Made by a program: the position numbers and the translations under genes
Notes under the pieces: generated by a model
What the model saw: the letters and a program-made list of their open reading frames with translations, nothing else
What the model was told of the DNA's origin: nothing
Database searches by the model: none
Source of the DNA: a virus
Strand: one strand, 5' to 3'
DNA length: 64,000 bases
IMG/VR virus record: IMGVR_UViG_3300027877_000005
Shown here: one piece after another, positions 1 through 64,000 of the stretch
Layout of the letters: the number at the start of each line of letters is the position of its first letter
How positions within the stretch are numbered: position 1 is the first letter of the stretch

Positions 1-30
1 TCCTAAAACAAAGATTTTAGGAGTTTTTTT
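1..30 (+). terminator. Possible intrinsic terminator of upstream gene
   Basis: TCCTAAAA/TTTTAGGA stem (1-8/15-22) followed by G and a T7 run; the stem is AT-rich. Confidence 0.4.
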
Positions 31-103
31 ATTTTAATAAAATCTTTATTTTATAAAGTTTACGTATTGCGTGAAGATTTACTTATATCAGTAAAATTGT
101 CTG

Positions 104-140
104 GTACCTGTACCAAATACATGAACCGGAGTACATGTAC
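104..140. repeat. Two GTAC-NN-GTAC boxes
   Basis: GTACCTGTAC at 104-113 and GTACATGTAC at 131-140; the same motif recurs at 12.6-17.3 kb. Confidence 0.8.
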
Positions 141-184
141 CTTAGCCCGGGTTCCGATATAGAGTTTTTTGGGTCAAGTCAGGG

Positions 185-213
185 TTGACAGGATACAAGT
201 ATTTTGGTATCCT
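185..213 (+). promoter_or_regulatory. sigma70/SigA-type promoter of the ligase operon
   Basis: TTGACA (185-190), 17-bp spacer, TG-G-TATCCT (208-213). Confidence 0.6.
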
Positions 214-268
214 TAATGTGGGTAAAATATTGCCTAAATTTTCTAAAAACTTTTTAGGAGAAAACTTT

Positions 269-445
269 ATGGAAAAACTTTTACGAATATCCGATATGAA
301 AGAATTTATTACATTGGGAAATAAAATGATGAAAGAATTATTCTCCAATGCAGTAAAAGATTATAAACCACCTAAACCTAAAAAATATACACATTATATA
401 ATATTTGGATGTAATCCAGATGGGAGAAAAGATTATGGAATATGA
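269..445 (+). CDS. Hypothetical protein (58 aa)
   Basis: AGGAG RBS before ATG 269; the track start (TTG 185) is the -35 box. Confidence 0.6.
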   Translation: MEKLLRISDMKEFITLGNKMMKELFSNAVKDYKPPKPKKYTHYIIFGCNPDGRKDYGI

Positions 446-2279
446 TTTTAGAGAAATTCTTGATATAGGATTAGAAATAGAATTTAGTAATCTAAAACGT
501 GAAACACCTAATTTTATAAATAATATGCAAAGAAAATTAAATAATTTTAAGCATGTACATGATGCATCAACAGAAACTCCAGAATTAGTTTTAGGTAATA
601 TTCCTATACAATTTGAAGTAAATGGTAAAACTAATAAATTATTATCAATTCTTAGGAATAGAGGATTGGAAATATATGGTGGAGAATTAAATTCACCTAT
701 TTTAGCTGCAAATGATTTTAGACAACAAATTTATAGATTAATGGATTTTCTAATTGATATGGGAGAAAGTTTTTCTACTACTGAACAAGATAATCGTGGA
801 AGTATTCATGTCCACATAAATGTTAGTAAAGATATAAAACATAAACATTTGATAAGATTACTTGAAACAGGATTAGCTACCGAAGCTATATTTTATAGAT
901 TAGGTGGCATGGGTAGAGTAAATAGAGGTGTAAAAAATTCTTTTATATATCAAAGACCTCTAACTTTACCTCCCTGTGTTAGATATGATAACACTTATTA
1001 TCCAATTTTTGATTATAAAGATTTGTTAGAAAGTAAAAATAAAACAGATTTTTATGGTAAATATGGAGATACAGTTTCTCATATACGTTCTGGAAATCAT
1101 TATGTAACACAAAGATATATGGGATTGAATTTTTATTCAATTCCTTATCGTGGAAGTATTGAGTTTAGATATGCTAATAAAGTATTAATTCCAGAATGGA
1201 TTGTTGCGTGGATTATTTTGTGCCAAAGTTTTGTAAATTATGCTTTGACTAAACCTAAAGATGAAAGTTTTGAAAATACTTATAGAAAATTAGAAGATAA
1301 TATAGATATTCCACTACATGAGGTAAAGGAAATTTTTGATAAATTTGAAATTAGTGAAGATTATCAAATTACTTTATTTGATATTTGGAAACAAACAGAT
1401 ATGCCATATTTTAATGGCAAACAGATTGTAACACATCTTCAAAATCCATCTTTTTATACTGGTAATTTTCCATATATTACTAAGCCCATAGAAAATGCTG
1501 AAAGAATTATAGTTGATGATGTTAGAACAGTAAGTACTGCTAAAAGTAATAAATTAGTAAATATTCAAATGGAAAATAAACCAGAATTAGATTATGTAAT
1601 AGATACTAATGGAGTTAAATCTAAATTAAAAGAAATGGGAATTAGAGTTGAAGAAGATTTATTTGTAAACCCTATTCAAATGAATAGAGATAATTATATA
1701 CGCAATTGGATGCGTGCAGGATTTAATATAGAAAATTATAGTAGAGAAGATGCAGATGAATATATACAACAAAGAGTTTTGAGAGAAAAGTCTATTCCTA
1801 TTTGTTTATTAGAACCTGGTATGGATTATGAATGTGATACTATTTATAATGATTTAAAGATTATATTTAATATAGATGAGCCTGATTCTAGAATTATTAA
1901 TTTATCTTTTTATGATATTCATCATGGTAATGAAAGTAGAATGATGAGAATTGAAACAGAAAGAAATGATGAATTAAATACTAGAATATTTAATCCAATA
2001 CCTTATATAAATGATTGTCATAGAAATCCTGAAACATATTTTAATCAAGAAGAAGAAGATAATCAAGAAGAAGATATAAACTTTGGAGAAGAATTTGGGG
2101 ATGCTAATCCAGATATAAATAATTTTCAGGGAAATATAAATGAATTAAGAATAGCCGCTAATAATGCCGCTAATGCTATGCATAATATTAGATGGGAAGT
2201 AGCTCAAAATAATCAATGGAATATTGTTCCTGATGATAATCAACAAAATAATAATCCAAATCAAGGAAATGGGAGATAA
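435..2279 (+). CDS. Putative amidoligase (Amidoligase_2-like, glutamine synthetase fold) with acidic and Asn/Gln-rich C-terminal extension
   Basis: Motifs GLEIEF, GELNSPIL, GSIHVHIN, RYMGLNF, GSIEFRY; GGGAGA RBS before ATG 435. Confidence 0.85.
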   Translation: MEYDFREILDIGLEIEFSNLKRETPNFINNMQRKLNNFKHVHDASTETPELVLGNIPIQFEVNGKTNKLLSILRNRGLEIYGGELNSPILAANDFRQQIYRLMDFLIDMGESFSTTEQDNRGSIHVHINVSKDIKHKHLIRLLETGLATEAIFYRLGGMGRVNRGVKNSFIYQRPLTLPPCVRYDNTYYPIFDYKDLLESKNKTDFYGKYGDTVSHIRSGNHYVTQRYMGLNFYSIPYRGSIEFRYANKVLIPEWIVAWIILCQSFVNYALTKPKDESFENTYRKLEDNIDIPLHEVKEIFDKFEISEDYQITLFDIWKQTDMPYFNGKQIVTHLQNPSFYTGNFPYITKPIENAERIIVDDVRTVSTAKSNKLVNIQMENKPELDYVIDTNGVKSKLKEMGIRVEEDLFVNPIQMNRDNYIRNWMRAGFNIENYSREDADEYIQQRVLREKSIPICLLEPGMDYECDTIYNDLKIIFNIDEPDSRIINLSFYDIHHGNESRMMRIETERNDELNTRIFNPIPYINDCHRNPETYFNQEEEDNQEEDINFGEEFGDANPDINNFQGNINELRIAANNAANAMHNIRWEVAQNNQWNIVPDDNQQNNNPNQGNGR

Positions 2280-2282
2280 ACT

Positions 2283-3461
2283 ATGTGTATAATAACTGTA
2301 GTTGATGTAAAGCCAAATATTATTGATGTTAATGATATAAGAACAATAACCATAGCAAATTCTTTACTAGGAAATCCTGATGGATTTGGATATTATTTAT
2401 TCAAGGATAAATTCTCTAAATCAAAAGAAGATGCTCTAGTTTACTGGAGAGAAAATTTTGGACAATTTAGGGAAGAAAATTCTCAAGATTTTAATGGAAT
2501 TTATCATGTAAGAAAATCATCAGTAAATTATTATTCTCAAGATAATAAACATTTATCTGATGAAAAATCTCATCCATTTATTTATAATGATATTGTAGTT
2601 GCCCATAATGGTTTTCTAAATTTTAGATATACACATATTGATTCAGATAAATATGATAAACTTTTTATTGGAGATTTAATTGATAGTCAAAAGTTTGCCA
2701 TAGTTTTATCTAGCATGTGCCATAAAGGACATGTTACATTTGAAAATATAAAAAATGCTTTGAATATGTTTGGTGGTGCCTATGCTTTAGCAATTAAAGG
2801 TAAACTAGATAATTATATGTGGTTAGTTAGAGGTAAAGATAGGACACTAGTTCAAATGAATATTTATGATGGTAAAAATATTGTAGGAAATATTATAAAT
2901 ACTACTTCATTTAGTCAATTATTAATTGGAGAAAATTTATTAGATTATGATTACGACTATGATTTGAAAGAATTGAAAGAAAATACTGCTTATAAATATG
3001 ATTTAGGAAGTTATAAATTATTAGAAGTTGGTGAAATAAAACAAGATAGTTCTTATACTGCTAAACCTACTACAACAGTAGTTTATGATAGAGGTTATAG
3101 TAGAGAAGATAGAACAGTATATGAAGATATACTAACTTTAATGTATAAAATGGGATTAGTAATTTCTGATTTAGTAATTCTTTCAGAAATTATATTTGGA
3201 AAGCCTGTATTCATTCTTGATAAACAAGAATTTGATGGATTTAAGGTTATACTTACTAAACTAAATGAAGAAGCTAATCATCATGGTAGAATACAGATAT
3301 GGAGTGAAATTATAAAAGAAAGAAAAGAAAGTGTATATAAATTATATAATGATGAGAAAATTCAATATCCTTATTTTATGAATTCAAAAAATGAGCTAAA
3401 AGATATTTTTAGAAAAACTAAACGGGAGAGAAATGCTAATGAATTACTTACTGTACAATAA
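2283..3461 (+). CDS. Class II (Ntn) glutamine amidotransferase
   Basis: N-terminal MC nucleophile, NPDGFG, HVRKSS, SHPF, AHNGFL, DS motifs. Confidence 0.85.
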   Translation: MCIITVVDVKPNIIDVNDIRTITIANSLLGNPDGFGYYLFKDKFSKSKEDALVYWRENFGQFREENSQDFNGIYHVRKSSVNYYSQDNKHLSDEKSHPFIYNDIVVAHNGFLNFRYTHIDSDKYDKLFIGDLIDSQKFAIVLSSMCHKGHVTFENIKNALNMFGGAYALAIKGKLDNYMWLVRGKDRTLVQMNIYDGKNIVGNIINTTSFSQLLIGENLLDYDYDYDLKELKENTAYKYDLGSYKLLEVGEIKQDSSYTAKPTTTVVYDRGYSREDRTVYEDILTLMYKMGLVISDLVILSEIIFGKPVFILDKQEFDGFKVILTKLNEEANHHGRIQIWSEIIKERKESVYKLYNDEKIQYPYFMNSKNELKDIFRKTKRERNANELLTVQ

Positions 3462-4176
3462 AGGAAGTTATCTTAGTGCTAGACTTTTAGCTACATTATT
3501 AGGATTAAAACCAATATCTAGTCCTGAAAAAATAATTAATGGTAAAGTTAGTGTAAGATATGGAAACTCATCAGGAAACTTTTCTGAAGATACTTTGATA
3601 AACTCACCTGATGTAATAAAATTATGTAGTGATAGTTTAAGATTTTCTCAATGGTGTTTAGAGAATGGATTTAATAGTCCAATATTTGAATTATATAATC
3701 CAGATAAAAATGATTATGAGTATCCATTCTTGCTAAGGAAAAAGTATCATAAACAAGGTGATGATATAATTTTAGTAGATAATCCTGATAAAATAAAGGA
3801 AGCAGATAGTCTTGAAAAAAGATTTCATGTTCCTTTTGTTGAAACAGATTATGAATTAGGAATACATTTAGTAAATAGGAAAGTGATAAAGATTTTCAAG
3901 AAAGTTTCTAATAGTGAAAGTAGTGGATTTATTAGAAATCAAAAGAGAGGTTATCACTTTCATATTATAAATGATATAGATAATAATTTCAAGACAGCAC
4001 AAGATATTTGTCAAAGTTTATTTGAAAAAATGGGCTTAAATTTTGGAAGAGTAGATATCGCATATAATATAAAGAGTAAAAGATATATTATATGGGAAGT
4101 TAATACTGCACCAGGACTAAATCAATTAACCTCAGAAATTTATGCCCAAATTCTGAGGGAATTAATTTATGTTTAG
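3433..4176 (+). CDS. ATP-grasp ligase (phiEco32/RimK-like)
   Basis: YPFLLRK, FGRVDIA and WEVNTAPGL ATP-grasp C-terminal motifs. Confidence 0.85.
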   Translation: MLMNYLLYNKGSYLSARLLATLLGLKPISSPEKIINGKVSVRYGNSSGNFSEDTLINSPDVIKLCSDSLRFSQWCLENGFNSPIFELYNPDKNDYEYPFLLRKKYHKQGDDIILVDNPDKIKEADSLEKRFHVPFVETDYELGIHLVNRKVIKIFKKVSNSESSGFIRNQKRGYHFHIINDIDNNFKTAQDICQSLFEKMGLNFGRVDIAYNIKSKRYIIWEVNTAPGLNQLTSEIYAQILRELIYV

Positions 4177-4969
4177 AAACTTTATAGGACAAAAGAAGAT
4201 TATATTGGAATTAGAATCAATTTCTATAAAATTGAAAAATAATTTTGAAGGAGTAAATATTTTATTAAGAGGACAAGCTGGTTGTGGAAAAACTTTACTA
4301 GCAAAAAGTTTTCTAAATAATTTAGGTGAATATGTTTTTCAACTACCAAATAGAAACTCTAAATATGAATTACTTTGGAATAATAAAATTGCTGAATATA
4401 AATTTCATTTTGTAGATGAAATACATACTATATCACATATGGAAGTTTTATATCCAATAATGGATAGTAAAAAATATGTATTTGTATTTGCTAGTAATGA
4501 ATATGGAGATTTGCCAGATGCTTTTTTATCAAGAAATTTTGTATATTTCTTTGCTGAATATAGTTCTGAAGAAATTTCTAATATAGTTGTAGAATATGCT
4601 AAATCTAAAAATATTTTCTTGGAAGTAACTCTAGCAGATTTATTTGCTAAATATTCTAGAAACAATCCTAGAATAGTAAAGAATTTGTTTGATAGAGTTT
4701 TATTTATAATTAACAGGGGATATTACAAACTAAATTCTAGAGGAATATTATCTGCTCTAAATGATATTGGAATATATGATGGTGGATATACTGATTTAGA
4801 TATGAATTATCTACAAACTATAAAGAATTTAGGTGTAGCAAGTATTGACAGTATTTGTAGGATAATGAAAATTGATAAAAATACTATAGCAAATGAAATT
4901 GAGCCATTCTTAATATCTAAAGGACATATAGTAATAAGTCCTAGAGGGAGAAAGTTTATCAAATGGTAA
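4169..4969 (+). CDS. ruvB: RuvB-like AAA+ ATPase with C-terminal winged helix
   Basis: Walker A GQAGCGKT, Walker B FVDEIH, EVLYPIMD, SRNNPRI, C-terminal IEPFLISKGHIVISPRGRK typical of RuvB. Confidence 0.8.
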   Translation: MFRNFIGQKKIILELESISIKLKNNFEGVNILLRGQAGCGKTLLAKSFLNNLGEYVFQLPNRNSKYELLWNNKIAEYKFHFVDEIHTISHMEVLYPIMDSKKYVFVFASNEYGDLPDAFLSRNFVYFFAEYSSEEISNIVVEYAKSKNIFLEVTLADLFAKYSRNNPRIVKNLFDRVLFIINRGYYKLNSRGILSALNDIGIYDGGYTDLDMNYLQTIKNLGVASIDSICRIMKIDKNTIANEIEPFLISKGHIVISPRGRKFIKW

Positions 4970-6267
4970 CTCTTGTAAAAGATAACACAACAGTTGAATT
5001 AAATTCTTTAACATATTCATTAAAATCAAGAATAAGTGGATACTTAGCAGATGATATAGATAGAAGTCAAATGAGGCTTTGGATATTACTTAATACAAAA
5101 TCTGTATTTGCAATAACTATCTCTAAAACTTTAATGGGGAGTATGTGCATTAAAGTTGAAATGGATAGTAAGACAACATTAAAAGAACATGAAGTTAGTT
5201 TAGAAAAAATATATGAAAATGTAACTAATTTTCTTGCAGAATATCCTGATGTAAAGAAAGTTTTACTAGATGGAGAATATAAAGTATTTGCTATATGTAA
5301 CGATGCTAATGATTTTGTTCCCTATAAATTATCAGAAAGAAAGTTAGTAGAAGTAAATATAAATAATGTTTACCCTTTAGTTGATTCTATACAAAAAGTA
5401 GATGATGATTATTTTATATGTGCTTTTCCTGATATTCTCTTTTCAGTAGATAAATATACAACATTAAATCTGATTTGTATATTGGTAAAATATTATGTAG
5501 AAACTAGATTTCCAGTAATTGATAAAAATAGATTAGAAGATAAACAAATAATTAGTTTACCATCATTTACATTATGGGTTTATCATATAAAATCTTTATT
5601 GAAAGCTACTTGTAGCACAACTTATTCAGTAAAGAATTATTATGATAATATGAGTAAAATGAATATGTTAGCACATGTTCCAGCTAATAATTGGTGGATA
5701 GAAGAAAGTACACTAAAATTAGATACAAAAAGATTAATGGATTTTATTGCTAAGAAAGAAAGTAATATTATAGTAGTTAAAGATGATATTGATATGAAAG
5801 ATAATCCTGAAAAAGTAGATGAAATAGAAGAAATTGTAACACCTTATATTCCAGAATATTTCTCCCATGCTTTTATGGATGATGATTTACAAATAATGGA
5901 ATGGAGAGATTTTTTAGACGAATTCAATCGTTATGAAAGTAGTTATAAACAGTTTGATAGATATAATTTTGACATATTTGTTTCATCTATTATTATAGTT
6001 CCTACTGAAAATATTGGTAGTGTAGATAAGAACGATATAATCTTTTTAGGATTTGATGGTGGTAAATTTTATCTAACAATTAATTCTAAAGAAGAAGGTA
6101 AAGCTTTAACTTCTAATGAGGTAAACTTGAAAAATACTTTACAGGGATACTTTTGGAGAAAGTTTGGCTATGAAGTAGAAACAGTATTTGAAACTATGAC
6201 AGAAGATGATACTAAAAATTGTAATGTAAATTTATCATTCTTTCAAGATGGGTATATAGGAGAATAA
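4963..6267 (+). CDS. Hypothetical protein (434 aa)
   Basis: Long ORF overlapping the ruvB stop, in operon; no family recognised. Confidence 0.8.
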   Translation: MVTLVKDNTTVELNSLTYSLKSRISGYLADDIDRSQMRLWILLNTKSVFAITISKTLMGSMCIKVEMDSKTTLKEHEVSLEKIYENVTNFLAEYPDVKKVLLDGEYKVFAICNDANDFVPYKLSERKLVEVNINNVYPLVDSIQKVDDDYFICAFPDILFSVDKYTTLNLICILVKYYVETRFPVIDKNRLEDKQIISLPSFTLWVYHIKSLLKATCSTTYSVKNYYDNMSKMNMLAHVPANNWWIEESTLKLDTKRLMDFIAKKESNIIVVKDDIDMKDNPEKVDEIEEIVTPYIPEYFSHAFMDDDLQIMEWRDFLDEFNRYESSYKQFDRYNFDIFVSSIIIVPTENIGSVDKNDIIFLGFDGGKFYLTINSKEEGKALTSNEVNLKNTLQGYFWRKFGYEVETVFETMTEDDTKNCNVNLSFFQDGYIGE

Positions 6268-6268
6268 A

Positions 6269-6694
6269 ATGTTTTACTGCCCAAAGTGTGAATGTAAAGT
6301 ATATCCCGAAGTATCTATAAAGAATATTCAATCTGATTATTCTGTAAACTTATTTACTAACTGTGTAAATTTAGCTTTATGTGCTCTAGGAAATTTTCAA
6401 AATTTAGAGGTCACAGGATATAGATGTCCTCATTGTGGTAAAATATTTGAGCAAACTAGTTTATATATGAGAAGTCAAATTAGTAGTAAGATTGATAAAA
6501 TGGAAAAGTTTTTAATAGTTTCTGTAAAAAATAAGAAAGAGGAATATATAGATAATCATTTAGTTTTAGTAATTCCTCCAAGAATTATTCATGAAAGTGA
6601 ATTAGATTATTATAAAACATTCAATCCTTATAATGATGACAAGTATCTTATTATTAATAGACTAAATAAAATTACAGTTACTACTCCAAAATAA
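6269..6694 (+). CDS. Zinc-ribbon protein
   Basis: CPKC near the N-terminus and CPHC pair. Confidence 0.7.
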   Translation: MFYCPKCECKVYPEVSIKNIQSDYSVNLFTNCVNLALCALGNFQNLEVTGYRCPHCGKIFEQTSLYMRSQISSKIDKMEKFLIVSVKNKKEEYIDNHLVLVIPPRIIHESELDYYKTFNPYNDDKYLIINRLNKITVTTPK

Positions 6695-6704
6695 GAGGTG
6701 AAAA

Positions 6705-7700
6705 ATGGAACAACAAAGATTTTATGGAAGTGACCCCGAATACTTTATTTATATGAAAAAGAAGGAAACAGATTTTGGAACAATTCCTTTAATAGTTCCT
6801 CCAGCAGCTTTATTTGCAGATATGGGTGTAAAGTTTACCACATCTCCAAATGGTAAAAGAGTTTTGTTAGAAGAAGCTGATTATAGATTTATTGAAGATG
6901 GTGCAGCTCTAGAATTAAATTTCAAAAGACCATTGGCTAATTCTCAGGATATAAATAATATTTTATATAGTGCTTTAGATAATATTGATTATAAATTACG
7001 TCACATTAATTATGAATTGAAGATATCCAAAGATGTACTGGGATATTTTAGTGTAATTAAATACTGGAAAAATAGAGATAAATCTTTTACTGATTGTGTT
7101 AGATTTGGATGTGACCCAGACCAATTTCCTGAACTTTATATTATAAATGGTTTTGAAGAAGAAAATTGTAAAATAATTGATGCTTCAAAACATAATTATA
7201 GATATGCTGGTGGACATTTACATGTACAAAATATGTCTAAAGATAGTGATGTATATTATAGATATATGGAATTAGCACCAATTGTATTTGATTTTATTGT
7301 AGGAACAACTAATATTTTATTTCAAAGAGATAATAAAATTTTGACTCAAGAAAAAGCACGTCTAATATATTATGGAAGACCCGGCAGAATTCGTTTACAA
7401 AAATATTCTGATACAGTAAATGGTATAGAATATAGACCTCCAAGTAATCAATGGATAAATAATGGATATAATGTAAATTCAATGTTATATTCTGCTGATA
7501 TTGCAGCATCAATCATTGAAGATAATGGTGCACCTAAATTCTTTTCAGCATTTCAAGATAGAGTATTTGATATGTGGAAAGCATTAACAAATCATGATAG
7601 AGCAAAATCTAAAAATCTTCTTTTAGATAGTTTATCATGGGCATTAGATAATCACTATATTACTATCTTTCAATTGGAGAAAATCTATGGACAACTTTAA
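6705..7700 (+). CDS. phiEco32-like COOH-NH2 ligase type 2
   Basis: YGSDPEYF, EDGAALELN, FGCDPD, RYAGGHLH, YYGRPGRIR, GIEYRPPSN. Confidence 0.88.
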   Translation: MEQQRFYGSDPEYFIYMKKKETDFGTIPLIVPPAALFADMGVKFTTSPNGKRVLLEEADYRFIEDGAALELNFKRPLANSQDINNILYSALDNIDYKLRHINYELKISKDVLGYFSVIKYWKNRDKSFTDCVRFGCDPDQFPELYIINGFEEENCKIIDASKHNYRYAGGHLHVQNMSKDSDVYYRYMELAPIVFDFIVGTTNILFQRDNKILTQEKARLIYYGRPGRIRLQKYSDTVNGIEYRPPSNQWINNGYNVNSMLYSADIAASIIEDNGAPKFFSAFQDRVFDMWKALTNHDRAKSKNLLLDSLSWALDNHYITIFQLEKIYGQL

Positions 7701-8499
7701 TGATTATTTAAAACATAATAATGAAATTTTATCAAGTTTATCTTCAATTGCTTATGACGGACATGTTGGCAGTAGTTCTGTTGTATTTAGTTTTGATTAT
7801 AAACCTATTATTACAGATGTTTGTTTCGCTAGAATGTACAGTCAAATAAAAGAAGCAAAATATAAAAGAGAATTTTCATCTAATTATATTATGAGAATGC
7901 CTTATCTAAAAGAAGATAAAGATGAAACTTTACATGCAAATTATGTAGATTATCCTACATTCTTTAAGAATTTACAAGAATTAATGGAAGATACTTATAA
8001 GATAACTGTATATGATACTGATTATAGAAATATAAAGTTTGTATCAATGGAAAGTAAAATTGAATTACCTTTAGATTTAAATTATTGTTTAACCTTAGTA
8101 TTATATACAATGATTAGGGGTATAGAAGGAGAGAATAATTATTCTTTGAGAAAACGTTTTAGTAAAACAATTTTACTAAGTGGAGATATCAAAGAATATT
8201 TATATACAACTTCTAAAGAAAATAGGGGTTCACATCATAATGTAAGTGATTCTTTAGATAAAATAGCTAACCATAATAATTTACCAGAAGAATTCAAAGA
8301 GAAAATTTTTGAAAATTATGTTAAAACATTAAAGATAACCTTTGGTAAAGATGGATTAATTCATAATCCTGAATACATAAAGTATTTTGAAGGATTTTTT
8401 GATAAAAAACCTAATGGATATGGTAATGCTATGCAAACTAAATCATTTGATTATATAAATCTAACCACAAATAGAATTATACGGGAGAGTTTACAATGA
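7687..8499 (+). CDS. Hypothetical protein (270 aa)
   Basis: Coupled ORF between the ligase and the glutaminase. Confidence 0.75.
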   Translation: MDNFNDYLKHNNEILSSLSSIAYDGHVGSSSVVFSFDYKPIITDVCFARMYSQIKEAKYKREFSSNYIMRMPYLKEDKDETLHANYVDYPTFFKNLQELMEDTYKITVYDTDYRNIKFVSMESKIELPLDLNYCLTLVLYTMIRGIEGENNYSLRKRFSKTILLSGDIKEYLYTTSKENRGSHHNVSDSLDKIANHNNLPEEFKEKIFENYVKTLKITFGKDGLIHNPEYIKYFEGFFDKKPNGYGNAMQTKSFDYINLTTNRIIRESLQ

Positions 8500-9134
8500 T
8501 TAATATTGGAGTTTCTAAGATGGGAATGAACCCACCTTCATTTTATAATAGATTATTGAACTCAGCATTTAAGAGTATAAATATTAATACAAATGAATGT
8601 GCTGTAGAATATGTAAACTTTGATAGTCCATATGATTATATTCTATTTGATGGTGGAAGTGATGTTTCACCTGAATTTTATGGAGAAGAAAATATACATT
8701 CTTATATTGATAAACTTAGAGATGATTATGAAAAGAGTATATTTGAACATTATAAAGATACTACAACAAAATTTACAGGAATTTGTAGAGGACATCAATT
8801 TCTAAATGTAATGTATGGAGGAACTTTAATACAAAATCTTGGAAGTTGTTTATTATCTCATCCTGCTTATCATTATATTAGAGTAAGTGGAATGATAGAA
8901 AATAGTTTTAAGAATATTTTACCAAGAATGACTGAAGTAAATTCCATGCATCATCAAGCTGTAAATAAATTAGCAAAAAATTTATATGCAATTGCTTTTG
9001 AGCCTCATACTTCTATCATAGAAGTTTATGGTGAAATGGATGATAAAGTAAGAGCAGTACAATTTCATCCAGAATTTGCTAATTCATTTCCTTATACTAA
9101 AGAAATTTTAGCATGGTTGTTTAGGATTTTATAA
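8496..9134 (+). CDS. Peptidase C26 / class I glutamine amidotransferase (PuuD-like gamma-glutamyl hydrolase)
   Basis: DGGSDVSPEFYGE, GICRGHQFLNV (catalytic Cys), VNSMHHQAV, VQFHPE (His-x-Glu). Confidence 0.9.
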   Translation: MINIGVSKMGMNPPSFYNRLLNSAFKSININTNECAVEYVNFDSPYDYILFDGGSDVSPEFYGEENIHSYIDKLRDDYEKSIFEHYKDTTTKFTGICRGHQFLNVMYGGTLIQNLGSCLLSHPAYHYIRVSGMIENSFKNILPRMTEVNSMHHQAVNKLAKNLYAIAFEPHTSIIEVYGEMDDKVRAVQFHPEFANSFPYTKEILAWLFRIL

Positions 9135-9199
9135 TAATAAATCGTGAGGTAAGTTAGACAAATGAATACATATTAAATATTTTCTTATCGGAGGTTAAT

Positions 9200-9499
9200 A
9201 TGAAACATACTAATAAACGTTTGGAGGAAAGATTTAATATAACAATTGATAGGAAAACATTAAAGAAATTAAATGCCAATATACAAGATATAGATAATTC
9301 TATTCCTTGCATGTTTATAAAAAGGAAGAGTAATAGATTATCTGAATGGTTAATCTTAGTAAATAATAGGTGGACAATTTGTTACTATGATAAGAATAAA
9401 AATAGTATTGTCACCTTTATTGATAATAGTATCCTTGAAAAGTTTGAATTAATAGAAAGGTGTATGGAATTATGGAAAGTAAAAACAAGCCATGTTTAG
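9200..9499 (+). CDS. Hypothetical protein
   Basis: GGAGG RBS, 99-aa ORF. Confidence 0.7.
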   Translation: MKHTNKRLEERFNITIDRKTLKKLNANIQDIDNSIPCMFIKRKSNRLSEWLILVNNRWTICYYDKNKNSIVTFIDNSILEKFELIERCMELWKVKTSHV

Positions 9500-9825
9500 T
9501 CTTACAATATAATCCTACTAATGATGAAGTTATAGGAATTGAATTAACTACTACTTATAATTATTGGGAAAAAGAAGCATTTATAGATATGAATAAAAGA
9601 CAATTATTCCCATGTAAAGTAGACGGAATAAAGTATAAAGATTACAGTACATGGTTTAATAATATAAGAATGTGTCCAATTTCTGATGAAATATTAAAGA
9701 AAATAGAAAGTATAAAAAGTTCATTGAATAGTTTATCTCACTTTACTTCTGCACCGGGAAGTTCTTTTGGCAATAGTGTTTATAAAATTAATTTTCCTAA
9801 AGTTTTTTACCCAGGTTATGACTAA
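9460..9825 (+). CDS. Hypothetical protein
   Basis: 121-aa ORF in operon; start uncertain. Confidence 0.65.
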   Translation: MYGIMESKNKPCLVLQYNPTNDEVIGIELTTTYNYWEKEAFIDMNKRQLFPCKVDGIKYKDYSTWFNNIRMCPISDEILKKIESIKSSLNSLSHFTSAPGSSFGNSVYKINFPKVFYPGYD

Positions 9826-9840
9826 ATTTTGGAGGACAAA

Positions 9841-10236
9841 ATGATTGAATTCGAAAAAGCTGGTAAAATTTACCAAATTACATTCTATTTTCCTGATAAA
9901 CATAGTGAATTATATCGGCGGTATACTCATGCCAAATTATCTATCAAAATTATAAATGAAGAAAATCCTAACGATTATGCTTGGGAAACTATTGATGAAA
10001 CATTTGCTAAATGTAATATTTATTGTGATGAATTTAATAAAAATAGGGGTAGGTTTCAGGCTCTAACTAATCTATCTAATAGTGTTTTGTTTAGGGATAT
10101 GTTCAATAAATATGATAGGAAAATGATTTGGGAAAAATACTTTGAAAAGTATGGATATCCCCCAAAGAATAAAGCAATTTCCTATGAAAGATTAGTATAT
10201 CTTCTAACCCATAGAAAACATAGTCGTAAAGATTAG
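9841..10236 (+). CDS. Hypothetical protein
   Basis: GGAGG RBS before ATG 9841. Confidence 0.7.
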   Translation: MIEFEKAGKIYQITFYFPDKHSELYRRYTHAKLSIKIINEENPNDYAWETIDETFAKCNIYCDEFNKNRGRFQALTNLSNSVLFRDMFNKYDRKMIWEKYFEKYGYPPKNKAISYERLVYLLTHRKHSRKD

Positions 10237-10242
10237 TTAGAT

Positions 10243-10279
10243 AAAAAAGACTGCCCATAGTTTATTCTATGGGCAGTCT
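10243..10279 (-). terminator. 13-bp perfect hairpin with U-tract on the minus strand
   Basis: AGACTGCCCATAG-TTTATT-CTATGGGCAGTCT preceded by A6 on +. Confidence 0.55.
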
Positions 10280-10301
10280 ATCCCAAACTTTGGAGGAAAC
10301 A

Positions 10302-10487
10302 ATGTTGCCATTCAGTAAAGAATTAAAAGTTATATCTAAAATATTATTGCCTGATGAAACTTATCATATTAAATTACAAGAAGAATTAGAGAATAAAGAT
10401 AAAGTAAAAAGACACCAACCTAAATATTCTGAAGAAGATTATAAAGAATTGATTGATGATAAAATTTTAGGAATATTGGGAGGATAA
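10302..10487 (+). CDS. Hypothetical protein (61 aa)
   Basis: GGAGG RBS before ATG 10302; the track start 10269 lies inside the hairpin. Confidence 0.6.
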   Translation: MLPFSKELKVISKILLPDETYHIKLQEELENKDKVKRHQPKYSEEDYKELIDDKILGILGG

Positions 10488-10489
10488 TT

Positions 10490-10663
10490 ATGTTTACAAT
10501 AACTATTACATACTTAGTTGATGGTAATCCTGAAACATATACTGTAAAGAATGTATCTGAAATTCATACTAATTATAATAAAACTACATATAAAGTAGGT
10601 GATGATGAGTATGTATGTTATTATGTAATAAAAATTAAATGTAAACTTCAGATGGAAAACTAA
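10490..10663 (+). CDS. Small hypothetical protein (57 aa, not in ORF track)
   Basis: GGAGG RBS; MFTITITYLVDGNPETY...QMEN; fills the operon gap. Confidence 0.6.
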   Translation: MFTITITYLVDGNPETYTVKNVSEIHTNYNKTTYKVGDDEYVCYYVIKIKCKLQMEN

Positions 10664-10664
10664 T

Positions 10665-10748
10665 ATGATAAATGAATGGTTATTAATTATCATTATAATA
10701 ATCTTTACAGCAGGATATTTAGTGGGAAAGGAAAATAAAGATGACTGA
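10665..10748 (+). CDS. 27-aa single-TM peptide
   Basis: MINEWLLIIIIIIFTAGYLVGKENKDD; coupled to both neighbours. Confidence 0.5.
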   Translation: MINEWLLIIIIIIFTAGYLVGKENKDD

Positions 10749-10956
10749 TAATTCTTGGATGAGCCAATATATATTATCATTAAGAAAAGAATCTATAAAA
10801 GAATTAATGGATGAAATGTTAATGTATCATAGAATTTATATACTCAATGGGGAAAAGATGCCATCTAAAGAATTCACTCTATATAAAGAATGTCAAAGTG
10901 AATTGATAAAACGGTATGTAACTATAAAAGATATGGTGAATGGAGAAAACAAATGA
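10741..10956 (+). CDS. Hypothetical protein
   Basis: 71-aa ORF, ATGA overlap with the next gene. Confidence 0.65.
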   Translation: MTDNSWMSQYILSLRKESIKELMDEMLMYHRIYILNGEKMPSKEFTLYKECQSELIKRYVTIKDMVNGENK

Positions 10957-11732
10957 TTACAAAAAGTATAATAAATAAAGTTGGATTAGAAGCTGAGGTA
11001 TTAATTCGTAGTAAAAAGAACGAATTAGTAATTCCATCTGATTATAATTTACCCTGTGATGATTTTATAGTATTAGGTGAAATAAGAGCACCTGCAAAAG
11101 ATAATATTCCAGATACTTTATATGCTTTCATGAAAGAATTTTATATGTTTAATAAATCCCTTGAATACTTTAACTTTCATACTGATATAGAAAAAGGATG
11201 GGCTACAATTAGCCCTGAAGATTATACAAATATTTTACGTAAAATGGGTAGTAAAGAAATTGCTACTTGTAAAAATATATATAAGAATGTTGATATTCTA
11301 AAATTGACAGATGCCAATGTATCAGATGGAAAGATTTTATCCCATAATATTTCTACAGGATTACATATACACTTTTCTTCTGATATAGTTGTTCATAATA
11401 TATATCATGTTCCTGATATGTATCAAGTAAAGAATAATTTATTTGTACATTCTGCCCAAGATAAAAGATTTGATGAAGAAACTAAAATATATTCTTTACT
11501 AACAAATAATGCTATTCGTAGTATTATATCTGCTTTTGATAAAGATATCTTTCCTAAATATAATATTGAAAATGTAACTCTAAAATATCGTAAGCCGGGA
11601 TTTTATGAAGAAAAATCTTGGGGATTTGAATATAGAAGTTTACCTTTTAATCAATTAGTATATGATAATCTAACAGAAATTGTAGAATATGCTTTTAATA
11701 GGTTAGATAAGTTATCCAAAGTTCTGGTGTAA
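10953..11732 (+). CDS. Third glutamine-synthetase-fold carboxylate-amine ligase
   Basis: VGLEAEV (ExE), LGEIRA, TGLHIHFS, YRKPG, WGFEYRSLP. Confidence 0.75.
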   Translation: MITKSIINKVGLEAEVLIRSKKNELVIPSDYNLPCDDFIVLGEIRAPAKDNIPDTLYAFMKEFYMFNKSLEYFNFHTDIEKGWATISPEDYTNILRKMGSKEIATCKNIYKNVDILKLTDANVSDGKILSHNISTGLHIHFSSDIVVHNIYHVPDMYQVKNNLFVHSAQDKRFDEETKIYSLLTNNAIRSIISAFDKDIFPKYNIENVTLKYRKPGFYEEKSWGFEYRSLPFNQLVYDNLTEIVEYAFNRLDKLSKVLV

Positions 11733-11733
11733 A

Positions 11734-11934
11734 ATGAATATTTATAAAGTAACCGTAGAATATTCTAAACAATCTGGTAGAGATATAGTCTTAGCTAAAA
11801 GTGTATATGAAAATGTTAGAATGTGTTTAGTTGCTGAAAATTATATACGCATATTAGAGAAGGGTAAATTAGAGATTAAAAAGATTTCATATGAAAGAAT
11901 TTGGTCAGTAAAGATTGAAAGGGAAATAGGATGA
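11734..11934 (+). CDS. Hypothetical protein
   Basis: 66-aa ORF coupled to its neighbours. Confidence 0.6.
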   Translation: MNIYKVTVEYSKQSGRDIVLAKSVYENVRMCLVAENYIRILEKGKLEIKKISYERIWSVKIEREIG

Positions 11935-12041
11935 TAACAATTCCTTTAGAACTTCTAGTTATGTTTATTGTATTTATTATATTCTGTATAGTAATGATGA
12001 TAGTATGGTTTATATTAGCTTTAATTATAAAAAAGATATGA
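11931..12041 (+). CDS. 36-aa hydrophobic membrane peptide (not in ORF track)
   Basis: MITIPLELLVMFIVFIIFCIVMMIVWFILALIIKKI; ATGA overlaps at both ends. Confidence 0.55.
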   Translation: MITIPLELLVMFIVFIIFCIVMMIVWFILALIIKKI

Positions 12042-12202
12042 AACCATTACCTTCTAAATTAGCTTTATGGATAAATGCTTGGCTAGAATTAGTAGATGCT
12101 ATATTATGTATATTATCCTTTACATTAATAAGAACATCATTTAGTTATAGATTTATAGTATGGGATTGTATACAGGTAGCAAAGAGTAAACAAAATAGGT
12201 AA
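12038..12202 (+). CDS. Small hypothetical protein
   Basis: ATGA overlap with the upstream peptide gives start 12038 (MKPLPSKL). Confidence 0.55.
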   Translation: MKPLPSKLALWINAWLELVDAILCILSFTLIRTSFSYRFIVWDCIQVAKSKQNR

Positions 12203-12576
12203 TATTTGTATACTACAAACTCATATCTAATTTCATAATTTCTAAAATTTGTTATCGGTCAGTTTGTAAAACTTTGCTGTTACTAAAACCCCCCAAATAA
12301 ACTTTAGAAAATTCCTAAAATATGCTATAAAGGAGAATTTATATGAAATAAAATGAATAAATAAAGATAAACAATAATTATTTATCAAATTTATAAAGCA
12401 ACAAAATATACCCATAAATATAGAATGATATACCATGTATGATATATACGCACATACATGGAAGTAAAGTTTATTTACCAGTTTGTAAACTTTTACTGTT
12501 ACTATTATTGAATATATAAAGTTTATGGTTCAGATAAAGTTTAGTCAGGTATAAAGTTTATTGATAAACAAAGTTT

Positions 12577-12608
12577 AGCCAGCCGCTTGGTTCAGGGCTG
12601 GCTTTTTT
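12577..12608 (+). terminator. Intrinsic terminator
   Basis: AGCCAGCC/GGCTGGCT stem then T6. Confidence 0.75.
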
Positions 12609-12880
12609 GTTACCTGTACTCACTGCTGGGTACCTGTACCCCTGGGTCACACAGGCACAAATTCTGTAGGTACCTGTACTGTTTGTATACATGGCTAGGT
12701 ACCTGTACTCAATCTTTAAGGTACAGCCCGGCTCCCGGGTTCTAGAACCAGCCCTGAGTCAAGTCATTCGTACTGGTACAGATTTCGTGCTATACTTTTA
12801 CATAGGCAGAAAAACGCCTATCGCCTGGTTCAATCCAACCATATCGAAAATGAACCAGGGTACATATACAGGAGGTGTAT

Positions 12881-13258
12881 ATGAAAAAGAATGATAGTGT
12901 GTCCGTACCAAAGGTAGACGCTGTACAGAAAGCGGTATTCAGCACCGTATTCGCTATACTGTACAACCCTGCCAAGCCACGTGACCCAGCAATCAAATCT
13001 GATTCACCATCCAGAGATGATGTACCATGGGTTGTTATTATACCAGACCTGTCTGTTGTAGCTACTGTATTAGACAAGGATGGCGACCCAGTATGTGGTC
13101 ACGTGAACCCGCAGTACGCATCAGCATATGCTGGTCGTCTGTATAATCGCCTGGTTCAAAACCCTGAATTGCTTGATTCATATAGGAAGAACCCAGACGT
13201 GTATCCAATCAATCGTGGGTACATGGGTAAAATGATTCCTATTCAATTTGAGGTCTAG
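12881..13258 (+). CDS. Hypothetical protein
   Basis: GGAGG RBS before ATG 12881; extended -10 TGCTATACT at 12788-12796. Confidence 0.75.
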   Translation: MKKNDSVSVPKVDAVQKAVFSTVFAILYNPAKPRDPAIKSDSPSRDDVPWVVIIPDLSVVATVLDKDGDPVCGHVNPQYASAYAGRLYNRLVQNPELLDSYRKNPDVYPINRGYMGKMIPIQFEV

Positions 13259-13270
13259 ATGAGGTGAACC

Positions 13271-13399
13271 ATGATTACTAATACTAATAAACTCAAGATG
13301 AATCAGACCCTGCGGCGGGGTCAGCTTGACAATATCAAACGCCGCACCCCAAAAGCCAAAAAGACCCATAAAGGAGGTTCACATGGCAAACACAAGTAA
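13271..13399 (+). CDS. 42-aa basic peptide (not in ORF track)
   Basis: GAGGTG RBS; MITNTNKLKMNQTLRRGQLDNIKRRTPKAKKTHKGGSHGKHK. Confidence 0.55.
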   Translation: MITNTNKLKMNQTLRRGQLDNIKRRTPKAKKTHKGGSHGKHK

Positions 13400-13946
13400 T
13401 CCTACCAAAGCATCACCTACTGTACTGGTTCTGCCATCACCGCACCGCATTTCAGGTGACGTTGATGCTATGCTTGAATCAACCGTTGCAGAACGGTTCA
13501 AGACCATCATTCTGGTAAAGAATGGTGAGAAAGATACTGGTAAGGGACAGTTGGTTCTGTCTCATACTCCCGATTCAAAAGACCCCAATGTACAGGTTAG
13601 CACCTGGAATGCGGGTCTAGGTCATCTGTTACGGTTCGTGCAAGCGGGGGTCAATGCATGGACTAGCGGTGTTGGTCTATCAGGTGATGGGTCAGCGATG
13701 TACGTTGCTAATACTGCTGACACCGTGTTCAAAACCGTACCCCAGCTCAAGGGTTACGACATCGTGCTGGTTCCGAATGGTCGTGCTGGAACAGCCAAAT
13801 ACCGCATCCCGGTGCCTGAATTGGTAAGCCAAATCCTGAACCGTGCCAAGGTTATTAGCACCTGCGTTGAAGCCTTTGGTATCGCTCAGGGTAAGGAACG
13901 TACCAAAAAGGCTACTGATGCACCGCAGATTACAGCTATACTCTAA
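13383..13946 (+). CDS. Hypothetical protein (187 aa)
   Basis: AAGGAGG RBS before ATG 13383 (MANTSNP). Confidence 0.8.
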   Translation: MANTSNPTKASPTVLVLPSPHRISGDVDAMLESTVAERFKTIILVKNGEKDTGKGQLVLSHTPDSKDPNVQVSTWNAGLGHLLRFVQAGVNAWTSGVGLSGDGSAMYVANTADTVFKTVPQLKGYDIVLVPNGRAGTAKYRIPVPELVSQILNRAKVISTCVEAFGIAQGKERTKKATDAPQITAIL

Positions 13947-14030
13947 TCTGCCAGTTTCTGAACCCGGGCAGTTATACAGCTACCCGGGTTCCCATCTCCA
14001 TACCACCATTCGTTACAAAGGAGTTTTACT

Positions 14031-14282
14031 ATGCCACGAACTGCCAAACCTAAGACTGCACCAGCAGTACAGCCACAACAGCCCTTCATTACTGGCGACC
14101 CACACGCAGGTACGCCAGAGAATCAATTGGTTATATATAACTACATGATGGGTCTGACCCCTGAGCAACAGGGTATTGTACGTGGGTTACTTAAATCCAT
14201 GCAAGCGGGCGGGTACAAAAACGGTTGTCACTACCTGAAAGCGTTTTTCAATGACCGACCCACACCGGTTCAGCTAGCGTAA
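14031..14282 (+). CDS. Hypothetical protein (83 aa)
   Basis: AAGGAG RBS. Confidence 0.7.
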   Translation: MPRTAKPKTAPAVQPQQPFITGDPHAGTPENQLVIYNYMMGLTPEQQGIVRGLLKSMQAGGYKNGCHYLKAFFNDRPTPVQLA

Positions 14283-14296
14283 GCACCGGTACATCC

Positions 14297-14366
14297 AACT
14301 GGGTTGGGTTCAGAGGCTACCACACCGCAACGAACCCACGATCCGGGTTCAGAGCCTAACCCAGTT
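14297..14366 (+). ncRNA. Putative structured RNA element (unclassified)
   Basis: 15-bp outer stem with two G-U pairs on + enclosing a GAACCC/GGGTTC hairpin. Confidence 0.35.
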
Positions 14367-14450
14367 ACCCCTGCACCAACGTTACATATATAGGAGACAA
14401 CAACATGACGTGAACCATGGGTGGTATACCTTATAGCCACTAATTGAATT

Positions 14451-14483
14451 GACCCCCGCCTGGGACAGCGGGGGCATTTTTTT
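14451..14483 (+). terminator. Intrinsic terminator
   Basis: CCCCCGC/GCGGGGG stem then T7. Confidence 0.8.
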
Positions 14484-14554
14484 ACTTGTACCCAGGAGAT
14501 GGGTACCTGTACTGGGTTCCGGGCGCCGGGCAGGGGATGGGTACCAGAATGCCT

Positions 14555-14580
14555 GAGTACATGCACAAGTGCATGTACTC
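14555..14580. repeat. Perfect 12-bp inverted repeat GAGTACATGCAC-AA-GTGCATGTACTC
   Basis: Read directly; upstream of promoter 14646. Confidence 0.85.
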
Positions 14581-14645
14581 ACGATTTCTGGTTCATGTAT
14601 AAGTACAAGCACCAGATGATTGTAAAAATTGGTCTAAAAATGCCA

Positions 14646-14674
14646 TTGACGTGGTACGGTATCCCTGGTATAAT
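14646..14674 (+). promoter_or_regulatory. sigma70/SigA promoter
   Basis: TTGACG, 17 bp, TG-G-TATAAT. Confidence 0.8.
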
Positions 14675-14722
14675 TGCTCTGTAAGAGTTAAAATCCAACC
14701 TGAACCAGCAAAGGAGATTGAA

Positions 14723-15442
14723 ATGAAAACCAAGTTACATGCACCAGTTGATGAAGTTGACCCACTAGCAGAACGGAACCAGCTAGTAGATACACTCATC
14801 AATACATCGTTTCAGCTATCCGCTACGGGTACGATATTCACCATTGGTACAGAATCGAATCCCAGTTGGGAGGACATCTTATTCGTTCTGAACCGCCTGT
14901 ACACTACCGGTTACGCTGAAGAGTTCAAACTTCTCCCATTCAATGTTGAACCAGCAATACTTGTATCAGGCTTGTCAAAGGAAGTAGTGGCATGGCTGGT
15001 TCCGCTCATCATTCAGGCGATTGATAGGAAAGTGATGGGTTCAGAGATTGATATCTTAGCCCCCAATAACAAAAACCTGGTACGTTTGGCTGATGTCCTT
15101 GGGTGGTATTGGTATCACACGTTACATGGACCCAAGCCTGTGGTCAATCAGTTAGTGAGCATTGAGCGGCACCATAAGGTGGTTCAGAACGCTTCTCTGA
15201 GTTGCCCATTGTGCTACCACCAGTTCATACCAGCACCCGGTTATAAGACCCAATCTGAAAAGGCATTTGCATTTGCCAAGTGGCTACCGACCCACCTGGT
15301 TCATACCCACATGTTTACTGATACAAGTAAAACAAGCGTTGCCAAGTGTACTTGTGGTACGTGTTCAGGTAAAATCACAAAATACACAGGCGACCCAGTT
15401 AAGAACCGCAAGCTGTTACAGAAGAAAGGTGGTACAAAATGA
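14723..15442 (+). CDS. Hypothetical protein with C-terminal Cys/His zinc-binding motifs
   Basis: AAGGAG RBS before ATG 14723; CPLC...HLVHTH and CTCGTC. Confidence 0.75.
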   Translation: MKTKLHAPVDEVDPLAERNQLVDTLINTSFQLSATGTIFTIGTESNPSWEDILFVLNRLYTTGYAEEFKLLPFNVEPAILVSGLSKEVVAWLVPLIIQAIDRKVMGSEIDILAPNNKNLVRLADVLGWYWYHTLHGPKPVVNQLVSIERHHKVVQNASLSCPLCYHQFIPAPGYKTQSEKAFAFAKWLPTHLVHTHMFTDTSKTSVAKCTCGTCSGKITKYTGDPVKNRKLLQKKGGTK

Positions 15443-15639
15443 GAAAGGTGATTGTGTATACAAAAACCTTGACTGTGTTACTTGTAATCGTAGATAGGTA
15501 CAGGAATGGTAAGTGTGTCAGTCATGCCTATCCAAATCCGTACCCAGCATCAGTTCAACGCTTGATGAAGTTACTTGAGAACCGTGATTCTGAGGTCAGT
15601 GGAGCAAGGGGGGTACTTATACTCACATTCAGTTTCTGA
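15439..15639 (+). CDS. Hypothetical protein (66 aa)
   Basis: ATGA overlap; its stop codon lies inside motif A. Confidence 0.7.
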   Translation: MRKVIVYTKTLTVLLVIVDRYRNGKCVSHAYPNPYPASVQRLMKLLENRDSEVSGARGVLILTFSF

Positions 15640-15656
15640 ACCGTAGCAGTTACATA

Positions 15657-15687
15657 AACCCTGGTGTATGAACCAGGGTTCTTTTTT
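15657..15687 (+). terminator. Intrinsic terminator
   Basis: AACCCTGG/CCAGGGTT stem then C and T6. Confidence 0.75.
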
Positions 15688-15766
15688 GCCTGGGAACCAA
15701 GGCTGGGTACCTGTACTCACCCTCCCTGGGTCAACCTGAAATGAGTTTGTGGGTACCAGAGACCCT

Positions 15767-15790
15767 GAGTACAAGTATATACTTGTACTC
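15767..15790. repeat. Perfect 24-bp palindrome GAGTACAAGTATATACTTGTACTC
   Basis: Read directly; ends 24 bp before the -35 of promoter 15814. Confidence 0.85.
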
Positions 15791-15813
15791 AAGATTCTTG
15801 GGTCGATTGCCTC

Positions 15814-15842
15814 TTGACAACCTGGAACCAGTATGCTAAAAT
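15814..15842 (+). promoter_or_regulatory. sigma70/SigA promoter
   Basis: TTGACA, 17 bp, TG-C-TAAAAT. Confidence 0.8.
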
Positions 15843-15853
15843 AAAGAGAAAAA

Positions 15854-16444
15854 ATGGAGACTAACATGATAATTTGGACATTAATTGGCATATTTATACA
15901 GTGGGTCGGTAAACTCTTCAAGAGGGCAGACGTACTCTTTATAGGGTACTACCTAGCTGGGTCAGGTAAGACACGCTCATTACCAGTATATGTACACGAA
16001 GCTGTATTGAATGAGCTTGGGTGGTTACGTCAATACTGTCATCCTGATACATATATAGTCCACCGGTTTGATAATCTAGTGTTATTCCATACCATAGGAA
16101 AGTGTTGGGTCAAGAAAGACGGCGACCTTATCTATATCAAGGATAGGTACATGTTCTACCCACTTTGTCCCGATAGTGATACTCATTTCAGCGATTGTGG
16201 GTGCAAACCTGAATGGAAAGTATACTCAAGTCTAACCAAGCATATGTATATCACACCACAACGATATACTGATAAATTATTGAATTCAAGATTTAGATAC
16301 TTACACTTCCACCGAACCATGGGTAGATTCATATCTGTTACTGCTGATATATGGGGTATCAAGTACGAAATCAATGATGAGTTTTGGGTCAACAAGGGTA
16401 AGCCATTCGATGTGTACTCTGAGATACCTATATATCATATCTGA
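15854..16444 (+). CDS. Hypothetical protein (196 aa)
   Basis: ORF directly after promoter 15814; no family recognised. Confidence 0.7.
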   Translation: METNMIIWTLIGIFIQWVGKLFKRADVLFIGYYLAGSGKTRSLPVYVHEAVLNELGWLRQYCHPDTYIVHRFDNLVLFHTIGKCWVKKDGDLIYIKDRYMFYPLCPDSDTHFSDCGCKPEWKVYSSLTKHMYITPQRYTDKLLNSRFRYLHFHRTMGRFISVTADIWGIKYEINDEFWVNKGKPFDVYSEIPIYHI

Positions 16445-16473
16445 TACCAGTTTGTATGAGGGTGCAGTTACAT

Positions 16474-16503
16474 AATGTGGGTTGGTGTGAACCGACCCAC
16501 ATT
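16474..16503 (+). other. 13-bp RNA hairpin with GNRA (GUGA) loop, no U-tract
   Basis: AATGTGGGTTGGT-GTGA-ACCGACCCACATT, one U-G pair on +. Confidence 0.6.
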
Positions 16504-16633
16504 ACAGCCCCTGAATACGCTCATTGATACATGTACTCATCCTCTCTGGTGCTAATCATAATATGAGTCAATAGGTACCTGTACCATTAAAATAGAGTAC
16601 AGGAACTCATGCTTGCTGGTACAAAATTGCTTA

Positions 16634-16661
16634 TTGACAAATCTGTCCCAATCACTATAAT
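16634..16661 (+). promoter_or_regulatory. sigma70/SigA promoter
   Basis: TTGACA, 16 bp, TATAAT. Confidence 0.75.
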
Positions 16662-16684
16662 GTATAGTTAAGGAGAATAAAATC

Positions 16685-16954
16685 ATGAATAATAACCCGT
16701 TTTATTGTGTTGTACATCCTACTACATCCTTTATTAATTCCACTGGATTCCAGGCAGTGGATGATGTAGATGCTATCCAGAAAATGCTTGATGATATGAA
16801 AAGATTCAATCACAAGTATGCCATGCTGTACCGCTTGAATGGTACACGTTATCCATTCTTTGTATGTGTAATAAATTGCCATTTAGTTCCTGGTACAGCA
16901 GATGTATTCAATGACAATGTGACAGGAAAGGTGGTGCAGTTCCATCAAATGTAA
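16685..16954 (+). CDS. Hypothetical protein (89 aa)
   Basis: AAGGAG RBS after promoter 16634. Confidence 0.75.
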   Translation: MNNNPFYCVVHPTTSFINSTGFQAVDDVDAIQKMLDDMKRFNHKYAMLYRLNGTRYPFFVCVINCHLVPGTADVFNDNVTGKVVQFHQM

Positions 16955-16985
16955 ATACCAGTTTGTATTGGGGTGCGGTTATAAG

Positions 16986-17012
16986 AATGGGGTGGTTCCA
17001 TACCACCCCATT
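16986..17012 (+). other. 11-bp hairpin after motif A, no U-tract
   Basis: AATGGGGTGGT-TCCAT-ACCACCCCATT. Confidence 0.55.
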
Positions 17013-17332
17013 ACTATCCCCAAGATGAGAGGTAATAGGTACCTGTACCTGTTTGCCAGTTTGTAATGCGTTGCTGTTATGAGAGGCTCTGGTACGTTAG
17101 AATGAGAAAATATGGGTACCTGTACCTGTGAGTTTGTAATCCGAACCTGTTATGGTACTGCTGTATACATGTATGAGTTTGCACATAGGTACTTGTACCA
17201 AAAATCATGAGTACATGTACTCAGGGTATCTGGTTCCACCAGTTTGTAATCCGTTCCTGTTATGGGGCTTGGGTACATGTACCAGCAAAGCTGAGTACAT
17301 GTACTCTATTTACTTGGTATAGATGCTTAAAT

Positions 17333-17376
17333 AAAAAAAACCGGACAATCCCGGTGAATTAGACCAGGATTGTCCG
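17333..17376 (-). terminator. Intrinsic terminator (distal of a tandem pair)
   Basis: 14-bp stem with a G-U pair only on the minus strand; A8 on + at 17333-17340. Confidence 0.75.
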
Positions 17377-17387
17377 ATTTGTTAAAT

Positions 17388-17421
17388 AAAAAAAATCCCC
17401 TACCATTTCTGGTAGGGGATT
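17388..17421 (-). terminator. Intrinsic terminator with GAAA tetraloop
   Basis: AATCCCCTACCA/TGGTAGGGGATT 12-bp stem; A-run on +. Confidence 0.8.
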
Positions 17422-17605
17422 ATTCTGATTGATATATGAAAGTGAATGGTAGAATGGAATATACACGCTCATTCCTGACCATTTCACTCTCAATTGTCGA
17501 ATATAATCTTGGTGAAATTACGATATGCCAAGATTTTACAACGATGGTAATAGAATGGCTACATCTAAAATGTTTACCATCCCTAAAATCAAAGATGATT
17601 TTCAT
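17420..17605 (-). CDS. Hypothetical protein (61 aa)
   Basis: AAGGGAGT RBS before ATG 17605 (MKIIFDFRDGK). Confidence 0.6.
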   Translation of the reverse strand: MKIIFDFRDGKHFRCSHSITIVVKSWHIVISPRLYSTIESEMVRNERVYSILPFTFIYQSE

Positions 17606-17623
17606 TTTCACTCCCTTTAAAAT

Positions 17624-17730
17624 CCCTATCACTCACATGAGCGGATTAACCTGATTCAGATTAAACTACATGGTAGTATGCATCCTACCAATTAACCGTT
17701 TTAGTGAATCCGCTCATGTGAATGATAGGG
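17624..17730 (-). ncRNA. 24-bp RNA stem enclosing a 59-nt branched loop
   Basis: Arms 17624-17647 and 17707-17730; the single mismatch is a U-G pair only on the minus strand. Confidence 0.5.
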
Positions 17731-17736
17731 CATGGT

Positions 17737-17927
17737 AGGGGAGTGATTACTCACTCCCCTTTGACAAAGATCCGGATCGCCCTAAGCGTTATCCCATGCA
17801 ATCTTTACAATCTTGATGAAATTGTAAACAAAGATTGCAATCAGGATAATTTTGCATGCAAGTAAAATATCCATTTTACACTCCCTTTGGGATGTATCCT
17901 AGGGGAGTGATTACTCACTCCCCTAGG
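17737..17927 (-). repeat. Two identical hairpins AGGGGAGTGA-(GUAA)-TCACTCCCCT
   Basis: 17737-17760 and 17898-17927, each just downstream of a minus-strand stop; the loop is GNRA on minus. Confidence 0.85.
17782..17874 (-). CDS. 30-aa membrane peptide (not in ORF track)
   Basis: AAGGGAGT RBS; MDILLACKIILIAIFVYNFIKIVKIAWDNA. Confidence 0.6.
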   Translation of the reverse strand: MDILLACKIILIAIFVYNFIKIVKIAWDNA

Positions 17928-17939
17928 TTTACCTAAGAG

Positions 17940-18545
17940 CTAATCAATCCGCTCAATCTTAGCACGATTAGCAAAATTGATTTTGCCCTCAGGAGCATGC
18001 CCTTCACGCTTTGGAAGGGCGGTAATCCTTTGAGCTCTTATCGCATATACATGGGATTGAGCTTTAATCTCACTAAAACTCAATTCCACGTCATGGGGTG
18101 TATCCTTACCACCCGTAGAAAATGCGTGTATGGTTAAGCTCATATCGGTAAGATTTAATTCCTTGATTACTTTCTCAAGGATTAATCCCCTACCGCTATT
18201 TACTATCGCAAGCGGTTTACCTAAGAACATACCGCAAGCGACATACCCTACCATGCACAAGAGCTCTTGCATCGGATTTTCAAATTTACCCGTACGCATT
18301 AATCCTAGGTAATTTGGGCAATCACGATGCCCGCCCACTGGCGTAAAATTTGCGCCCACTTTCACCCCTATGGATTTACCATCCTTTGGGGTTACTTTAA
18401 GCGTGAACGCATAGCCTACTGGACTATTCCCGATAATTTGGGTAATCCAGTTACTAATATTTACGCCCTTTTCATCCTTAAAGCTTTCTAAGAATGAAAT
18501 AATTTGGGCGATAGCAACAAAACAAGCTAAAAATATGCTATCCAT
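17940..18545 (-). CDS. Hypothetical protein (201 aa) with hydrophobic N-terminus
   Basis: AAGGGAGT RBS, intact ORF. Confidence 0.75.
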   Translation of the reverse strand: MDSIFLACFVAIAQIISFLESFKDEKGVNISNWITQIIGNSPVGYAFTLKVTPKDGKSIGVKVGANFTPVGGHRDCPNYLGLMRTGKFENPMQELLCMVGYVACGMFLGKPLAIVNSGRGLILEKVIKELNLTDMSLTIHAFSTGGKDTPHDVELSFSEIKAQSHVYAIRAQRITALPKREGHAPEGKINFANRAKIERID

Positions 18546-18768
18546 GAGATTACTCCCTTAAAGCGTTACATATGTCCTGTCAAAGACAGGTTGATAAAAT
18601 TCTCCCTCCACCCGCCCCCGACATGTTCGCCTTGCCCCCACACGTGACACGATAGAATTGGGTTATATAGTGGTGTTTCGAGTATATATCAGGCTATTGC
18701 CGCTTGCTACCCTGAATTTTTAATGTTCTGTCTAACTGTCTTAATAATAGCATTAACTTGTGAAGATT

Positions 18769-18866
18769 GTATTAGAATTTTGTTAACATTTTGCCTTGTA
18801 GTATTAGAAATTTGTTAACAAAACCCCTGTTTTGTTCTAATTATTCTAGTCGTGTTAATTAGAACA
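18769..18866. repeat. 20-bp direct repeat pair plus 11-bp inverted repeat in a non-coding gap
   Basis: GTATTAGAAWTTTGTTAACA at 18769 and 18801; TGTTCTAATTA/TAATTAGAACA at 18833/18856. Confidence 0.75.
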
Positions 18867-18922
18867 CTTTGTCAGACAACTTTTACTTCAGTTTACTTAA
18901 TAGTTTAGGTTACTTAACTATT

Positions 18923-19054
18923 CTAATTCAGACCAGGATTGCCTGGATTACTACTGTGTGCTGGCTGATACTGTGTGGCACACAGTATCCATACCCCCCT
19001 ATTTGGATAAAAATTGTCCGGTTTGCGCTCATTACCCGTGTACCAGTACCCCAC
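18923..19054 (-). CDS. Possible 43-aa peptide
   Basis: GGGGG RBS then GTG; MGYWYTGNERKPDNFYPN... Confidence 0.3.
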   Translation of the reverse strand: MGYWYTGNERKPDNFYPNRGVWILCATQYQPAHSSNPGNPGLN

Positions 19055-19057
19055 AGA

Positions 19058-19277
19058 TTTTATCCCCCTTTTTGAAAATCTCTAATCGGTATACTTCACA
19101 TCTAAAGGTACTTGTTCAAGTTCTTCATCCCAACACTTGGGACACATTTCAAATCCAGTATAATCCCATAGATATCCCCCACCCCATTCTATTTCTTCTT
19201 CAGTACCTGTCCAGCCACATACAGGGCATACATAAATCAGTTTCAAATTTTTTTTATCCCCCCTTTTCAAAATCTCT
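19058..19277. repeat. 26-bp direct repeats flanking the Zn-finger gene
   Basis: 19058-19083 and 19252-19277, two mismatches. Confidence 0.75.
19082..19270 (-). CDS. Small zinc-ribbon protein
   Basis: CPVC and CPKC; the true start is probably the TTG after the GGGGGG RBS. Confidence 0.65.
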   Translation of the reverse strand: MKRGDKKNLKLIYVCPVCGWTGTEEEIEWGGGYLWDYTGFEMCPKCWDEELEQVPLDVKYTD

Positions 19278-20282
19278 TATCGGACTTAACAGTTCAGCTA
19301 TTACATCTACAGTAAAGGCGTTACCTAACATCTTGTATCTTTGAGTGTTACTTACTCCTTCTGTATAGTTATCAGGTACGGTCTGTAGTCTTTCACATTC
19401 AATGGGAGAGATATATCTTATACCCCTTTTATCTACTATCCCAAAGCATCTTTCATTACTATATCCTTTATAATGACTAGCCTCTAACATTTGCATCTTT
19501 ACTTCATCATCAGGGAAGTATAATTTAAACTTATTCTTTCTTTTCTTATCCGATAATAACCAATTGAAAGAATCCTTAGTATAGTAAAAGACATTATCTG
19601 CATCTTCTTCGTATACATCCTTCCAGTAGATATTACCTTTCTTTATCACACTTGGGATATGTCCTCCTCCTGATGCTGTTCTTATCGTAGGAGATTTATC
19701 CGTAAATACTCTTAGTTCCTTTTCTTTAAATCCTCCATATATATTATGAATAATAACTGGTTCTACATCATTCTCTAAGATGTCTCCTATCATTATATTC
19801 CTATCTTCGGGGGATTTTATATTAGGGATGTTAGTCCAATATAGTCTCTCTCTATTCTGAGCAGATACTAAAGCAGAGTTAATCAATATAGGTTCTACCC
19901 CCATATACTGAGTGATTATATCTCTCCACTCTTTCTTCATCTTTACATTTTCTAATAAAAAGTATTTAGGTACATATTCGTGTAATATATCCACAAATTC
20001 AAAGAATAACTTACTTCTTGGGTCATCAAAGTTAAGTCCTTTTCCAGCTACGGAGAATCCCTGACATGGACTTCCTCCTATTAACAAATCAATTCTAGGT
20101 AGTTTCCATTCTTTCCAATTATTTATATCACCTAATTCAACTGTGTCTGGATAATTTTTTAAAGCTATCTTAGTAGCGTATTTATCTATCTCAGATGCGT
20201 AATAGTGGTCGTAGGAAATATTGGCTCTGTCTAGAGCTATCCTAGCACATGAGATACCATCAAATAAACTTAGTACATTCAT
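19254..20282 (-). CDS. DNA (cytosine-5) methyltransferase
   Basis: Motif I LSLFDGIS, IV GGSPCQGFS, VI ENV, VIII QNRERLYW, IX-X ECERLQ...LGNAFTV; start MNVLSLF at 20282. Confidence 0.93.
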   Translation of the reverse strand: MNVLSLFDGISCARIALDRANISYDHYYASEIDKYATKIALKNYPDTVELGDINNWKEWKLPRIDLLIGGSPCQGFSVAGKGLNFDDPRSKLFFEFVDILHEYVPKYFLLENVKMKKEWRDIITQYMGVEPILINSALVSAQNRERLYWTNIPNIKSPEDRNIMIGDILENDVEPVIIHNIYGGFKEKELRVFTDKSPTIRTASGGGHIPSVIKKGNIYWKDVYEEDADNVFYYTKDSFNWLLSDKKRKNKFKLYFPDDEVKMQMLEASHYKGYSNERCFGIVDKRGIRYISPIECERLQTVPDNYTEGVSNTQRYKMLGNAFTVDVIAELLSPIRDFEKGG

Positions 20283-20452
20283 TTTATTTCTCTTAGTAAA
20301 TTCTCTATTACTCTTAGTTCTTCTAGTATTTCTCTTAGAATAACTACCTCTTGACTTACAGGTATAAAGTAGGGAGTAAAGCAATAATGACTTTCTCCAT
20401 TAGTTACAAATTGTCCACAGTAGGGACAAGTCCATCCACCAGTGTTATCCAT
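20279..20452 (-). CDS. 57-aa Cys-motif plus amphipathic-helix protein (not in ORF track)
   Basis: MDNTGGWTCPYCGQF...LREILEELRVIENLLREIK; ATGA overlap with the methylase. Confidence 0.6.
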   Translation of the reverse strand: MDNTGGWTCPYCGQFVTNGESHYCFTPYFIPVSQEVVILREILEELRVIENLLREIK

Positions 20453-20690
20453 GTTTTCTCTCCAATGTATGTCTTTCTAGTATAACAGGTTTAGGTATAG
20501 CCATAACAGCAGACTTGTGAGCAGGGGTCATGTTCTGAGCTATTTGTATATGGTTCTTATCTTCATATATAAGGTATCCAATTGATTCTATTTCAGAAAC
20601 ACCAGTAAACTCACTGGGGGCTTTTACCCAATCTGCTTGTAAAGCGGAATCTAACCAACGTACATAAATCATTTTGTTTTTCTTTGTCAT
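20445..20690 (-). CDS. Hypothetical phage protein
   Basis: 81-aa ORF with a W-x-D and SIGYL pattern of a kind seen in small phage proteins. Confidence 0.7.
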   Translation of the reverse strand: MTKKNKMIYVRWLDSALQADWVKAPSEFTGVSEIESIGYLIYEDKNHIQIAQNMTPAHKSAVMAIPKPVILERHTLERKHG

Positions 20691-20691
20691 C

Positions 20692-20904
20692 TTATCCTCC
20701 AGGTTCTATCATCACTTCTGCTTGATAGCCTAATTTTTCAAACCTTATCAAAATTCCTACCGCTTCATAATAATTAAGTCTAGTGGCTAATAGTGGAGTA
20801 CTTACCATGAAGGGATTGCTACCATTGAAACGTACAAAGTATCCACTTCCACTTCTAATTATAAATCTATCTTCATCTTTTATCTCACTAAATGCTATAG
20901 TCAT
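20692..20904 (-). CDS. Hypothetical protein
   Basis: 70-aa ORF in operon. Confidence 0.6.
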   Translation of the reverse strand: MTIAFSEIKDEDRFIIRSGSGYFVRFNGSNPFMVSTPLLATRLNYYEAVGILIRFEKLGYQAEVMIEPGG

Positions 20905-20905
20905 A

Positions 20906-21079
20906 TTAATTTTCCTTTTTATCTGGAAGTAACTTATCTAAAAATTCTTTTTTATCTTTACTTGCTAGATAAGCTATTAATATTTTTCTTTTCCATGTAG
21001 TATCACACATAGATTCACCTATCATTATCCCTACCCAATAAAAAAATACTGTTATAAGCACAAACCATAAATCACTCAT
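20906..21079 (-). CDS. 57-aa protein with N-terminal TM segment (not in ORF track)
   Basis: GGAG RBS; MSDLWFVLITVFFYWVGIMIG... Confidence 0.55.
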   Translation of the reverse strand: MSDLWFVLITVFFYWVGIMIGESMCDTTWKRKILIAYLASKDKKEFLDKLLPDKKEN

Positions 21080-21215
21080 TTCTATATCTCCTTAAACGAA
21101 AACAGCTATACTATCCTTCATATAATATGATGTATGTATAGCTGTTTTCATGTCCTTTTCTTCCACCTTTAATCTAACTACTTATTTCTTTTTCTTCTTC
21201 TTACCTTTGCCACAT

Positions 21216-21413
21216 TTAGGCATAGTCGTCATCCCAATCTTTTCTTTTACCCTTACGGGCTTTTCTCAAGGCTCTACGTTCTTGTTTTTCCAAGAACTTT
21301 TCGTACTCTTCGTCTGCACTTTCGATAGAGGCTTCAGCCTCTTCAAATAAACCTTGATTGATTAATCTACGTACAATTTGTCTTTCCAGTTTTGGTGAAT
21401 AGTCTTTACTCAT
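21216..21413 (-). CDS. Small charged helical protein (65 aa)
   Basis: GAGAG RBS before MSKDY; the promoter lies inside the longer track ORF. Confidence 0.6.
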   Translation of the reverse strand: MSKDYSPKLERQIVRRLINQGLFEEAEASIESADEEYEKFLEKQERRALRKARKGKRKDWDDDYA

Positions 21414-21458
21414 CTCTCTAACTCCGTTTTGAAAATATCCATTTCTCAAGATAGGTAT

Positions 21459-21487
21459 ATTATAACATGAATTTGTGTTCTTGTCAA
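21459..21487 (-). promoter_or_regulatory. Consensus sigma70/SigA promoter for the methylase operon
   Basis: Minus strand TTGACA-17 bp-TATAAT with TG extension. Confidence 0.85.
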
Positions 21488-21495
21488 GAGGTATA

Positions 21496-21618
21496 TTACT
21501 TTGTTTTCTTTCTGGCCTTTTTGACCACCTTCCCACCGTACTTCTTATCCCATTTTTTGGCAAGCTTGGGCTTATTGATGTGCATCCAAGCACGCTGTTT
21601 TGCTGATTTGTATGGCAT
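21496..21618 (-). CDS. 40-aa basic peptide (not in ORF track)
   Basis: GGAGG RBS; MPYKSAKQRAWMHINKPKLAKKWDKKYGG..., resembling the MP[FY]KS-x-x-QR class of small phage proteins. Confidence 0.65.
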   Translation of the reverse strand: MPYKSAKQRAWMHINKPKLAKKWDKKYGGKVVKKARKKTK

Positions 21619-21619
21619 A

Positions 21620-22081
21620 TTATCCTCCGTTCCTTTCGGAAATCTGTTTTATTTTTTCTTGAAGCAAAGCAATTTCATTTTTTAGAGCTTGAATTTGAGT
21701 TACATTGAATCTGGTTTCTTGTATTCTTTCGTCTAAAAGTTTTTGTAAAGCTTCTATATTTTCTTTGTTTTCTTTTGACACACATAGTAATTTTTGTTCC
21801 AAATCCATTACTTTAGTCTTTAGTACTTCGATATCAGCTTTTAGTTGCATAATTTCATCCTGTAACTCTTTATTTTCTTGGGATAATTCAGTCACTCTTG
21901 CTTTATACTGTTCTATTAGTTCTTTAGAAGCACCCTGTATAATATCTGCTGCGGTTGCTTCTTCTTTATCTGCTTCAGCTTCTGTTTTTCTTTTTTGTTG
22001 TATTAACGACCACACGCCCGTTACTGTTCCAATAAGGGCACCTAAGGCTACTATGAATTGATAAATATCAAAGTTTTCCAT
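21620..22081 (-). CDS. Membrane-anchored coiled-coil protein of the lysis cassette
   Basis: N-terminal TM (QFIVALGALIGTVTGVWSLI) then long heptad repeat; next to the holin. Confidence 0.7.
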   Translation of the reverse strand: MENFDIYQFIVALGALIGTVTGVWSLIQQKRKTEAEADKEEATAADIIQGASKELIEQYKARVTELSQENKELQDEIMQLKADIEVLKTKVMDLEQKLLCVSKENKENIEALQKLLDERIQETRFNVTQIQALKNEIALLQEKIKQISERNGG

Positions 22082-22367
22082 TTTTTCTCTCTCTGTGACT
22101 AATCATGATGAGTGCCGCAGTTATTAGTAGTATTCCAGCATGTGCATGTAAAGCTGTAGACCATGTATTAATTACTCTTGCAATTTCTGGAGTTACATTG
22201 TTGATAACTGATAATAAATATATATAAAAAGCACCTACATTAATCAACCATGTTAATGGTGCTTTTGCCCACACTTGTTTATATTTTTTACCGTAATATA
22301 TCCAAACCACAATCCCTGTTATTACTAGTATTAAATTTATAATCCTTAGTATTTCTTGGGTAGTCAT
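22068..22367 (-). CDS. Putative holin (three TM segments)
   Basis: Three hydrophobic stretches, basic C-terminus, directly after the endolysin. Confidence 0.65.
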   Translation of the reverse strand: MTTQEILRIINLILVITGIVVWIYYGKKYKQVWAKAPLTWLINVGAFYIYLLSVINNVTPEIARVINTWSTALHAHAGILLITAALIMISHRERKNGKL

Positions 22368-22382
22368 TTCTTTTTCTATTCT

Positions 22383-23411
22383 CTATTGTTTTGGGTTCAT
22401 ATATCTATAACTGGTTTGTACAGCACACCATTTACCAGCGTAAGGGCCTGACTTGATTTGCATCCAGGCAGAAGAACCACCAATATTTTTCAGAGCAACT
22501 TCCTCACCACGATGGAGATGGCCTACAATACCATAAGCAGTACCAGGGCCTGACCTTACATATAAACTGTCAACAATAACTTCCATCATGAAATCTGTGG
22601 GTGGTTGGGGTGGTTCAACTTGTCCAATAGGAAGAATGTGTGTGCCAAACCTACTATTGTATTCATCTACCGTACCGTACCATCTATCTAAATCCATATC
22701 TACATCACCATCTGCCACCATACCATATTCTCTAGCCTTTCCATTTCCATCTGCTTCCCACTGCCACTTGCATCCTTTTCTCCAAGTCCAGTTAGGGGGC
22801 ATCCAAGGTGAGTCACCATTTGTCCAGTTAGCTACCCATTGTTCATTAGTAAAGTAATTATTAGGAGCAACTTTTCCACTCCAAAAACCATAGGATGAGT
22901 ATGGGCTAGTAGCCTTACTTACCAAAGATTTTAATTTGGTATCCATGTTGATTATCCAAGCTAAAGTCTCTGCTTTATCAAGTGAAGTTTGTTCATAATC
23001 TTCTTCATAATTCATTTGAAAGGGGAACTCAGCAGCTATTTCAGCAAATTCATTAGCATGGGCATTGTAATCTTCTCCAGGTCTGCAATACCAATACACA
23101 CCATAAGGCATGTCTGCTGCAATAAGTCCTCTACGGTACTCATCACAACGACTATCTTTCCACCCATTTCCATAACCTAATCGCACAATAGCAAATTGAC
23201 ATTTTGTTTTTGTGATATTAAAGTCCATTATTCCATTCCATGCACTAATATCAATACCTTGAACTTCCCATGCTGCTTCGGCTATACTACTAAAAGCAAC
23301 GGATATTGTGCGACTATCACGCCTGTCAAACGGTCTTTCATGTTTAGGTGGTGCATCACAAACTGGACAACCAACTTCTAATCCACCACATCTAGGACAA
23401 ATTTGTGCCAT
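22383..23411 (-). CDS. Endolysin: GH25 muramidase + C-terminal SH3b, with N-terminal Cys motif
   Basis: QGIDISAWNG, GVYWY, DYE, W..WQW, VDMD; LYVRSGPGTAYGIVGHL (SH3b). Confidence 0.9.
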   Translation of the reverse strand: MAQICPRCGGLEVGCPVCDAPPKHERPFDRRDSRTISVAFSSIAEAAWEVQGIDISAWNGIMDFNITKTKCQFAIVRLGYGNGWKDSRCDEYRRGLIAADMPYGVYWYCRPGEDYNAHANEFAEIAAEFPFQMNYEEDYEQTSLDKAETLAWIINMDTKLKSLVSKATSPYSSYGFWSGKVAPNNYFTNEQWVANWTNGDSPWMPPNWTWRKGCKWQWEADGNGKAREYGMVADGDVDMDLDRWYGTVDEYNSRFGTHILPIGQVEPPQPPTDFMMEVIVDSLYVRSGPGTAYGIVGHLHRGEEVALKNIGGSSAWMQIKSGPYAGKWCAVQTSYRYMNPKQ

Positions 23412-23437
23412 AATTTACTCTCCTTATTTTACTCTAA

Positions 23438-24775
23438 TTATATCATAAATACTCTTGGTTCGTCATTTCCAGTTGTTGTTGGGTATGTAGGAATTTCTGC
23501 TCCCACAGCCATATACATAATAAGCCTATCTTCTGGTTCTACATAACTGCCCATTTTACAAACAAATCCTGTATTAGTAATTGATTTTAAATCCATAGAG
23601 GATATTAATGTACCACCAACTATATTTGCATATACTACGTCTGTATATTTAGCAGACGCAATATTTAGAGGAAATCCAGATTCAGTTGCTACATAATCAT
23701 TCCAAACCGTTATACATCTTCTTTCTGTAGGAGAAGTAGCTATCCCAAAAGATGTAACACCTTCTTGTGAAAAATTATAAAGACTGTCCTGTTCTTTGGT
23801 ACTAGAAATAAAAATTATTGCGGCTGGTTTGAATCCCAGTTCAACTTCTATATCACCATCATCTGCTCTTGTAGTAAATGACCCAACTTTCCAAAGTGCA
23901 CCCTTTATGACAAGATAGTGAAAATATGAATTTGATGCAGTTAGTCCTTCTCCACTAGGAATAGGATAATGATGTAGTGTAAATCCATTAGTATTAAAGG
24001 ATTCAATATTATCTACAAAATATCTAGGGTATACACCTATTGGTTCATAATTATCAGCCCAAACAGCAGCAGATATTTCTCCAGACCCAGCATGTCCAAA
24101 TGATACATAAGGAGCAGGTTCTCCAAAATCTGCATATCCATGATATACTTGTCCTTGATTTAAATTTTTATCTGCAAATCCAACACTAAAGTCATGGACA
24201 GATGAAGATGAACTATTATAACCATAATCTGCACTAAGCATAAATAATGCATCTGGTTTGAATCCTGGGTCAGCTATACCAGATGAAATATTATGTCGTG
24301 GTCTTCTTTTTGTCTGAGAATATACATCAGTTATATCACTTCCACCAATTGCTAAGTAATTTACTTTCCAAGGTTGTGTAACAGCATCTGAAACGATAAA
24401 TTGAAATCCAGAACCAGTAAATGTTTGAAAATCTACATAACCATCTGCACTTCCAATCCAATTTTCACCACTTGAAGTTATGTAAATAACTCTGGTATTA
24501 AAACTTCCTTTCCAGATTCCATATTGGTCTGGACTACCATTCCATCCAGCGGATTCTACTGCAAATCTACCTATTGTTCTAGTACTAGCTACACCAACTC
24601 CAAAATTATAAGTATCATTAGCCCCATTACTTAATACATTTCCACTAGTTGGAGTTCTTGTATAAAAGAAAATAGCAAATTTGGGTGGGAATCCAACACA
24701 ATCTACCACTGGTTTTGAGCTTACTGCCCAACTTGGGTCTAAACTAAATTCACCAACTTTTGCTAAAATTGCCAT
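23438..24775 (-). CDS. Tail-associated virion protein with three GFxP repeats (paralogue of 62156-63841)
   Basis: Internal repeats VGFPP / PGFKP / LGFKP; lies at the end of the tail module. Confidence 0.7.
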   Translation of the reverse strand: MAILAKVGEFSLDPSWAVSSKPVVDCVGFPPKFAIFFYTRTPTSGNVLSNGANDTYNFGVGVASTRTIGRFAVESAGWNGSPDQYGIWKGSFNTRVIYITSSGENWIGSADGYVDFQTFTGSGFQFIVSDAVTQPWKVNYLAIGGSDITDVYSQTKRRPRHNISSGIADPGFKPDALFMLSADYGYNSSSSSVHDFSVGFADKNLNQGQVYHGYADFGEPAPYVSFGHAGSGEISAAVWADNYEPIGVYPRYFVDNIESFNTNGFTLHHYPIPSGEGLTASNSYFHYLVIKGALWKVGSFTTRADDGDIEVELGFKPAAIIFISSTKEQDSLYNFSQEGVTSFGIATSPTERRCITVWNDYVATESGFPLNIASAKYTDVVYANIVGGTLISSMDLKSITNTGFVCKMGSYVEPEDRLIMYMAVGAEIPTYPTTTGNDEPRVFMI

Positions 24776-24783
24776 AATTCACC

Positions 24784-25632
24784 TTATAAACTAGTATCAA
24801 TTAATGTTACATGTGCAGTTAAGAATGATGTACCAGAACCAGGAGCATCAATGTCCATAGTCAAGTAATCACCATCATTGAAATCGGGGACTTCAATTGT
24901 TGTAGATTGTCCAGTATAAGCACCAGAAGTAATTACTGGTCTGTTAGATTGAGTGGTAAAAATAGTAGCACCATTTCTATGAATGTCTACAATAACATTA
25001 CCAGATGAAACAGGAGGAGTTGACACAGAAATAAATACTTTACTAACATGAAGGTTTACACCAAGTTCATTATACATCCTTAATCCACCTACTGTTGTAG
25101 ATAAGTAGTATGGCATTGTAAATATAATTTCTCTAGGTGGTTGGTAAGGAGTACCGTGGGTGTGGTCTGCTCTAGAGTATAATATACTTGTACCAGATGC
25201 AGGTGCTTGTGTGTAGCTTCTTTCAGATACTACGGTATTCCCTGCATTTACACCACTGGCTATCGTTACTGTAATTTTAGATGTTTCCTTTACTACACTT
25301 ACGTTTCCTTCAAAATTAAGTACTGATACACCAGAACCAATGGGAACATCGTCTTTTTGAATCTGTTGTATTGAACCAGCAATTTTATATCTAATACGGT
25401 TCAAGTTATCCCACAATGACCACCCACTTGTAGGTAGTTCCCAAATAGCAGCTTCTGTGGTATCAAACGCAATAGAGGATTGTGGCAACTGTCCAGTAAA
25501 TCCCCAACCCCAACCACCACTTGGGCCTGATGCTCCACCCAAATGTACAGGTTTAGCATTTAGCCAATATTGAATACTTGAAATATATTCATATAATTGA
25601 TTTTCAAAATTTCTGTTAATATAAAAAGGCAT
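24784..25632 (-). CDS. Putative tail fibre / receptor-binding adaptor
   Basis: SRADHTH fibre-knuckle motif, Gly/Ser-rich, follows the tail-tip genes. Confidence 0.6.
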   Translation of the reverse strand: MPFYINRNFENQLYEYISSIQYWLNAKPVHLGGASGPSGGWGWGFTGQLPQSSIAFDTTEAAIWELPTSGWSLWDNLNRIRYKIAGSIQQIQKDDVPIGSGVSVLNFEGNVSVVKETSKITVTIASGVNAGNTVVSERSYTQAPASGTSILYSRADHTHGTPYQPPREIIFTMPYYLSTTVGGLRMYNELGVNLHVSKVFISVSTPPVSSGNVIVDIHRNGATIFTTQSNRPVITSGAYTGQSTTIEVPDFNDGDYLTMDIDAPGSGTSFLTAHVTLIDTSL

Positions 25633-25634
25633 AT

Positions 25635-28600
25635 TTACATCCTATCATCTGCTCTTATTATTGTAATCATTCCAGATGGTAATGTGGCAGAATAATCATG
25701 CCATAGTAATTCTTCTGAATCTCTTTGCAAAAATCTTCCACTTGATACTGTTCCTACTCCAGAAGTAGAAACAAACATAAATGGGTCAGGGAAATTATTA
25801 GTAAAATCTAGGTGAATAAAAGCACCGCTGAGTACTGTACTAATTGGAGTATATGCATTACTAAGTGGTTCTGTATTGTACATGATTAATCCTCTGTACC
25901 CGCCGGCTACTCCTATAAATCTTCCTAAAATACCACTTGGTACTCCACTAGCTGGGAACATGTCCAATGGGCCTGATATATCAAAAGTTCTAGCATCAAA
26001 TACTGGTGCATTTGGGTAAATTATATCAAAACTCCCATATTCATTTAAGTAACTTCTTCCCAAATGAGAAGAACTGCGGGAAGGAAAACTTCCGTAACCA
26101 CCCCCACTAGGAGGTGCCATGCCACTACCTGTTGTTGTAGTTCCTGTTGGTAAATCATAAATAACAGTAGGGATACCTTTAGCTGTGTCTACCATCATTG
26201 GTGACATACCTTTATAAATTACATCAAATAATCCAGATGCTAAAAGTTCTCCAGAAACTGTAGGACTATGTTTTAATATTAGATATTCAGTTTCTATTCT
26301 TTGTCTTCCACTTTCAAACATTATTGGTATATAATACCAAATTCTACCACTATAATCCGCTGGGTCTCCTTCTTCTATAATTACTTTATCATGGAAAGGT
26401 GCTCCATATGGTGTCTGAGATTGAGATGGGAATAAAACTTTTTTTACAGCCCCACCCCACCCATATCCAACAGTTATAGGTCGTGTAGGGTCAAATCCAG
26501 AAGGTATTATATCTACGTGTGCATATATAGTATCATCAATATCGTCTGTATGAGGATAAACAGTAAATACTTTTCTTTCTTCATTATATCCATAATCAGG
26601 CGGTAATGTTTCAAACTCAGCTTCTATTTTTCCTGGGTCATCTGAACTCACCAGAGCTAGTCTTTTATTTTCACCATCTCCTACTAGCATTCCACCTGGA
26701 TTAGTATCTGAAAATCTAGAACAAATGGTTTCATAACAAACATATCTATTTGGTGTTGCCCATGATGGAATACTTCCTGAAAGTTTAACACGTGGTAAAA
26801 CACTAGTATCCCACACATCATCATATACTCTCATTTCCCCACCACCACCATTAGTATTGAATTTTATATCAAAGAGAGTATCTACTAAGAAAGGTTCATC
26901 CTCTATAGGATAAGGATGTTCTATTACACGACTATGTTGACATACAACTATAAGATGCCCTATTCCGTTACCAGTGTCTGGATTCTCACAAGCAGCAGAA
27001 ATAGATGGAGATGTATAATTATTTCCACCAGAAGTATATGTAGGAACTATAACACTTTCATATTGAGTATTTGAGGGGTCTCCTGGGCCTCCAGATTTAT
27101 ATGTATAAACATGTTCAGATAAAGCTCCAGTATGTATGTTTAAACAAAAGAAATATATATTAAATACATCAGTATTCCCCGGCGTTTCATTTCTAGTTAC
27201 TATTGCAGCAAAAGCATTATTAGGAGTAGCTTTTCCTCCAATTCCTCTAATACTGTATCCACTATTATATATTGGAGTTGCCATATGATTAGTTATAGCT
27301 TCTCCCGTATATGTATCTAGTACACAAACTCCACCTTGAAATTGGGTTTCAGGTGCAAGCTCTACACCATATATATAAAGAAAATATCTTCCAGGGCCTC
27401 CTGAACTAGCACTACCAAATGCACCAGTAGGAGATGCAGATTCATTTTCATTGATTGGGGTTATTTTAAAATCTCCAAACGTTGCTACTTTAGTTTCTCT
27501 ATTCAATCCAACATGCCCCCACCAATATCCTATATGTGAAGTACCTAAGTCGTCATAAGTAAAATCAACTATACCAATTCCAAAATTATTATCATCAATT
27601 CTTGAAAGACCTCCATATGTACATGCTATGCTTGCTTCATATAAAGTTGGGTCATCCCAATGATATTTATTATGTTCATACCAATTAGATAATCCTTGTC
27701 CAGAAGGTAGCCATACTCCACTTGCTAAACGAAAAATGAATTCATCTACATACCAACCATCTCCATCAAGACCTTTTCCATAAGCATGCCCATCTGTTTC
27801 TATGTCATCAAGAAATGCTATCCCGCCCCTTCTTTGAATAGTTGCTGAAAATACTTTATAGCCACTTTGCATTTCTCCTGAAGCTAACATTATAGCCATT
27901 CCATTTGTTGGTGGTGGAACTGCGACATGTACTGTCCTTCCCATAGTACCTGAGTACCATTGAGATATATACCCTATATCACTAACCCAAAAATGTTTCA
28001 TTCCCCCCTTAGGTATATCTCCCCAATCCCATGGTGCAGTCATGTTACCAGAATATGTTGGTGGTTGGTACCATATATCCCTACCATGATATACTGAGAT
28101 TAAGTTTTGCCCATCCCAATTTGTATCCATATCTATAACAGCTATTTCGGCTGGTTTTAAATAACCAGAAGTTGTGATAACAATTTGCTGTGTATAGATA
28201 GGAAGTCTATCTACTGTTATTCCTGTAACCCAAGATAGATTACCAGATGGAGCATAATACTCTCCAGATAAAGTCCATTCTCCAGAACCAGGAATTGTGA
28301 AAGCTGCTGCGACTAATCCATTTATTCCATAATTTCTATTAATAGATGTAGCTTCAGCAATAATACCAGAAACTAAATATTCTGGTTCAGTACCACTAGC
28401 TGGATAATAATTCCAGAATCCTGGTGGTGAATATGGCATCCAAGAACCCAAAGAAGTATGTCTTACATATAATTGACTATCTACAATTGGATTGGGAGAT
28501 ATTCCACTTGCAACCCCACTTGCTGGTGTTATTGTTGTTGATATAGTACTTAGTAGTCCATTATAAGCAGCTAAATCCTTTATATTTAAATCTGTAATTC

Positions 28601-29666
28601 CAGTAGAATAGTTATTCCACGTAGGACTATAGATATATTTTCTCCATACTCCACTCCCCTGTGTTCCTATATATACCCAATCATTCCAGTTTGCATATCC
28701 AAATAATCTTGGGCATCTTTGGTCTAAATTATAAGTAGAAACTAATCCTGCTGATGACATATTTATTGTAATATGTGTTACCATTCCATCTACTGTTAAT
28801 TTATTAGTAATGCCACGAATAAAAGAACCTAGTTCTATTTCAGGATAAGACCCAGCAGCAGATATATTTTTTTCGGGGATAGTTTGAGAAAATTCATTTA
28901 ATATTAATAATGCTAAAGAATAGGCAATACCAAATGTTTTGATAGCTGGATTAGCATAAACTACTGTTCTATAATCATTTCCAGGTCTGTTCCAAGGAGT
29001 CATAGTAGAGGTGTCTGCCCATATCCAAGTTTTAGTTATTGGGTCTCCCGCTCCCCACACTACTGCTCTATTTCTAAGCATCTTATCGCTTTTTGTATAT
29101 CCAATATTTGTAACTTCAGTACCATAAAATGTTTTTACAGGTTCTGTGGCATTTACATTTAGTTTACCAATTTGACATACATTCTCATTATCAAAATAAA
29201 AATACCAACCATTTAATTGCAATAGGTTGATAATAGCATCATAAGCTGATGTAGCTCCAAGTGTTGTATTTTCTGCTAATTGATTTCCTTGACTACTTGT
29301 ATTGAAATTATAATCTACTCCAGCATACCCTAAGAATAATTCTATCCAATATCTACAAGTAGATGGATAATCAATTACAAATTGAGAGTCAATAAAATAA
29401 TCTGTTAATCTTTTTGAATCATCTTGACAAGTTACTGCATATATTGTATCAGGAACTATTTCTTCTATAGATGCAATATTGTATGTATGTACTTTTGTTC
29501 CCTCTTCATATACTTCAATAGTATGCCAAGGATTGAAGCCCCTTGCAGTTACAGCTTCAACGTTCATATCCAGAGTACCAAATCCAGAACAAATATCTTG
29601 CTCTCTACTATATTCTATAACACTACTTGTTATATCCGTTCCATTCCATTTTATCTGTATATTCAT
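25635..29666 (-). CDS. Large tail-tip protein: N-terminal baseplate-hub (Tal-like) domain plus beta-rich extension
   Basis: First ~330 aa align by eye with 29666-30613; YIGTQGSGVW propeller-like start follows. Confidence 0.7.
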   Translation of the reverse strand: MNIQIKWNGTDITSSVIEYSREQDICSGFGTLDMNVEAVTARGFNPWHTIEVYEEGTKVHTYNIASIEEIVPDTIYAVTCQDDSKRLTDYFIDSQFVIDYPSTCRYWIELFLGYAGVDYNFNTSSQGNQLAENTTLGATSAYDAIINLLQLNGWYFYFDNENVCQIGKLNVNATEPVKTFYGTEVTNIGYTKSDKMLRNRAVVWGAGDPITKTWIWADTSTMTPWNRPGNDYRTVVYANPAIKTFGIAYSLALLILNEFSQTIPEKNISAAGSYPEIELGSFIRGITNKLTVDGMVTHITINMSSAGLVSTYNLDQRCPRLFGYANWNDWVYIGTQGSGVWRKYIYSPTWNNYSTGITDLNIKDLAAYNGLLSTISTTITPASGVASGISPNPIVDSQLYVRHTSLGSWMPYSPPGFWNYYPASGTEPEYLVSGIIAEATSINRNYGINGLVAAAFTIPGSGEWTLSGEYYAPSGNLSWVTGITVDRLPIYTQQIVITTSGYLKPAEIAVIDMDTNWDGQNLISVYHGRDIWYQPPTYSGNMTAPWDWGDIPKGGMKHFWVSDIGYISQWYSGTMGRTVHVAVPPPTNGMAIMLASGEMQSGYKVFSATIQRRGGIAFLDDIETDGHAYGKGLDGDGWYVDEFIFRLASGVWLPSGQGLSNWYEHNKYHWDDPTLYEASIACTYGGLSRIDDNNFGIGIVDFTYDDLGTSHIGYWWGHVGLNRETKVATFGDFKITPINENESASPTGAFGSASSGGPGRYFLYIYGVELAPETQFQGGVCVLDTYTGEAITNHMATPIYNSGYSIRGIGGKATPNNAFAAIVTRNETPGNTDVFNIYFFCLNIHTGALSEHVYTYKSGGPGDPSNTQYESVIVPTYTSGGNNYTSPSISAACENPDTGNGIGHLIVVCQHSRVIEHPYPIEDEPFLVDTLFDIKFNTNGGGGEMRVYDDVWDTSVLPRVKLSGSIPSWATPNRYVCYETICSRFSDTNPGGMLVGDGENKRLALVSSDDPGKIEAEFETLPPDYGYNEERKVFTVYPHTDDIDDTIYAHVDIIPSGFDPTRPITVGYGWGGAVKKVLFPSQSQTPYGAPFHDKVIIEEGDPADYSGRIWYYIPIMFESGRQRIETEYLILKHSPTVSGELLASGLFDVIYKGMSPMMVDTAKGIPTVIYDLPTGTTTTGSGMAPPSGGGYGSFPSRSSSHLGRSYLNEYGSFDIIYPNAPVFDARTFDISGPLDMFPASGVPSGILGRFIGVAGGYRGLIMYNTEPLSNAYTPISTVLSGAFIHLDFTNNFPDPFMFVSTSGVGTVSSGRFLQRDSEELLWHDYSATLPSGMITIIRADDRM

Positions 29667-30613
29667 TATTTCCTCAGTTCTAAATTAGTTGTATATCCAC
29701 CCTCTCCCCATCTATGCTCACAAGTATAAATATACCAATTACCTGAAATCCCTGTGTGAGATTCACTAATTGTTATTACTTTTCTAGCATGTAAATCTGG
29801 GTCTCCAACAATTTCTACAGTAATTTCTTCTGTCAATCTGTTCAATTTATCTAGGTTATAGTTACAGGCAGATTGAGCCATGCTCTGGTCATCAATCCAA
29901 GGGCTAGCCACAACAACTGTTTTTCTAAATCCTGTTGGAAGGTAAGGACTTTCAGCTTCAGCTACAGCATAAATCCCATCTGTTCCATAAACAACTATTC
30001 TGTTTCTTAAATCTCTATCTGAACGTCTATGTCCAAGTCTAGTAATTCCAGTAACAGTTTTTATTGGAGAATCTCCACCCATTACGTAAGGTCTTCTGTC
30101 CTCAAAATGAGCTAGACCTGTTTCATCACACCAAATTGAATAAGCTATAATATCAGAAACCGTCTTACACATATCATAAGCTGAAATAAGATTTACTTCT
30201 ACATCTCTAGTAATACCAAAAGTAAAGTAAGAAGTATCATGTGTATAATTTGTAATCTGAGCCATGTTTAACATGGCTTCTACTAAATCTTCCGCAGCTA
30301 TATTTCTAGCTTTATAACAATTATCTGGTGTGTTGGATGCTATGAAAAAATCTATAGCTTTTACCATCTCATCGTTACATGTTATTACATAAGTATTATC
30401 TGGAACTTGTTTCTCTACCTGTTTTACCCATCCTGTAAATATTTGATGAGTATGTCCTTCATACCCAAGAGAAACAGTTACAGAATCCCCCATATCTAGA
30501 GAAGTAGCTACAGCATTGATTACTAAACTAGTGCTTGGTGTATTGTGAGCTTCACTAACTGTAAGAGAAGTTACTTGTGTAGTACCAGTAACAGTTGCAT
30601 CTAATTTACTCAT
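29666..30613 (-). CDS. Baseplate hub / Tal-like protein
   Basis: Position after the Dit-like gene; TCND...DFF, SAYD, SDRDLRNRIVVYG. Confidence 0.7.
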   Translation of the reverse strand: MSKLDATVTGTTQVTSLTVSEAHNTPSTSLVINAVATSLDMGDSVTVSLGYEGHTHQIFTGWVKQVEKQVPDNTYVITCNDEMVKAIDFFIASNTPDNCYKARNIAAEDLVEAMLNMAQITNYTHDTSYFTFGITRDVEVNLISAYDMCKTVSDIIAYSIWCDETGLAHFEDRRPYVMGGDSPIKTVTGITRLGHRRSDRDLRNRIVVYGTDGIYAVAEAESPYLPTGFRKTVVVASPWIDDQSMAQSACNYNLDKLNRLTEEITVEIVGDPDLHARKVITISESHTGISGNWYIYTCEHRWGEGGYTTNLELRK

Positions 30614-30965
30614 CTTTACTCAATTCCAATAAGACTCTAAATACTAAATCTGTGTAACTCATATCCGTTCTAAACGTTTGACCGTATGAACTTGTCCACT
30701 GGGTTGTAAGTTTATCTAAGTAGAAGTTTCCAAGTGATGCTCCATTGAAACTTAAACTGTAAGAAGCACCATCATCAATTAAAGCCTTTAGTGCATTTAC
30801 ATCACCACTTCCTACCACAAGACACTGTACAGCTACAGCATTACTTATATGTCCGAATGTTTGATAAACTGTACCAGCATCAACGGGTTGAAGTTTAGCT
30901 ATGATTTGCTCATCTGCTTCTTTCAAATCTACGACTGTTATTCTTATATTATTATATGTCCACAT
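30606..30965 (-). CDS. Distal tail (Dit-like) protein
   Basis: Directly downstream of the tape measure; 119 aa; assigned by synteny. Confidence 0.55.
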   Translation of the reverse strand: MWTYNNIRITVVDLKEADEQIIAKLQPVDAGTVYQTFGHISNAVAVQCLVVGSGDVNALKALIDDGASYSLSFNGASLGNFYLDKLTTQWTSSYGQTFRTDMSYTDLVFRVLLELSKDE

Positions 30966-30966
30966 A

Positions 30967-33900
30967 TTATGCTATCACACTTTTACTGATTGATGAATTG
31001 GTTGCAGTATTGAATCTAATTAAGTCCTCATATAAATAAGGTTTGATTATTGTTGCCAAAGTTCTACCGTCTACTGTTAATGTCACTCTTTGGTCTACTG
31101 CTAAACTTAATGCAGTAGTAGTTTGACCTTGTGTATTAGTCATTCCTGTTTTTTCTGGAGTAACATTGAATGATGGTAAAAGTCCTATATTGCTTAACCA
31201 TTGAAAGAATTTCTCTAGGGCATTTAATTCTGGTTGAGCTTGGGGAACTGTTGTAGCAGGAGGAACTGGAGTAGCATTTGGAAATACATACCCATTAGCC
31301 CAAGGCCCAGGAGTTAATCCAGGGATTGATTGATTATTATCAGGAAGTAGTGTATAAGGTGCAACAGGTGTAGCATTTGGTGATGTTCCTTGCAACCAGT
31401 TAGTAACAGTAACAGGTAATGGATTACCAGAAGTATAACCAAGTAATTGTCCTGTTGGAGCTGGAGGCCCAAACATAGTATATTGTTGTCCACCAAATTC
31501 AAATCCTTCTCCTGGTGGTAATGCTTGTAAATTTTCAATTTTTGGTATTGCTTCTTGAGCAGCTTGTGCCTCTTGTAATCTTTGTGTTGCACCTGCGGCT
31601 ATTGCTTGTTGTAATAATGCCATTATATCTGCTTCAGATATTCCACCTCTACCTCCAGCCATACCAGCCTGTGTTTGTCTGTGAAGTTCATAAGCTGTAA
31701 CTGGCACATAGAATGTGGCACCAGAAGGAAGATTATACATTCCTTGTAGTCCTTTATCTTCTTCTATATCAATCAAATCTCTCATTAACATTTGCATAAT
31801 TGTTTGGTCTAAGTGAGCTACTGTAGCACTATCTTGTAAGAAATATAATGCATCTGTTTCTTCTGGTTTCCATGTAGGCAATAATGTTTGGATTTGTTTG
31901 ATGAATTGTGGATACATACTTTGTGCTTGTTGGAATTGTTGCATAGTATATTGTTGCCAATCTACTAATCCAGGCATTTGTCCAGTAATACCAGCACCTT
32001 CCAAAGCAGGAGTAAAATACTCTTGAGGTACGTTAGTTCTAAATGGAGTAACTCTGTTTTCCATCATTACTAGCTGGTCATTTTGATTTTTTACCCACAA
32101 GTCAATTTCTGCTTGGGTTAGACCAGAAGCTTTCAAATATTCTCTCCAGAATTGTTCAGCTTGTGTAGCAATTTGTTGATATTGTTGTGGTGTCATTTCT
32201 GGAAGACTAATTGTAGGCATAAACTTTTCTTGTAGTTTTGAATATACACTTCCCTGTTGAACAGCTTGTAACATCTGAGTAAATTCTTGTGGTAATGATG
32301 CTAATCTTGTGGCATAAGCATCTAAATCTTTTTGTTGCGTTTCTGAAGCTACTCCACCAGTTTGTCCTGCTATTTGGTCATTCAAAACTTTTATTTTTGC
32401 TAATATGTCTGATATTTCTGTGTAGTAAGAAACGATAACACCAAGACTTTGTTCATCAAGTTCAGATACAAATTTAATAGCTTCTTGGGTAGACATTGGT
32501 GTAAATCCAGCAGGTGCAGGAGTAATAGTTTTAGCAGTTGGGCCTACTCCTATAGTAACTTCTTGCATCATAAGCATCTGTGCATTTATTAATTGATTTA
32601 CAGTACTTCCAATCTTTTGTGCTAAAGTTTTTGCATTTAGATAATTTTGAATAGACCCTTGAGCATTTAAAGATATTTGTTCCAAAGCTTTGTTCATAAT
32701 ATCAGCAGAAGCAGTTGCGGCTAATCTAGCTATTTCTTCTTGTTGAGGTGTGGAAACAACATTTAGTTCTTCTGTAGCTTTTGCTTGTTCACGTACTAAT
32801 TTATTGTAAGCCTCTAATAACTTTTTTCGTGTCTCTTCATCAAATACTGGTTTACCAGCCCATTCGCCACCTATAGCCAACCCTAGTGCTGTTTCTTCTG
32901 GAGTTACTTGTTTACCCCCTTGAGTAGACCAAGGAAGTTTAGACCAAGTATTCATCATCCAATTAACTGCATTAACTTTAAAGATTTCTAAGCCCCCCAT
33001 AGATTCTCTAGCTTCTCTATTTAATCTTTCTAATGCTTGTTCTGTTGTTTCATCTTCATCTGTTGTACCAGTTCTTGCTTCAGCCATTTTAGCAGCCCAA
33101 ACTGTAACTAAATTATCTTCGAAGGTTAAGAACTTGTCATAAAATCCTGTGGCTATGATTGAACCAATAGTAGCCCACATAGGACTTCCTGTTAATGCTG
33201 CTACAAGTAAACCAGCACCACCACTGATAGCAGCTTTGGTACCTGCACCAGGGCCTCCAGCAGCAAGTTGTGTGGCAGATATTAATAAAGGCCCTAACAT
33301 AGTTCCTAGGGAGAACTTACTAATACCTCTAGTGCTTATTGGAGCATTTCTACCTTCTTCTACAGTAGAATACAGAGGAATGGTTCCCCCAGTCCCAGGA
33401 TAGAGATAGTCTCTGCTTCCACCTCTTCTTCTGGCTAACATGGTAGCAAATGGAGTATTCATTCTATTCCACATGCCCCCAAAGAACTCTCCAACAGTAG
33501 CAGTTCTAGCAAGGTCTGGTGCTTGAGCATATCCAGCATTCACAGCACCTATTCCACTTCTTTGTAATCTTCCTAATAACCAATTAGATAGTGGATACCC
33601 TGCGGTTCCTCTTGACCCAGTTAATGGTTGTCCATTTGCTTGATTTATACCACCAAATGTAGGTGACATAAACATTGAAGCTAATCCTACTGGAATATTC
33701 TTATTTAGTAAAGCTCCACCCTGTTGAGTTCCCAATACTCCTTTTGCTAACATAAATGTAGCAAGAATTGGAGCAGCAACCTTTAGTACACTAGTTAAAT
33801 CTCTAACACCTTTTACTAAAGTAGTTATCATATTTGTAACTGCGGTTAGAAATCCTAGTACTCCACCTTCTTCACCTAAAGTTATAGCTAATTCTGTAAA

Positions 33901-36111
33901 TGCATTGTTTAGTCTAGTTGTTGCAGCATCTAGGGTTCCCATTTCAAGAGCCATAGCTTCAGCAGCATCACCGCTGGCATTTTCTGATACAGTAACTAAA
34001 TTCATAACTACATCTAAGTTTTTAACCAAAGCAGATAATTGAGCACCTCTTCTTGCACCAGCACCTCCAGCTTGTGTTAGCGCACCCATAGCCTTTTCAT
34101 CAAGAATACCAGCTTCACTCATTTGCTTTAGCTGTTTTAGAATTTCCATCAAATCTCTGAAATCACCTGATACTGTCTTTGTGGCAATACCATATTCAGC
34201 AAATGATTGTTGTGCTTTATCTGTCTGCATAGCAGCGATAATACCTCTAATGGCATTACCAAGCTCATCAGCAGATAAGTTAGTTGATTGAGCAAGAGCA
34301 CCAATCAAAGCATTTAGTTCATTATAATTTACACCAGCTTCTTGAGCAGCACTACCAACAATGGTAAATGATGTAGCCATTTGATTTACAGAAACATTGG
34401 CTTTTTTACTTACTGCAACCCATGAATCTAATAATTGAGTTCCCTGTGTTAATCCCATACCTAACTGACTTAAAGAACCAACCAAAGTATCCAGAGCTTG
34501 TTTTTGGTCAATATTAGCTAACTTAGCAAGAACCATAGAATCTTTCAACATTGATTGGGTTACTACAGTTCTTTGCATTTCATCACCAGCAGATGAAGCA
34601 GCAGCCGCAGCTAACGCATATCCTTCTATAACACCTTCTAGACTTGAGCTAGTTTGTGTAGCTATTTGTGCTGATGCTTCAAGAACTGTACTAAATTGAT
34701 TAGTAGAATCACCCAAAACGATTTGAACATCAACCATGTCCAATTGAATTTTCTTCATTTCATCTAGAAGTTCACCTAATTTTCTAATAGGTGTGTAGAT
34801 AGCAGTAATAGCGATAGTCCATTTCAAAACTTCTACCACATCTCTCATTACCGCCGAACCAAAACTTCTAAATCTTTTTTGTGTATCTGCTAGAACATTA
34901 CCATTTCTATCTAAGTGAGCAGTAAAGTTTCTAACTGCCCCCGTAGCATCTGTCATCTGAAATGATACAGTTTGAATACCAGTAGATAATTCAGTAACAT
35001 TTCCTACAGCTCTAGCTGATGTCATGCCTAAACCTTTCATTGTCTTTTCAAGGTTTTTAGCAGCTACATCACTTAATCCAATAGTTCTTAGATTTTCTGC
35101 ACTAACTGTCTGAGGAGTTCTATACATCTCAGGTCGTGTATCATCTGCACCTCCTCCTCTAGTTCTTCCCCCCACAGTCCCAGGAGTAGTTCCAAGAGTT
35201 GCTCCAGCTACGCCTCTATCCGCAGCAACTTCATACATCTGTTCTACATCTTGATTTATTCTATCTACTACAGCTTCATCAATTCTAGTTGTTGCTCTTC
35301 TTACATCAGCACCTCCTCCAGGCATAGGCCCAGAAGGAAGTAAAGGAAAGCGTGAAACTGCACCAGGCATAAGCTGTGGTGGAACATATCCTGTGGGTTG
35401 TAGAATAGGCCCCATAGGAAGTCGTGGTGGAGGTGTATAAGGAGGTAATTGTGGATATCTAGTTGGAGGTGATGGAGGAGGAGGAATATAACCAGTAGGT
35501 TGCCCAGTCCCTCCTGCTATATATCCTGGAGGAAGTTGAGGCATTATTTCTCTAGGAAGCCCTGAAGGTAATTCCATTAGCGACCCTCTTCTTCCATACA
35601 AAGTACGTATAACTCTTGCTCTTACTTCTTCTATATCTTTAGCAAAATCTAAATTTCTCTTCCATATCTGCTCTGTTGCAGCTAAAGTTTCATTAGCTTG
35701 TTCTGCTAATGCTTTTTGTTGAGTAATTATATTTTGCTGTCTTTGTTGCTCACCAACATCCCCCGCTGCAATTGCTTTGTTTAATAATTGAGTAGCTCTT
35801 CCAGTTTTACCAAGAGCAGACATCTTATCCTGCATAGCAATTGTAGCTTGGATTGTTGAGAGAAGTTCAGCAAAAGATTTAGTCAACTGATTTACTGTAG
35901 CTGTCTCAGCCCCCAAACCTCTAAGTTGTTTACTAAAGTCTGCTAATAAAAGTGCAGAATCTCTAATATTATTTAGGTTTACTCCAACAAGTCTGTTAAG
36001 GACTTTTTCAACCTCTTGCAAACTAGAAGTACTTACATCGGAGGTTTTTGCTAAATCTCTTAAGGATTTAATTAATTGTTCAGTTCTTTGAATAACTTCA
36101 TTTCCAGGCAT
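30967..36111 (-). CDS. Tail tape measure protein (1714 aa)
   Basis: Very long Ala/Leu/Gly-rich ORF after the tail chaperones, with a TMP core (ASAQIATQTSSSLEGVIEGY...). Confidence 0.9.
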   Translation of the reverse strand: MPGNEVIQRTEQLIKSLRDLAKTSDVSTSSLQEVEKVLNRLVGVNLNNIRDSALLLADFSKQLRGLGAETATVNQLTKSFAELLSTIQATIAMQDKMSALGKTGRATQLLNKAIAAGDVGEQQRQQNIITQQKALAEQANETLAATEQIWKRNLDFAKDIEEVRARVIRTLYGRRGSLMELPSGLPREIMPQLPPGYIAGGTGQPTGYIPPPPSPPTRYPQLPPYTPPPRLPMGPILQPTGYVPPQLMPGAVSRFPLLPSGPMPGGGADVRRATTRIDEAVVDRINQDVEQMYEVAADRGVAGATLGTTPGTVGGRTRGGGADDTRPEMYRTPQTVSAENLRTIGLSDVAAKNLEKTMKGLGMTSARAVGNVTELSTGIQTVSFQMTDATGAVRNFTAHLDRNGNVLADTQKRFRSFGSAVMRDVVEVLKWTIAITAIYTPIRKLGELLDEMKKIQLDMVDVQIVLGDSTNQFSTVLEASAQIATQTSSSLEGVIEGYALAAAAASSAGDEMQRTVVTQSMLKDSMVLAKLANIDQKQALDTLVGSLSQLGMGLTQGTQLLDSWVAVSKKANVSVNQMATSFTIVGSAAQEAGVNYNELNALIGALAQSTNLSADELGNAIRGIIAAMQTDKAQQSFAEYGIATKTVSGDFRDLMEILKQLKQMSEAGILDEKAMGALTQAGGAGARRGAQLSALVKNLDVVMNLVTVSENASGDAAEAMALEMGTLDAATTRLNNAFTELAITLGEEGGVLGFLTAVTNMITTLVKGVRDLTSVLKVAAPILATFMLAKGVLGTQQGGALLNKNIPVGLASMFMSPTFGGINQANGQPLTGSRGTAGYPLSNWLLGRLQRSGIGAVNAGYAQAPDLARTATVGEFFGGMWNRMNTPFATMLARRRGGSRDYLYPGTGGTIPLYSTVEEGRNAPISTRGISKFSLGTMLGPLLISATQLAAGGPGAGTKAAISGGAGLLVAALTGSPMWATIGSIIATGFYDKFLTFEDNLVTVWAAKMAEARTGTTDEDETTEQALERLNREARESMGGLEIFKVNAVNWMMNTWSKLPWSTQGGKQVTPEETALGLAIGGEWAGKPVFDEETRKKLLEAYNKLVREQAKATEELNVVSTPQQEEIARLAATASADIMNKALEQISLNAQGSIQNYLNAKTLAQKIGSTVNQLINAQMLMMQEVTIGVGPTAKTITPAPAGFTPMSTQEAIKFVSELDEQSLGVIVSYYTEISDILAKIKVLNDQIAGQTGGVASETQQKDLDAYATRLASLPQEFTQMLQAVQQGSVYSKLQEKFMPTISLPEMTPQQYQQIATQAEQFWREYLKASGLTQAEIDLWVKNQNDQLVMMENRVTPFRTNVPQEYFTPALEGAGITGQMPGLVDWQQYTMQQFQQAQSMYPQFIKQIQTLLPTWKPEETDALYFLQDSATVAHLDQTIMQMLMRDLIDIEEDKGLQGMYNLPSGATFYVPVTAYELHRQTQAGMAGGRGGISEADIMALLQQAIAAGATQRLQEAQAAQEAIPKIENLQALPPGEGFEFGGQQYTMFGPPAPTGQLLGYTSGNPLPVTVTNWLQGTSPNATPVAPYTLLPDNNQSIPGLTPGPWANGYVFPNATPVPPATTVPQAQPELNALEKFFQWLSNIGLLPSFNVTPEKTGMTNTQGQTTTALSLAVDQRVTLTVDGRTLATIIKPYLYEDLIRFNTATNSSISKSVIA

Positions 36112-36112
36112 A

Positions 36113-36412
36113 TTATTCTATCTCATCATCCTCAATTTCTAATGAAAATTCGTTTGGATTACCTTTTGTTTTAAATACTTTCTTGAACCATTCATCAATA
36201 TCCCTTTGTGTTCCATACCAAATTATATCATCTGTTGGTCTTTTTTCCTTTGGCAGTTCGCTGAAAGAATCTATCTGTGCTCTCTTTCTTATTACATACG
36301 AAATAGTCCAAGGCAATTCATCTGCGGGCGGCAGACCTTCATGCAACGGTAGTCCGCTAGTCTTTGCGGAAGACCATATAGCTGTTATTCCGTTGCTTCT
36401 GGCGATTTTTTT
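36113..36412 (-). CDS. Tail assembly chaperone GT extension via -1 frameshift
   Basis: The -1 frame is open from the A AAA AAA slippery site (36406-36412) through ORF 36113-36346. Confidence 0.7.
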   Translation of the reverse strand, partial: KKIARSNGITAIWSSAKTSGLPLHEGLPPADELPWTISYVIRKRAQIDSFSELPKEKRPTDDIIWYGTQRDIDEWFKKVFKTKGNPNEFSLEIEDDEIE

Positions 36413-37128
36413 AGTACATCAATTCCCATTTCTAATTTTTGATACTCTGTCTTTAGTCTGTCTTTTAATGTTGGTCTAACATTATTATATGCATCAAAAT
36501 TTTTGAAAGCGGGGGTTTTAAATCTATCATCTTTGAATGTAGCTAGATAAATGGACATATCATAAAAGCTATTATTCATTTCTTCTTGGCAAAGTTTGTT
36601 TATAACTTCACCTTCATAAACTTTGTATAGTTCCTCTATTGGTCTTTCCTTTAGATAAGATAAGTCTAGTTCTTTTAGTTTAAAAGCCTCTTTATCTACC
36701 GCAGTTTTAAATTTTTCAGAATATTCATCTACAGCTTTTTGATATTCTTCCCATTTTTCTAGGTCATCGTCAGATGGCTCTTGAGGTTCTGGAACATCTA
36801 CATTTCTCATAGCACGTTGATAAATCTCTGGAGTTCTCAAGACCTCTATAGATTTTACAACTACTTCTGGGTCAGTGAAATCCTCCAATTCAGCAATAAG
36901 AGAAGTTCTCTCATCACTATCTTTTGTCTTTAATTTCTTTCTTAAATCTGATGCTTTTCTATATCCATATGCTCTGGACTTACCTAAATCAGCATCACCT
37001 AAAAGTCTCATATAGAACTTAACTTTCAATCCAGAATAAGCATCTTCAATTTCTACTTCCTTATTCCATTTAAAAAGTTCAGCAATATCTACATCATTCT
37101 TTTCTACATCTCTTAATTTGTCAGCCAT
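36385..37128 (-). CDS. Tail assembly chaperone (G-like)
   Basis: Between tail tube and tape measure; acidic and helical; slippery heptamer near the 3' end. Confidence 0.8.
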   Translation of the reverse strand: MADKLRDVEKNDVDIAELFKWNKEVEIEDAYSGLKVKFYMRLLGDADLGKSRAYGYRKASDLRKKLKTKDSDERTSLIAELEDFTDPEVVVKSIEVLRTPEIYQRAMRNVDVPEPQEPSDDDLEKWEEYQKAVDEYSEKFKTAVDKEAFKLKELDLSYLKERPIEELYKVYEGEVINKLCQEEMNNSFYDMSIYLATFKDDRFKTPAFKNFDAYNNVRPTLKDRLKTEYQKLEMGIDVLKKSPEATE

Positions 37129-37139
37129 TTTCCACTCCT

Positions 37140-37188
37140 ATAAAAGAAAAGGAACTATAACAGATTACTCTAATTATAGTCCCTTTTT
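37140..37188 (-). terminator. Intrinsic terminator/attenuator after the major tail gene
   Basis: 14-bp stem with a G-U pair on minus followed by TTTTCTTTT. Confidence 0.6.
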
Positions 37189-37220
37189 AACCTTTTACTA
37201 TAAATTTAATTTTTTAATTG

Positions 37221-38414
37221 TTAGGGCATAGCCCCGTTGTAAATCTTTAATTCACCTGTAGTTGATTTGAAATCGAATGTTTGTTGAGCATTTTGATTTA
37301 CGTTTGATGTAAATCCTTCATTAGTAATTGAAATTGAAGGCATGTACAAAGTCTTCAATACAGTATAAGGTGAAGTCTTATCTACTGGGTCTTGTAATTT
37401 TACAATTAGTGGAATACCACTTGCAGTAAATTCAGACACACCAAATTCTGTTATACCTGAAGGATTCAATTGACCTGTTGTTAACAATGCGATTAACTCT
37501 GTATCAGTATCCAAAACAGTAATTGTTCCAGTTACCGCAGGAATTTGTGCTTGGTAGCCAACAAGTTCTCTATTTCCCATTTCTTTAACCGCTTCGGGAT
37601 TGAATGTACCATTGATTGTTACTGATTGGACTCTTTCGATTCCACCAGCACCAATAACTACAGGAACATCCATACCTCTAATTGCGGCTGGCATGGTATT
37701 ATCAGTTGAATCTGTCCAGTTAAGTCCTGCTGGAGCAGCTTGATATACTGCAATACATTGAGTTACTCTGGCATCACCAGTTGTCAATGATGTACCAGAA
37801 ATTGAGTATTCCCCAGTTCCTGGTGCAGATGGTTTTTCTGTTAGATAAACTCCATCAAGAATTACTGATAATGCTTTATTACCGTCTTTCAAAACTACTG
37901 GAGTTTGTGTCAATGTGAATGTAGTTGACCCAGTTACAAACTTGTCAACAATAACATCATTCTTGAACCATCTTTTCTTTGTACCAATTGTAGTATATTC
38001 TTCAGTTGATTCTCCATCTACTGTATAAGTAAATGTAAAATCTCTAATTACACAACGTCTAGCATGTGCCGCTTTTACATAGTCTTCAACTGTATCGCTT
38101 TTAATATTAACGATAATATCAACATCTTTTAATTCTGTGATACTTACACCAGAAGCTGGGTACGCTGTCGCATCTTTCCCTGTCAAAACAGAGAATAATT
38201 TAACTCCTACATCCATAGCTTGGAAAGTTACGGTGATTGCAGGAATGTCTTCGATTGTACCAGCATGTAGTCTATTACCTAATTCATCAATATCTGTTGA
38301 AGGTCTGTCTGCTGTTACAGATAGTCTTTGTACTCTAGGGAATGTTAACGCATCTCTTGGGCCTACAACTTTTAGCTCTACAGCCTTTGATGGAATTGCT
38401 ATTCTTCTAGCCAT
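37221..38414 (-). CDS. Major tail (tube) protein
   Basis: 397 aa, beta-rich, VQRLSV...IDELG and VQSVTI...VKEMG paired motifs; synteny. Confidence 0.8.
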   Translation of the reverse strand: MARRIAIPSKAVELKVVGPRDALTFPRVQRLSVTADRPSTDIDELGNRLHAGTIEDIPAITVTFQAMDVGVKLFSVLTGKDATAYPASGVSITELKDVDIIVNIKSDTVEDYVKAAHARRCVIRDFTFTYTVDGESTEEYTTIGTKKRWFKNDVIVDKFVTGSTTFTLTQTPVVLKDGNKALSVILDGVYLTEKPSAPGTGEYSISGTSLTTGDARVTQCIAVYQAAPAGLNWTDSTDNTMPAAIRGMDVPVVIGAGGIERVQSVTINGTFNPEAVKEMGNRELVGYQAQIPAVTGTITVLDTDTELIALLTTGQLNPSGITEFGVSEFTASGIPLIVKLQDPVDKTSPYTVLKTLYMPSISITNEGFTSNVNQNAQQTFDFKSTTGELKIYNGAMP

Positions 38415-38426
38415 TATAGAGACCTC

Positions 38427-38882
38427 CTAAGTAATACTTTCGTATTCTGTCATAAATTTTATACTTGTTCTCCAATAAAGTCTTTCTGTTAAATCTGGAA
38501 AAACTCTAGTTGGAGTAGCTATTAAAGTGTTTGGTTTTATTTTCAGCATCCCAATTTGAGGAACTGCTGTTGGTGGAAATCCTTGGTCATAATCATAAAC
38601 TGGAATATTTGTTTCCACACTATCCATGATAACATAAGTTATTTCGTCACGTTGATTTTTGTTATCACCATAGATTTCTACATTCCAAACTCTGTTTCTT
38701 AACCCATGTCTATTTCCTAATTCTAGCGGCCTTGAAAATATCTCATTACCAACTACTGACACTGAGGGAAGCGTCAATTCGGCATTGGGGTAATCATCAG
38801 TTATATGTATACTGGGATAGCCAGATAAGGTATCCCTTATATAATAGTATACACTTAAATTCTGTTTTATGTCTAAGTTCAT
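38427..38882 (-). CDS. Tail terminator / completion protein
   Basis: LPSVSV, VEIYG...QRDEI pattern; upstream of the tail tube. Confidence 0.65.
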   Translation of the reverse strand: MNLDIKQNLSVYYYIRDTLSGYPSIHITDDYPNAELTLPSVSVVGNEIFSRPLELGNRHGLRNRVWNVEIYGDNKNQRDEITYVIMDSVETNIPVYDYDQGFPPTAVPQIGMLKIKPNTLIATPTRVFPDLTERLYWRTSIKFMTEYESIT

Positions 38883-39769
38883 TTAATTTTTCTCCGACCT
38901 ACAATACCGCCTTTAGTTCTTATAACCTTATATTTTCTTCCATCTTCCAAACTTGTATAGATTCCCCATATATATCCAGGAGGATATTCCTCTGGTCTAT
39001 TCTGTAAATCTAATACTGCTTGGTCGAACAAGTTCGTTGCTTCTTTTTGAAACTCTATATTTATTTCTTCGATTTCTTCAGAAACCTGTGCTTGTTCAGA
39101 TTTTTTTTCAAATAATCTTTGTTCTATATCATCTGTTATTCTGTAAGCCGAATGTGATAAAAAATGACTTGCAGCAAATTGTGGATATGCATACTTATAT
39201 TCAAGATTACCATGCTCTAAAAAGTACCAATAGGGGGCTAAATCTCCCCACGTATGGAATCTGGCAGAAATAGTTTCACTGTATGCATCTAAGTTACGCC
39301 ATACTATATTACGCCAGTACCAGTATGACCTGTTCTTTTCCATAAGTCCTTCCCCACCTGTTACTTCAAGCTCTTCTCTTGCAGCATCTATTCCTTCTTG
39401 AAAATCATTAGCACTTCCAGCTATCTGTTCAAAAATATCATAGATTCCATAAACTCCATAATTTACTATCGCCATTAAAATGTCATCAATATTATTTATT
39501 ATAATATTGTTAAGATTCTCAAGAAATTTTATATTTCTTCCAAATTCTCTACTATTTACAGCATTATATGTATTATCAAGAAGTATGTTAAGATAAAAAG
39601 TACTATTTTCTGCTAGAATTTGCATTTGTAATTCTTTATCAGTATAGTTTATCACCTCTTCTCCTCTTTTACTTCTTTCATATTTATTAATTTGCTCTAG
39701 TTCACGCTGTCCTTTTTGAGCTGCTCTTGATAACATTTTTGTATTTTTATCAATATATTCTCTAAACAT
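38879..39769 (-). CDS. Putative neck / tail-completion protein (HK97 gp10-like position)
   Basis: YWYFLEHG motif; synteny. Confidence 0.5.
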   Translation of the reverse strand: MFREYIDKNTKMLSRAAQKGQRELEQINKYERSKRGEEVINYTDKELQMQILAENSTFYLNILLDNTYNAVNSREFGRNIKFLENLNNIIINNIDDILMAIVNYGVYGIYDIFEQIAGSANDFQEGIDAAREELEVTGGEGLMEKNRSYWYWRNIVWRNLDAYSETISARFHTWGDLAPYWYFLEHGNLEYKYAYPQFAASHFLSHSAYRITDDIEQRLFEKKSEQAQVSEEIEEINIEFQKEATNLFDQAVLDLQNRPEEYPPGYIWGIYTSLEDGRKYKVIRTKGGIVGRRKIK

Positions 39770-39770
39770 C

Positions 39771-40004
39771 TTATTTCATCACTAGACCTTCAACATCTCC
39801 AAAAAGAATTCTAAGATAAGAACGTGTATAATCATTCATCCCATCAAGAATAACTTTACGAATAAATTTAAATTCTTTGCTATTCTTTGGGAACATTAAT
39901 TCAACATCACTTAACATAATTGCAACAAACTTGTCTTTCTTATTTTCAATTACGTTTAAAGCGTCAACTAAGTCCAAACCTTCTATTATAATTTCTCCTG
40001 CCAT
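39771..40004 (-). CDS. Hypothetical protein
   Basis: 77-aa ORF in the structural operon. Confidence 0.7.
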   Translation of the reverse strand: MAGEIIIEGLDLVDALNVIENKKDKFVAIMLSDVELMFPKNSKEFKFIRKVILDGMNDYTRSYLRILFGDVEGLVMK

Positions 40005-40018
40005 AATATCCTTCCTTT

Positions 40019-40456
40019 TTATTCTTGCTCTTTTAGTGTTATAACTATCCTATTTATATTGGGTACTCCACGATATGAAACATCTTCTTGTAAATAAATT
40101 TTACTATCCACCATATAATGAACTGCATGTTCAACTGCATATAAATTTGTTGGATTATATTTTATTTGTACAAGTGCCTCTCCCTTTCTTATATACCCTC
40201 CCGCTACTCTCCAAGGTAAGTCAATCTCACCTATAGCTACATGTGCATTTACAATATAGCCTGAAGTAGTATTTATCCAATAAGTACCCCCACATGTTGG
40301 ACAAAATGGGTCAGTAGATAAATTAGAGACAGGGTTTAAACTACATACCGAACACGGAATTCCTGATACAGTAACAAGAATAGTTATGTCTCTTCCTATT
40401 GCATCTCTGATAGCATCAATAATTGTTGTTGTATTACTAGGCCAAAATATTGTCAT
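40019..40456 (-). CDS. Putative head-closure (stopper) protein with Cys motif
   Basis: CSVC...CPTCGGT insert; synteny after the adaptor. Confidence 0.55.
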   Translation of the reverse strand: MTIFWPSNTTTIIDAIRDAIGRDITILVTVSGIPCSVCSLNPVSNLSTDPFCPTCGGTYWINTTSGYIVNAHVAIGEIDLPWRVAGGYIRKGEALVQIKYNPTNLYAVEHAVHYMVDSKIYLQEDVSYRGVPNINRIVITLKEQE

Positions 40457-41661
40457 TATTTTTCCTTCATGGCTAATTGAAATATCTTTTCAAATTCTTT
40501 GGCTACATTTGACCACTTGTATTGAGGCTGTTGAGTAAGTTCATAGGCTCTTTTGCCATATGCCTGTATTTCAGCACCACCGTTGTATTTCCAATCATGA
40601 TATGCCCATTCTAGTGAGCTTATCAATGCTCTGATATCTACAACTTCTCCAACCGTATTAACCCTTTCAATCATCTGAGGCATTACTGTAGGAAGCATCT
40701 TGGCAGTTTTTTCTGTCCATACTTCTCTCAAAGCAGAGTGACTTGGAAGGATTTGCATCTTACCAGTTGCAGCATGTTCCCAGTTAACCAACCCCCAACC
40801 CTCACCTAATGATGTATTTATGCCTACATCGGTAGCGTTATAAATAACATTGAGCTGGTCATCAAATACACTTGGAATTTTATCCGCTGTAGTAGACAGA
40901 ATCAACTTATTGTCGAATCCATATCTTAGTGACAACTCAACTACATTTACTCCTAAATCTTGCACCCCCATGTGTAAATATAATTTAGCATCTGGTTTAT
41001 TCCTTTGAAATTCTGCAAAAGCCCACATCGTTATATCAATTCTTTTTCTTGGTTGGTTTCTATTTCCATTGAATATGATAAATGAATTTAGAAACTCTTC
41101 CATTTTATCTTCGGGATATAACTGCTGTCTAGCCATTGTTGGGTCAATTGGATAAAAAGTTTTTGCAGAAATGCCATGTGGAACAATATGGAATTTCTCC
41201 TCTGTGACGTTAGGTGTTCTTGTAGCTAAAACAACGTCTTTTCCAAATTGTGTATAAACACAAACTCTATTTACAATATCAAAGTGCTTATAAAAACTTG
41301 GGCTATGCTCTCTAGCATCCACTGGAAAATATGTTACAATTGGTGGAGCATCCTTCATTCCTGATTTCTTAATTTCTCCTAGATACATATCAATAACCCA
41401 AGGGTCATTTATCATAAAGATAAAATTTGGTTTCAATATGTTAATCAGAGGAATTATTCTACCAAGACCATAAACATCTCCACCTAAACTAGCGGGATAA
41501 ATTTTATGCTTATAATTATGAGGGTCTCCAAAATAATTTATCCCTAGATGATGTATCTCATAATTCTCTGGTAATTCATTAATTATTGAATGTGCAACCC
41601 TAGCAAATCCTGTTGCTGCAACTGCGTCAGAAATCCATAATACTTTTATTTTGTCTTTCAT
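40456..41661 (-). CDS. Glycosyltransferase family 4 (GT-B)
   Basis: KVLWISD...TGFARV, GNRNQPRKRID, NATDVGINTSLGEGWGL...E (EX7E). Confidence 0.9.
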   Translation of the reverse strand: MKDKIKVLWISDAVAATGFARVAHSIINELPENYEIHHLGINYFGDPHNYKHKIYPASLGGDVYGLGRIIPLINILKPNFIFMINDPWVIDMYLGEIKKSGMKDAPPIVTYFPVDAREHSPSFYKHFDIVNRVCVYTQFGKDVVLATRTPNVTEEKFHIVPHGISAKTFYPIDPTMARQQLYPEDKMEEFLNSFIIFNGNRNQPRKRIDITMWAFAEFQRNKPDAKLYLHMGVQDLGVNVVELSLRYGFDNKLILSTTADKIPSVFDDQLNVIYNATDVGINTSLGEGWGLVNWEHAATGKMQILPSHSALREVWTEKTAKMLPTVMPQMIERVNTVGEVVDIRALISSLEWAYHDWKYNGGAEIQAYGKRAYELTQQPQYKWSNVAKEFEKIFQLAMKEK

Positions 41662-41673
41662 AAAACCCTTCCT

Positions 41674-42165
41674 TTATTCTTTGTTATCTACAAATGTTTT
41701 ATATTCGTCACCTTGACCAAATTCGTCTATATTTCCAATATACCCAGGCAAGTGACCTTTTACTGCACCTGCCAATTTTTTGTTTGGTGGTGGTAAGAGT
41801 TGAGTTAATTCTTCCCAATCTCTTCGTAACGATTCAGATTTGTTTCTACCACCTTCTATGTTTGAGAAAGAAATCTCAGCATCACGCCAAGAACCTACAT
41901 TCCAAGAAAAATTTTCTAAGCTTCCGCTTTTCAAAATTATGGAAGCCATTAATATAATAGGTTGAATATCTCTTCTTTCTATATCTGGAGAAACTCTATC
42001 ATCATTATCAATTTGATACTTATCAGCCCACCAACGTTGTAAAGCATCTACAGATGCTATCAAGGAGGCATGTAACCATTCATCTAGATATTTATAACTA
42101 GCTGGGTCTAAGTCTCCTAGCTTCAATCTTAATCGTGGGATAAGGTAATTTAAATCTGTAGCCAT
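41674..42165 (-). CDS. Head-tail adaptor protein
   Basis: LIPRLRLKLGD, YKYLDEWL pattern; position after the capsid gene. Confidence 0.6.
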   Translation of the reverse strand: MATDLNYLIPRLRLKLGDLDPASYKYLDEWLHASLIASVDALQRWWADKYQIDNDDRVSPDIERRDIQPIILMASIILKSGSLENFSWNVGSWRDAEISFSNIEGGRNKSESLRRDWEELTQLLPPPNKKLAGAVKGHLPGYIGNIDEFGQGDEYKTFVDNKE

Positions 42166-42638
42166 TATTCATACTTTTCCAATTCAATTTGAGATATTCT
42201 CTCTTCCAGATGTTTAATAATTTTTTCAGATTTTTCTAGCTCTCTGGCTCTATTCAAAAGTCTTAATATAGGTGCAGTATCTGTGAACTTATCTAATCTA
42301 GCTCTGAGTGCCATATATTTTCCATCTAGAAGTTTATCAATTTCATCATCTGAAAGTTGGTTTGGGGATGGAGGTGGTGGCTCTGGGGCCTTTGCCAACT
42401 TTACAACCCTTCCAGCTTCTAGATGACTTCTATTCATTCTTTCAAAAAATACAAGTTGTTTAACATCCCATAATTCTATATAGGCTTTATCACTATCACC
42501 TTCAAGTAAAACCCCTTCTGGTTCTTCCGAAAAGGGGTTAAGCGCAACAACATGCACCTTTCCTACAATAGTCTTTTTGTACCTAGCAAGCGGTTCTTTT
42601 CCCTCTTGCATGGCAGCATATAAATCTAAATCCGACAT
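42165..42638 (-). CDS. Hypothetical head-associated protein
   Basis: 157-aa ORF immediately after the capsid gene. Confidence 0.7.
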   Translation of the reverse strand: MSDLDLYAAMQEGKEPLARYKKTIVGKVHVVALNPFSEEPEGVLLEGDSDKAYIELWDVKQLVFFERMNRSHLEAGRVVKLAKAPEPPPPSPNQLSDDEIDKLLDGKYMALRARLDKFTDTAPILRLLNRARELEKSEKIIKHLEERISQIELEKYE

Positions 42639-42706
42639 AATATATTACTCCTTTTTTAATTTTTAGAGGGGGAGGATTTTAACCCTCCCCCTGCATTGTT
42701 TTATAA

Positions 42707-43712
42707 TTAGCTTGCAGTTACGTTGTTCAACATATAAATACCTTGAGCATTATCAATAATCATTCCGAATTGTTGATAAAGTTCCAACATCCATTGTGGA
42801 GGTGTGGGATTCATATCTGACCATTGTTTCTGTTTTACATCACCGTAAGTAATAAACTCACCTACGCTATCACCAATAACAAGAACATACGTATCAGGAA
42901 TCATCTTCTGATAGTCTTCTGGATTGTTATAAACTTGGTCAATTGCTACGATAGGAACACCGTAGAATACACCAATTTTACCAGTATTTAAAATTTCATT
43001 TACTTTGTCATCTGATGTTACATAGTTTGTACCATCTTTACTCCAAAATCCAGCGAATTTGGAAATAGGGGTAATAACAGAACGTGCACCAACAATTGCT
43101 TTTGCACCAGAAGTTGTCTGATTAATTCTGTTAATAGCAGTAATCAAAGCGGTATCAGTTAAGAGAACGTGCACCAACAATTGCTTTTGCACCAGAAGTT
43201 GTCTGATTAATTCTGTTAATAGCAGTAATCAAAGCGGTATCAGTTAAGACACCACCTACAGATGTATAGTTTAATGGGGTGTTACCAGCAGTCCAGATTG
43301 TTCCTAAAGAAGTAAAGATTTTATTGAAATAGTAGTCTTTTAATTTAGCTGCCATTTCTGCTTTAATATCTGCAATAGTACCAATCTCTCCGCTTTCCAT
43401 TTCCCATTCATTATAAGTAACTTTTACGTCAGCACCATCTAATACATAGTTGATTCTTTCTGATACAGTGATTTCTGTAGCTAAATGCACAGCACCAGGA
43501 ACTAATGTTCTAACTTTAATGCCTTTTCTAACTTTCTTTACAAGGCTGTCTCCTGGTTTTAATGCTCTGGTATTCAAAAGATTACCAACAATTTGTCCTG
43601 TTAAATGGTTTGGCTGAACGTATTCAACGATAATGCTGGCTAGTGCATCTCTTTGTGATTTGTCTTTAACCATAGAAGCAATAGCTTCTTGAATTTTCTT
43701 TTCATCAGCCAT
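42707..43712 (-). CDS. Major capsid protein (HK97 fold inferred), split by an 85-bp tandem duplication
   Basis: Two ORFs share TDTALITAINRINQTTSGAKAIVGARS; removing one copy gives a single 306-aa ORF; synteny. Confidence 0.85.
43079..43248. repeat. Exact 85-bp tandem duplication
   Basis: 43079-43163 identical to 43164-43248. Confidence 0.95.
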
Positions 43713-43735
43713 AAGTAGTACTCTCCTTTATAATT

Positions 43736-44314
43736 TTATAGAGTTCTGAAGGTTAATGAACCGTCTTCAGAATTGAACCGCTCAACAATAGCGATAGTAC
43801 CACCACTACTGTAAGCTAATTTACCAGCTTCTGCTGCTGTGTCATCAGCGACATTCAAAACTTCTAGTGGAGCACCTGCTGCCATAATTCCAGCAGCAAA
43901 TACAAATCCACCTGAAGGTACAGTGAATACGCCTCTGTCAAAAGCTAAAGCTTGATAACCTGATGGGATTGTTTGCCCATTTTGGTTCCCTGGGTAAGTT
44001 AAATAAATTTTAGAAGTGAATGGAACGTTCCCAACTTGGTCCCAACCACCTTGTCTCAATGACCAGTTATAGGCTGGCATTGGAACTAACATTTTGATGT
44101 CGTCTGTAACTTGTGAGTTACTTACAGGCCAAGTAATAATATACTTAGCTTTTCCGGCTTCTGTGCTGTTGATAGGAACTCTTGCACCCATTAGGTCTGC
44201 TCTACTACCAAAATCATAGCTAGAAGAGTGGCTAGTAAGAATAACCATACGCCCTTCGACAACATCACCACATGCTATAACGCCTATAATATCAGTGTAT
44301 TTGTTGATTTCCAT
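43736..44314 (-). CDS. Putative capsid decoration / minor head protein
   Basis: 192 aa between scaffold and capsid genes. Confidence 0.55.
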   Translation of the reverse strand: MEINKYTDIIGVIACGDVVEGRMVILTSHSSSYDFGSRADLMGARVPINSTEAGKAKYIITWPVSNSQVTDDIKMLVPMPAYNWSLRQGGWDQVGNVPFTSKIYLTYPGNQNGQTIPSGYQALAFDRGVFTVPSGGFVFAAGIMAAGAPLEVLNVADDTAAEAGKLAYSSGGTIAIVERFNSEDGSLTFRTL

Positions 44315-44329
44315 AGCTAATATCGCTCC

Positions 44330-45340
44330 TTATTTTTTATCACTTTTATTTAGATATTCAATAATATCTTTAGGGGTAACATCACCGACTTCTTTTGTCT
44401 TAATAGGAGGAACAGTTGTTGTAGTAATACTAATTGAAGCTTTTCCATCTTCTACTGGTTTAAAAGCAGCGATTAATTCTTGAATAAAGAATTCAAGCTG
44501 TTCGTCTTTCATTTCTGCAAAAGTTTCTGCTCTCTCATTAAAATAGTCATCTGTAATATTTAGATTAGCGTCTACAAATTTTTGTCTAAGTGCAGAAAGT
44601 TTAATTTTCTTAGCTTCTGCTTCTTCAATTGTTTGTTTATATTGAGCTAATTCATCGTACTTAGGTTTTAATTCATTTAATTCTTTTTGGACTGAATCTA
44701 AACTAGCTTGCAATTCTGCAAGCTTTTCATCATGTTTTTGTTTTTGTTCATCCATTAGTTTATTGTGTTCAGTTAATTCAATAGTGTCCATCGAATCTCC
44801 TTCTATTCCTTTTGAAGATAACGCAAGTGTTGTGGTTCTACCTTGATATGCAGGAATCCCTACAATAGTAGCTGCGTTCATAGATACGTTTTTTAATGTT
44901 GTACCCTCATCTTCCGCTATCTCATCTGTATAAGTTAATTCCCAAGAAATATCAATACTCTTTCCCTCATTGTATCGTTTCTTTAAGAATTCTACATCTT
45001 CATGTCTTTCTCTATCCCATAATGCCGCTAGTGCTTGTATTGAATTGTTTTCTGTTTTCAAATGAGTCATGACACCTAGAGGAAATGTTTCATCATGTCC
45101 TTCGGATATTTCTCCTACTGCCATTTTCAAGGGCATGAATAAGCCTGTCTTCAAAACATTAGCAAATTCTTCTCTAGGAATTCTTTGCCGATTGGCATTG
45201 TATCCATCATCTGTTAAAGAAAACTTCATCCAAGCAACATTTGGATTTAAAGAAATGGATGCAGAGGCAGCCATCTCATCTATCTCCAATTTATCTATCA
45301 TTAATTTTACATCTTTTGCTTGTATTGTGATGGTTTTCAT
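44330..45340 (-). CDS. Prohead protease/scaffold-like protein
   Basis: Globular N-terminal half plus coiled-coil C-terminal half; after the portal. Confidence 0.65.
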   Translation of the reverse strand: MKTITIQAKDVKLMIDKLEIDEMAASASISLNPNVAWMKFSLTDDGYNANRQRIPREEFANVLKTGLFMPLKMAVGEISEGHDETFPLGVMTHLKTENNSIQALAALWDRERHEDVEFLKKRYNEGKSIDISWELTYTDEIAEDEGTTLKNVSMNAATIVGIPAYQGRTTTLALSSKGIEGDSMDTIELTEHNKLMDEQKQKHDEKLAELQASLDSVQKELNELKPKYDELAQYKQTIEEAEAKKIKLSALRQKFVDANLNITDDYFNERAETFAEMKDEQLEFFIQELIAAFKPVEDGKASISITTTTVPPIKTKEVGDVTPKDIIEYLNKSDKK

Positions 45341-45356
45341 ATATTATTTACCTCTT

Positions 45357-46874
45357 TTAGGCCTGTTTGCCGTTTTGATTACCTGAAGGTGCGCCAGGTG
45401 CTTTCTTTGGTTTTGGTGCAACGGTAGTTTTTCCAGGTACTGGACTACCAGGTACAATAGGAGCAGGAGTTGTGTCTTCTAACTCATAATCTTTTAATAA
45501 TTGTTGCTCTTCTTTTCTATATTCTAGTTCTTGTGATAAATCAAATCCATAAGATTCAGTAAATGATTTTCTAGACAAGTTACCAGTATCGTATAATTTT
45601 TGTACACCTTCGTAGAATAATCTTAATCCTAATAAATTTATAGGTTTAAATTTTATATCTGGTAAAGGACTTACCAAATTATTCTTTTCTTTTACTTCGT
45701 AATATATATGATTTATAATAGGTAATAAATCATCTCTAATAGTTTCCATTGTACTAGTAGGAGAAAGGGTAGAAATTTCTGGGTCACTTGTAAATGACCG
45801 TTCTGTTTCACCTGTGATTAATATTCTTGGAAATCCTAATGCTAGAATAATATCTTTGTTTACTGAATTATATTTACTATCATTCAATAGGGCTTCTACA
45901 TCAGGGAATATCCAATTTAATTCTACTGTATGGTTAGTGAATAGAGTAAATACCCTTTCTATATCATCCATACTAAATCCTTCTCTCCAATGAAACTTTG
46001 TTTCCAAATCATCTAACACATCTTGTTGGTCTTCCGTTAATGGGAACTCATCACTACCCGCTGTAACGTGCAAGATAGCACTAATTACTCTTGCAGCGAT
46101 AGAGTAATCCATTCTCAATAGATTTCTTTTGTGTTTGAATGATTCCAATCCTGGGTATAAATAAGGGATTGGATATTGTGAATCAGAAAGAATAGTTGAT
46201 TTCACAATAAGAGGATTGTCCAATAAGATTTTCTTTTCTCCAGCTACCACCTTTGCTACAAAATCAGGATATAGTTTTGCTATCTCCTGATATAATTCTT
46301 TGTCCACAGACCCATCATCGTATGTTCCCTTTGTTTGCAAGAACATTACTATATCATCAGGAATTTCTAAGAAATAAGATTCTTCGTCTGTGATGAAAGG
46401 TCTTTTGATTACTATATCTTGTGCATTTCTTAGCCACATCTTAGTTGGGTATAAAAGTGAATCCAATCTTTGAATTCCTTTTTCTCTCAACTGTTTTCTA
46501 TTAATAGTCTCTAATGTTATTTCTGGAACCACTAGACCAGTAGTTAAAAACTCTAGTGCTGCTTTTCTTAAGAATTTTATTACATCTCTTTTTAGAGATG
46601 AATAAATTTGATAATCAGTTTTAGAGATATTATTTTGTGGAATAATAATATCATTGATTGCCAATCCAACTATCTTTGTAACAACTGTAGTAGCGATTGG
46701 TTCATGTCTAAAAAAGAATCTACAGTCTTTTACAATTTTTTCAAAGTTATCATGGTCTTCAAATGAAATTTTATCTACTGAGTTAGAACCCCAAACACTA
46801 ACATAACTTCTATAACTAGACTGTGGCATAAAAAATGCTGCTTTTGCCAATTTTGTTTGTTTATTATTATCCAT
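45357..46874 (-). CDS. Portal protein
   Basis: ~505 aa directly after the terminase; GGAGG RBS before MDNNK; Pro/Lys tail. Confidence 0.8.
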   Translation of the reverse strand: MDNNKQTKLAKAAFFMPQSSYRSYVSVWGSNSVDKISFEDHDNFEKIVKDCRFFFRHEPIATTVVTKIVGLAINDIIIPQNNISKTDYQIYSSLKRDVIKFLRKAALEFLTTGLVVPEITLETINRKQLREKGIQRLDSLLYPTKMWLRNAQDIVIKRPFITDEESYFLEIPDDIVMFLQTKGTYDDGSVDKELYQEIAKLYPDFVAKVVAGEKKILLDNPLIVKSTILSDSQYPIPYLYPGLESFKHKRNLLRMDYSIAARVISAILHVTAGSDEFPLTEDQQDVLDDLETKFHWREGFSMDDIERVFTLFTNHTVELNWIFPDVEALLNDSKYNSVNKDIILALGFPRILITGETERSFTSDPEISTLSPTSTMETIRDDLLPIINHIYYEVKEKNNLVSPLPDIKFKPINLLGLRLFYEGVQKLYDTGNLSRKSFTESYGFDLSQELEYRKEEQQLLKDYELEDTTPAPIVPGSPVPGKTTVAPKPKKAPGAPSGNQNGKQA

Positions 46875-48429
46875 AAGAATAATTTCCTCCAACTACCCAT
46901 CTACTTTTAGCTAATGGTTTTTGTGCTTTGGAAAACAACATACCTACTACTAACATATAATAGGCAACCATAGCACAAAGCATAGCCGCAGTATTATGGT
47001 CTTCGCCTCTTTTACCTCCCTTTGGGGTCAATGTTTTATAAATAACTTCTCCGATTGGAGTTTTAGTATATGTCATTCTTTCAAGCTCTGTAACTAATTC
47101 TATATCTGTATGGGTATACACAATCTTATGAGAGTTAGTGTACTCTTGTAACAATGTCACACTATGAGGTTTCATTTTTGTTTTTATTTCCTCACCTTCT
47201 GAGTTCTCACCTAAACTAAGCCAAGAACCAAAGGCTACTGGGAATAATCTTTTCGTATAATTTTTATGAAGATATACTTCGTCTTCTAATAAATGTTGTA
47301 CCAATCCTTTTTCATTTCCTGTATCTATACCAATTACTTGAGGTCTATTGAATTTAGTATCTAGATAATCAATAATTTTTTCTTGCGTAGGATAAGCTAC
47401 TTTGTAAAAATTTATTCTTGCATGTTCTCTAATTATACCATTTTTCTCATAAAGTATAATGATTGAAGTGGGTTCCGTGTACCCCAAGTCTACTCCCATT
47501 ATAACTAAATCGTTAGCTGGTACTGGTGGAATAAGAGCCATTCTATTTATTATTTCACTATAAGAATAATCTATTCCAGAAAGACTTATCTTGTAGGTTG
47601 GATAAGTTTCTATTTCCATCAATCTTCTATCAAATACAGCAAATGTAGGAGAACCATGTCTTCCCAAAACCAAGTGAATATAATCTTCACTTTCATTCCC
47701 ACCGTATTGTTTTACATTTCTTTCTTCATCCTGTTCAGTATATCTAGGATTTTCATGAGCAGATGTTCTATGGTGAGAAAACTGGTCATTGACCTCATCT
47801 GCTAAATATAATACACAGTTTTCTCTAAGCCCTGTTGGTACTCCAGACACCCATAATTTATGGCTATCTTCCCACGAATTTAGAACAGGTTGGAGTTCTA
47901 ACCATGTTCCCCAAGGATAGTATCCAGCTTCATCTAGAATGATAATAGGTGTATGTTTACCTACAACATTAACACCTGTACCAGACTGTCCAGCGATAGC
48001 ACACACAAGTTGAGCAGTATTTAATAAAGTTATTGTATAAGTAGACGAATTGATACCACGTTTTGGTTCTATAAAATTCTTCAGAAATAAATTATTTCTT
48101 AAATACTTTATAAGATTATTAAATACTGGTTCAAGATGTGTCTTATTTGGTACTGTATACATTATGTATTCATTAGGGAAAAAATTATTAATCATTACCC
48201 ATAGAATATAATCAGTTAGAGATACTGTCTTCCCTACAGCACGACCACAGCAAAGAGATACATAGTTATTAAAATCTCCTAAGTATTCTTTCTGATAGGG
48301 CGTGTATTCAAAAACTTCTTGTTTATAAGTTAATGTTTCTATATTTCTATAGAACTCTCCGAACATAATTGGATGTCTAATGATTTCATATAGACACCAT
48401 TCTTCAGGAGTTATCTTCTCTTGTAACAT
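46867..48429 (-). CDS. terL: Terminase large subunit
   Basis: Walker A CGRAVGKT, Walker B IILDEA, nuclease MGVDLG and IGIDTG; GGAG RBS before ATG 48429. Confidence 0.9.
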   Translation of the reverse strand: MLQEKITPEEWCLYEIIRHPIMFGEFYRNIETLTYKQEVFEYTPYQKEYLGDFNNYVSLCCGRAVGKTVSLTDYILWVMINNFFPNEYIMYTVPNKTHLEPVFNNLIKYLRNNLFLKNFIEPKRGINSSTYTITLLNTAQLVCAIAGQSGTGVNVVGKHTPIIILDEAGYYPWGTWLELQPVLNSWEDSHKLWVSGVPTGLRENCVLYLADEVNDQFSHHRTSAHENPRYTEQDEERNVKQYGGNESEDYIHLVLGRHGSPTFAVFDRRLMEIETYPTYKISLSGIDYSYSEIINRMALIPPVPANDLVIMGVDLGYTEPTSIIILYEKNGIIREHARINFYKVAYPTQEKIIDYLDTKFNRPQVIGIDTGNEKGLVQHLLEDEVYLHKNYTKRLFPVAFGSWLSLGENSEGEEIKTKMKPHSVTLLQEYTNSHKIVYTHTDIELVTELERMTYTKTPIGEVIYKTLTPKGGKRGEDHNTAAMLCAMVAYYMLVVGMLFSKAQKPLAKSRWVVGGNYSYG

Positions 48430-49090
48430 CAAATGTTGCTCCATTGTAAGGCACAGTGAATTTTTCGTTAGGAGGTAAATCTCCCCACTTAGCAAGATAT
48501 CTTGCCTGTGCTAATCTAAATTTATGATGATGTAAATTTAATTCAAACGGTGTATACTTTTTCATTGTTCCACTATTCTCATGCATTACTTTACATCCTG
48601 CTATATCTTTTATATCATATCCTTTCAATCTCATTCTCCAATGGTAATCATTATCTTCAAAATAAGCATAGTGTGGAGATAGTGTTTCATCAAAATATCC
48701 TACATCATTGATTATTTTTCTAGGAAAACTCATACAGGCAAAGGATGTTGCTCCCTCTGCTGGATAGATTGAAAAGTTTTCATCATACCCTTCCATAAGT
48801 TTTTCAATAGAATCTGGATAGAATTCTATATCATCATTACTTATCAATATATGGTCTTTTACATTATGTAAAAACCAATTCCAACTCATGGCTACCCCCA
48901 AATTATACTTAGCTTTTATTAATGTAATTTTTGACTCAAGTTTTTGTGGTAGCATTTCCATAAATAATTTTGTTCCATTATCAATTATATAATAATTGAT
49001 AGGCTTTAGTGTCCCAGCTTCTGCTGATTCCAGACACTTTACTAATAAATCATACCTGTTTAATGTTGGTATACATAAATTTACTTCCAT
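48404..49090 (-). CDS. Glycosyltransferase family 2 (GT-A)
   Basis: CIPTLNR, IDNG, SNDD (DxD-like), YFEDNDY. Confidence 0.88.
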   Translation of the reverse strand: MEVNLCIPTLNRYDLLVKCLESAEAGTLKPINYYIIDNGTKLFMEMLPQKLESKITLIKAKYNLGVAMSWNWFLHNVKDHILISNDDIEFYPDSIEKLMEGYDENFSIYPAEGATSFACMSFPRKIINDVGYFDETLSPHYAYFEDNDYHWRMRLKGYDIKDIAGCKVMHENSGTMKKYTPFELNLHHHKFRLAQARYLAKWGDLPPNEKFTVPYNGATFDVTREDNS

Positions 49091-49100
49091 ATCACCCTTC

Positions 49101-49838
49101 CTACAATCCTAATATTTTTATTAAATCATTTACTGTTGGGTTTACAGGATAAAAATTAGTATCACTGTAAATCACATGTCTCATATCCCAATGAATCCCA
49201 TCATGTGGGGCAATCTTAGGAATATCAAATCCATTCGCTAGTGCTAATTGAGATGACATTAATCCTACAAATCCTTTAGATTTTGATATCCATGTTGTTG
49301 TTTCTAATAAATCCATTCCTGTTATATCTACACCATATCCTATATCATCATTATCTGCTCCAACAACATAACAAGTAATTGGACAATTAATTATAAAATC
49401 ACAGAATAATTTTTTGAATGATGTTTCTCCTCTTGGTGCTACAATAATATAAGGTTCACTATCAGTTTCAAAATCTGGATATTCGTATTCTACTTTTGCT
49501 GGAGTAGGCAAACCTGTAGATTCCATAATAAAATCTGGTATAGCTTTGTCTGGAACTGTTCTAAATCCCATATGATATGTCATATCATATAAACCTATAT
49601 CTACTGGAACTCTCCAAGGCTGTACTCCCATGTCCATTCTTTCTATTTGATAATTATCTGGCATATAGAATCCATATATATAACTCTGATATCCAAATAA
49701 TCTTTCTAAGGGTTTACAATATTTACTGGTATAAAAATCTGCTAATGCTTCACGCATTTGACAAACCTTTTTAATGGCTGGTAAAGCGTAAATGGCATCT
49801 CCTAATCTTCCTGGATGCGTACATGCTATTTTATTCAT
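49101..49838 (-). CDS. GT9-like glycosyltransferase
   Basis: HPGRLGDAIYALPAI and SKSKGFVGLMSSQLALA match heptosyltransferase-type motifs. Confidence 0.7.
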   Translation of the reverse strand: MNKIACTHPGRLGDAIYALPAIKKVCQMREALADFYTSKYCKPLERLFGYQSYIYGFYMPDNYQIERMDMGVQPWRVPVDIGLYDMTYHMGFRTVPDKAIPDFIMESTGLPTPAKVEYEYPDFETDSEPYIIVAPRGETSFKKLFCDFIINCPITCYVVGADNDDIGYGVDITGMDLLETTTWISKSKGFVGLMSSQLALANGFDIPKIAPHDGIHWDMRHVIYSDTNFYPVNPTVNDLIKILGL

Positions 49839-49847
49839 AACCTCTCC

Positions 49848-51131
49848 TTACATTCCATATAATAAATTTTTTGCAACTTCCCATCTATAATTCTGTATCC
49901 TTTCCTCTTGGTCTTTTGACAATGGTGTATCTAAAAGAATTTTTACTAATTCAATAGGCCATTGATACTTTACTGCAAAGAACCACCATTTGTGTAATCT
50001 ATTTATCTTATCAGCATCTGGAATATTCAATGGAGTATGCTCATAAAATGCCTGTGCTTGTGTATCTTCTGTTATCAATCCTTTATCTAAACAATACTTC
50101 CACAAATCTGTTCTAGGGAATGGTTGAAATATAGAAGCCCACGAATCTGTGGGGTTTAATTTCATATTCATTTCCAAGGTTTTCAAAGCATCTTCCAATG
50201 GATTTTCTACAGGCAACCCAATCATATTCTGTAATCTAACTTTTATTCCACGCTCTTCACAAGTCTTAGTTGCATCACTTATTTGTGAATTTGTAATAAA
50301 CCCACGTCTTAATAATTTTTGTGTTTCTGGTACCGCAGATTCTAATGCTATATTAAGAAATACACAGCCACTATTAGCCAACATATCTATTTTATAACCA
50401 TCAATACTATTTGCTCTAACAGAACCACAATATTGTAGCTTAGTTTGTTTTATTAGTTTACAAAATTCTTCTAGCCATTCATAACTAGCTGCTAAATCAT
50501 CATCATTGAAATAAACTAATTCTAGTCCATAGTCTTTCTTTACTTCTAGAATTTCTTCTATCATCAATTCAGGAGATACTCTTTGGAAGAAATCTTTTTT
50601 CTGGTCTTGGTATAATTTCTTGAATAAGTGATTAAAACAATATGTACAACTATAAAGACAATATCTTCCTGCTATAAATCTTTTCATTCTAGCCTTGCCA
50701 AACTCATCATACTTATATTGAATTTGTCTATAAGGATGAGCCAAAGAATTTACATCTGGAAGGTTCCCTCTGATTAATTTCTTTCCTTGATAAACTCCAT
50801 TTACTATATCAAGAATTACACTCTCTCCTGGGCCTATCACAACATAATCTATGTTACTATTCTTCAATCCAGATTCTGGAAAGAAGGTAAAGTGAGGCCC
50901 ACCCACTACCGAAACAAAATCTCTTTTGCTTTTTAATTCTGCTAATTTATTAAAAAACCATTCATGTTCTCCTGACATAACAGAGCACATGATGTAGTCT
51001 GCTTTTGGTATTACATCTCTATGTGCTTGTACTAAGTCTACATCATGTCCAGCATCTTTCAATATTCTGGCTAAGTACATGATACCTAATTTATCTGTTC
51101 TTAATCTATTCTCCAGAAATACTACTTTCAT
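49848..51131 (-). CDS. Cobalamin-binding radical SAM enzyme (class B methyltransferase-like)
   Basis: B12 domain VVGGPHFT...GPGE; CLYSCTYC (CxxxCxxC); DDD; NMIGLP; start MKVVFLE. Confidence 0.88.
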   Translation of the reverse strand: MKVVFLENRLRTDKLGIMYLARILKDAGHDVDLVQAHRDVIPKADYIMCSVMSGEHEWFFNKLAELKSKRDFVSVVGGPHFTFFPESGLKNSNIDYVVIGPGESVILDIVNGVYQGKKLIRGNLPDVNSLAHPYRQIQYKYDEFGKARMKRFIAGRYCLYSCTYCFNHLFKKLYQDQKKDFFQRVSPELMIEEILEVKKDYGLELVYFNDDDLAASYEWLEEFCKLIKQTKLQYCGSVRANSIDGYKIDMLANSGCVFLNIALESAVPETQKLLRRGFITNSQISDATKTCEERGIKVRLQNMIGLPVENPLEDALKTLEMNMKLNPTDSWASIFQPFPRTDLWKYCLDKGLITEDTQAQAFYEHTPLNIPDADKINRLHKWWFFAVKYQWPIELVKILLDTPLSKDQEERIQNYRWEVAKNLLYGM

Positions 51132-51795
51132 CTGTACCCTTCCTTTCCAACAAGATATTAAAATACGTGTTCCCATCAGGCCCATATATAACTATTTCAT
51201 AGTTTGGTAGATATTCTTTTATAAATTCTAAAACATAACTATCATAATAATTATGAAAGGCTATTAATAAAAATCTAGCTTCTTTTAGTATAGTAGAATT
51301 TTTAATAACGTTGTATTCAGACCCTTCTATATCAATTTTTATTAAGTCTGCTGGAGAGTTTATTACATTTTCTAACTCTTCCAATTTAAATATCTTGTTC
51401 TCATATTTTTCAAATCTAAATCCTTGTGCAGTATAGTGGGTTATTGGTTCAATAGTATACCCCAATGGATTTTTATCCCCAGTTCCAAATACTTCTGATT
51501 CTTTTAGACCATAGTAGATTCCCCAATTTAAAGGTACTATTTTGTATAAATAATCTTCTAGATTCTTTAGTAACATATCAAAATTTTCTGAATCTGGTTC
51601 AAAGCAGTAAATCTTTTCAATGGTTGGAACTTGTAGTAACCACATAGAACTTAGTCCGCTAGATGCCCCAATATCAACCACAGTTTTTATTTCACTTTTT
51701 TTTAATAACTCTATTATCCCTTGCCAAAATGGGTTATACATGAAATCATCATAAACCATTCTATCTATAACTCTATTAACTTTCAAATCTATCAT
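51106..51795 (-). CDS. FkbM-family methyltransferase
   Basis: VDIGASSG, FEPD, KIDIEGSE. Confidence 0.9.
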   Translation of the reverse strand: MIDLKVNRVIDRMVYDDFMYNPFWQGIIELLKKSEIKTVVDIGASSGLSSMWLLQVPTIEKIYCFEPDSENFDMLLKNLEDYLYKIVPLNWGIYYGLKESEVFGTGDKNPLGYTIEPITHYTAQGFRFEKYENKIFKLEELENVINSPADLIKIDIEGSEYNVIKNSTILKEARFLLIAFHNYYDSYVLEFIKEYLPNYEIVIYGPDGNTYFNILLERKGTDESSISGE

Positions 51796-52702
51796 ATAAT
51801 TTCCTGTATTCTATTAATGCGTTATTAGTTTTTTCTGGTAGATATTTTACATATTGTTTAATATTTTGAAGCAAGGTATCTGTTGTCACATATCCAAAAA
51901 CTTCATCTTCTAAATTCTTTTTTATAGACTGTTCATTTCTTTTTTGGTAAACTGTAGGGGGCATGAATAATGGTCTAGTGTCCAAAAGATATTGAGCAAT
52001 ATAACCACCCCAAATATCATCTGACCTCCCAACAAAGGGAAGAACCATGTAATAAGGTAAAGCTTCTCTAGCAATAAAAGTATTCTGGCTGTTGAATGGA
52101 ATAAAATTATTAGATGTAAATGGAACATCTACTTTTAATTCTAAATCCCTTGGCATATGTATCAATCTACAAATAGCATCAACATCAGGGTCTCCATCCC
52201 ACAAATCAGCTTGAAATAAAATTTTTCTCTTTTGTATTCCCCTGTGTACTATTGGTCTAATCTTTGTTAGATATGAAATAGGAAATCCACGGTGCCATAA
52301 TTCACTATGATTAGTTACCTGTAATGGTTCAAAGACATTAATATCTAGACTATCAAAAACATGTACATCTATTTCTTGCCCTACTCTTACATCTTTTCCC
52401 CAATTTTCATAAGGAATATTATCATCATCTATGCTGGCAACAACATCTGCCCCAAGCTCATAGGCATGTATAAAGCCTATATTTCTTCTCATGATACAAT
52501 TCCATCCTATTGCATCACTCAATCTTGGATATAAATCTTCTTGTATATCTGGATGTAAATATGTAGCATTTATGTCTTTATAAGAATTATGTGGAGTTTT
52601 TATATCTCCAACTATAATCATATCCCAACCTTCCATGTGTGAATATTTTAATGTAGCTTCTGTTGGTTCTTGTATCGTTGTTGTTACAATAAATTTTTTC
52701 AT
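51776..52702 (-). CDS. STELLO/DUF288-like putative glycosyltransferase
   Basis: IVTTTIQ, VGDIKTP, RRNIGF, IDDDN, HRGFP, DGDPDVDAI, PFNSQNT, RSDDIWGGY. Confidence 0.8.
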   Translation of the reverse strand: MKKFIVTTTIQEPTEATLKYSHMEGWDMIIVGDIKTPHNSYKDINATYLHPDIQEDLYPRLSDAIGWNCIMRRNIGFIHAYELGADVVASIDDDNIPYENWGKDVRVGQEIDVHVFDSLDINVFEPLQVTNHSELWHRGFPISYLTKIRPIVHRGIQKRKILFQADLWDGDPDVDAICRLIHMPRDLELKVDVPFTSNNFIPFNSQNTFIAREALPYYMVLPFVGRSDDIWGGYIAQYLLDTRPLFMPPTVYQKRNEQSIKKNLEDEVFGYVTTDTLLQNIKQYVKYLPEKTNNALIEYRKLYDRFES

Positions 52703-53544
52703 AGTTCATGTATCTCCAATCCCGCATCAATATGTCCCCAAGTCTCTGGATTTGTAGTTTCTTTCATTGTAAAAGCTTCGTCAATATTATTTATTTTCCC
52801 GCTACCCCCAAATCCTGCATCATGTCCAATATGCCAAATGGGTAGACTCCAATCAACCGCTATGTTATATCCTACTAAAGTTGCTTTCATTTGAACATTA
52901 CTGTCCATGTATGCCCTTCCAGTAAATCTTTCCTCAAATCCACGCATGGCATACCAAATATCTTTATGTGCAATTTGAAAATCTCCACAATTACTTACCA
53001 AAGAAAATCTATCATTCCAATGTACACTTGTAGGAGGTTGTTGAGAATATCTGGACTCAAGCTGTTCTAATGCTGTTATATAAATATCTGGTCTTGTTCT
53101 GTCTCCCAAAGGTCTTAAATCATATAAAGAAATTGACCTCATACCTGTGGTAAAAAATGTACTAGTATTTATTACTCTTTCAAGATGTTTTCTTTGTGGA
53201 GGAATAATATCTATATTTGCTGAGATTAAAAAATCAGTACTAAGTCTTCGTAATCCTACATTTCTTGCTTGAGTTTCACATACTGCTTGTGCTTGTGGGT
53301 CATTCCATGTCCATTCCCTAGCTTGTTCTTGTGTTACCCTTACCCAACGTATTTTTTCTTTATGTACTAAATCATCTTTTATTTCTTCAATCATAGTTGG
53401 CTTGTCATTATCTGTATTCCAATCTACATATACAATTTCATCCAATACTTCAGCCATTGAATTAAGACAATAGGTAGCTCTTTCTAATAATAAATTTCCA
53501 TAATTATCATTTCTACTAATTATAGATGCTCCATACGTTGTCAT
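52699..53544 (-). CDS. Putative GT-A fold glycosyltransferase
   Basis: SRNDNYG, YVDWN, RNVGLRR, ANIDII, GDFQ, GRAYMDSN. Confidence 0.7.
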   Translation of the reverse strand: MTTYGASIISRNDNYGNLLLERATYCLNSMAEVLDEIVYVDWNTDNDKPTMIEEIKDDLVHKEKIRWVRVTQEQAREWTWNDPQAQAVCETQARNVGLRRLSTDFLISANIDIIPPQRKHLERVINTSTFFTTGMRSISLYDLRPLGDRTRPDIYITALEQLESRYSQQPPTSVHWNDRFSLVSNCGDFQIAHKDIWYAMRGFEERFTGRAYMDSNVQMKATLVGYNIAVDWSLPIWHIGHDAGFGGSGKINNIDEAFTMKETTNPETWGHIDAGLEIHEL

Positions 53545-54527
53545 ACACACTTCTCCGTTAAGTCATAACGCACCTGTTGTTCTATCCAATCATAAGTTCT
53601 TTCTAATCCTGACTCTAATGGAATGACAGGTTCCCAATGTAAAATTTCTTTTACTTTAGTATTATCTGAATTTCTTCCTCTAACTCCCTGAGGCCCGTCA
53701 AGATTATAAACCTTATTTATATCTATTTTTGCTTTAGTAGCAATTATATCTGCTAATTCATCAATTGTTATCATCCTATCACTGCCTATATTCAAAGGTT
53801 CGTGATAATCACTTAACATTAATTTATGAATTCCTCTAACAATATCATCTATATAACAAAATGAACGTGTTTGTTTCCCATCCCCCCAAATTTCAATATC
53901 TGATTCTTGCATAAATTTTGCTGTAGCTATCTTTCTACATAAAGCAGCAGGAGCTTTTTCTCTACCACCTGTCCATGTTCCTTGAGGCCCATATACATTG
54001 TGGAATCTAGCTATGTATGTCTGAGTTGCTGTTTCTCTACCAATGTATTGACAAAACTTTTCCATTGTCAATTTCTCCCAACCATAAGCATCTTGGGGTT
54101 GAGCAGGATAAGCATCAGATTCTTTTAGTGGTACAACATCTGGTTTATCTTGTAAAAATTCTGGATATACACATGCTGAAGAAGAAAAGAAATATTTCTT
54201 TACTCCATTATCTACTGCACTTTGTAGTGTATTTAGATTTATTAAAAGATTGTTATGCAAAATTAGAGAATGATTTCTGGAAATAAATCCCATCCCGCCC
54301 ATGTCTGCTGCTAATCCAAAAACCCAATCTATATTTTCTGTTGCCCATTGTGCATTGTGTATGTCAAGCAAAGATACTTTGTGAAATTCATTTGCAGAAG
54401 TTCTTTCATATTTTGGATACTTAGTATCTACTCCACGAACCCAATAGCCCAATTGAGTTAAATAATTTGTAAGGTGGTATCCAATAAATCCACCCGCACC
54501 TGTTACTAATACTCTTTCTGTTCTCAT
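53541..54527 (-). CDS. NAD-dependent epimerase, GDP-mannose 3,5-epimerase-like
   Basis: GAGGFIG, LAADMGGMGFI, SSACVYP, YGWEK (YxxxK), GREKAPAALCRK, GVRGRNSDN. Confidence 0.9.
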   Translation of the reverse strand: MRTERVLVTGAGGFIGYHLTNYLTQLGYWVRGVDTKYPKYERTSANEFHKVSLLDIHNAQWATENIDWVFGLAADMGGMGFISRNHSLILHNNLLINLNTLQSAVDNGVKKYFFSSSACVYPEFLQDKPDVVPLKESDAYPAQPQDAYGWEKLTMEKFCQYIGRETATQTYIARFHNVYGPQGTWTGGREKAPAALCRKIATAKFMQESDIEIWGDGKQTRSFCYIDDIVRGIHKLMLSDYHEPLNIGSDRMITIDELADIIATKAKIDINKVYNLDGPQGVRGRNSDNTKVKEILHWEPVIPLESGLERTYDWIEQQVRYDLTEKCV

Positions 54528-54784
54528 TTTTTCCCTTCCTTATCAAAATAAGTGTAATAAGTTTTTGATACAGTTGAAATGTCTTCATCTCCTAGTAATG
54601 AATCAATTGCTTTGATTAGAGCAGACCGTCTAGCATTCATGATTTGTGCTCTTTCTGCTGCTTCTAATCTTTTTTCATTTGATAAATCTTTATTCATAAT
54701 ATCTTCTTGAGCAAACCAACACCGCACAGAAGTTGTAATTAATTCATCAATTATTATCCCAATACTCTTTCTAGATATGTCCAT
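54524..54784 (-). CDS. Small helical protein (DUF4254-like, tentative)
   Basis: SIG..IDEL...W..QE...N.RR..LI..ID pattern seen in glycan loci. Confidence 0.5.
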   Translation of the reverse strand: MDISRKSIGIIIDELITTSVRCWFAQEDIMNKDLSNEKRLEAAERAQIMNARRSALIKAIDSLLGDEDISTVSKTYYTYFDKEGKK

Positions 54785-56019
54785 TTTACTACCTCCTGTC
54801 CTTCATCACCTTCCATGTAGTAAATAACAGGCTCTGGTAATGGTACAATAAATGCTCCCCCATACTTCAAGAACTTAATATTTCTAGCTATAAAATCATC
54901 TATGAAATGCCAAGGTAATACAAATAGCATATCTGGATGTTCTTTAAATACTTCATCTTCCGAAGCTATAGGAATATTAGAAGAGATAGTATACTTTCCA
55001 AACTTATCTGGATTTACATCTGCAATAATTGGAATCAACTTTTTAGTTATCCCAAAGTATTGAAGTAAAGTATTTCCTTTTGTTGATGCACCCATTCCAT
55101 AAATTCTTATGCCGGCAAATTCTGCTCTAGTTAGAAAATCTAACACAGTTCTTTTTACTTTATTTATTCTTTCCGAAAATGATTTCATTGGGTCATCAAA
55201 ACTATCTAGATATGCCCTTTCATCAGCTAAAGAATTTAAAACGCTATCTTGGGTACAGAAGTAATCATTTTTGCAAGCAAATACTCTTATACTTCCACCA
55301 TTTACTTTGTTATAAGAAACCTTAAAAACTTTCAATCCATGTTTATCTAGTAGATTTACGATGTCAGTTAGTTTATAATATTCTAAGTGTTCGTGACAAA
55401 TATTATCAAAAGCATTTATTCTCAGCATTGAAATCAAATCTGTAAATTGAATTACAAATATGCCATCATCTGCTAAAACATTAGCTATATCTTCTACAAA
55501 TTTATTTGGGTCTGGTAAATCGTAGAACATGGCAATAGCAGTAACTACCCTTGCTTTATTCCAATAATAAGAATCTTTACTAAAATAATCATTAACAAAG
55601 AAACTACAGTTTTTAGTAGCCTTCTCTGCCAAGTTTAGTGCTGGGTCATATCCCAATTTGAATGTAATTTTATTCTTGTATAGTGTAAACATAACACCAT
55701 CATTACATCCAATATCTAATAATAAATCTTCATCATTAATCTTTATAGTATTCTCAATTTCAGTTACAATATCCTGCAAAGATTTAACCATTGATGGATT
55801 GATAGCTGATTGATAGAAATAAGTTCTATACATTTCATCTAAATTAACTGTGTGTTTAAGCTGAACAAGACCACAAGATTTGCATTCCATTAATACTAAC
55901 GGAACTGCTTCTCCTTCAGTCTTGTTCACAAAGTTAGATGGATATATACTTCCTAAATTAAGAACCTCTCTCATACTTTCCCCACAAATCCTACATACAT
56001 ACTGTTCCTTGTGTGCCAT
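54754..56019 (-). CDS. NDP-hexose C-methyltransferase (TylCIII/EryBIII/NovU family)
   Basis: CRICG...CKSCGLVQL Zn site, DIGCNDG, CHEHLEYY, NGGSIRV, GASTKGNTLL, LPWHF. Confidence 0.9.
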   Translation of the reverse strand: MAHKEQYVCRICGESMREVLNLGSIYPSNFVNKTEGEAVPLVLMECKSCGLVQLKHTVNLDEMYRTYFYQSAINPSMVKSLQDIVTEIENTIKINDEDLLLDIGCNDGVMFTLYKNKITFKLGYDPALNLAEKATKNCSFFVNDYFSKDSYYWNKARVVTAIAMFYDLPDPNKFVEDIANVLADDGIFVIQFTDLISMLRINAFDNICHEHLEYYKLTDIVNLLDKHGLKVFKVSYNKVNGGSIRVFACKNDYFCTQDSVLNSLADERAYLDSFDDPMKSFSERINKVKRTVLDFLTRAEFAGIRIYGMGASTKGNTLLQYFGITKKLIPIIADVNPDKFGKYTISSNIPIASEDEVFKEHPDMLFVLPWHFIDDFIARNIKFLKYGGAFIVPLPEPVIYYMEGDEGQEVVKWTYLERVLG

Positions 56020-56033
56020 ATTTCACCTCTCCG

Positions 56034-56363
56034 TTATTGTTCTTTTGGTGTAGTTACTGTAAATCCAAACTCCGCTGAGTGGAATCTTTGTGTTTCATTT
56101 TCTAATAATACTTGGACTAAATAATACCCCGCTGATGATAAAAGTCCAGATGGTAAAGAAGCTTGTAAATAAGATTCACCTGATGCAACCATCACTGCAT
56201 TTATATTAACTACTATTCCATCTGGTTTCTTAATGATAAATTGTTTAGTTGTGTAAGGACTCAAATCTGCGGGAGATGTTTGACCTGTCAATTCATCATA
56301 TTCTTTTACTAAAACTTCTAGGGTATGTCCATAATCTGTTTTGAATATTATGGTATGACTCAT
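56034..56363 (-). CDS. BppU N-terminal-like adaptor domain protein
   Basis: DLS...IKKPDG...AGYYLVQV...F.V pattern. Confidence 0.55.
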   Translation of the reverse strand: MSHTIIFKTDYGHTLEVLVKEYDELTGQTSPADLSPYTTKQFIIKKPDGIVVNINAVMVASGESYLQASLPSGLLSSAGYYLVQVLLENETQRFHSAEFGFTVTTPKEQ

Positions 56364-59300
56364 AATTTTACAATTCCTTTTATATATTTGTTTATAATTA
56401 CTATATAACTAGTTCCAGTTTCGATATTAGCATCAAAAGCTAGATGGTTATTCAATTCTGCTTCAGACATAATAAACTTATTTATATCTGTTTCAAATAC
56501 TGCATGAGTATTTATTACAGTTTCACATTCAATCTTGTGAGCGTCAGGTGGTGCTATACCAGCTACATAAGCTTTTGTAGAACTGCTTACAGCCTCAGCA
56601 CCATAAACATACGCATGGATATAAGAAATATTAGCGGTATGTCCTTGTACGAAGGCACTTATTCTAGAAGTAGTGCTTGAAATTCCTACCACATAAGCAG
56701 ATTTATTACTGCTTACTATTACTCCACCATGTACATATGCAGGAATTTGTGAAACTGCTGTACTTTGACCAGCTACATAAGCCCCTATATTAGAACTTAT
56801 TACAGCTTTACCTGAAGTGTAAGCTGGTACATTACTACTTGTCTTTATTATACCATAAGTGTACGCATTTGTCAAGGATGAAGCGATAGATTTTCCTGCT
56901 AAATATGCAGAAATTCTGGAATTTGTAGAGATTTTACCAGAAGTATAGGCAAATTTAGAAGTTTTTTCTACAATTCCACCAGCTACATATGCTGATTTAG
57001 AAGAGCTTGTATCTGCTTTACCATGAGTATAAGCACTAATAGAACTTTCATTACCAGCATATCCACTAACAAAGGCATGGATTGAAGAAGAACTAGTTGC
57101 TATACCTGTTGTAAATGCTGGTATACTATCTGCAATATCTTGTCTACCGTGTACATATGCTGGAATAGAATCTACAGCACCAGCCTGTCCAGATACATAT
57201 GCATGTTGTGATGTTATATCGTAACTTTGTCCTTTTGTAAAGGCATGGATAGAACTGGTATCAACAGAATATCCATTTACAATGGATAGAACTGGTATCA
57301 ACAGAATATCCATTTACAAAGGCGTGTATAGAACCTTGTAATGTAGAAGTACCTGATGTATATGCTGATGTAGAGTCTACAGCATCTTGCTTACCTTTTG
57401 TATATGCAGATATATTATCTTGGGCTGTAGAAATTCCTGCTACATATGCTGACTTGGTTGCTTCAGCAGTTGTTTTACCAGCTACAAATGCAGAATGAGA
57501 ATCGCTTAATGTTTCTTGTCCACGAACATATGCATGTACATTTGAAGATACAGATATATATCCTAGTACTGGTATTCCAACTGTAACCCATTCAATTTCA
57601 AATCCATATGCCCCTTGTACAAAAGCATGAATTAGACTATTAGCATAGTCTAAACCTTTTGTATAAGCAGGAATGGATGCAATTCCTGGTGCAAACCCAA
57701 AGGTGTATGCTGGTTGTGAATCACTTGCTATATCTTGACCAGAAGTAAATGCAGACTTATTTGCTATTCCACTATATTGACCTCTAGTGTAAGCATTTAT
57801 ATTTCCAACTTGTGATGCTTGCCCCTTTACAAAAGCTAATTGATTGTCACTTGCATCAAATTTACCTTGTACAAAAGCTTGTTGATTATCACTTATAATC
57901 AATCCACCAGAAGTGTATGCAGTGTGAGAACCACTTGCTATACTTGAACCTCTAGTATATGCAATCTGGTTATCTGATACTACTAATCCACCAGCCACAT
58001 AAGCGGTCTTAGAAGCACTTGTAGATATTTGTCCACGTACATATGCTGATTGATTATCACTTACGATTAGTCCACCACTTACATATGCATAGATAGATGA
58101 TATTTCAGTACTTCTACCCGCAGTATAAGCATGGATATTAGCTATGCCAGGAGAGAATCCACTTACATAAGCGTGGATAGATGCTGTTGCACCTGATATA
58201 CCACCTACGTAGGCATTTATAGAATCTGTTGTTATGATTCCTCCTGCTACATAGGCATGTAGTAAAGAAATCATAGTGTCTTTACCAGACACGTAAGCTT
58301 TTATAGAACCTGTAGCACCATACTGACCACTTGTAAATGCAGACTTAGATGCAACGAATGTACTTACACCACTTGTAAATGCATTTTGATTATCAGATGT
58401 AGAAATCTGACCTTTGGTGAAAGCAAATTGTGAATCGCTTGTATCTGATGAACCTCTTACATATGCAAATTTAGAAGCAGATGCAAAGATTGGAACACCT
58501 TCTACAAACGCAGAATGTGAATCCGATACTAAGCTTTTACCATGTGTGTATGCAGATTGTGAATCTGAGGATGTAGATAATCCTTTGACATATGCATGAA
58601 TTACACTACTTGAGCTACTTATACCACTTGTATAAGCTAGTTGATTGTCTATACCATATGCTTGCCCTTTAGTGTAAGCATAGATTGAATGTGCTATTAT
58701 GCTCTTACCACTTGTGTAAGCATTGATAGAGTCCGAAGCTATGATTGCAGTACCTTCTACATAGGCATTCTTATTTGCAGAAGCAATTGATTGACCTTTT
58801 ACATACGCTGGTTGGTTATCAACAATTGAATTTTTACCAGCTACAAAAGCATAGATTGAATCTAAGGCTGTATCTTTACCAGATACAAATGCATTTATAG
58901 AATCACTTTGGCTTGCTGAACCTTTTACGAAAGCATGGATATTAGATGATACTGATTGTTGGGTTATTACAGGTAATCCTACAGTAATCCATTCAATCTC
59001 AAAACCATAAGCTCCTTCTACAAATGCTGTCTTCGATGCAATAACTTTTTCTACACCAAAAGTATAAGCTGTTATAGAATCATTTACAGAAGTTTGACCT
59101 CTTACATATGCTGATTTATATCCTGATAAACTGGTTTGTCCTCTTACATATGCCCCTTGGTTATCACTTGCAAAAGATTGTCCTCTAGTGTAGGCATAAA
59201 TTGAATTACTTCCTATACTCTGTCCCTTAGTATAGGCTGATTGATTATCACTTGCTGATTGTTCTGATGGGAATCCTTCTGTATAAGCGTGTATTAAATT

Positions 59301-62147
59301 GCTTGTAGAAATTTGTCCTTTTGTATATGCAAGTTGATTATCTGATGCTACACTTTGACCACTAGTGTAAGCTAATTGATTATCTGATGCACTACTTCTT
59401 CCAGAAACATAAGCGTGTATGAGTGTTGAAGTACTAATCTTACCACTAGTATATGCTAATTGATTGTCAACTATAGAAGTTTGACCACTAGTATAAGCCG
59501 ATTGTGAATCTGCTATACCACTAGCACCTTTTGTATAGGCTGATTTATTAGCAGAAGTTAATGATTGACCGTTGGTGAAAGCTGGTTGATTATCAACTGT
59601 TGAGGTTTGCCCTTTGGTATAAGCAGCCTGATTATCTGTAATACCAGTAGCACCTCTAGTGTAGGCTGGTTGATTATCTAAAGTAGATAATTGACCTCTG
59701 GTATATGCTAATTGATTATCTGATGTACTATCCTTACCTTGTGTAAATGCACCTTTAGAAGCTGAAGCACCATAAGAACCATTTGTGTAAGCATGTTTAT
59801 TGCTACTAGATGATAGAACACCGTTTGTGTAGGCATGTTTACTACTTAGTACCCATGGTACCCATTCAACTATAATATTAGCATTTGTTGTAAGTATTTT
59901 TTCTGTGGATTTAGTTTCAACTATTATGTTAGCAGTAGTAACATCTAGTTTGTCTGATACTTTATCTTCTACTAATATACTAACTTCAGTAGTTCTTATA
60001 CCATGTGCAGATGTAAACGCATGTATCCAGCTTGTCTTAGAGCCTTCTACACCAGAAGTATATGCATGGATTAAAGAAGATTTTGTTCCAGATTGCCCTT
60101 CAGTATAAGCTGGTTGATTGTCGGTAGCTTGAGGAGCACCTTTAGTATATGCAGACTGACTATCCGAAGCTGGTATCCATTCTCCCTCCATAGCTGTATA
60201 AGCATGGATAGAACTTCTAACAAAAGTTTCTTGTAATATTAGATAGTTATAATAAAGATTTCCAGTATCATCTGTAAATACATAGCTAATTCTACCATAT
60301 TCATTTTCAAAATGGTAGGCATATTCTGGAGCAATAGAAGTAAATGTTCCTGTATCAAGAGTTGCTTCTGGATACCAATCTCCACTATCAGCATATTTTG
60401 TATAAATTATATCTCTACTAGTATTGTCAATATAGAAAAGATGTCTATATCCACGTTTATATGCTGCCCCAGGCCAATAACTCCAAGCATTAATGTAGCC
60501 ATTTGCAGTACCAATTCTGGTAAGATTTTCATCCATATAATATGGAGGGCCTGACATACCATGTGTTCTATAAATATAAGTATTACCATCAGGAGAGGCA
60601 ACTATTGATTTTTCTCTGTGTATATATGCCGATGATGGATAAGTTACTTCATCTGCCCACACACCAGTATCTAAATTTCTAGTTCTTGTTGCAGTATAAT
60701 AAGAAGAATCATTATATCCAACTATACATTTGTTTTGGTAAACAAGCATCCCAGGATAGTGCCAGTTTTTAGAAACATTTGCTGGTACATTTTCTGGAGA
60801 AAGCCAAGACCCACTAACTTTATTAGTGTATCTAATTATTCTATAACCACTAACTTGGTCAGTGTAAATTACATGTGGTTTTTCATTAGCATCAAGACTG
60901 ATAAAACATTGTCTGTATGTTGGAAGACCTGTAAGATTAGCTGCCTCTTCCCATGTTCCCCAAGAATCATTAGAAGTATCAAGTATGTTATAGGCTATGT
61001 CTCTTGTAGCTAAAGCATTAGCAGAACTTAGGACATGAATTTTATCATGTGCATCAATAGCAATATTGAAATAAGCAATTGTAGAACTACCATGAATAGT
61101 TGTTACTGAAACCGAAGAAAGTGCAGTCCAAGTTGCACCATCGTTTGAAGATTTATCTATTTGAATATTATTACTATCAGATGATTTAGAGAATACATAT
61201 CTAACCCCCATCTTGGTTGTAACAACATATGCTGGGGCGGCTGATGATGCACGTATTAATGATTTAGTACCTTTTACATAAGCAGACTTAGAAGAAGATG
61301 TACTAGAAGTCCCAGCTACATAAGCAGATTGATTATCAATTGCTTTTCCTTCCTCATATCCATTTACATAAGCATGTTTGCTTGAAGATGCCGAACTACC
61401 AGTATAAGATTGTATTTGTAAGGAGACAAAAGGTATTGCAGGGTCAACTGGATAAGGCCCTTGAATAAAAGCATGTTTACTTGATGATGCTACTTGTGCT
61501 CCATATACATATCCAGATTGATTATCTGAACCTGAATATGCATCAAAGAAAGATGCAGCAATAATACGCCAGTAATCAGCACCAGCGTTTACAAAGTTAA
61601 CTGCAATTGTTCCAGCAGAACCACTATCTAAATCATATTCTGATGCAAATGTCCAGTTACCAGGGTCTGAGCTATGGACTAGAGTATAGTTAGCACCTTG
61701 TGTAGATGCAGTCCTGTAGTCATCTCCTTGTGCAGCTACTATTAATAAATTGGGAAGAGTAGTTACAATATTTACAGATGGATTTGCTGTACTACCACCA
61801 CCACTAATTTGACTATGATATACAACTAGGTCTTTAGTAGTAGTATATGATGATGGATTTAATGCTATAGAATCGCCATCTGCGTTTGGAAGACTAAAAT
61901 TATATGTACCATTATCTGGATTTATTAAATACCATAGTTCAATAGCACAATCATTTCCTGTCCCAGCCTCTGCTACTAAGGTCATCTCCTTTCCGTTATA
62001 AGTTGGTGGAGTAACAGTAGTTCTTCCAGCTACATCTTCAATGTAAACAGAAAGAATTAGTAAATCTCCGTTACATGTATAACTGTAAGTAACAGGATTT
62101 GAAGTGCTATATGTACTTAGTGCTTTATTGTCTAACGAAAAAGACAT
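56360..62147 (-). CDS. Giant Ser-rich 14-aa-repeat virion protein (~1916 aa), split by a 37-bp duplication
   Basis: Repeat xxSx[NS][QIK]xA[YF][TV]xGxx in both ORFs; Asp-box SNDGATW in a propeller-like domain; removing one duplicate gives 1917 codons. Confidence 0.8.
57245..57318. repeat. Exact 37-bp tandem duplication
   Basis: 57245-57281 identical to 57282-57318. Confidence 0.95.
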
Positions 62148-62155
62148 TTAAACTC

Positions 62156-63841
62156 CTAAAAGGTAGCGGCTATAATTGTTACTCTTATTCTAAGTTCTGA
62201 ATAATCAGTAATACTTGATATTTCTCCTGCGGTCAATTGTTTATTAAATTCATGAACTACATCATCTGCTACTGTTTGAGTATCAGAAGTAATTACTGTA
62301 GAACCTTGTCTAAGCTCACATTTTAAAGTTACAGAAGTTGCACCTGCTTTTCTTTTTGCTTTCCAACTTAAGATATGAACACCACTTTTTGTACCAAATA
62401 AACGCTCTAATCTGACCTCAAAATAATCTCCTGTTAGAGCATTATCAAACCATGCATAAGTAGTATCATCTGAATCTGCTAAATTTGGATATAGTGTATA
62501 ACCATCATTTTGATTTATCCAACTATCTCTATAATCATCTGCATATGGAACAGCAACATATCCACTTCCACATACATATGCGTGTATTGAAGAAGATTTT
62601 GGTGAATCACCAATAGCTAAATAGGTTACGAAACTTGGGTGTGGGTCTGGAATATCCATAGCTACGGTAAATCCATCATTGTCCATAGATACCAAATCCA
62701 TTTGTCCCTTTAATACATTGTCAGCTAAAAACAAGTATACTGCCTCATGATTAATCCCCATCATTTCTTCTGTAGGAACTGTCCAATCTTCAGAAGAATA
62801 TGCATAGACTCTACGTTGTGTTTCTGTGGCAGCACCAACACTGAGTCTATCATCGGAAAAGAATCCGCTTACTAATGTATTTCTACTTTGGAATTGATTA
62901 TTACTTATAAAAAGAACTGCGGCTGGTTTAAATCCAACACCAGATACTACAATATTTTCAGTATCTGTTCTAGTCATAAACATACCTGGATGAAAATTTG
63001 GGCCTTTCAGAGCTAAATAATATATATAATTTGCATCATCATATTCACCTAATGTATAGTGACTTAATCTTAATCCACTTGGAAGCCACTCTTTGAAAGA
63101 TACTGTATCTTTCATTACTCTACGTGAGTAATAAGAATCTGTAGATGATGCTATTTCCCCACTAACAGCATAAGTTAATGCACTATTCAAGGCAGTACCT
63201 CCATGATGAGTACCGCCGGCAACTTCGTATTGATTTACATATGGGTTAGTTACAAACCCAATACTCATATCTCCATAGTTATTATTTGTAGCTGGGTCGG
63301 ATGTAAGCATTCCACGTACAACAATTACTCCATCTGGTTGAAAACCAGTAGTAATATCTTTATCTACCCTTTGATATTGCGTAGTTGGTAATGCAGAATA
63401 TCCTAGATATACACCACCGGATGCTATTGTATTTTTTATTGCTAGATAATGTATACGGGAAGCAGTTGAAAACTGGTCAGCTATAACAAATTTAAATCCA
63501 TCACTAGTCATGCCATCAAAATCAGCTATACCATTTAAACCATTCCAGTAAGTATATAAATAAAAAATACTATCTGAACGGTTCCACCCTACCATTGGTT
63601 CTGATGTGGTACCATCTTCATAAAGATGTCCTACATTAAATCTACTTCCACTTGCCGTAGCAATCCCAAAAACAAACGATGTATTTCCTGGACTTATACC
63701 ACTTGCTGTAGATGTGGAATTTCCTCCCCAAATAATTACAGCGGCTGGTGTAAAACCTACACCACTAACAGTTAAAATTTGTCCTGGAGTAAAAGCAGTT
63801 GGTATCGAAAACGAACCAAGATTTATACTATTATTTGCCAT
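62156..63841 (-). CDS. Virion protein with three GFxP repeats, one 14-aa repeat unit and a C-terminal beta domain
   Basis: VGFTP / TGFQP / VGFKP repeats align with 23438-24775; contains SSSIHAYVCG. Confidence 0.7.
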   Translation of the reverse strand: MANNSINLGSFSIPTAFTPGQILTVSGVGFTPAAVIIWGGNSTSTASGISPGNTSFVFGIATASGSRFNVGHLYEDGTTSEPMVGWNRSDSIFYLYTYWNGLNGIADFDGMTSDGFKFVIADQFSTASRIHYLAIKNTIASGGVYLGYSALPTTQYQRVDKDITTGFQPDGVIVVRGMLTSDPATNNNYGDMSIGFVTNPYVNQYEVAGGTHHGGTALNSALTYAVSGEIASSTDSYYSRRVMKDTVSFKEWLPSGLRLSHYTLGEYDDANYIYYLALKGPNFHPGMFMTRTDTENIVVSGVGFKPAAVLFISNNQFQSRNTLVSGFFSDDRLSVGAATETQRRVYAYSSEDWTVPTEEMMGINHEAVYLFLADNVLKGQMDLVSMDNDGFTVAMDIPDPHPSFVTYLAIGDSPKSSSIHAYVCGSGYVAVPYADDYRDSWINQNDGYTLYPNLADSDDTTYAWFDNALTGDYFEVRLERLFGTKSGVHILSWKAKRKAGATSVTLKCELRQGSTVITSDTQTVADDVVHEFNKQLTAGEISSITDYSELRIRVTIIAATF

Positions 63842-63855
63842 AGAATCCTCCTATA

Positions 63856-63999
63856 TTAGACTATAGTTCCAGCTTCTATAACAACTTGAATATTAGTAGC
63901 TAAGTCTGTTTCATCCCAAATTTCTCCAGATGGATTTAATGTTATGTCTTGTAATCCATCTACTTTTTGATAGTTATATCCAACAGTTGTAAAACCAGA
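63856..63999 (-). CDS. 3' end of an upstream ORF (partial)
   Basis: Open frame from the window edge: ...NPSGEIWDETDLATNIQVVIEAGTIV*. Confidence 0.55.
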   Translation of the reverse strand, partial: SGFTTVGYNYQKVDGLQDITLNPSGEIWDETDLATNIQVVIEAGTIV

Positions 64000-64000
64000 T

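Follow-up and report, generated by a model that had tools for sequence, protein, structure and literature searches.

Why does a phage carry a block of sugar-modifying genes between its tail-fibre-like genes and its large terminase gene (terL), and what might the products of these genes decorate? The question arises from the window, a 64,000-nucleotide stretch of viral DNA (IMG/VR record IMGVR_UViG_3300027877_000005). An initial reading made from the letters alone (the sequence-only reading) had described nine co-oriented, overlapping or abutting genes, proposed to build a glycan on the virion. The nine minus-strand ORFs are indeed present at 48404-56019 (table 1), and their location between fibre-like genes and terL was borne out, with both terL and the portal gene identified by PHROGs. 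Neighbouring genes in the cluster overlap or are separated by no more than 14 nt. The C-methyltransferase gene follows 14 nt after its left-hand neighbour g109, which encodes a 109-aa protein, and a GGAG-type ribosome-binding site lies in the gap. It is followed by overlaps of 31 nt (C-methyltransferase/DUF4254), 4 nt (DUF4254/GME), 4-10 nt (GME/GT-A), 4 nt (GT-A/GT75), 20 nt (GT75/FkbM) and about 26 nt (FkbM/radical SAM, given a radical SAM start at Met19), gaps of 9 nt (radical SAM/GT9) and 10 nt (GT9/GT2), and an overlap of about 23 nt between GT2 and terL, whose likely start is near 48426. No terminator-like site was found at the junctions among the nine genes or between the cluster and terL; the sole such site within the cluster is a weak hairpin at 50138-50153, inside the radical SAM coding sequence.

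Table 1. Genes of the sugar cluster and of its surroundings in the window, with the basis of each assignment.
Feature	Length (aa)	Coordinates	Strand	Basis
Giant Ser/Thr-rich repeat fibre-like protein		56360..62147	-	Frame split in two in the window
BppU_N-like protein, left-hand island neighbour	109	56034..56363	-	PF10651 17.4 bits, below cut-off
NDP-hexose C-methyltransferase (TylC3/TcaB9/MtmC family)	421	54754..56019	-	Pfam and PDB matches
Small DUF4254-like protein	86	54524..54784	-	PF14063 26.8 bits (cut-off 27)
GDP-mannose 3,5-epimerase (GME) orthologue	328	53541..54527	-	Plant GME structures, phrog_540
GT-A fold glycosyltransferase (viral GT2/Glyco_transf_7C-like)	283	52699..53550	-	Atlas fold match
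GT75/MtdL-like NDP-pyranose mutase homologue	308	51776..52702	-	Profile and fold match
FkbM-family SAM methyltransferase	229	51106..51795	-	TIGR01444, PF05050, phrog_8156
B12-binding radical SAM enzyme (class B)	445 (ORF)	49848..51185	-	PF02310 and PF04055 above cut-off
Compact GT9-fold glycosyltransferase	245	49101..49838	-	AF2 model fold match
GT2 glycosyltransferase abutting terL	228	48404..49090	-	PF00535 42.7 bits; phrog_29879 E 1e-31
Large terminase (terL), right-hand anchor of island		46867..48495	-	phrog_2 E 1.4e-18
GT4-like (GT-B) glycosyltransferase in head-tail module		40456..41661	-	phrog_2170 E 8e-36

Logan contigs from runs of three different studies, any of which may be the source sample of the window itself, cover the cluster, and nearly all long pieces show at least 99% likeness with few base differences. 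With near-identical sequence in runs of at least three studies, the phage is real and recurrent. In wetland samples carrying the phage, its depth is approximately 40x. The run search returned no RNA run with cluster sequence, and gene position suggests that the cluster is expressed late.

Family assignments in the sequence-only reading held for eight of the nine proteins. The C-methyltransferase scored above the cut-offs of Pfam Methyltransf_13, _23 and _14, and matched MtmC (E 1e-47) and TcaB9 (E 1e-37) in the PDB over its full length. It has a CxxC...CxxC motif at the N-terminus and keeps the equivalents of Tyr76, Glu224 and His225 of TcaB9, with His181 replaced by Asp and Tyr222 by Cys; two sugar-pocket residues are thus unlike those of TcaB9. 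Neither a phage-encoded source of its 4-keto substrate nor a reductase was found in the clade. PF14063 was matched by 16 of 19 aligned relatives of the adjoining DUF4254-like protein (best E 7.5e-8), and jackhmmer detected 33 such ORFs (26 distinct sequences) in related loci, with or without an adjoining C-methyltransferase, making this small protein a near-constant companion of sugar cassettes. The FkbM protein is well above both cut-offs (TIGR01444, 59.2 bits against 37.7; PF05050, 30.2 bits against 22.7). The radical SAM enzyme, which likely starts at Met19 (~51131), has a CxxxCxxC motif at residue 176 and homologues, 62-68% identical, in the same module of related loci L002 and L087. Its substrate is not assignable because all NCBIfam equivalogs fall far below their cut-offs.

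The exception is the 308-aa protein, previously read as a STELLO-like glycosyltransferase. It has no Pfam STELLO match; instead, its family profile matches the mutase MtdL (7xpr, 7yua) with E 1.5e-30, and the single sequence does so with E 1.9e-19. Foldseek analysis of its AF2 model (pLDDT 95) gave MtdL at TMq 0.76-0.81 (E 1e-21) and rice UAM2 at 0.62, the remaining listed chains, mostly GT-A transferases, being at 0.32-0.47. The cluster therefore holds three glycosyltransferases and a mutase homologue rather than four glycosyltransferases. Identity to MtdL is approximately 24%, the fold is the same, and most probed residues are common to both: equivalents of the DDDN motif, the nucleophile Arg, D195, S228, Q229, R257 and D260 are kept. 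On the other hand, D87 is replaced by Ile, and both His287, which binds Mn in MtdL, and His292 are replaced by Gln. Mutase activity and base specificity are thus predictions for this protein; the D87N mutant of MtdL is inactive (PMC9937993).

The GME orthologue aligns over residues 5-321 with plant GME structures 2c59 and 8sg0 (E 6e-100), at an identity of about 55% that was estimated by eye from the alignment rather than computed by a tool, and matches phrog_540 with E 5e-73. It keeps the GxxGxxG motif and the equivalents of Cys145, Tyr174, Lys178 and Lys217. In the A201A pathway, GME reportedly feeds MtdL (GDP-L-Galp to GDP-L-Galf), as described by Zhu and co-workers in 2017. A GME-type enzyme likewise accompanies the GT75-like gene here as substrate supplier and would make GDP-L-galactopyranose, and the pairing predicts a donor of the GDP-L-galactofuranose type. 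In the A201A and hygromycin A pathways, the respective GT75 mutases, MtdL and Hyg20, make GDP-L-galactofuranose or GDP-L-fucofuranose (PMC9937993). Outside the lineage, GME and GT75 co-occur in all six sampled contexts: S-T4, L087, L088, L089 and L090, where both were located by tblastn, and the P0064 contig, where the epimerase is known just as a 328-aa gene with a Pfam Epimerase domain. Cassettes with the GT75/radical SAM module are the only ones in the lineage to contain true GME orthologues (47-73% identity, SSAC motif). The probable fate of the GME product is conversion to a furanose donor.

Among the transferases, the GT-A protein (likely start ATG 53544) has no match in Pfam, NCBIfam or PHROG. 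Its assignment comes solely from the fold and feature match of its Atlas model to viral GT2/7C clusters (TM 0.85-0.88 and feature score 0.99 against viral GT2 clusters), and in L002, L087 and L089 a homologue lies ahead of the GT75 gene. The GT9-like protein matches no sequence in Pfam or the PDB. VIA-align of its AF2 model (pLDDT 96) gave Z scores of 18.7 with WaaF, 17.6 with WaaC and 16.9 with TibC, the next folds reaching at most 11.7; Foldseek ranked TibC first by E-value, and the Atlas model reached TM 0.80 against viral GT9 clusters. It thus has the GT9 fold of TibC/AAH, WaaC and WaaF (Z 17-19), but is much shorter, with 12-16% identity, and its model aligns to TibC residues 96-389, without the extra N-terminal region of TibC. 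TibC acts in the cytoplasm, where it glycosylates serines on a beta-helical protein rich in repeats, a parallel to the proposal that a Ser-rich fibre is the acceptor. The fold match cannot separate a protein acceptor from a lipid one, since the scores of WaaF, WaaC and TibC differ by less than 2 Z units. The GT2 protein abutting terL is the most conserved island member. Pfam GT1-group domains fall below cut-off (20 bits) in the GT4-like protein of the head-tail module, whose gene lies about 5.0-6.0 kb downstream of terL on the same strand in 23 of the 27 loci that extend far enough.

No 19-residue window in any of the nine proteins reaches membrane-like hydropathy, and hence the chemistry should be cytoplasmic. 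Neither a 4,6-dehydratase nor a nucleotidyltransferase was found in the cluster, indicating that GDP-mannose and 4-keto sugars come from the host and are modified by the pathway, which does not make them de novo. The earlier suggestion that the phage supplies its own sugar synthesis is therefore right for nucleotide-sugar tailoring but not for these two activities.

To place the cluster among its relatives, we retained 80 loci from 129 IMG/VR stretches carrying terL relatives (50-86% identity). Upstream sequence of 3 kb or more was available at 48 loci, and in 41 of these it includes at least three recognised sugar genes, in 35 distinct combinations; the gene directly before terL belongs to the GT2 family in 29 of the 48. 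The cassette occupies what we read as a dedicated glycan slot adjoining terL on its upstream side, conserved in position and highly variable in content. Sister cassettes also contain GT9, GT25, SIS and nucleotidyltransferase genes. In L087, a distant relative (portal identity 39%), the cassette is flanked by the portal gene on one side and by the scaffold/major-capsid homologues on the other. Seven of the nine genes have counterparts (38-60% identical) in another phage, L089, where they are surrounded by RecU, SSB and DNA-methylase genes, and the islands of L090 and S-T4 adjoin replication or auxiliary metabolic genes, implying that the head-module position is not general to this gene set. G002, a complete relative of 96,486 bp with terminal repeats, gave no match to Thymidylat_synt, Phage_integrase or Resolvase, and a search of 185,579 prokaryotic species genomes turned up no terL relative. 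The lineage is one of apparently virulent freshwater and wetland phages with genomes of about 96 kb.

On the other side of the island, the 109-aa protein has weak similarity to a tail-fibre N-terminal domain (phrog_257 and phrog_1125, E ~3e-3). Its homologues (14 ORFs by jackhmmer) lie mostly directly upstream of the cassette, as left-hand neighbour in many relatives. The giant fibre gene is split by a 37-nt tandem duplication at 57245-57318, which is absent from the Logan contigs of three runs; removal of one copy gives a single frame of 1916 aa. Its homologues are confined to close relatives, G006 among them, and none was found in L002/G001, which have the same cassette, or in G002. The link to a Ser-rich fibre is thus specific to this clade, in which the giant protein is a possible acceptor.

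Taken together, these genes form a cassette for glycan tailoring and transfer, and we tentatively favor, at a little short of an even chance, the phage's own virion proteins as the most likely acceptors. The host would provide GDP-D-mannose, which the GME orthologue would convert to GDP-L-galactose (and GDP-L-gulose), and the GT75/MtdL-like enzyme may then contract the ring to give a furanose donor of the GDP-L-galactofuranose type. The TylC3-type enzyme would add a branch methyl to a host-derived NDP-4-keto sugar. A short oligosaccharide might be built by three soluble transferases, the GT-A, the GT9-fold and the terL-adjacent GT2 enzymes, together with the core GT4-like enzyme, further methyl groups would be added by the FkbM and B12 radical SAM enzymes, and virion proteins would be glycosylated late in infection. 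The conserved position in the head module and the core GT4-like gene support a virion target, and the occurrence of the same cassette in the replication-gene neighbourhood of L089 weakens it somewhat. Other observations that speak against this reading as a whole are the LPS-core-type genes of sister cassettes, a major-capsid-like protein without a Ser/Thr-rich tail, a C-methyltransferase without a phage 4-keto source or reductase and with two pocket residues unlike those of TcaB9, and the GT75 differences at MtdL His287 and Asp87.

A rather unlikely alternative is that, in the course of infection, the cassette remodels glycans of the host envelope, be it the core of LPS or lipo-oligosaccharide or a different glycoconjugate assembled in the cytoplasm. 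Such remodelling could block superinfection or keep progeny from sticking to cell debris, and differences in gene content would then follow the diversity of hosts or competitors. The GT9-fold, GT25, GT2, SIS (GmhA-like) and nucleotidyltransferase genes of sister cassettes fit an LPS-core toolkit, and LPS-core synthesis works with soluble enzymes, without Wzx or Wzy. Homologous cyanophage islands have been interpreted in the literature as cell-surface modification genes, and the homologous genes of L089, L090 and S-T4 are located outside structural modules. However, the present island is translationally coupled to terL between virion genes, the GT4-like gene holds a constant place amid head and tail genes, and no GtrA/GtrB-like or other membrane proteins are present. 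Classical lysogenic conversion is unlikely, given the lack of an integrase and of a terL relative in the species genomes.

It is very unlikely that the transferases hypermodify phage DNA with a glycan (T-even, RB69 or DLP3-type) to evade restriction, with competition against host nucleases as the source of the variability. Phage DNA glycans are diverse, involving several transferases and sugar-nucleotide synthesis, and known routes require a thymidylate-synthase homologue for the hydroxylated base (10.1101/2025.06.16.659550); Pyle and co-workers (2024) reportedly describe such glycans as well. The L089 cassette adjoins DNA methylase and replication genes, and modification could be timed with packaging as terL adjoins the cassette. 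Nevertheless, a profile scan that covered G002, four other long relatives and G001 detected no thymidylate-synthase homologue, and the enzymes placed by fold (GT9, GT-A and the GT75 mutase) resemble families with sugar or protein acceptors. Least probable of all is a diffusible glycosylated small molecule, like a nucleoside or aminoglycoside antibiotic. It is from the synthesis of such compounds that GME, GT75 mutases, C-methyltransferases and B12 radical SAM enzymes are most familiar, the sole characterised bacterial GT75 enzymes, MtdL and Hyg20, serve A201A and hygromycin synthesis (PMC9937993), the solved structures closest to the C-methyltransferase are those of antibiotic-sugar enzymes, and cyanophage-paper authors termed comparable genes "antibiotic synthesis genes", but no aglycone-forming, resistance or export genes or membrane proteins lie in or beside the cluster, and its content varies like a glycan locus, unlike a fixed metabolite pathway.

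The supply of nucleotide sugars had been thought to go beyond systems with glycosyltransferases only, but this is not new, as cyanophages such as S-T4 have islands of epimerase, sugar-activation and glycosyltransferase genes. Sugar or LPS-like gene islands occur in T4-like cyanophages such as S-T4, S-SCSM2R and P-SSM2. That of S-T4 contains GME (42%) and GT75-like (53%) homologues amid epimerase, methyltransferase, heptose-pathway and glycosyltransferase genes, and in S-SCSM2R glycosyltransferases are accompanied by a DegT-like gene and a radical SAM gene. The S-T4 island, however, adjoins hli and ferredoxin genes rather than a packaging/head module, and lacks both the C-methyltransferase and DUF4254 core and a fixed slot beside terL. 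The setting of MtdL is an actinomycete antibiotic cluster, in contrast to a phage glycan island here. In chlorovirus PBCV-1 and mimivirus, virus-encoded nucleotide-sugar enzymes, transferases and methyltransferases produce unusual methylated glycans on capsid or fibril proteins of the virion in the cytoplasm; these are eukaryotic giant viruses, whose enzymes and sugars are not known to be related to those of the phage cluster.

For glycosylation of the phage's own virion proteins, the closest functional precedent is the virion O-glycosylation reportedly described by Freeman and co-workers (Cell Host Microbe, 2023) in mycobacteriophages Che8, Corndog and Myrna, to our knowledge the sole proven example in tailed phages. 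There, phage-encoded soluble glycosyltransferases, in some cases with a methyltransferase, reportedly decorate capsid and tail-tube proteins. Soluble glycosyltransferases are encoded here as well, whereas nucleotide-sugar tailoring (GME, GT75 mutase, C-methyltransferase and B12 radical SAM enzyme) and a fixed slot upstream of terL, strongly variable among relatives, set the present phage apart, its virion glycosylation being predicted from genes. If virion proteins are the acceptors, swaps of cassette content among relatives would give each strain its own glycan type.

The nine genes of the cluster are encoded on the minus strand with no opposite-strand gene between them, and neighbors overlap by 4-31 nt or stand at most 14 nt apart. 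A GGAG-type ribosome-binding site lies before the first gene (CMT, a C-methyltransferase), and the last one (GT2) overlaps terL. No terminator-like sites were found at the gene junctions, the single weak hairpin of the region being located within the coding sequence of the B12 radical SAM enzyme (rSAM). Upstream on the same strand are genes for a 109-aa protein with weak similarity to a tail-fibre N-domain and for a giant repeat protein; downstream are terL, portal, scaffold-like and capsid-like genes, a GT4-like gene, a tape-measure gene and tail-tip genes. The sequence-only reading had placed the cluster inside the virion operon, and these surroundings agree with that placement. No tRNA or Rfam matches were detected across the whole window, whose base composition differs between the plus-strand operon and the remainder (see table). 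Promoter-like sites in the window were as frequent as expected from shuffled sequence. One perfect site, with a TG upstream, falls among the repeat codons of the giant gene, approximately 480 nt ahead of the 109-aa gene; it may be a by-product of those codons or serve the glycan/terL block as an internal promoter.

Features of the window and of related loci (L numbers) discussed in the text
Feature	Coordinates	Strand	Remarks
Glycan cluster	48404-56019	minus	nine ORFs
Giant repeat protein gene	56360-62147	minus	one 1916-aa frame without the 37-nt duplication
37-nt perfect duplication	57245-57318		giant repeat protein read as 1628- and 317-aa ORFs
85-nt duplication	43075-43249		copies 98% identical; capsid-like gene read as 185- and 161-aa ORFs
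GT4-like gene	40456-41661	minus	
Promoter-like site	56847-56875	minus	TTGACA-17-TATAAT
Plus-strand operon	1-12000	plus	GC 25-27%
Remainder of window	12001-64000		GC 31-46%; GC skew opposite to that of 1-12000
Boundary region	12-17 kb		highest GC of window
GT9-fold fusion proteins	L022:7661-9061; L026:7927-9363; L065:1845-3239		464-478 aa; GT9-fold domain N-terminal, fused to second domain
DUF4254-like fusion proteins	L016:6077-6862; L020:6056-6847		261-263 aa; DUF4254-like segment C-terminal, N-terminal region Cys-rich
Zinc-ribbon-like ORF	L002:530-1192; L056:3652-4332 (and 22 loci)		approximately 220-230 aa
Protein before GT2	L033:5852-6730; L002:8207-9082 (examples from 26 loci)		284-323 aa
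Cassette block in L089	3531-9410		GT2, CMT, DUF4254, GT-A, GT75, GME, GT9

The capsid-like and giant repeat genes of the window are each interrupted by a tandem duplication, perfect or nearly so. Both duplications are absent from contigs of three other runs and are assembly artefacts or minor variants. Both halves of the interrupted capsid-like gene match phrog_16565 and the second also phrog_29, weakly; the joined form, an open 306-aa frame, was seen in the three other runs and in the related loci L002 and L006. The glycan cluster is free of such defects. It is covered by Logan contigs from runs of three freshwater/wetland metagenome studies, any of which may be the source sample of the window. 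Nearly all long pieces over the cluster are at least 99% alike, with few base differences, indicating a real locus that is stable in nature. In the wetland or freshwater samples of runs X1 and X2 the phage reaches a depth of approximately 40x. Among 50,697 phage records, searched at both DNA and protein level, there were no close relatives, the sole matches being GT75 and GME (GDP-mannose 3,5-epimerase) homologues of the S-T4 type and one distant terL.

Curated profiles named six of the nine ORFs (CMT, GME, FkbM, rSAM, GT2 and the DUF4254-like protein), and three had no profile match. The GME candidate aligned over residues 5-321 with plant GME (2c59 and 8sg0, E 6e-100) at approximately 55% identity, a figure read by eye off the printed alignment rather than reported by a tool. 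Cys145, Tyr174, Lys178, Lys217 and the NAD-binding GxxGxxG motif are all aligned and identical. On sequence grounds we take this SDR as a genuine GDP-mannose 3,5-epimerase.

The product of one profile-less gene, P0002, had been read as a STELLO-like glycosyltransferase. It does not match PF03385 (Pfam, E 0.01), a domain present in just 10-15% of the members of its nearest Atlas clusters, and this assignment gave way to a GT75-like one. A family profile built from 34 homologues matched the solved structure of MtdL with an E-value of 1.5e-30 (1.9e-19 for the single sequence). The P0002 model (pLDDT 95) comprises a GT-A domain together with GT75-specific core and helical domains; its TMq was 0.76-0.81 to MtdL, 0.62 to rice UAM2 and 0.32-0.47 to the other listed chains, most of which are GT-A transferases. 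MtdL is a GT75 NDP-pyranose mutase which converts GDP-L-galactopyranose to GDP-L-galactofuranose, and Hyg20 performs the same conversion on GDP-L-fucose (PMC9937993). Residues probed by mutagenesis in MtdL include the DDD motif, the nucleophilic or autoglycosylated Arg159, Asp195, Ser228, Gln229, Arg257 and Asp260; the D87N variant is inactive, and the inactive AtRGP5 lacks the Mn-binding His287 (PMC9937993). In the viral family DDDN, Arg159, Asp195, Ser228, Gln229, Arg257, Asp260 and Arg289 are kept and invariant; the P0002 residues aligned with the DDD motif and with Arg159 to Asp260 are D92-D94, R138, D173, S205, Q206, R226 and D229, each invariant in the 34 family members. Three positions are changed in P0002: Asp87 to Ile70, the Mn ligand His287 to Gln253, and His292 to Gln258, the two glutamines being nearly invariant across the viral GT75-like family. 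Because His287 and Asp87 are not kept, we classified P0002 as a GT75-like homologue that is probably a mutase.

The substrate of an MtdL-type mutase is exactly the product of GME, and the two genes occur together elsewhere. Synechococcus phage S-T4 has homologues of both (GME 42% and GT75 53% identical), and the pair was also found in five further metagenomic contexts picked solely via the GT75 homologue. Four of the five were checked by tblastn; in the fifth, the P0064 contig, the epimerase is known solely as a 328-aa gene with the Pfam Epimerase domain. Within the lineage, a GME orthologue is present in every cassette with the GT75/rSAM module, and true GME orthologues are present nowhere else. 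Several SDRs beside CMT in other cassettes, labelled as GME by jackhmmer, were rejected, being approximately 20% identical and devoid of the GME motifs. In the probable pathway, the cluster turns host GDP-mannose into a GDP-L-hexofuranose donor. The GT75-like family contains 3,835 members annotated as viral 'hypothetical proteins' and is common in aquatic viral metagenomes and cyanophages; we found no literature linking GT75 to phage sugar pathways.

With P0002 reassigned, the four glycosyltransferases previously counted in the cluster are reduced to three; the GT4-like gene lies outside it. GT2 was clearly assigned by a curated profile. The GT-A protein (P0001) resembles viral GT2/7C-type GT-A clusters in the Atlas (TM 0.85-0.88). 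The third, P0003, has no Pfam match to the GT9 profile PF01075, and its family profile finds no PDB sequence; PDB sequence searches with the GT2 and GT9-like proteins likewise gave nothing useful. The model of P0003 (pLDDT 96) shows a GT9-type GT-B fold, WaaF, a Veillonella GT9, WaaC and TibC reaching whole-model VIA-align Z values of 18.7, 18.0, 17.6 and 16.9, versus at most 11.7 for unrelated GT-B folds. In some relatives this domain is part of a longer fusion protein (see table).

CMT has the three-domain TylC3/TcaB9/MtmC architecture, consisting of a zinc-binding N-terminal domain (PF08421, 45.4 bits), a SAM methyltransferase domain (PF13489, 58.1) and a C-terminal domain (PF08484, 143.5), all scoring over cut-off. 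It aligns end to end with MtmC (E 1e-47) and TcaB9, and a CxxC...CxxC motif occupies residues 9-12 and 46-49. Following Bruender and Holden, the active-site residues of TcaB9 are reportedly Tyr76, His181, Tyr222, Glu224 and His225; Tyr76, Glu224 and His225 are kept in CMT, His181 is replaced by Asp and Tyr222 by Cys. The place of CMT in the pathway is less secure, since enzymes of its family act next to a 4-keto group and Pfam and NCBIfam searches detected neither a 4,6-dehydratase nor a second SDR/4-ketoreductase in the cluster; the clade encodes neither. Both the keto sugar and the reductase step would have to come from the host. Sister cassettes have a different SDR beside CMT, which the window's clade lacks.

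FkbM scored 59.2 bits against TIGR01444 (cut-off 37.7) and 30.2 against PF05050 (cut-off 22.7). The rSAM enzyme belongs to class B, with an N-terminal B12-binding domain (PF02310, 53.5 bits), a radical SAM core (PF04055, 56.2 bits) and a CxxxCxxC motif at residues 176-183; no NCBIfam equivalog reached cut-off. It is part of a recurring module of GT-A, GT75, methyltransferase, rSAM and GME (L002, L058 and L087). The 86-aa ORF falls just below the DUF4254 cut-off, and 16 of its 19 aligned relatives match DUF4254. Longer proteins ending in such a segment occur in two loci.

To compare the position beside terL across relatives, a terL profile was run against IMG/VR, which gave 129 stretches with relatives, 80 loci being kept (50-86% identity). 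Upstream genes were mapped by jackhmmer with the window's proteins, clustering, and Pfam searches of cluster representatives; the counts upstream of terL rest on the 48 loci in which 3 kb or more is available on that side. A recognised transferase was present in 43 of these and at least three recognised sugar genes in 41, and the 48 stretches showed 35 distinct gene combinations. These draw on CMT, DUF4254, several SDRs, DegT aminotransferase, GNAT, one or two FkbM, class I methyltransferases, rSAM, GT2, GT9, GT25, nucleotidyltransferase, SIS isomerase, ATP-grasp, sulfotransferase-like and, below cut-off, MptE/Maf-like genes. GT2 directly precedes terL in 29 of the 48 loci. A GT4-like gene follows terL at a fixed distance of approximately 5-6 kb in 23 of the 27 loci reaching that far. 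The window's own combination recurs in the close relatives L013 and L028 (terL 83-84%) and, reordered, in the distant L002 and L058 (terL 55-57%), and intermediate relatives hold other sets, indicating that modules are exchanged between relatives. L087, a more distant relative (portal 39%), has the portal gene on one side of its cassette and the scaffold and capsid homologues on the other. Taken together, the loci point to a slot in the packaging/head module that is dedicated to glycan genes, recombines and is flanked by conserved transferases.

The cassette also moves between phages as a unit. In L089, a Logan contig of 97,301 bp, seven of the nine window genes (31-60% identical, the small DUF4254-like protein being lowest) form a block flanked by RecU/SSB and MT-A70/N6_N4 DNA methylase genes.

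Several additional genes were observed in the slot. In 24 relatives the cassette opens, often right past a divergent junction, with a conserved ORF carrying a C-terminal zinc-ribbon-like motif. Neither Pfam nor PHROGs gave it an identity and the window has no homologue; its product may be a regulator or a small terminase. A conserved 284-323 aa protein without profile match nearly always precedes the terL-adjacent GT2 directly; the window's clade lacks it and has the GT9-fold gene there instead. The cassettes of L041/L040 and L056/L055/L053 contain an MptE/Maf-like gene (PF01973, 28.7 bits, below cut-off) and a nucleotidyltransferase gene, a pair resembling the protein-directed sets for nonulosonic-acid glycosylation of flagellin.

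As to the acceptor, phage virion proteins are the reading we favor, at somewhat less than even confidence. Arguments for it are that the head-module position is conserved at two different insertion points, that the cluster is translationally coupled to terL, that the core GT4-like gene lies among head and tail genes, and that all enzymes are predicted to be soluble, no membrane segments being predicted in the nine proteins. Moreover, no integrase was found in the complete relative G002, which has 96,486 bp and terminal repeats, and no relatives were found in prokaryotic species genomes. The location of the L089 block calls for caution about position.

It is unlikely, yet worth weighing, that the sugars are added to host envelope glycans. 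GT9, GT25, SIS and nucleotidyltransferase genes equally make up an LPS-core toolkit, and the islands of L089, L090 and S-T4 lie outside the head module, the latter two adjoining replication or auxiliary metabolic genes. Features of lysogenic conversion were not observed: Phage_integrase/Resolvase was not found in G002 or four other records, and the nine proteins include no GtrA/GtrB-type or other membrane transferases. Modification of phage DNA is very improbable: DNA glycosylation systems use a thymidylate-synthase homologue to make a hydroxylated or hydroxymethylated pyrimidine, and the family PF00303 was absent from the six relatives scanned, G002 and five partial ones, in searches whose positive controls matched. 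A small molecule as the product seems the least probable of these readings.

For the virion reading, we considered the giant Ser/Thr-rich fibre as an obligate acceptor and rejected it, as its homologue is missing in G001, a relative with the same cassette type, and in G002. Being confined to the window's close clade, it is not a general acceptor. Neither the capsid-like protein nor the other structural proteins showed Ser/Thr-rich C-terminal tails, and identities compared among the window, L002 and L003 gave no signal of a structural gene co-transferred with the cassette.

In published accounts, phage-encoded virion glycosylation is established for mycobacteriophages, and the sugar-synthesis islands of cyanophages are described without a known function. 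The window adds the GT75/MtdL reading of a very large viral 'hypothetical' family with its strict GME pairing, C-methyl and B12-rSAM chemistry, and a slot beside terL shown to be hypervariable over a large lineage. The family reading and the pairing hold whatever the acceptor, and the pairing predicts that phages make GDP-L-galactofuranose-type donors.

A broader, rather doubtful possibility is that the lineage keeps an O-antigen-like recombining 'glycotype' locus, in which swappable tailoring modules and a conserved transferase acting as primer (the GT4-like core gene, the GT2 next to terL, or both) would give each strain its own virion glycan, that of the present strain containing L-galactofuranose and C-methyl branches. 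If true, the L-galactofuranose would come from a very large viral branch of GT75 mutases that had gone unrecognised, in the first viral GDP-L-hexofuranose pathway, and particles would show serotype-like surface variation. Should the particle be what carries the glycan, surface sugars would vary among environmental phages much as O-antigens do among bacteria, with a bearing on adsorption, stability, grazing, immune recognition and the definition of phage 'strains'.

Follow-up and report, generated by a model that had tools for sequence, protein, structure and literature searches.

Most of the segment between positions 56360 and 62147, on the minus strand of a 64,000-nucleotide stretch of viral DNA (IMGVR_UViG_3300027877_000005; hereafter the window), is occupied by a 14-residue repeat. 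This locus raises the question of what such a protein does for this uncultured phage, and whether, as proposed in a sequence-only reading, it is a giant glycan carrier related in design to bacterial serine-rich repeat adhesins. With a probability of about one half, we read it as a fast-evolving virion fibre or adhesin with a long stalk and sugar-binding activity.

The 14-residue repeat

Counting of strict units (A-[YF]-[TVL]-x-G) gave 81, of which 71 are spaced exactly 14 amino acids apart, and position-specific scoring gave 86 units of 14 residues. The consensus was A-[YF]-[TV]-x-G-x4-S-[DS]-[SN]-x-x, in which Ala1 and Gly5 are invariant, position 2 is aromatic, position 3 is beta-branched, and positions 10-12 are polar (S-[DS]-[SN]). 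These counts agree with the earlier estimate of about 90 Ser-rich units with a fixed A-[YF]-[TV]-x-G; only the term Ser-rich needs tempering, the Ser content being a moderate 14.7% for the whole protein and 17.8% for unit residues. At the DNA level, a pattern of four consecutive units with 42-nt spacing gave 54 matches in the window, every one within the repeat gene, against 0.00 expected from shuffled sequences. The mean nucleotide identity among units was only 48%, and four synonymous codons are used for the invariant Ala and three for the invariant Gly, indicating selection at the protein level. The 14-residue repeat is real and old. In an AlphaFold2 monomer model the repeat was not folded (mean pLDDT 51), which leaves both the beta-solenoid and the beta-spiral of the sequence-only reading as candidates only. 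The repeat protein had no match at E<=1 in a PDB sequence search, and its repeat model, which is poor, had none in Foldseek at E<=0.001.

Interruption of the reading frame

Translation with table 11 yielded two frames and not the single open reading frame of about 1,900 aa that had been expected: frame A at 57261-62147 (minus strand; 1,628 aa; P0001), preceded by AGGAG 5 nt ahead of its ATG, and frame B at 56360-57313 (minus strand; 317 aa; P0002). A perfect 37-bp tandem duplication at 57245-57318, with a unit 5 nt shorter than one 42-nt repeat unit, causes a +1 frame change between the two, and in silico deletion of one copy gave a single frame of 1,916 aa. The giant protein is thus recovered once one 37-bp copy is removed, while in the assembled sequence it is split. 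Relatives align in one frame across the duplication point. No Shine-Dalgarno sequence or other ribosome-binding site was found before the ATG of frame B, indicating that this frame is the displaced 3′ part of the gene of frame A. The locus is best explained as a single late phage gene, about 1,916 codons long, that the 37-bp tandem duplication interrupts in the assembly.

We also weighed the possibility that the duplication is real in the dominant population, so that the phage either makes no product or stops at a truncated one of 1,628 aa, and can do without the fibre. Besides the missing ribosome-binding site, this is suggested by the perfect and frame-shifting nature of the duplication, by the letter-identical split protein in the ESM Atlas, which indicates that the break is present in the deposited assembly, and by the wide variation in length and number of repeat genes among relatives, which indicates a plastic locus. 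Yet the 3′ frame is open over 317 codons and has lost neither the unit invariants nor the conserved C-terminal module, implying a very recent event, a variant carried by a minority, or an artefact of assembly or sequencing; moreover, the relatives L048 and L045 have intact frames. On balance a dead gene appears doubtful. If the break is real, the product would lose 21 units and the C-terminal module. This grading concerns the state of the present copy; it is compatible with any of the functional readings below, which were graded separately.

Parts of the repeat protein

Frame A gave no match in Pfam, PHROG or NCBIfam, nor in PDB by sequence. All of its parts lie on the minus strand. The N-terminal globular domain (aa 1-215; 61503..62147) is all-beta in a low-confidence model and shares 41% identity with the N-terminus of a 623-aa frame in the relative L034; no stand-alone sequence homologues of this domain were found, and the ESM Atlas clusters closest to it consist of hypothetical proteins of viruses. 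The repeat protein carries no signal peptide or membrane segment, has no run of at least 15 apolar residues, and starts with a polar N-terminus (MSFSLDNKALSTYSTS…). The lack of signal peptide and membrane segment fits assembly in the cytoplasm.

The insert at aa ~303-660 (60168..61241), which is common to P0003 and P0005 by alignment, is probably a sialidase-like beta-propeller. It contains one near-canonical Asp-box, SSNDGATW (one residue short), and three degenerate [ST]-G-x-W sites (SGSW, TGVW and SGDW). Foldseek with its model (mean pLDDT 40) gave propeller glycosidases, lyases and lectins as top matches (4irt, 5muk, PL24/25 and PLL; E 1e-8 to 1e-5), and BNR-named ESM Atlas clusters were found at 0.83-0.85. 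In contrast, no match to Pfam, including BNR, was detected even at E 5, and the profile search of PDB reached sialidase chains only at E ~0.4. For the Asp-box propeller of the sequence-only reading the evidence is weak, consisting of one box, the fold matches of a low-confidence model and the distant sialidase chains in PDB.

Farther toward the C-terminus, a short beta-rich insert (aa ~709-771; 59835..60023) carries two 'xANIIVE' copies at aa ~738 and ~756, and is followed by the main array of frame A (aa 772-1622; 57282..59834) with about 58 units. Within this array are a first 17-residue insertion, GAYGFEIEWITVGLP… (aa 1045-1071; 58935..59015), which also occurs in P0004, P0006, P0007, P0047 and P0118, and a second one, GAYGFEIEWVTVGIP… (aa 1512-1538; 57534..57614), with pLDDT of 26-38 in the AlphaFold2 model. 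Recurrence of both inserts had been noticed before, and was found again for GAYGFEIEW[IV]TVG[LI]P at aa 1045 and 1512 and for the two 'xANIIVE' copies.

Frame B adds 19 further units and ends in a conserved non-repeat module of the last ~56-57 aa (56363..56530, minus strand), H-x-I-E-C-x-T-V-I-N-T … I-V-K-[IL], with an internal period of about 10 residues, confirming that a distinct C-terminal domain closes the array. In L047, L036, L039, L042, L051, L048 and L024, 26-28 of 62 residues are identical at this module, exceeding the conservation of the repeat body, and the module was also found in P0007. A perfect sigma-70 consensus (TTGACA, 17 nt, TG-TATAAT) lies inside the array at 56847..56875 on the minus strand, 512 nt before the start of the downstream gene s109. 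It is one of only three 12/12 sites in the window, and is retained at the same distance in L036 and L048, the flanking DNA being 64% identical.

Neighbouring genes

The repeat gene runs in the same direction as the terminase, portal and tail genes, with little space between them, and no terminator was detected in the gaps among these late genes. In the window it is located upstream of a sugar island and the terminase gene, outside the tail-tip module. The neighbours include a C-methyltransferase, DUF4254, an epimerase, an FkbM methyltransferase, a B12 radical-SAM enzyme, GT2 and the terminase, so that the adjoining glycan cluster described earlier is indeed present.

Only 8 nt upstream of the repeat gene is a companion gene, up561 (62156..63841, minus strand; 561 aa). 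Its translation shows two tandem N-terminal domains, one 14-residue unit (…SSSIHAYVCG…) and a C-terminal domain. Residues 7-411 share 28% identity (E 3e-25) with the 445-aa gene at 23438-24775, which is the last tail-module gene ahead of the endolysin, and residues 377-556 share 33% identity with the C-terminus of a repeat protein in L004. The first of these alignments makes up561 a paralogue of that tail-module gene, whose position is one where a receptor-binding protein is usually encoded. L024, L045 and L048 likewise have an up561 homologue upstream of their repeat gene.

On the downstream side, the partner gene s109 (56034..56363, minus strand; 109 aa) overlaps the stop of the repeat gene by 4 nt with its start. 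In 7 of 7 close relatives it follows directly after the repeat gene with 50-61% identity, and a frame of 101-111 aa comes next after the repeat gene in L001, L002, L023, L025 and the P0007 contig. The sequence-only reading had placed a BppU-like gene here. A 109-aa gene is present downstream, but its match to BppU_N (PF10651; 17.4 bits, E 0.0037) stays below the Pfam gathering cut-off of 23.1, and assignment as a BppU N-terminal domain was rejected on this score. Matches of s109 to PHROG tail families were likewise sub-threshold (E 0.003-0.004).

A phage family of repeat proteins

The phmmer search with the repeat protein detected at least 337 clusters at E<=1e-3, 46 of them at E<=1e-30; among the matches listed, 114 carry at least 10 units. 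We define the family by at least 10 units of [A]-[YF]-[TVLI]-x-G at 14-residue spacing with globular inserts between them, as present in the repeat protein itself. True members were found in about 22 of 46 IMG/VR stretches and in none of the 120 matched stretches from bacterial and archaeal species genomes. The five longer contexts examined are all phage, with terminase, portal, tape-measure or tail-tube genes. The family is large and has no name, and to date all its known members come from phage-like DNA.

Between their arrays, members have 2-4 segments that lack the repeat and are mostly unannotated; those recognisable are LamG, CBM96/Disaggregatase repeat, DNRLRE and a pectate-lyase-like beta-helix, and some relatives show a weak match to chondroitinase B. 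A carbohydrate-related domain was recognisable in about 5 of the 23 members scanned. Gene order is kept in the seven close relatives, i.e. companion, repeat gene or genes, 109-aa partner, sugar island and terminase, but their identity to the window falls from 79-86% for TerL and 78-81% for the portal to ~25-35% for the repeat protein. In L004, a member of lineage B, repeat genes are located between the portal gene and the scaffold and major head protein genes. Positional clues to the place of the protein conflict: packaging genes adjoin the repeat gene in the window and lineage B has it within the head module, whereas the tail-gene paralogue next to it and the weak BppU_N hint point to the tail.

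Proposed role as a virion fibre

We propose that the ~86 diverged units would build a long, thin, all-beta stalk, probably oligomeric, for which rough geometry suggests a length of ~80-110 nm. The stalk would space out globular modules, that is, the N-terminal beta domain, the probable sialidase-like propeller and the short beta inserts, while the C-terminal module of ~56 residues probably acts with the translationally coupled 109-aa partner in assembly or anchoring. The protein would most likely be exposed on the virion surface, where it would reversibly contact polysaccharide of the host surface or the environment; like other host-recognition proteins, it diversifies quickly. The long fibre of the sequence-only reading is supported in outline, in that the product is a late phage protein that is long, all-beta and fibre-like; none of the characterised fibres showed homology to it.

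A protein that is not part of the virion, but is released at lysis or stays intracellular, for instance as a matrix-binding, polysaccharide-degrading, internal or ejection protein, would agree with the gene position outside the tail-tip module and with the enzyme-like domains of some relatives noted above. Phage depolymerase domains, however, usually belong to virion spikes. The absence of a signal peptide, the position within a late structural operon and, in lineage B, between head genes also argue against a non-virion protein, and lectin-type modules would make no sense within a capsid. We consider this role highly improbable.

Fibrous adhesins built from short beta-repeats include the adenovirus fibre shaft and reovirus sigma1, both triple beta-spirals, and triple-stranded beta-helices such as T4 gp5C. 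The present protein would resemble them in a repeat of ~14-15 residues, an invariant turn residue (here Gly), alternating apolar and polar positions, the all-beta prediction and globular binding domains on a stalk. It differs in that no sequence or structure match to solved fibres was obtained (the repeat model being poor), the period is 14 with invariant Gly5 instead of 15 as in the triple beta-spiral, the 86 units far exceed those of these shafts, and globular domains are placed within the array and not only at the tip. Head fibres and decoration adhesins, such as phi29 gp8.5, T4 Hoc and the capsid fibres of phages 7-7-1 and phiCbK (PMC12796354, PMC7602432), offer another parallel: an accessory surface protein would give reversible first contact, and the lineage B gene is in the head module. 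These share no homology with the repeat protein, the phi29 fibre being a helix-turn-helix supercoil and Hoc consisting of Ig domains, and the neighbour up561 in the window points instead to the tail tip.

Relation to glycosylation

The array might be mainly an O-glycosylation acceptor for the adjacent methylated-sugar island, so that a sugar coat on the whisker would shield or disguise the particle. This is compatible with a fibre role; what competes is the carriage of glycan as the main function, which we consider unlikely. The association with the sugar island, in the form of linked repeat gene, s109, C-methyltransferase and GT2, was present in the window and kept by each of the seven close relatives found, and GT1- and GT2-family genes lie 4-9 kb upstream of the repeat gene in L001. 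No GT family was detected among the recorded Pfam matches within ~10 kb in the P0010, L003, L004 and L005 contexts. Occurrence of the repeat mainly in phages without GT genes, which would count against a glycan carrier, is thus indicated neither way, with four outside contexts lacking a GT on record and one having several. Three of these four contain a methyltransferase of ~480-500 aa, which lineage B retains near the repeat gene, and in the one member tested (L004) its N-terminal half has a weak match to a PHROG that bears a glycosyltransferase annotation (E 1.4e-6). Unit Ser+Thr content is 23-28% in GT-linked members against 18-20% in those without GT on record, for few and related samples. 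On the other hand, the Ser/Asp positions are replaced by Ala, Val, Asn or Lys in P0007 and other relatives, P0010 units contain 7% Ser, and the island could equally modify capsid or tail proteins.

The serine-rich repeat glycoproteins of Gram-positive bacteria (Fap1, GspB and SraP) are encoded beside dedicated glycosyltransferases. They share with the present locus a very long repeat protein next to sugar-modifying enzymes and a globular binding region embedded in repeats. The protein was nevertheless rejected as one of them: it has no signal peptide of the long N-terminal kind that serves the accessory Sec system, no C-terminal LPXTG anchor and no Ser-x dipeptide tracts (no (S-x)5 run was found, the longest Ser run being 5), its Ser content of about 15-18% is far from the very high values of such repeat regions, and its neighbours, listed above, are not the expected set of secA2, secY2, asp, gtfA and gtfB, no Sec components being present. 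The claim of a phage analogue failed on all the defining features tested. The invariant residues of the unit are Ala, Tyr/Phe and Gly, not Ser or Thr, indicating a fold and not a mucin-like tract.

Virion O-glycosylation of mycobacteriophages was reportedly described by Freeman et al. 2023, and glycosylated fibrils are known in giant viruses (PMC9614988). As in these systems, virus-encoded sugar genes adjoin structural genes and a surface fibre is a plausible acceptor; unlike them, the link between repeat family and glycosyltransferases is not general here, and the acceptor is a candidate only. Glycosylation of the repeat protein by the adjacent island is possible. It is quite unlikely that the unit is a virus-only fibrous fold absent from solved structures and, in the lineage of the window, also the dedicated acceptor of a phage-made methylated sugar. 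If so, the phage would bear a glycan-coated whisker of ~100 nm with embedded lectin- or glycosidase-like domains, which would be a viral counterpart of mucins and serine-rich adhesins.

The repeat unit and its family

The sequence-only reading had claimed about 90 copies of a 14-residue repeat in the giant protein. This count was borne out: in the joined protein we detected 81 strict A-[YF]-[TVL]-x-G motifs, spaced by exactly 14 residues in 71, and 86 units by position-specific score. The unit profile, built from the 71 regular units, showed Ala at position 1, Tyr or Phe at position 2 and Gly at position 5 in all 71, and Thr or Val at position 3 in 70; Gln or Lys was preferred at position 6, and positions 10-13 were occupied by Ser, by Asp or Ser, by Ser or Asn, and by Ile, Gln or Lys, respectively. 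A degenerate DNA pattern of four consecutive units gave 54 matches, all within the repeat gene (expected, 0.00). Between units, mean pairwise identity was 37% for protein and 48% for DNA, and four codons were used for the invariant Ala and three for the invariant Gly, indicating selection at the protein level. The repeat units are old.

For P0001 (1,628 aa) and P0002 (317 aa), the two frames in which the gene is assembled, no match was found in Pfam, PHROGs or NCBIfam, nor by sequence in the PDB. With P0001 as tblastn query, none of 50,697 phage records matched, the ESM Atlas gave no usable match for P0002, and no description of the 14-residue repeat was found in the published literature searched. 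Residues 760-1628 served as query in a full phmmer scan covering 1.84 billion cluster representatives; 337 proteins scored E<=1e-3, 46 of them E<=1e-30, and among the matches listed 114 carried ten or more units. In variants of the unit the letters differ at an unchanged period of 14 residues (for example I-Y-L-x-G, A-K-[IV]-S-G and L-F-I-x-G). In family members the arrays are interrupted by two to four globular segments, most of them unannotated; those recognised are LamG (relatives P0004, P0006 and P0017), a CBM96/Disaggregatase repeat (P0004), DNRLRE (P0037) and a pectate-lyase-like beta-helix (P0010). Pfam matches to Myosin_N, OB_RNR_1st, Tli4_N and Macro_2 on relatives were rejected as repeat artefacts; no stretch passes alone.

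A related-locus search with a single repeat protein gave no confirmed relative, and the relatives' loci were found with the degenerate DNA pattern instead. In IMG/VR this pattern detected 46 stretches, about 22 of them true members; with one genome per bacterial or archaeal species, at least 120 stretches were detected, with no true member among the matches listed. The family thus looks restricted to viruses. At about 5900-6800 of the Prevotella megaphage Lak-A1 (L172, MK250016.1) another type of 14-residue repeat was observed, N-Y-[VI]-x-P-E-[FM]-N-L-D-x-x-x-x, with an in-frame TAG. It gave weak tblastn matches (E 4e-8) with the repeat part of the relative P0003. Its positions 2, 3 and 5 still hold Tyr, a beta-branched residue and a turn residue (Pro), respectively; this repeat could be a distantly related form of the unit or a case of convergence.

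The gene as assembled

Under table 11 the locus holds two minus-strand ORFs, not one: P0001 at 57261-62147 and P0002 at 56360-57313. The sequence …VNGYSVDTSSIH is encoded twice, by the end of P0001 and by the start of P0002, and a 37-bp unit is present at 57245-57318 as two copies in perfect tandem. Since 37 is a multiple of three plus one, the duplication shifts the frame; it is five bases shorter than one 42-nt repeat unit. With one copy deleted in silico, the gene reads as one open frame 1,916 codons long. The previously described protein of about 1,900 aa was therefore right for the restored frame and not for the assembly; the break had been passed over unnoticed. The relatives align in one frame across the duplication point. 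AGGAG precedes the ATG of P0001 by five bases, and no AGGAG-like site was found at the start of P0002.

The break could represent a genuine mutation, a variant carried by a minority or an error of assembly. Programmed frameshifting over the duplication was dismissed: it would require a +1 shift, no sign of a shift site was seen, and the duplication is present in no relative. The 37-bp duplication is the sole recent event at the DNA level. The repeat observation is real, and the gene is broken in the assembly.

Domains and predicted structure

The N-terminal domain (residues 1-215), predicted as all-beta, shows 41% identity to the N-terminus of one relative's ORF; a word search with this domain alone gave no match. 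Residues ~303-660 are common to the relatives P0003 and P0005 and, from four weak leads, represent a probable sialidase-like propeller. One near-canonical and three degenerate Asp-boxes were detected, BNR-named clusters were the closest neighbours with a name in the ESM Atlas, profile search of the PDB gave sialidases at E ~0.4, and Foldseek gave propeller glycosidases, lyases and lectins (E 1e-8 to 1e-5) with a model of mean pLDDT 40. For the Asp-box propeller proposed earlier, Pfam gave no match in these residues. The recurring GAYGFEIEW inserts were confirmed as two 17-residue insertions, found also in five relatives. Among close relatives, conservation is higher in the C-terminal ~56 residues (H-x-I-E-C-x-T-V-I-N-T … I-V-K-[IL]) than in the repeats.

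By AlphaFold2 with a 20-row alignment, the repeat block was predicted with one strand per unit at a mean pLDDT of 51, and the GAYGFEIEW insert within it at 26-38; for residues 1-700 the mean was 40, and neither model can bear a structural claim. Foldseek with the repeat model (mean pLDDT 51) gave no structural neighbour at E<=0.001. Three-copy prediction of a 227-aa block, also with 20 rows, scored 0.00 (fold pLDDT about 44) and says nothing on oligomerisation. The conserved Gly turn and the polar S-D-N turn suggest a hairpin-type repeat. From general geometry only, with each unit taken as roughly 1-1.3 nm, a stalk of about 80-110 nm would result.

Genomic contexts

Seven close relatives were found in IMG/VR (L047, L042, L039/L034, L024, L036, L045/L051 and L048). 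All seven share one gene order: a homologue of up561 (the 561-aa companion gene upstream), the repeat gene or genes, s109 (the 109-aa partner gene), C-methyltransferase, DUF4254, variable genes, GT2, terminase and portal. Identity to the window was 79-86% for TerL, 78-81% for portal, 63-74% for C-methyltransferase, 62-66% for GT2, 50-61% for s109 and about 25-35% for the repeat protein, the length of which ranges from 841 to >1,629 aa. Some close relatives carry two repeat genes with a 299-aa gene between them (L024 5807-6706; L039 1762-2661; L045 5910-6809). This pattern is that expected of a fast-evolving, plastic host-interaction gene within a conserved frame. The 299-aa gene consists of two tandem ~150-aa domains with no family match.

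In a second lineage (L001, L003, L004, L005, L008, L016, L033), one or two repeat genes are flanked by portal-side genes on one side and capsid genes on the other; in L004 they are followed by a 151-aa gene, a scaffold-like gene and the genes for major head protein, adaptor, tail tube and tape measure. L002 has a member of 1,977 aa; the gene after it encodes 101 aa, and the small and large terminase genes come next.

The window itself changes sharply in composition between 1-12000 and 18000-64000: the plus-strand operon of the first 12 kb has about 26% G+C and a positive GC skew, and the figure is 39-46% for 12-18 kb and about 31-39% for the structural genes on the minus strand. Taken at its longest (TTG start at 48495), the terminase ORF shares 92 nt with the GT2 gene (48404-48495); the real start probably lies at a site more downstream. 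Beside it, no gene for a small terminase was recognised.

Linkage to sugar enzymes

The repeat gene and the sugar island, the sugar-enzyme genes between s109 and terminase (48404-56019), are linked in the window and in all seven close relatives. For the proposed tie between repeat and GT genes, the contexts point both ways: GTs accompany the repeat in the window lineage and in L001, where GT1- and GT2-family genes lie upstream, and in four contexts (L002, L003, L004, L005) the Pfam matches on record within about 10 kb include no GT family. In L001, L003, L004 (7015-8499) and L005, a protein of ~480-500 aa with a class I SAM methyltransferase C-terminal half is encoded near the repeat genes. 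Of these, the L004 protein was compared with PHROGs; its N-terminal half matched in PHROGs only, and one match is annotated as glycosyltransferase (E 1.4e-6), which we treat as a lead only.

Ser accounts for 17.8% of unit residues, so that 'Ser-rich' applies in a moderate, not an extreme, sense. Ser plus Thr makes up 23-28% of the units in GT-linked members and 18-20% in others, a trend that is suggestive, the samples being few and related. The family-defining residues are neither Ser nor Thr. The analogy drawn with serine-rich repeat glycoproteins failed in all four defining features tested; the likeness goes no further than a long repeat protein with sugar-enzyme genes next to it. A role as glycan carrier is a candidate reading, and the fibre part of the earlier interpretation is plausible.

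Possible position on the particle

In all three lineages the repeat gene adjoins packaging or head genes, which hints at a head or neck fibre. These neighbours conflict with two other clues to the attachment site, the paralogy of up561 and the tail matches of s109. The up561 gene (62156-63841, minus strand) is paralogous to a 445-aa gene at 23438-24775 (minus strand; 28% over 439 aa, E 3e-25), the last of the tail module and just ahead of endolysin. The end of the tail module before endolysin is the usual place of the receptor-binding protein; the phage therefore carries two copies of a putative receptor-binding body. In addition, a single 14-residue unit is present in up561, together with a further C-terminal domain found also in repeat proteins of another lineage. 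For s109, the BppU_N and tail-PHROG matches were both sub-threshold.

Inside the repeat array, 512 nt ahead of the s109 start, a perfect sigma-70 consensus with extended -10 (TTGACA, 17 nt, TG-TATAAT) was observed at 56847-56875 on the minus strand, one of only three 12-of-12 sites in the whole window. It is found at the same distance in L036/L048, with flanking DNA 64% identical, and is not kept at that position in L047, L042, L039, L024 and L051. This site could act as an internal promoter driving s109 and the sugar island.

Implications

The family spans hundreds of sequence clusters, found here on phage-like DNA only, with no Pfam, PHROGs or NCBIfam entry and no solved relative; together with its resistance to AlphaFold2, this marks a clear gap in phage structural annotation. 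In one lineage, the conserved linkage to the sugar island provides an acceptor candidate and enzymes as a concrete pair for the study of virion glycosylation outside mycobacteriophages. The main value lies in the recognition of a large unnamed repeat family, apparently virus-only, of modular fibre-like proteins. Naming it would make giant 'hypothetical proteins' of many uncultured phages readable as fibre or adhesin genes, and would mark their inserted domains as candidate binders of host glycans.
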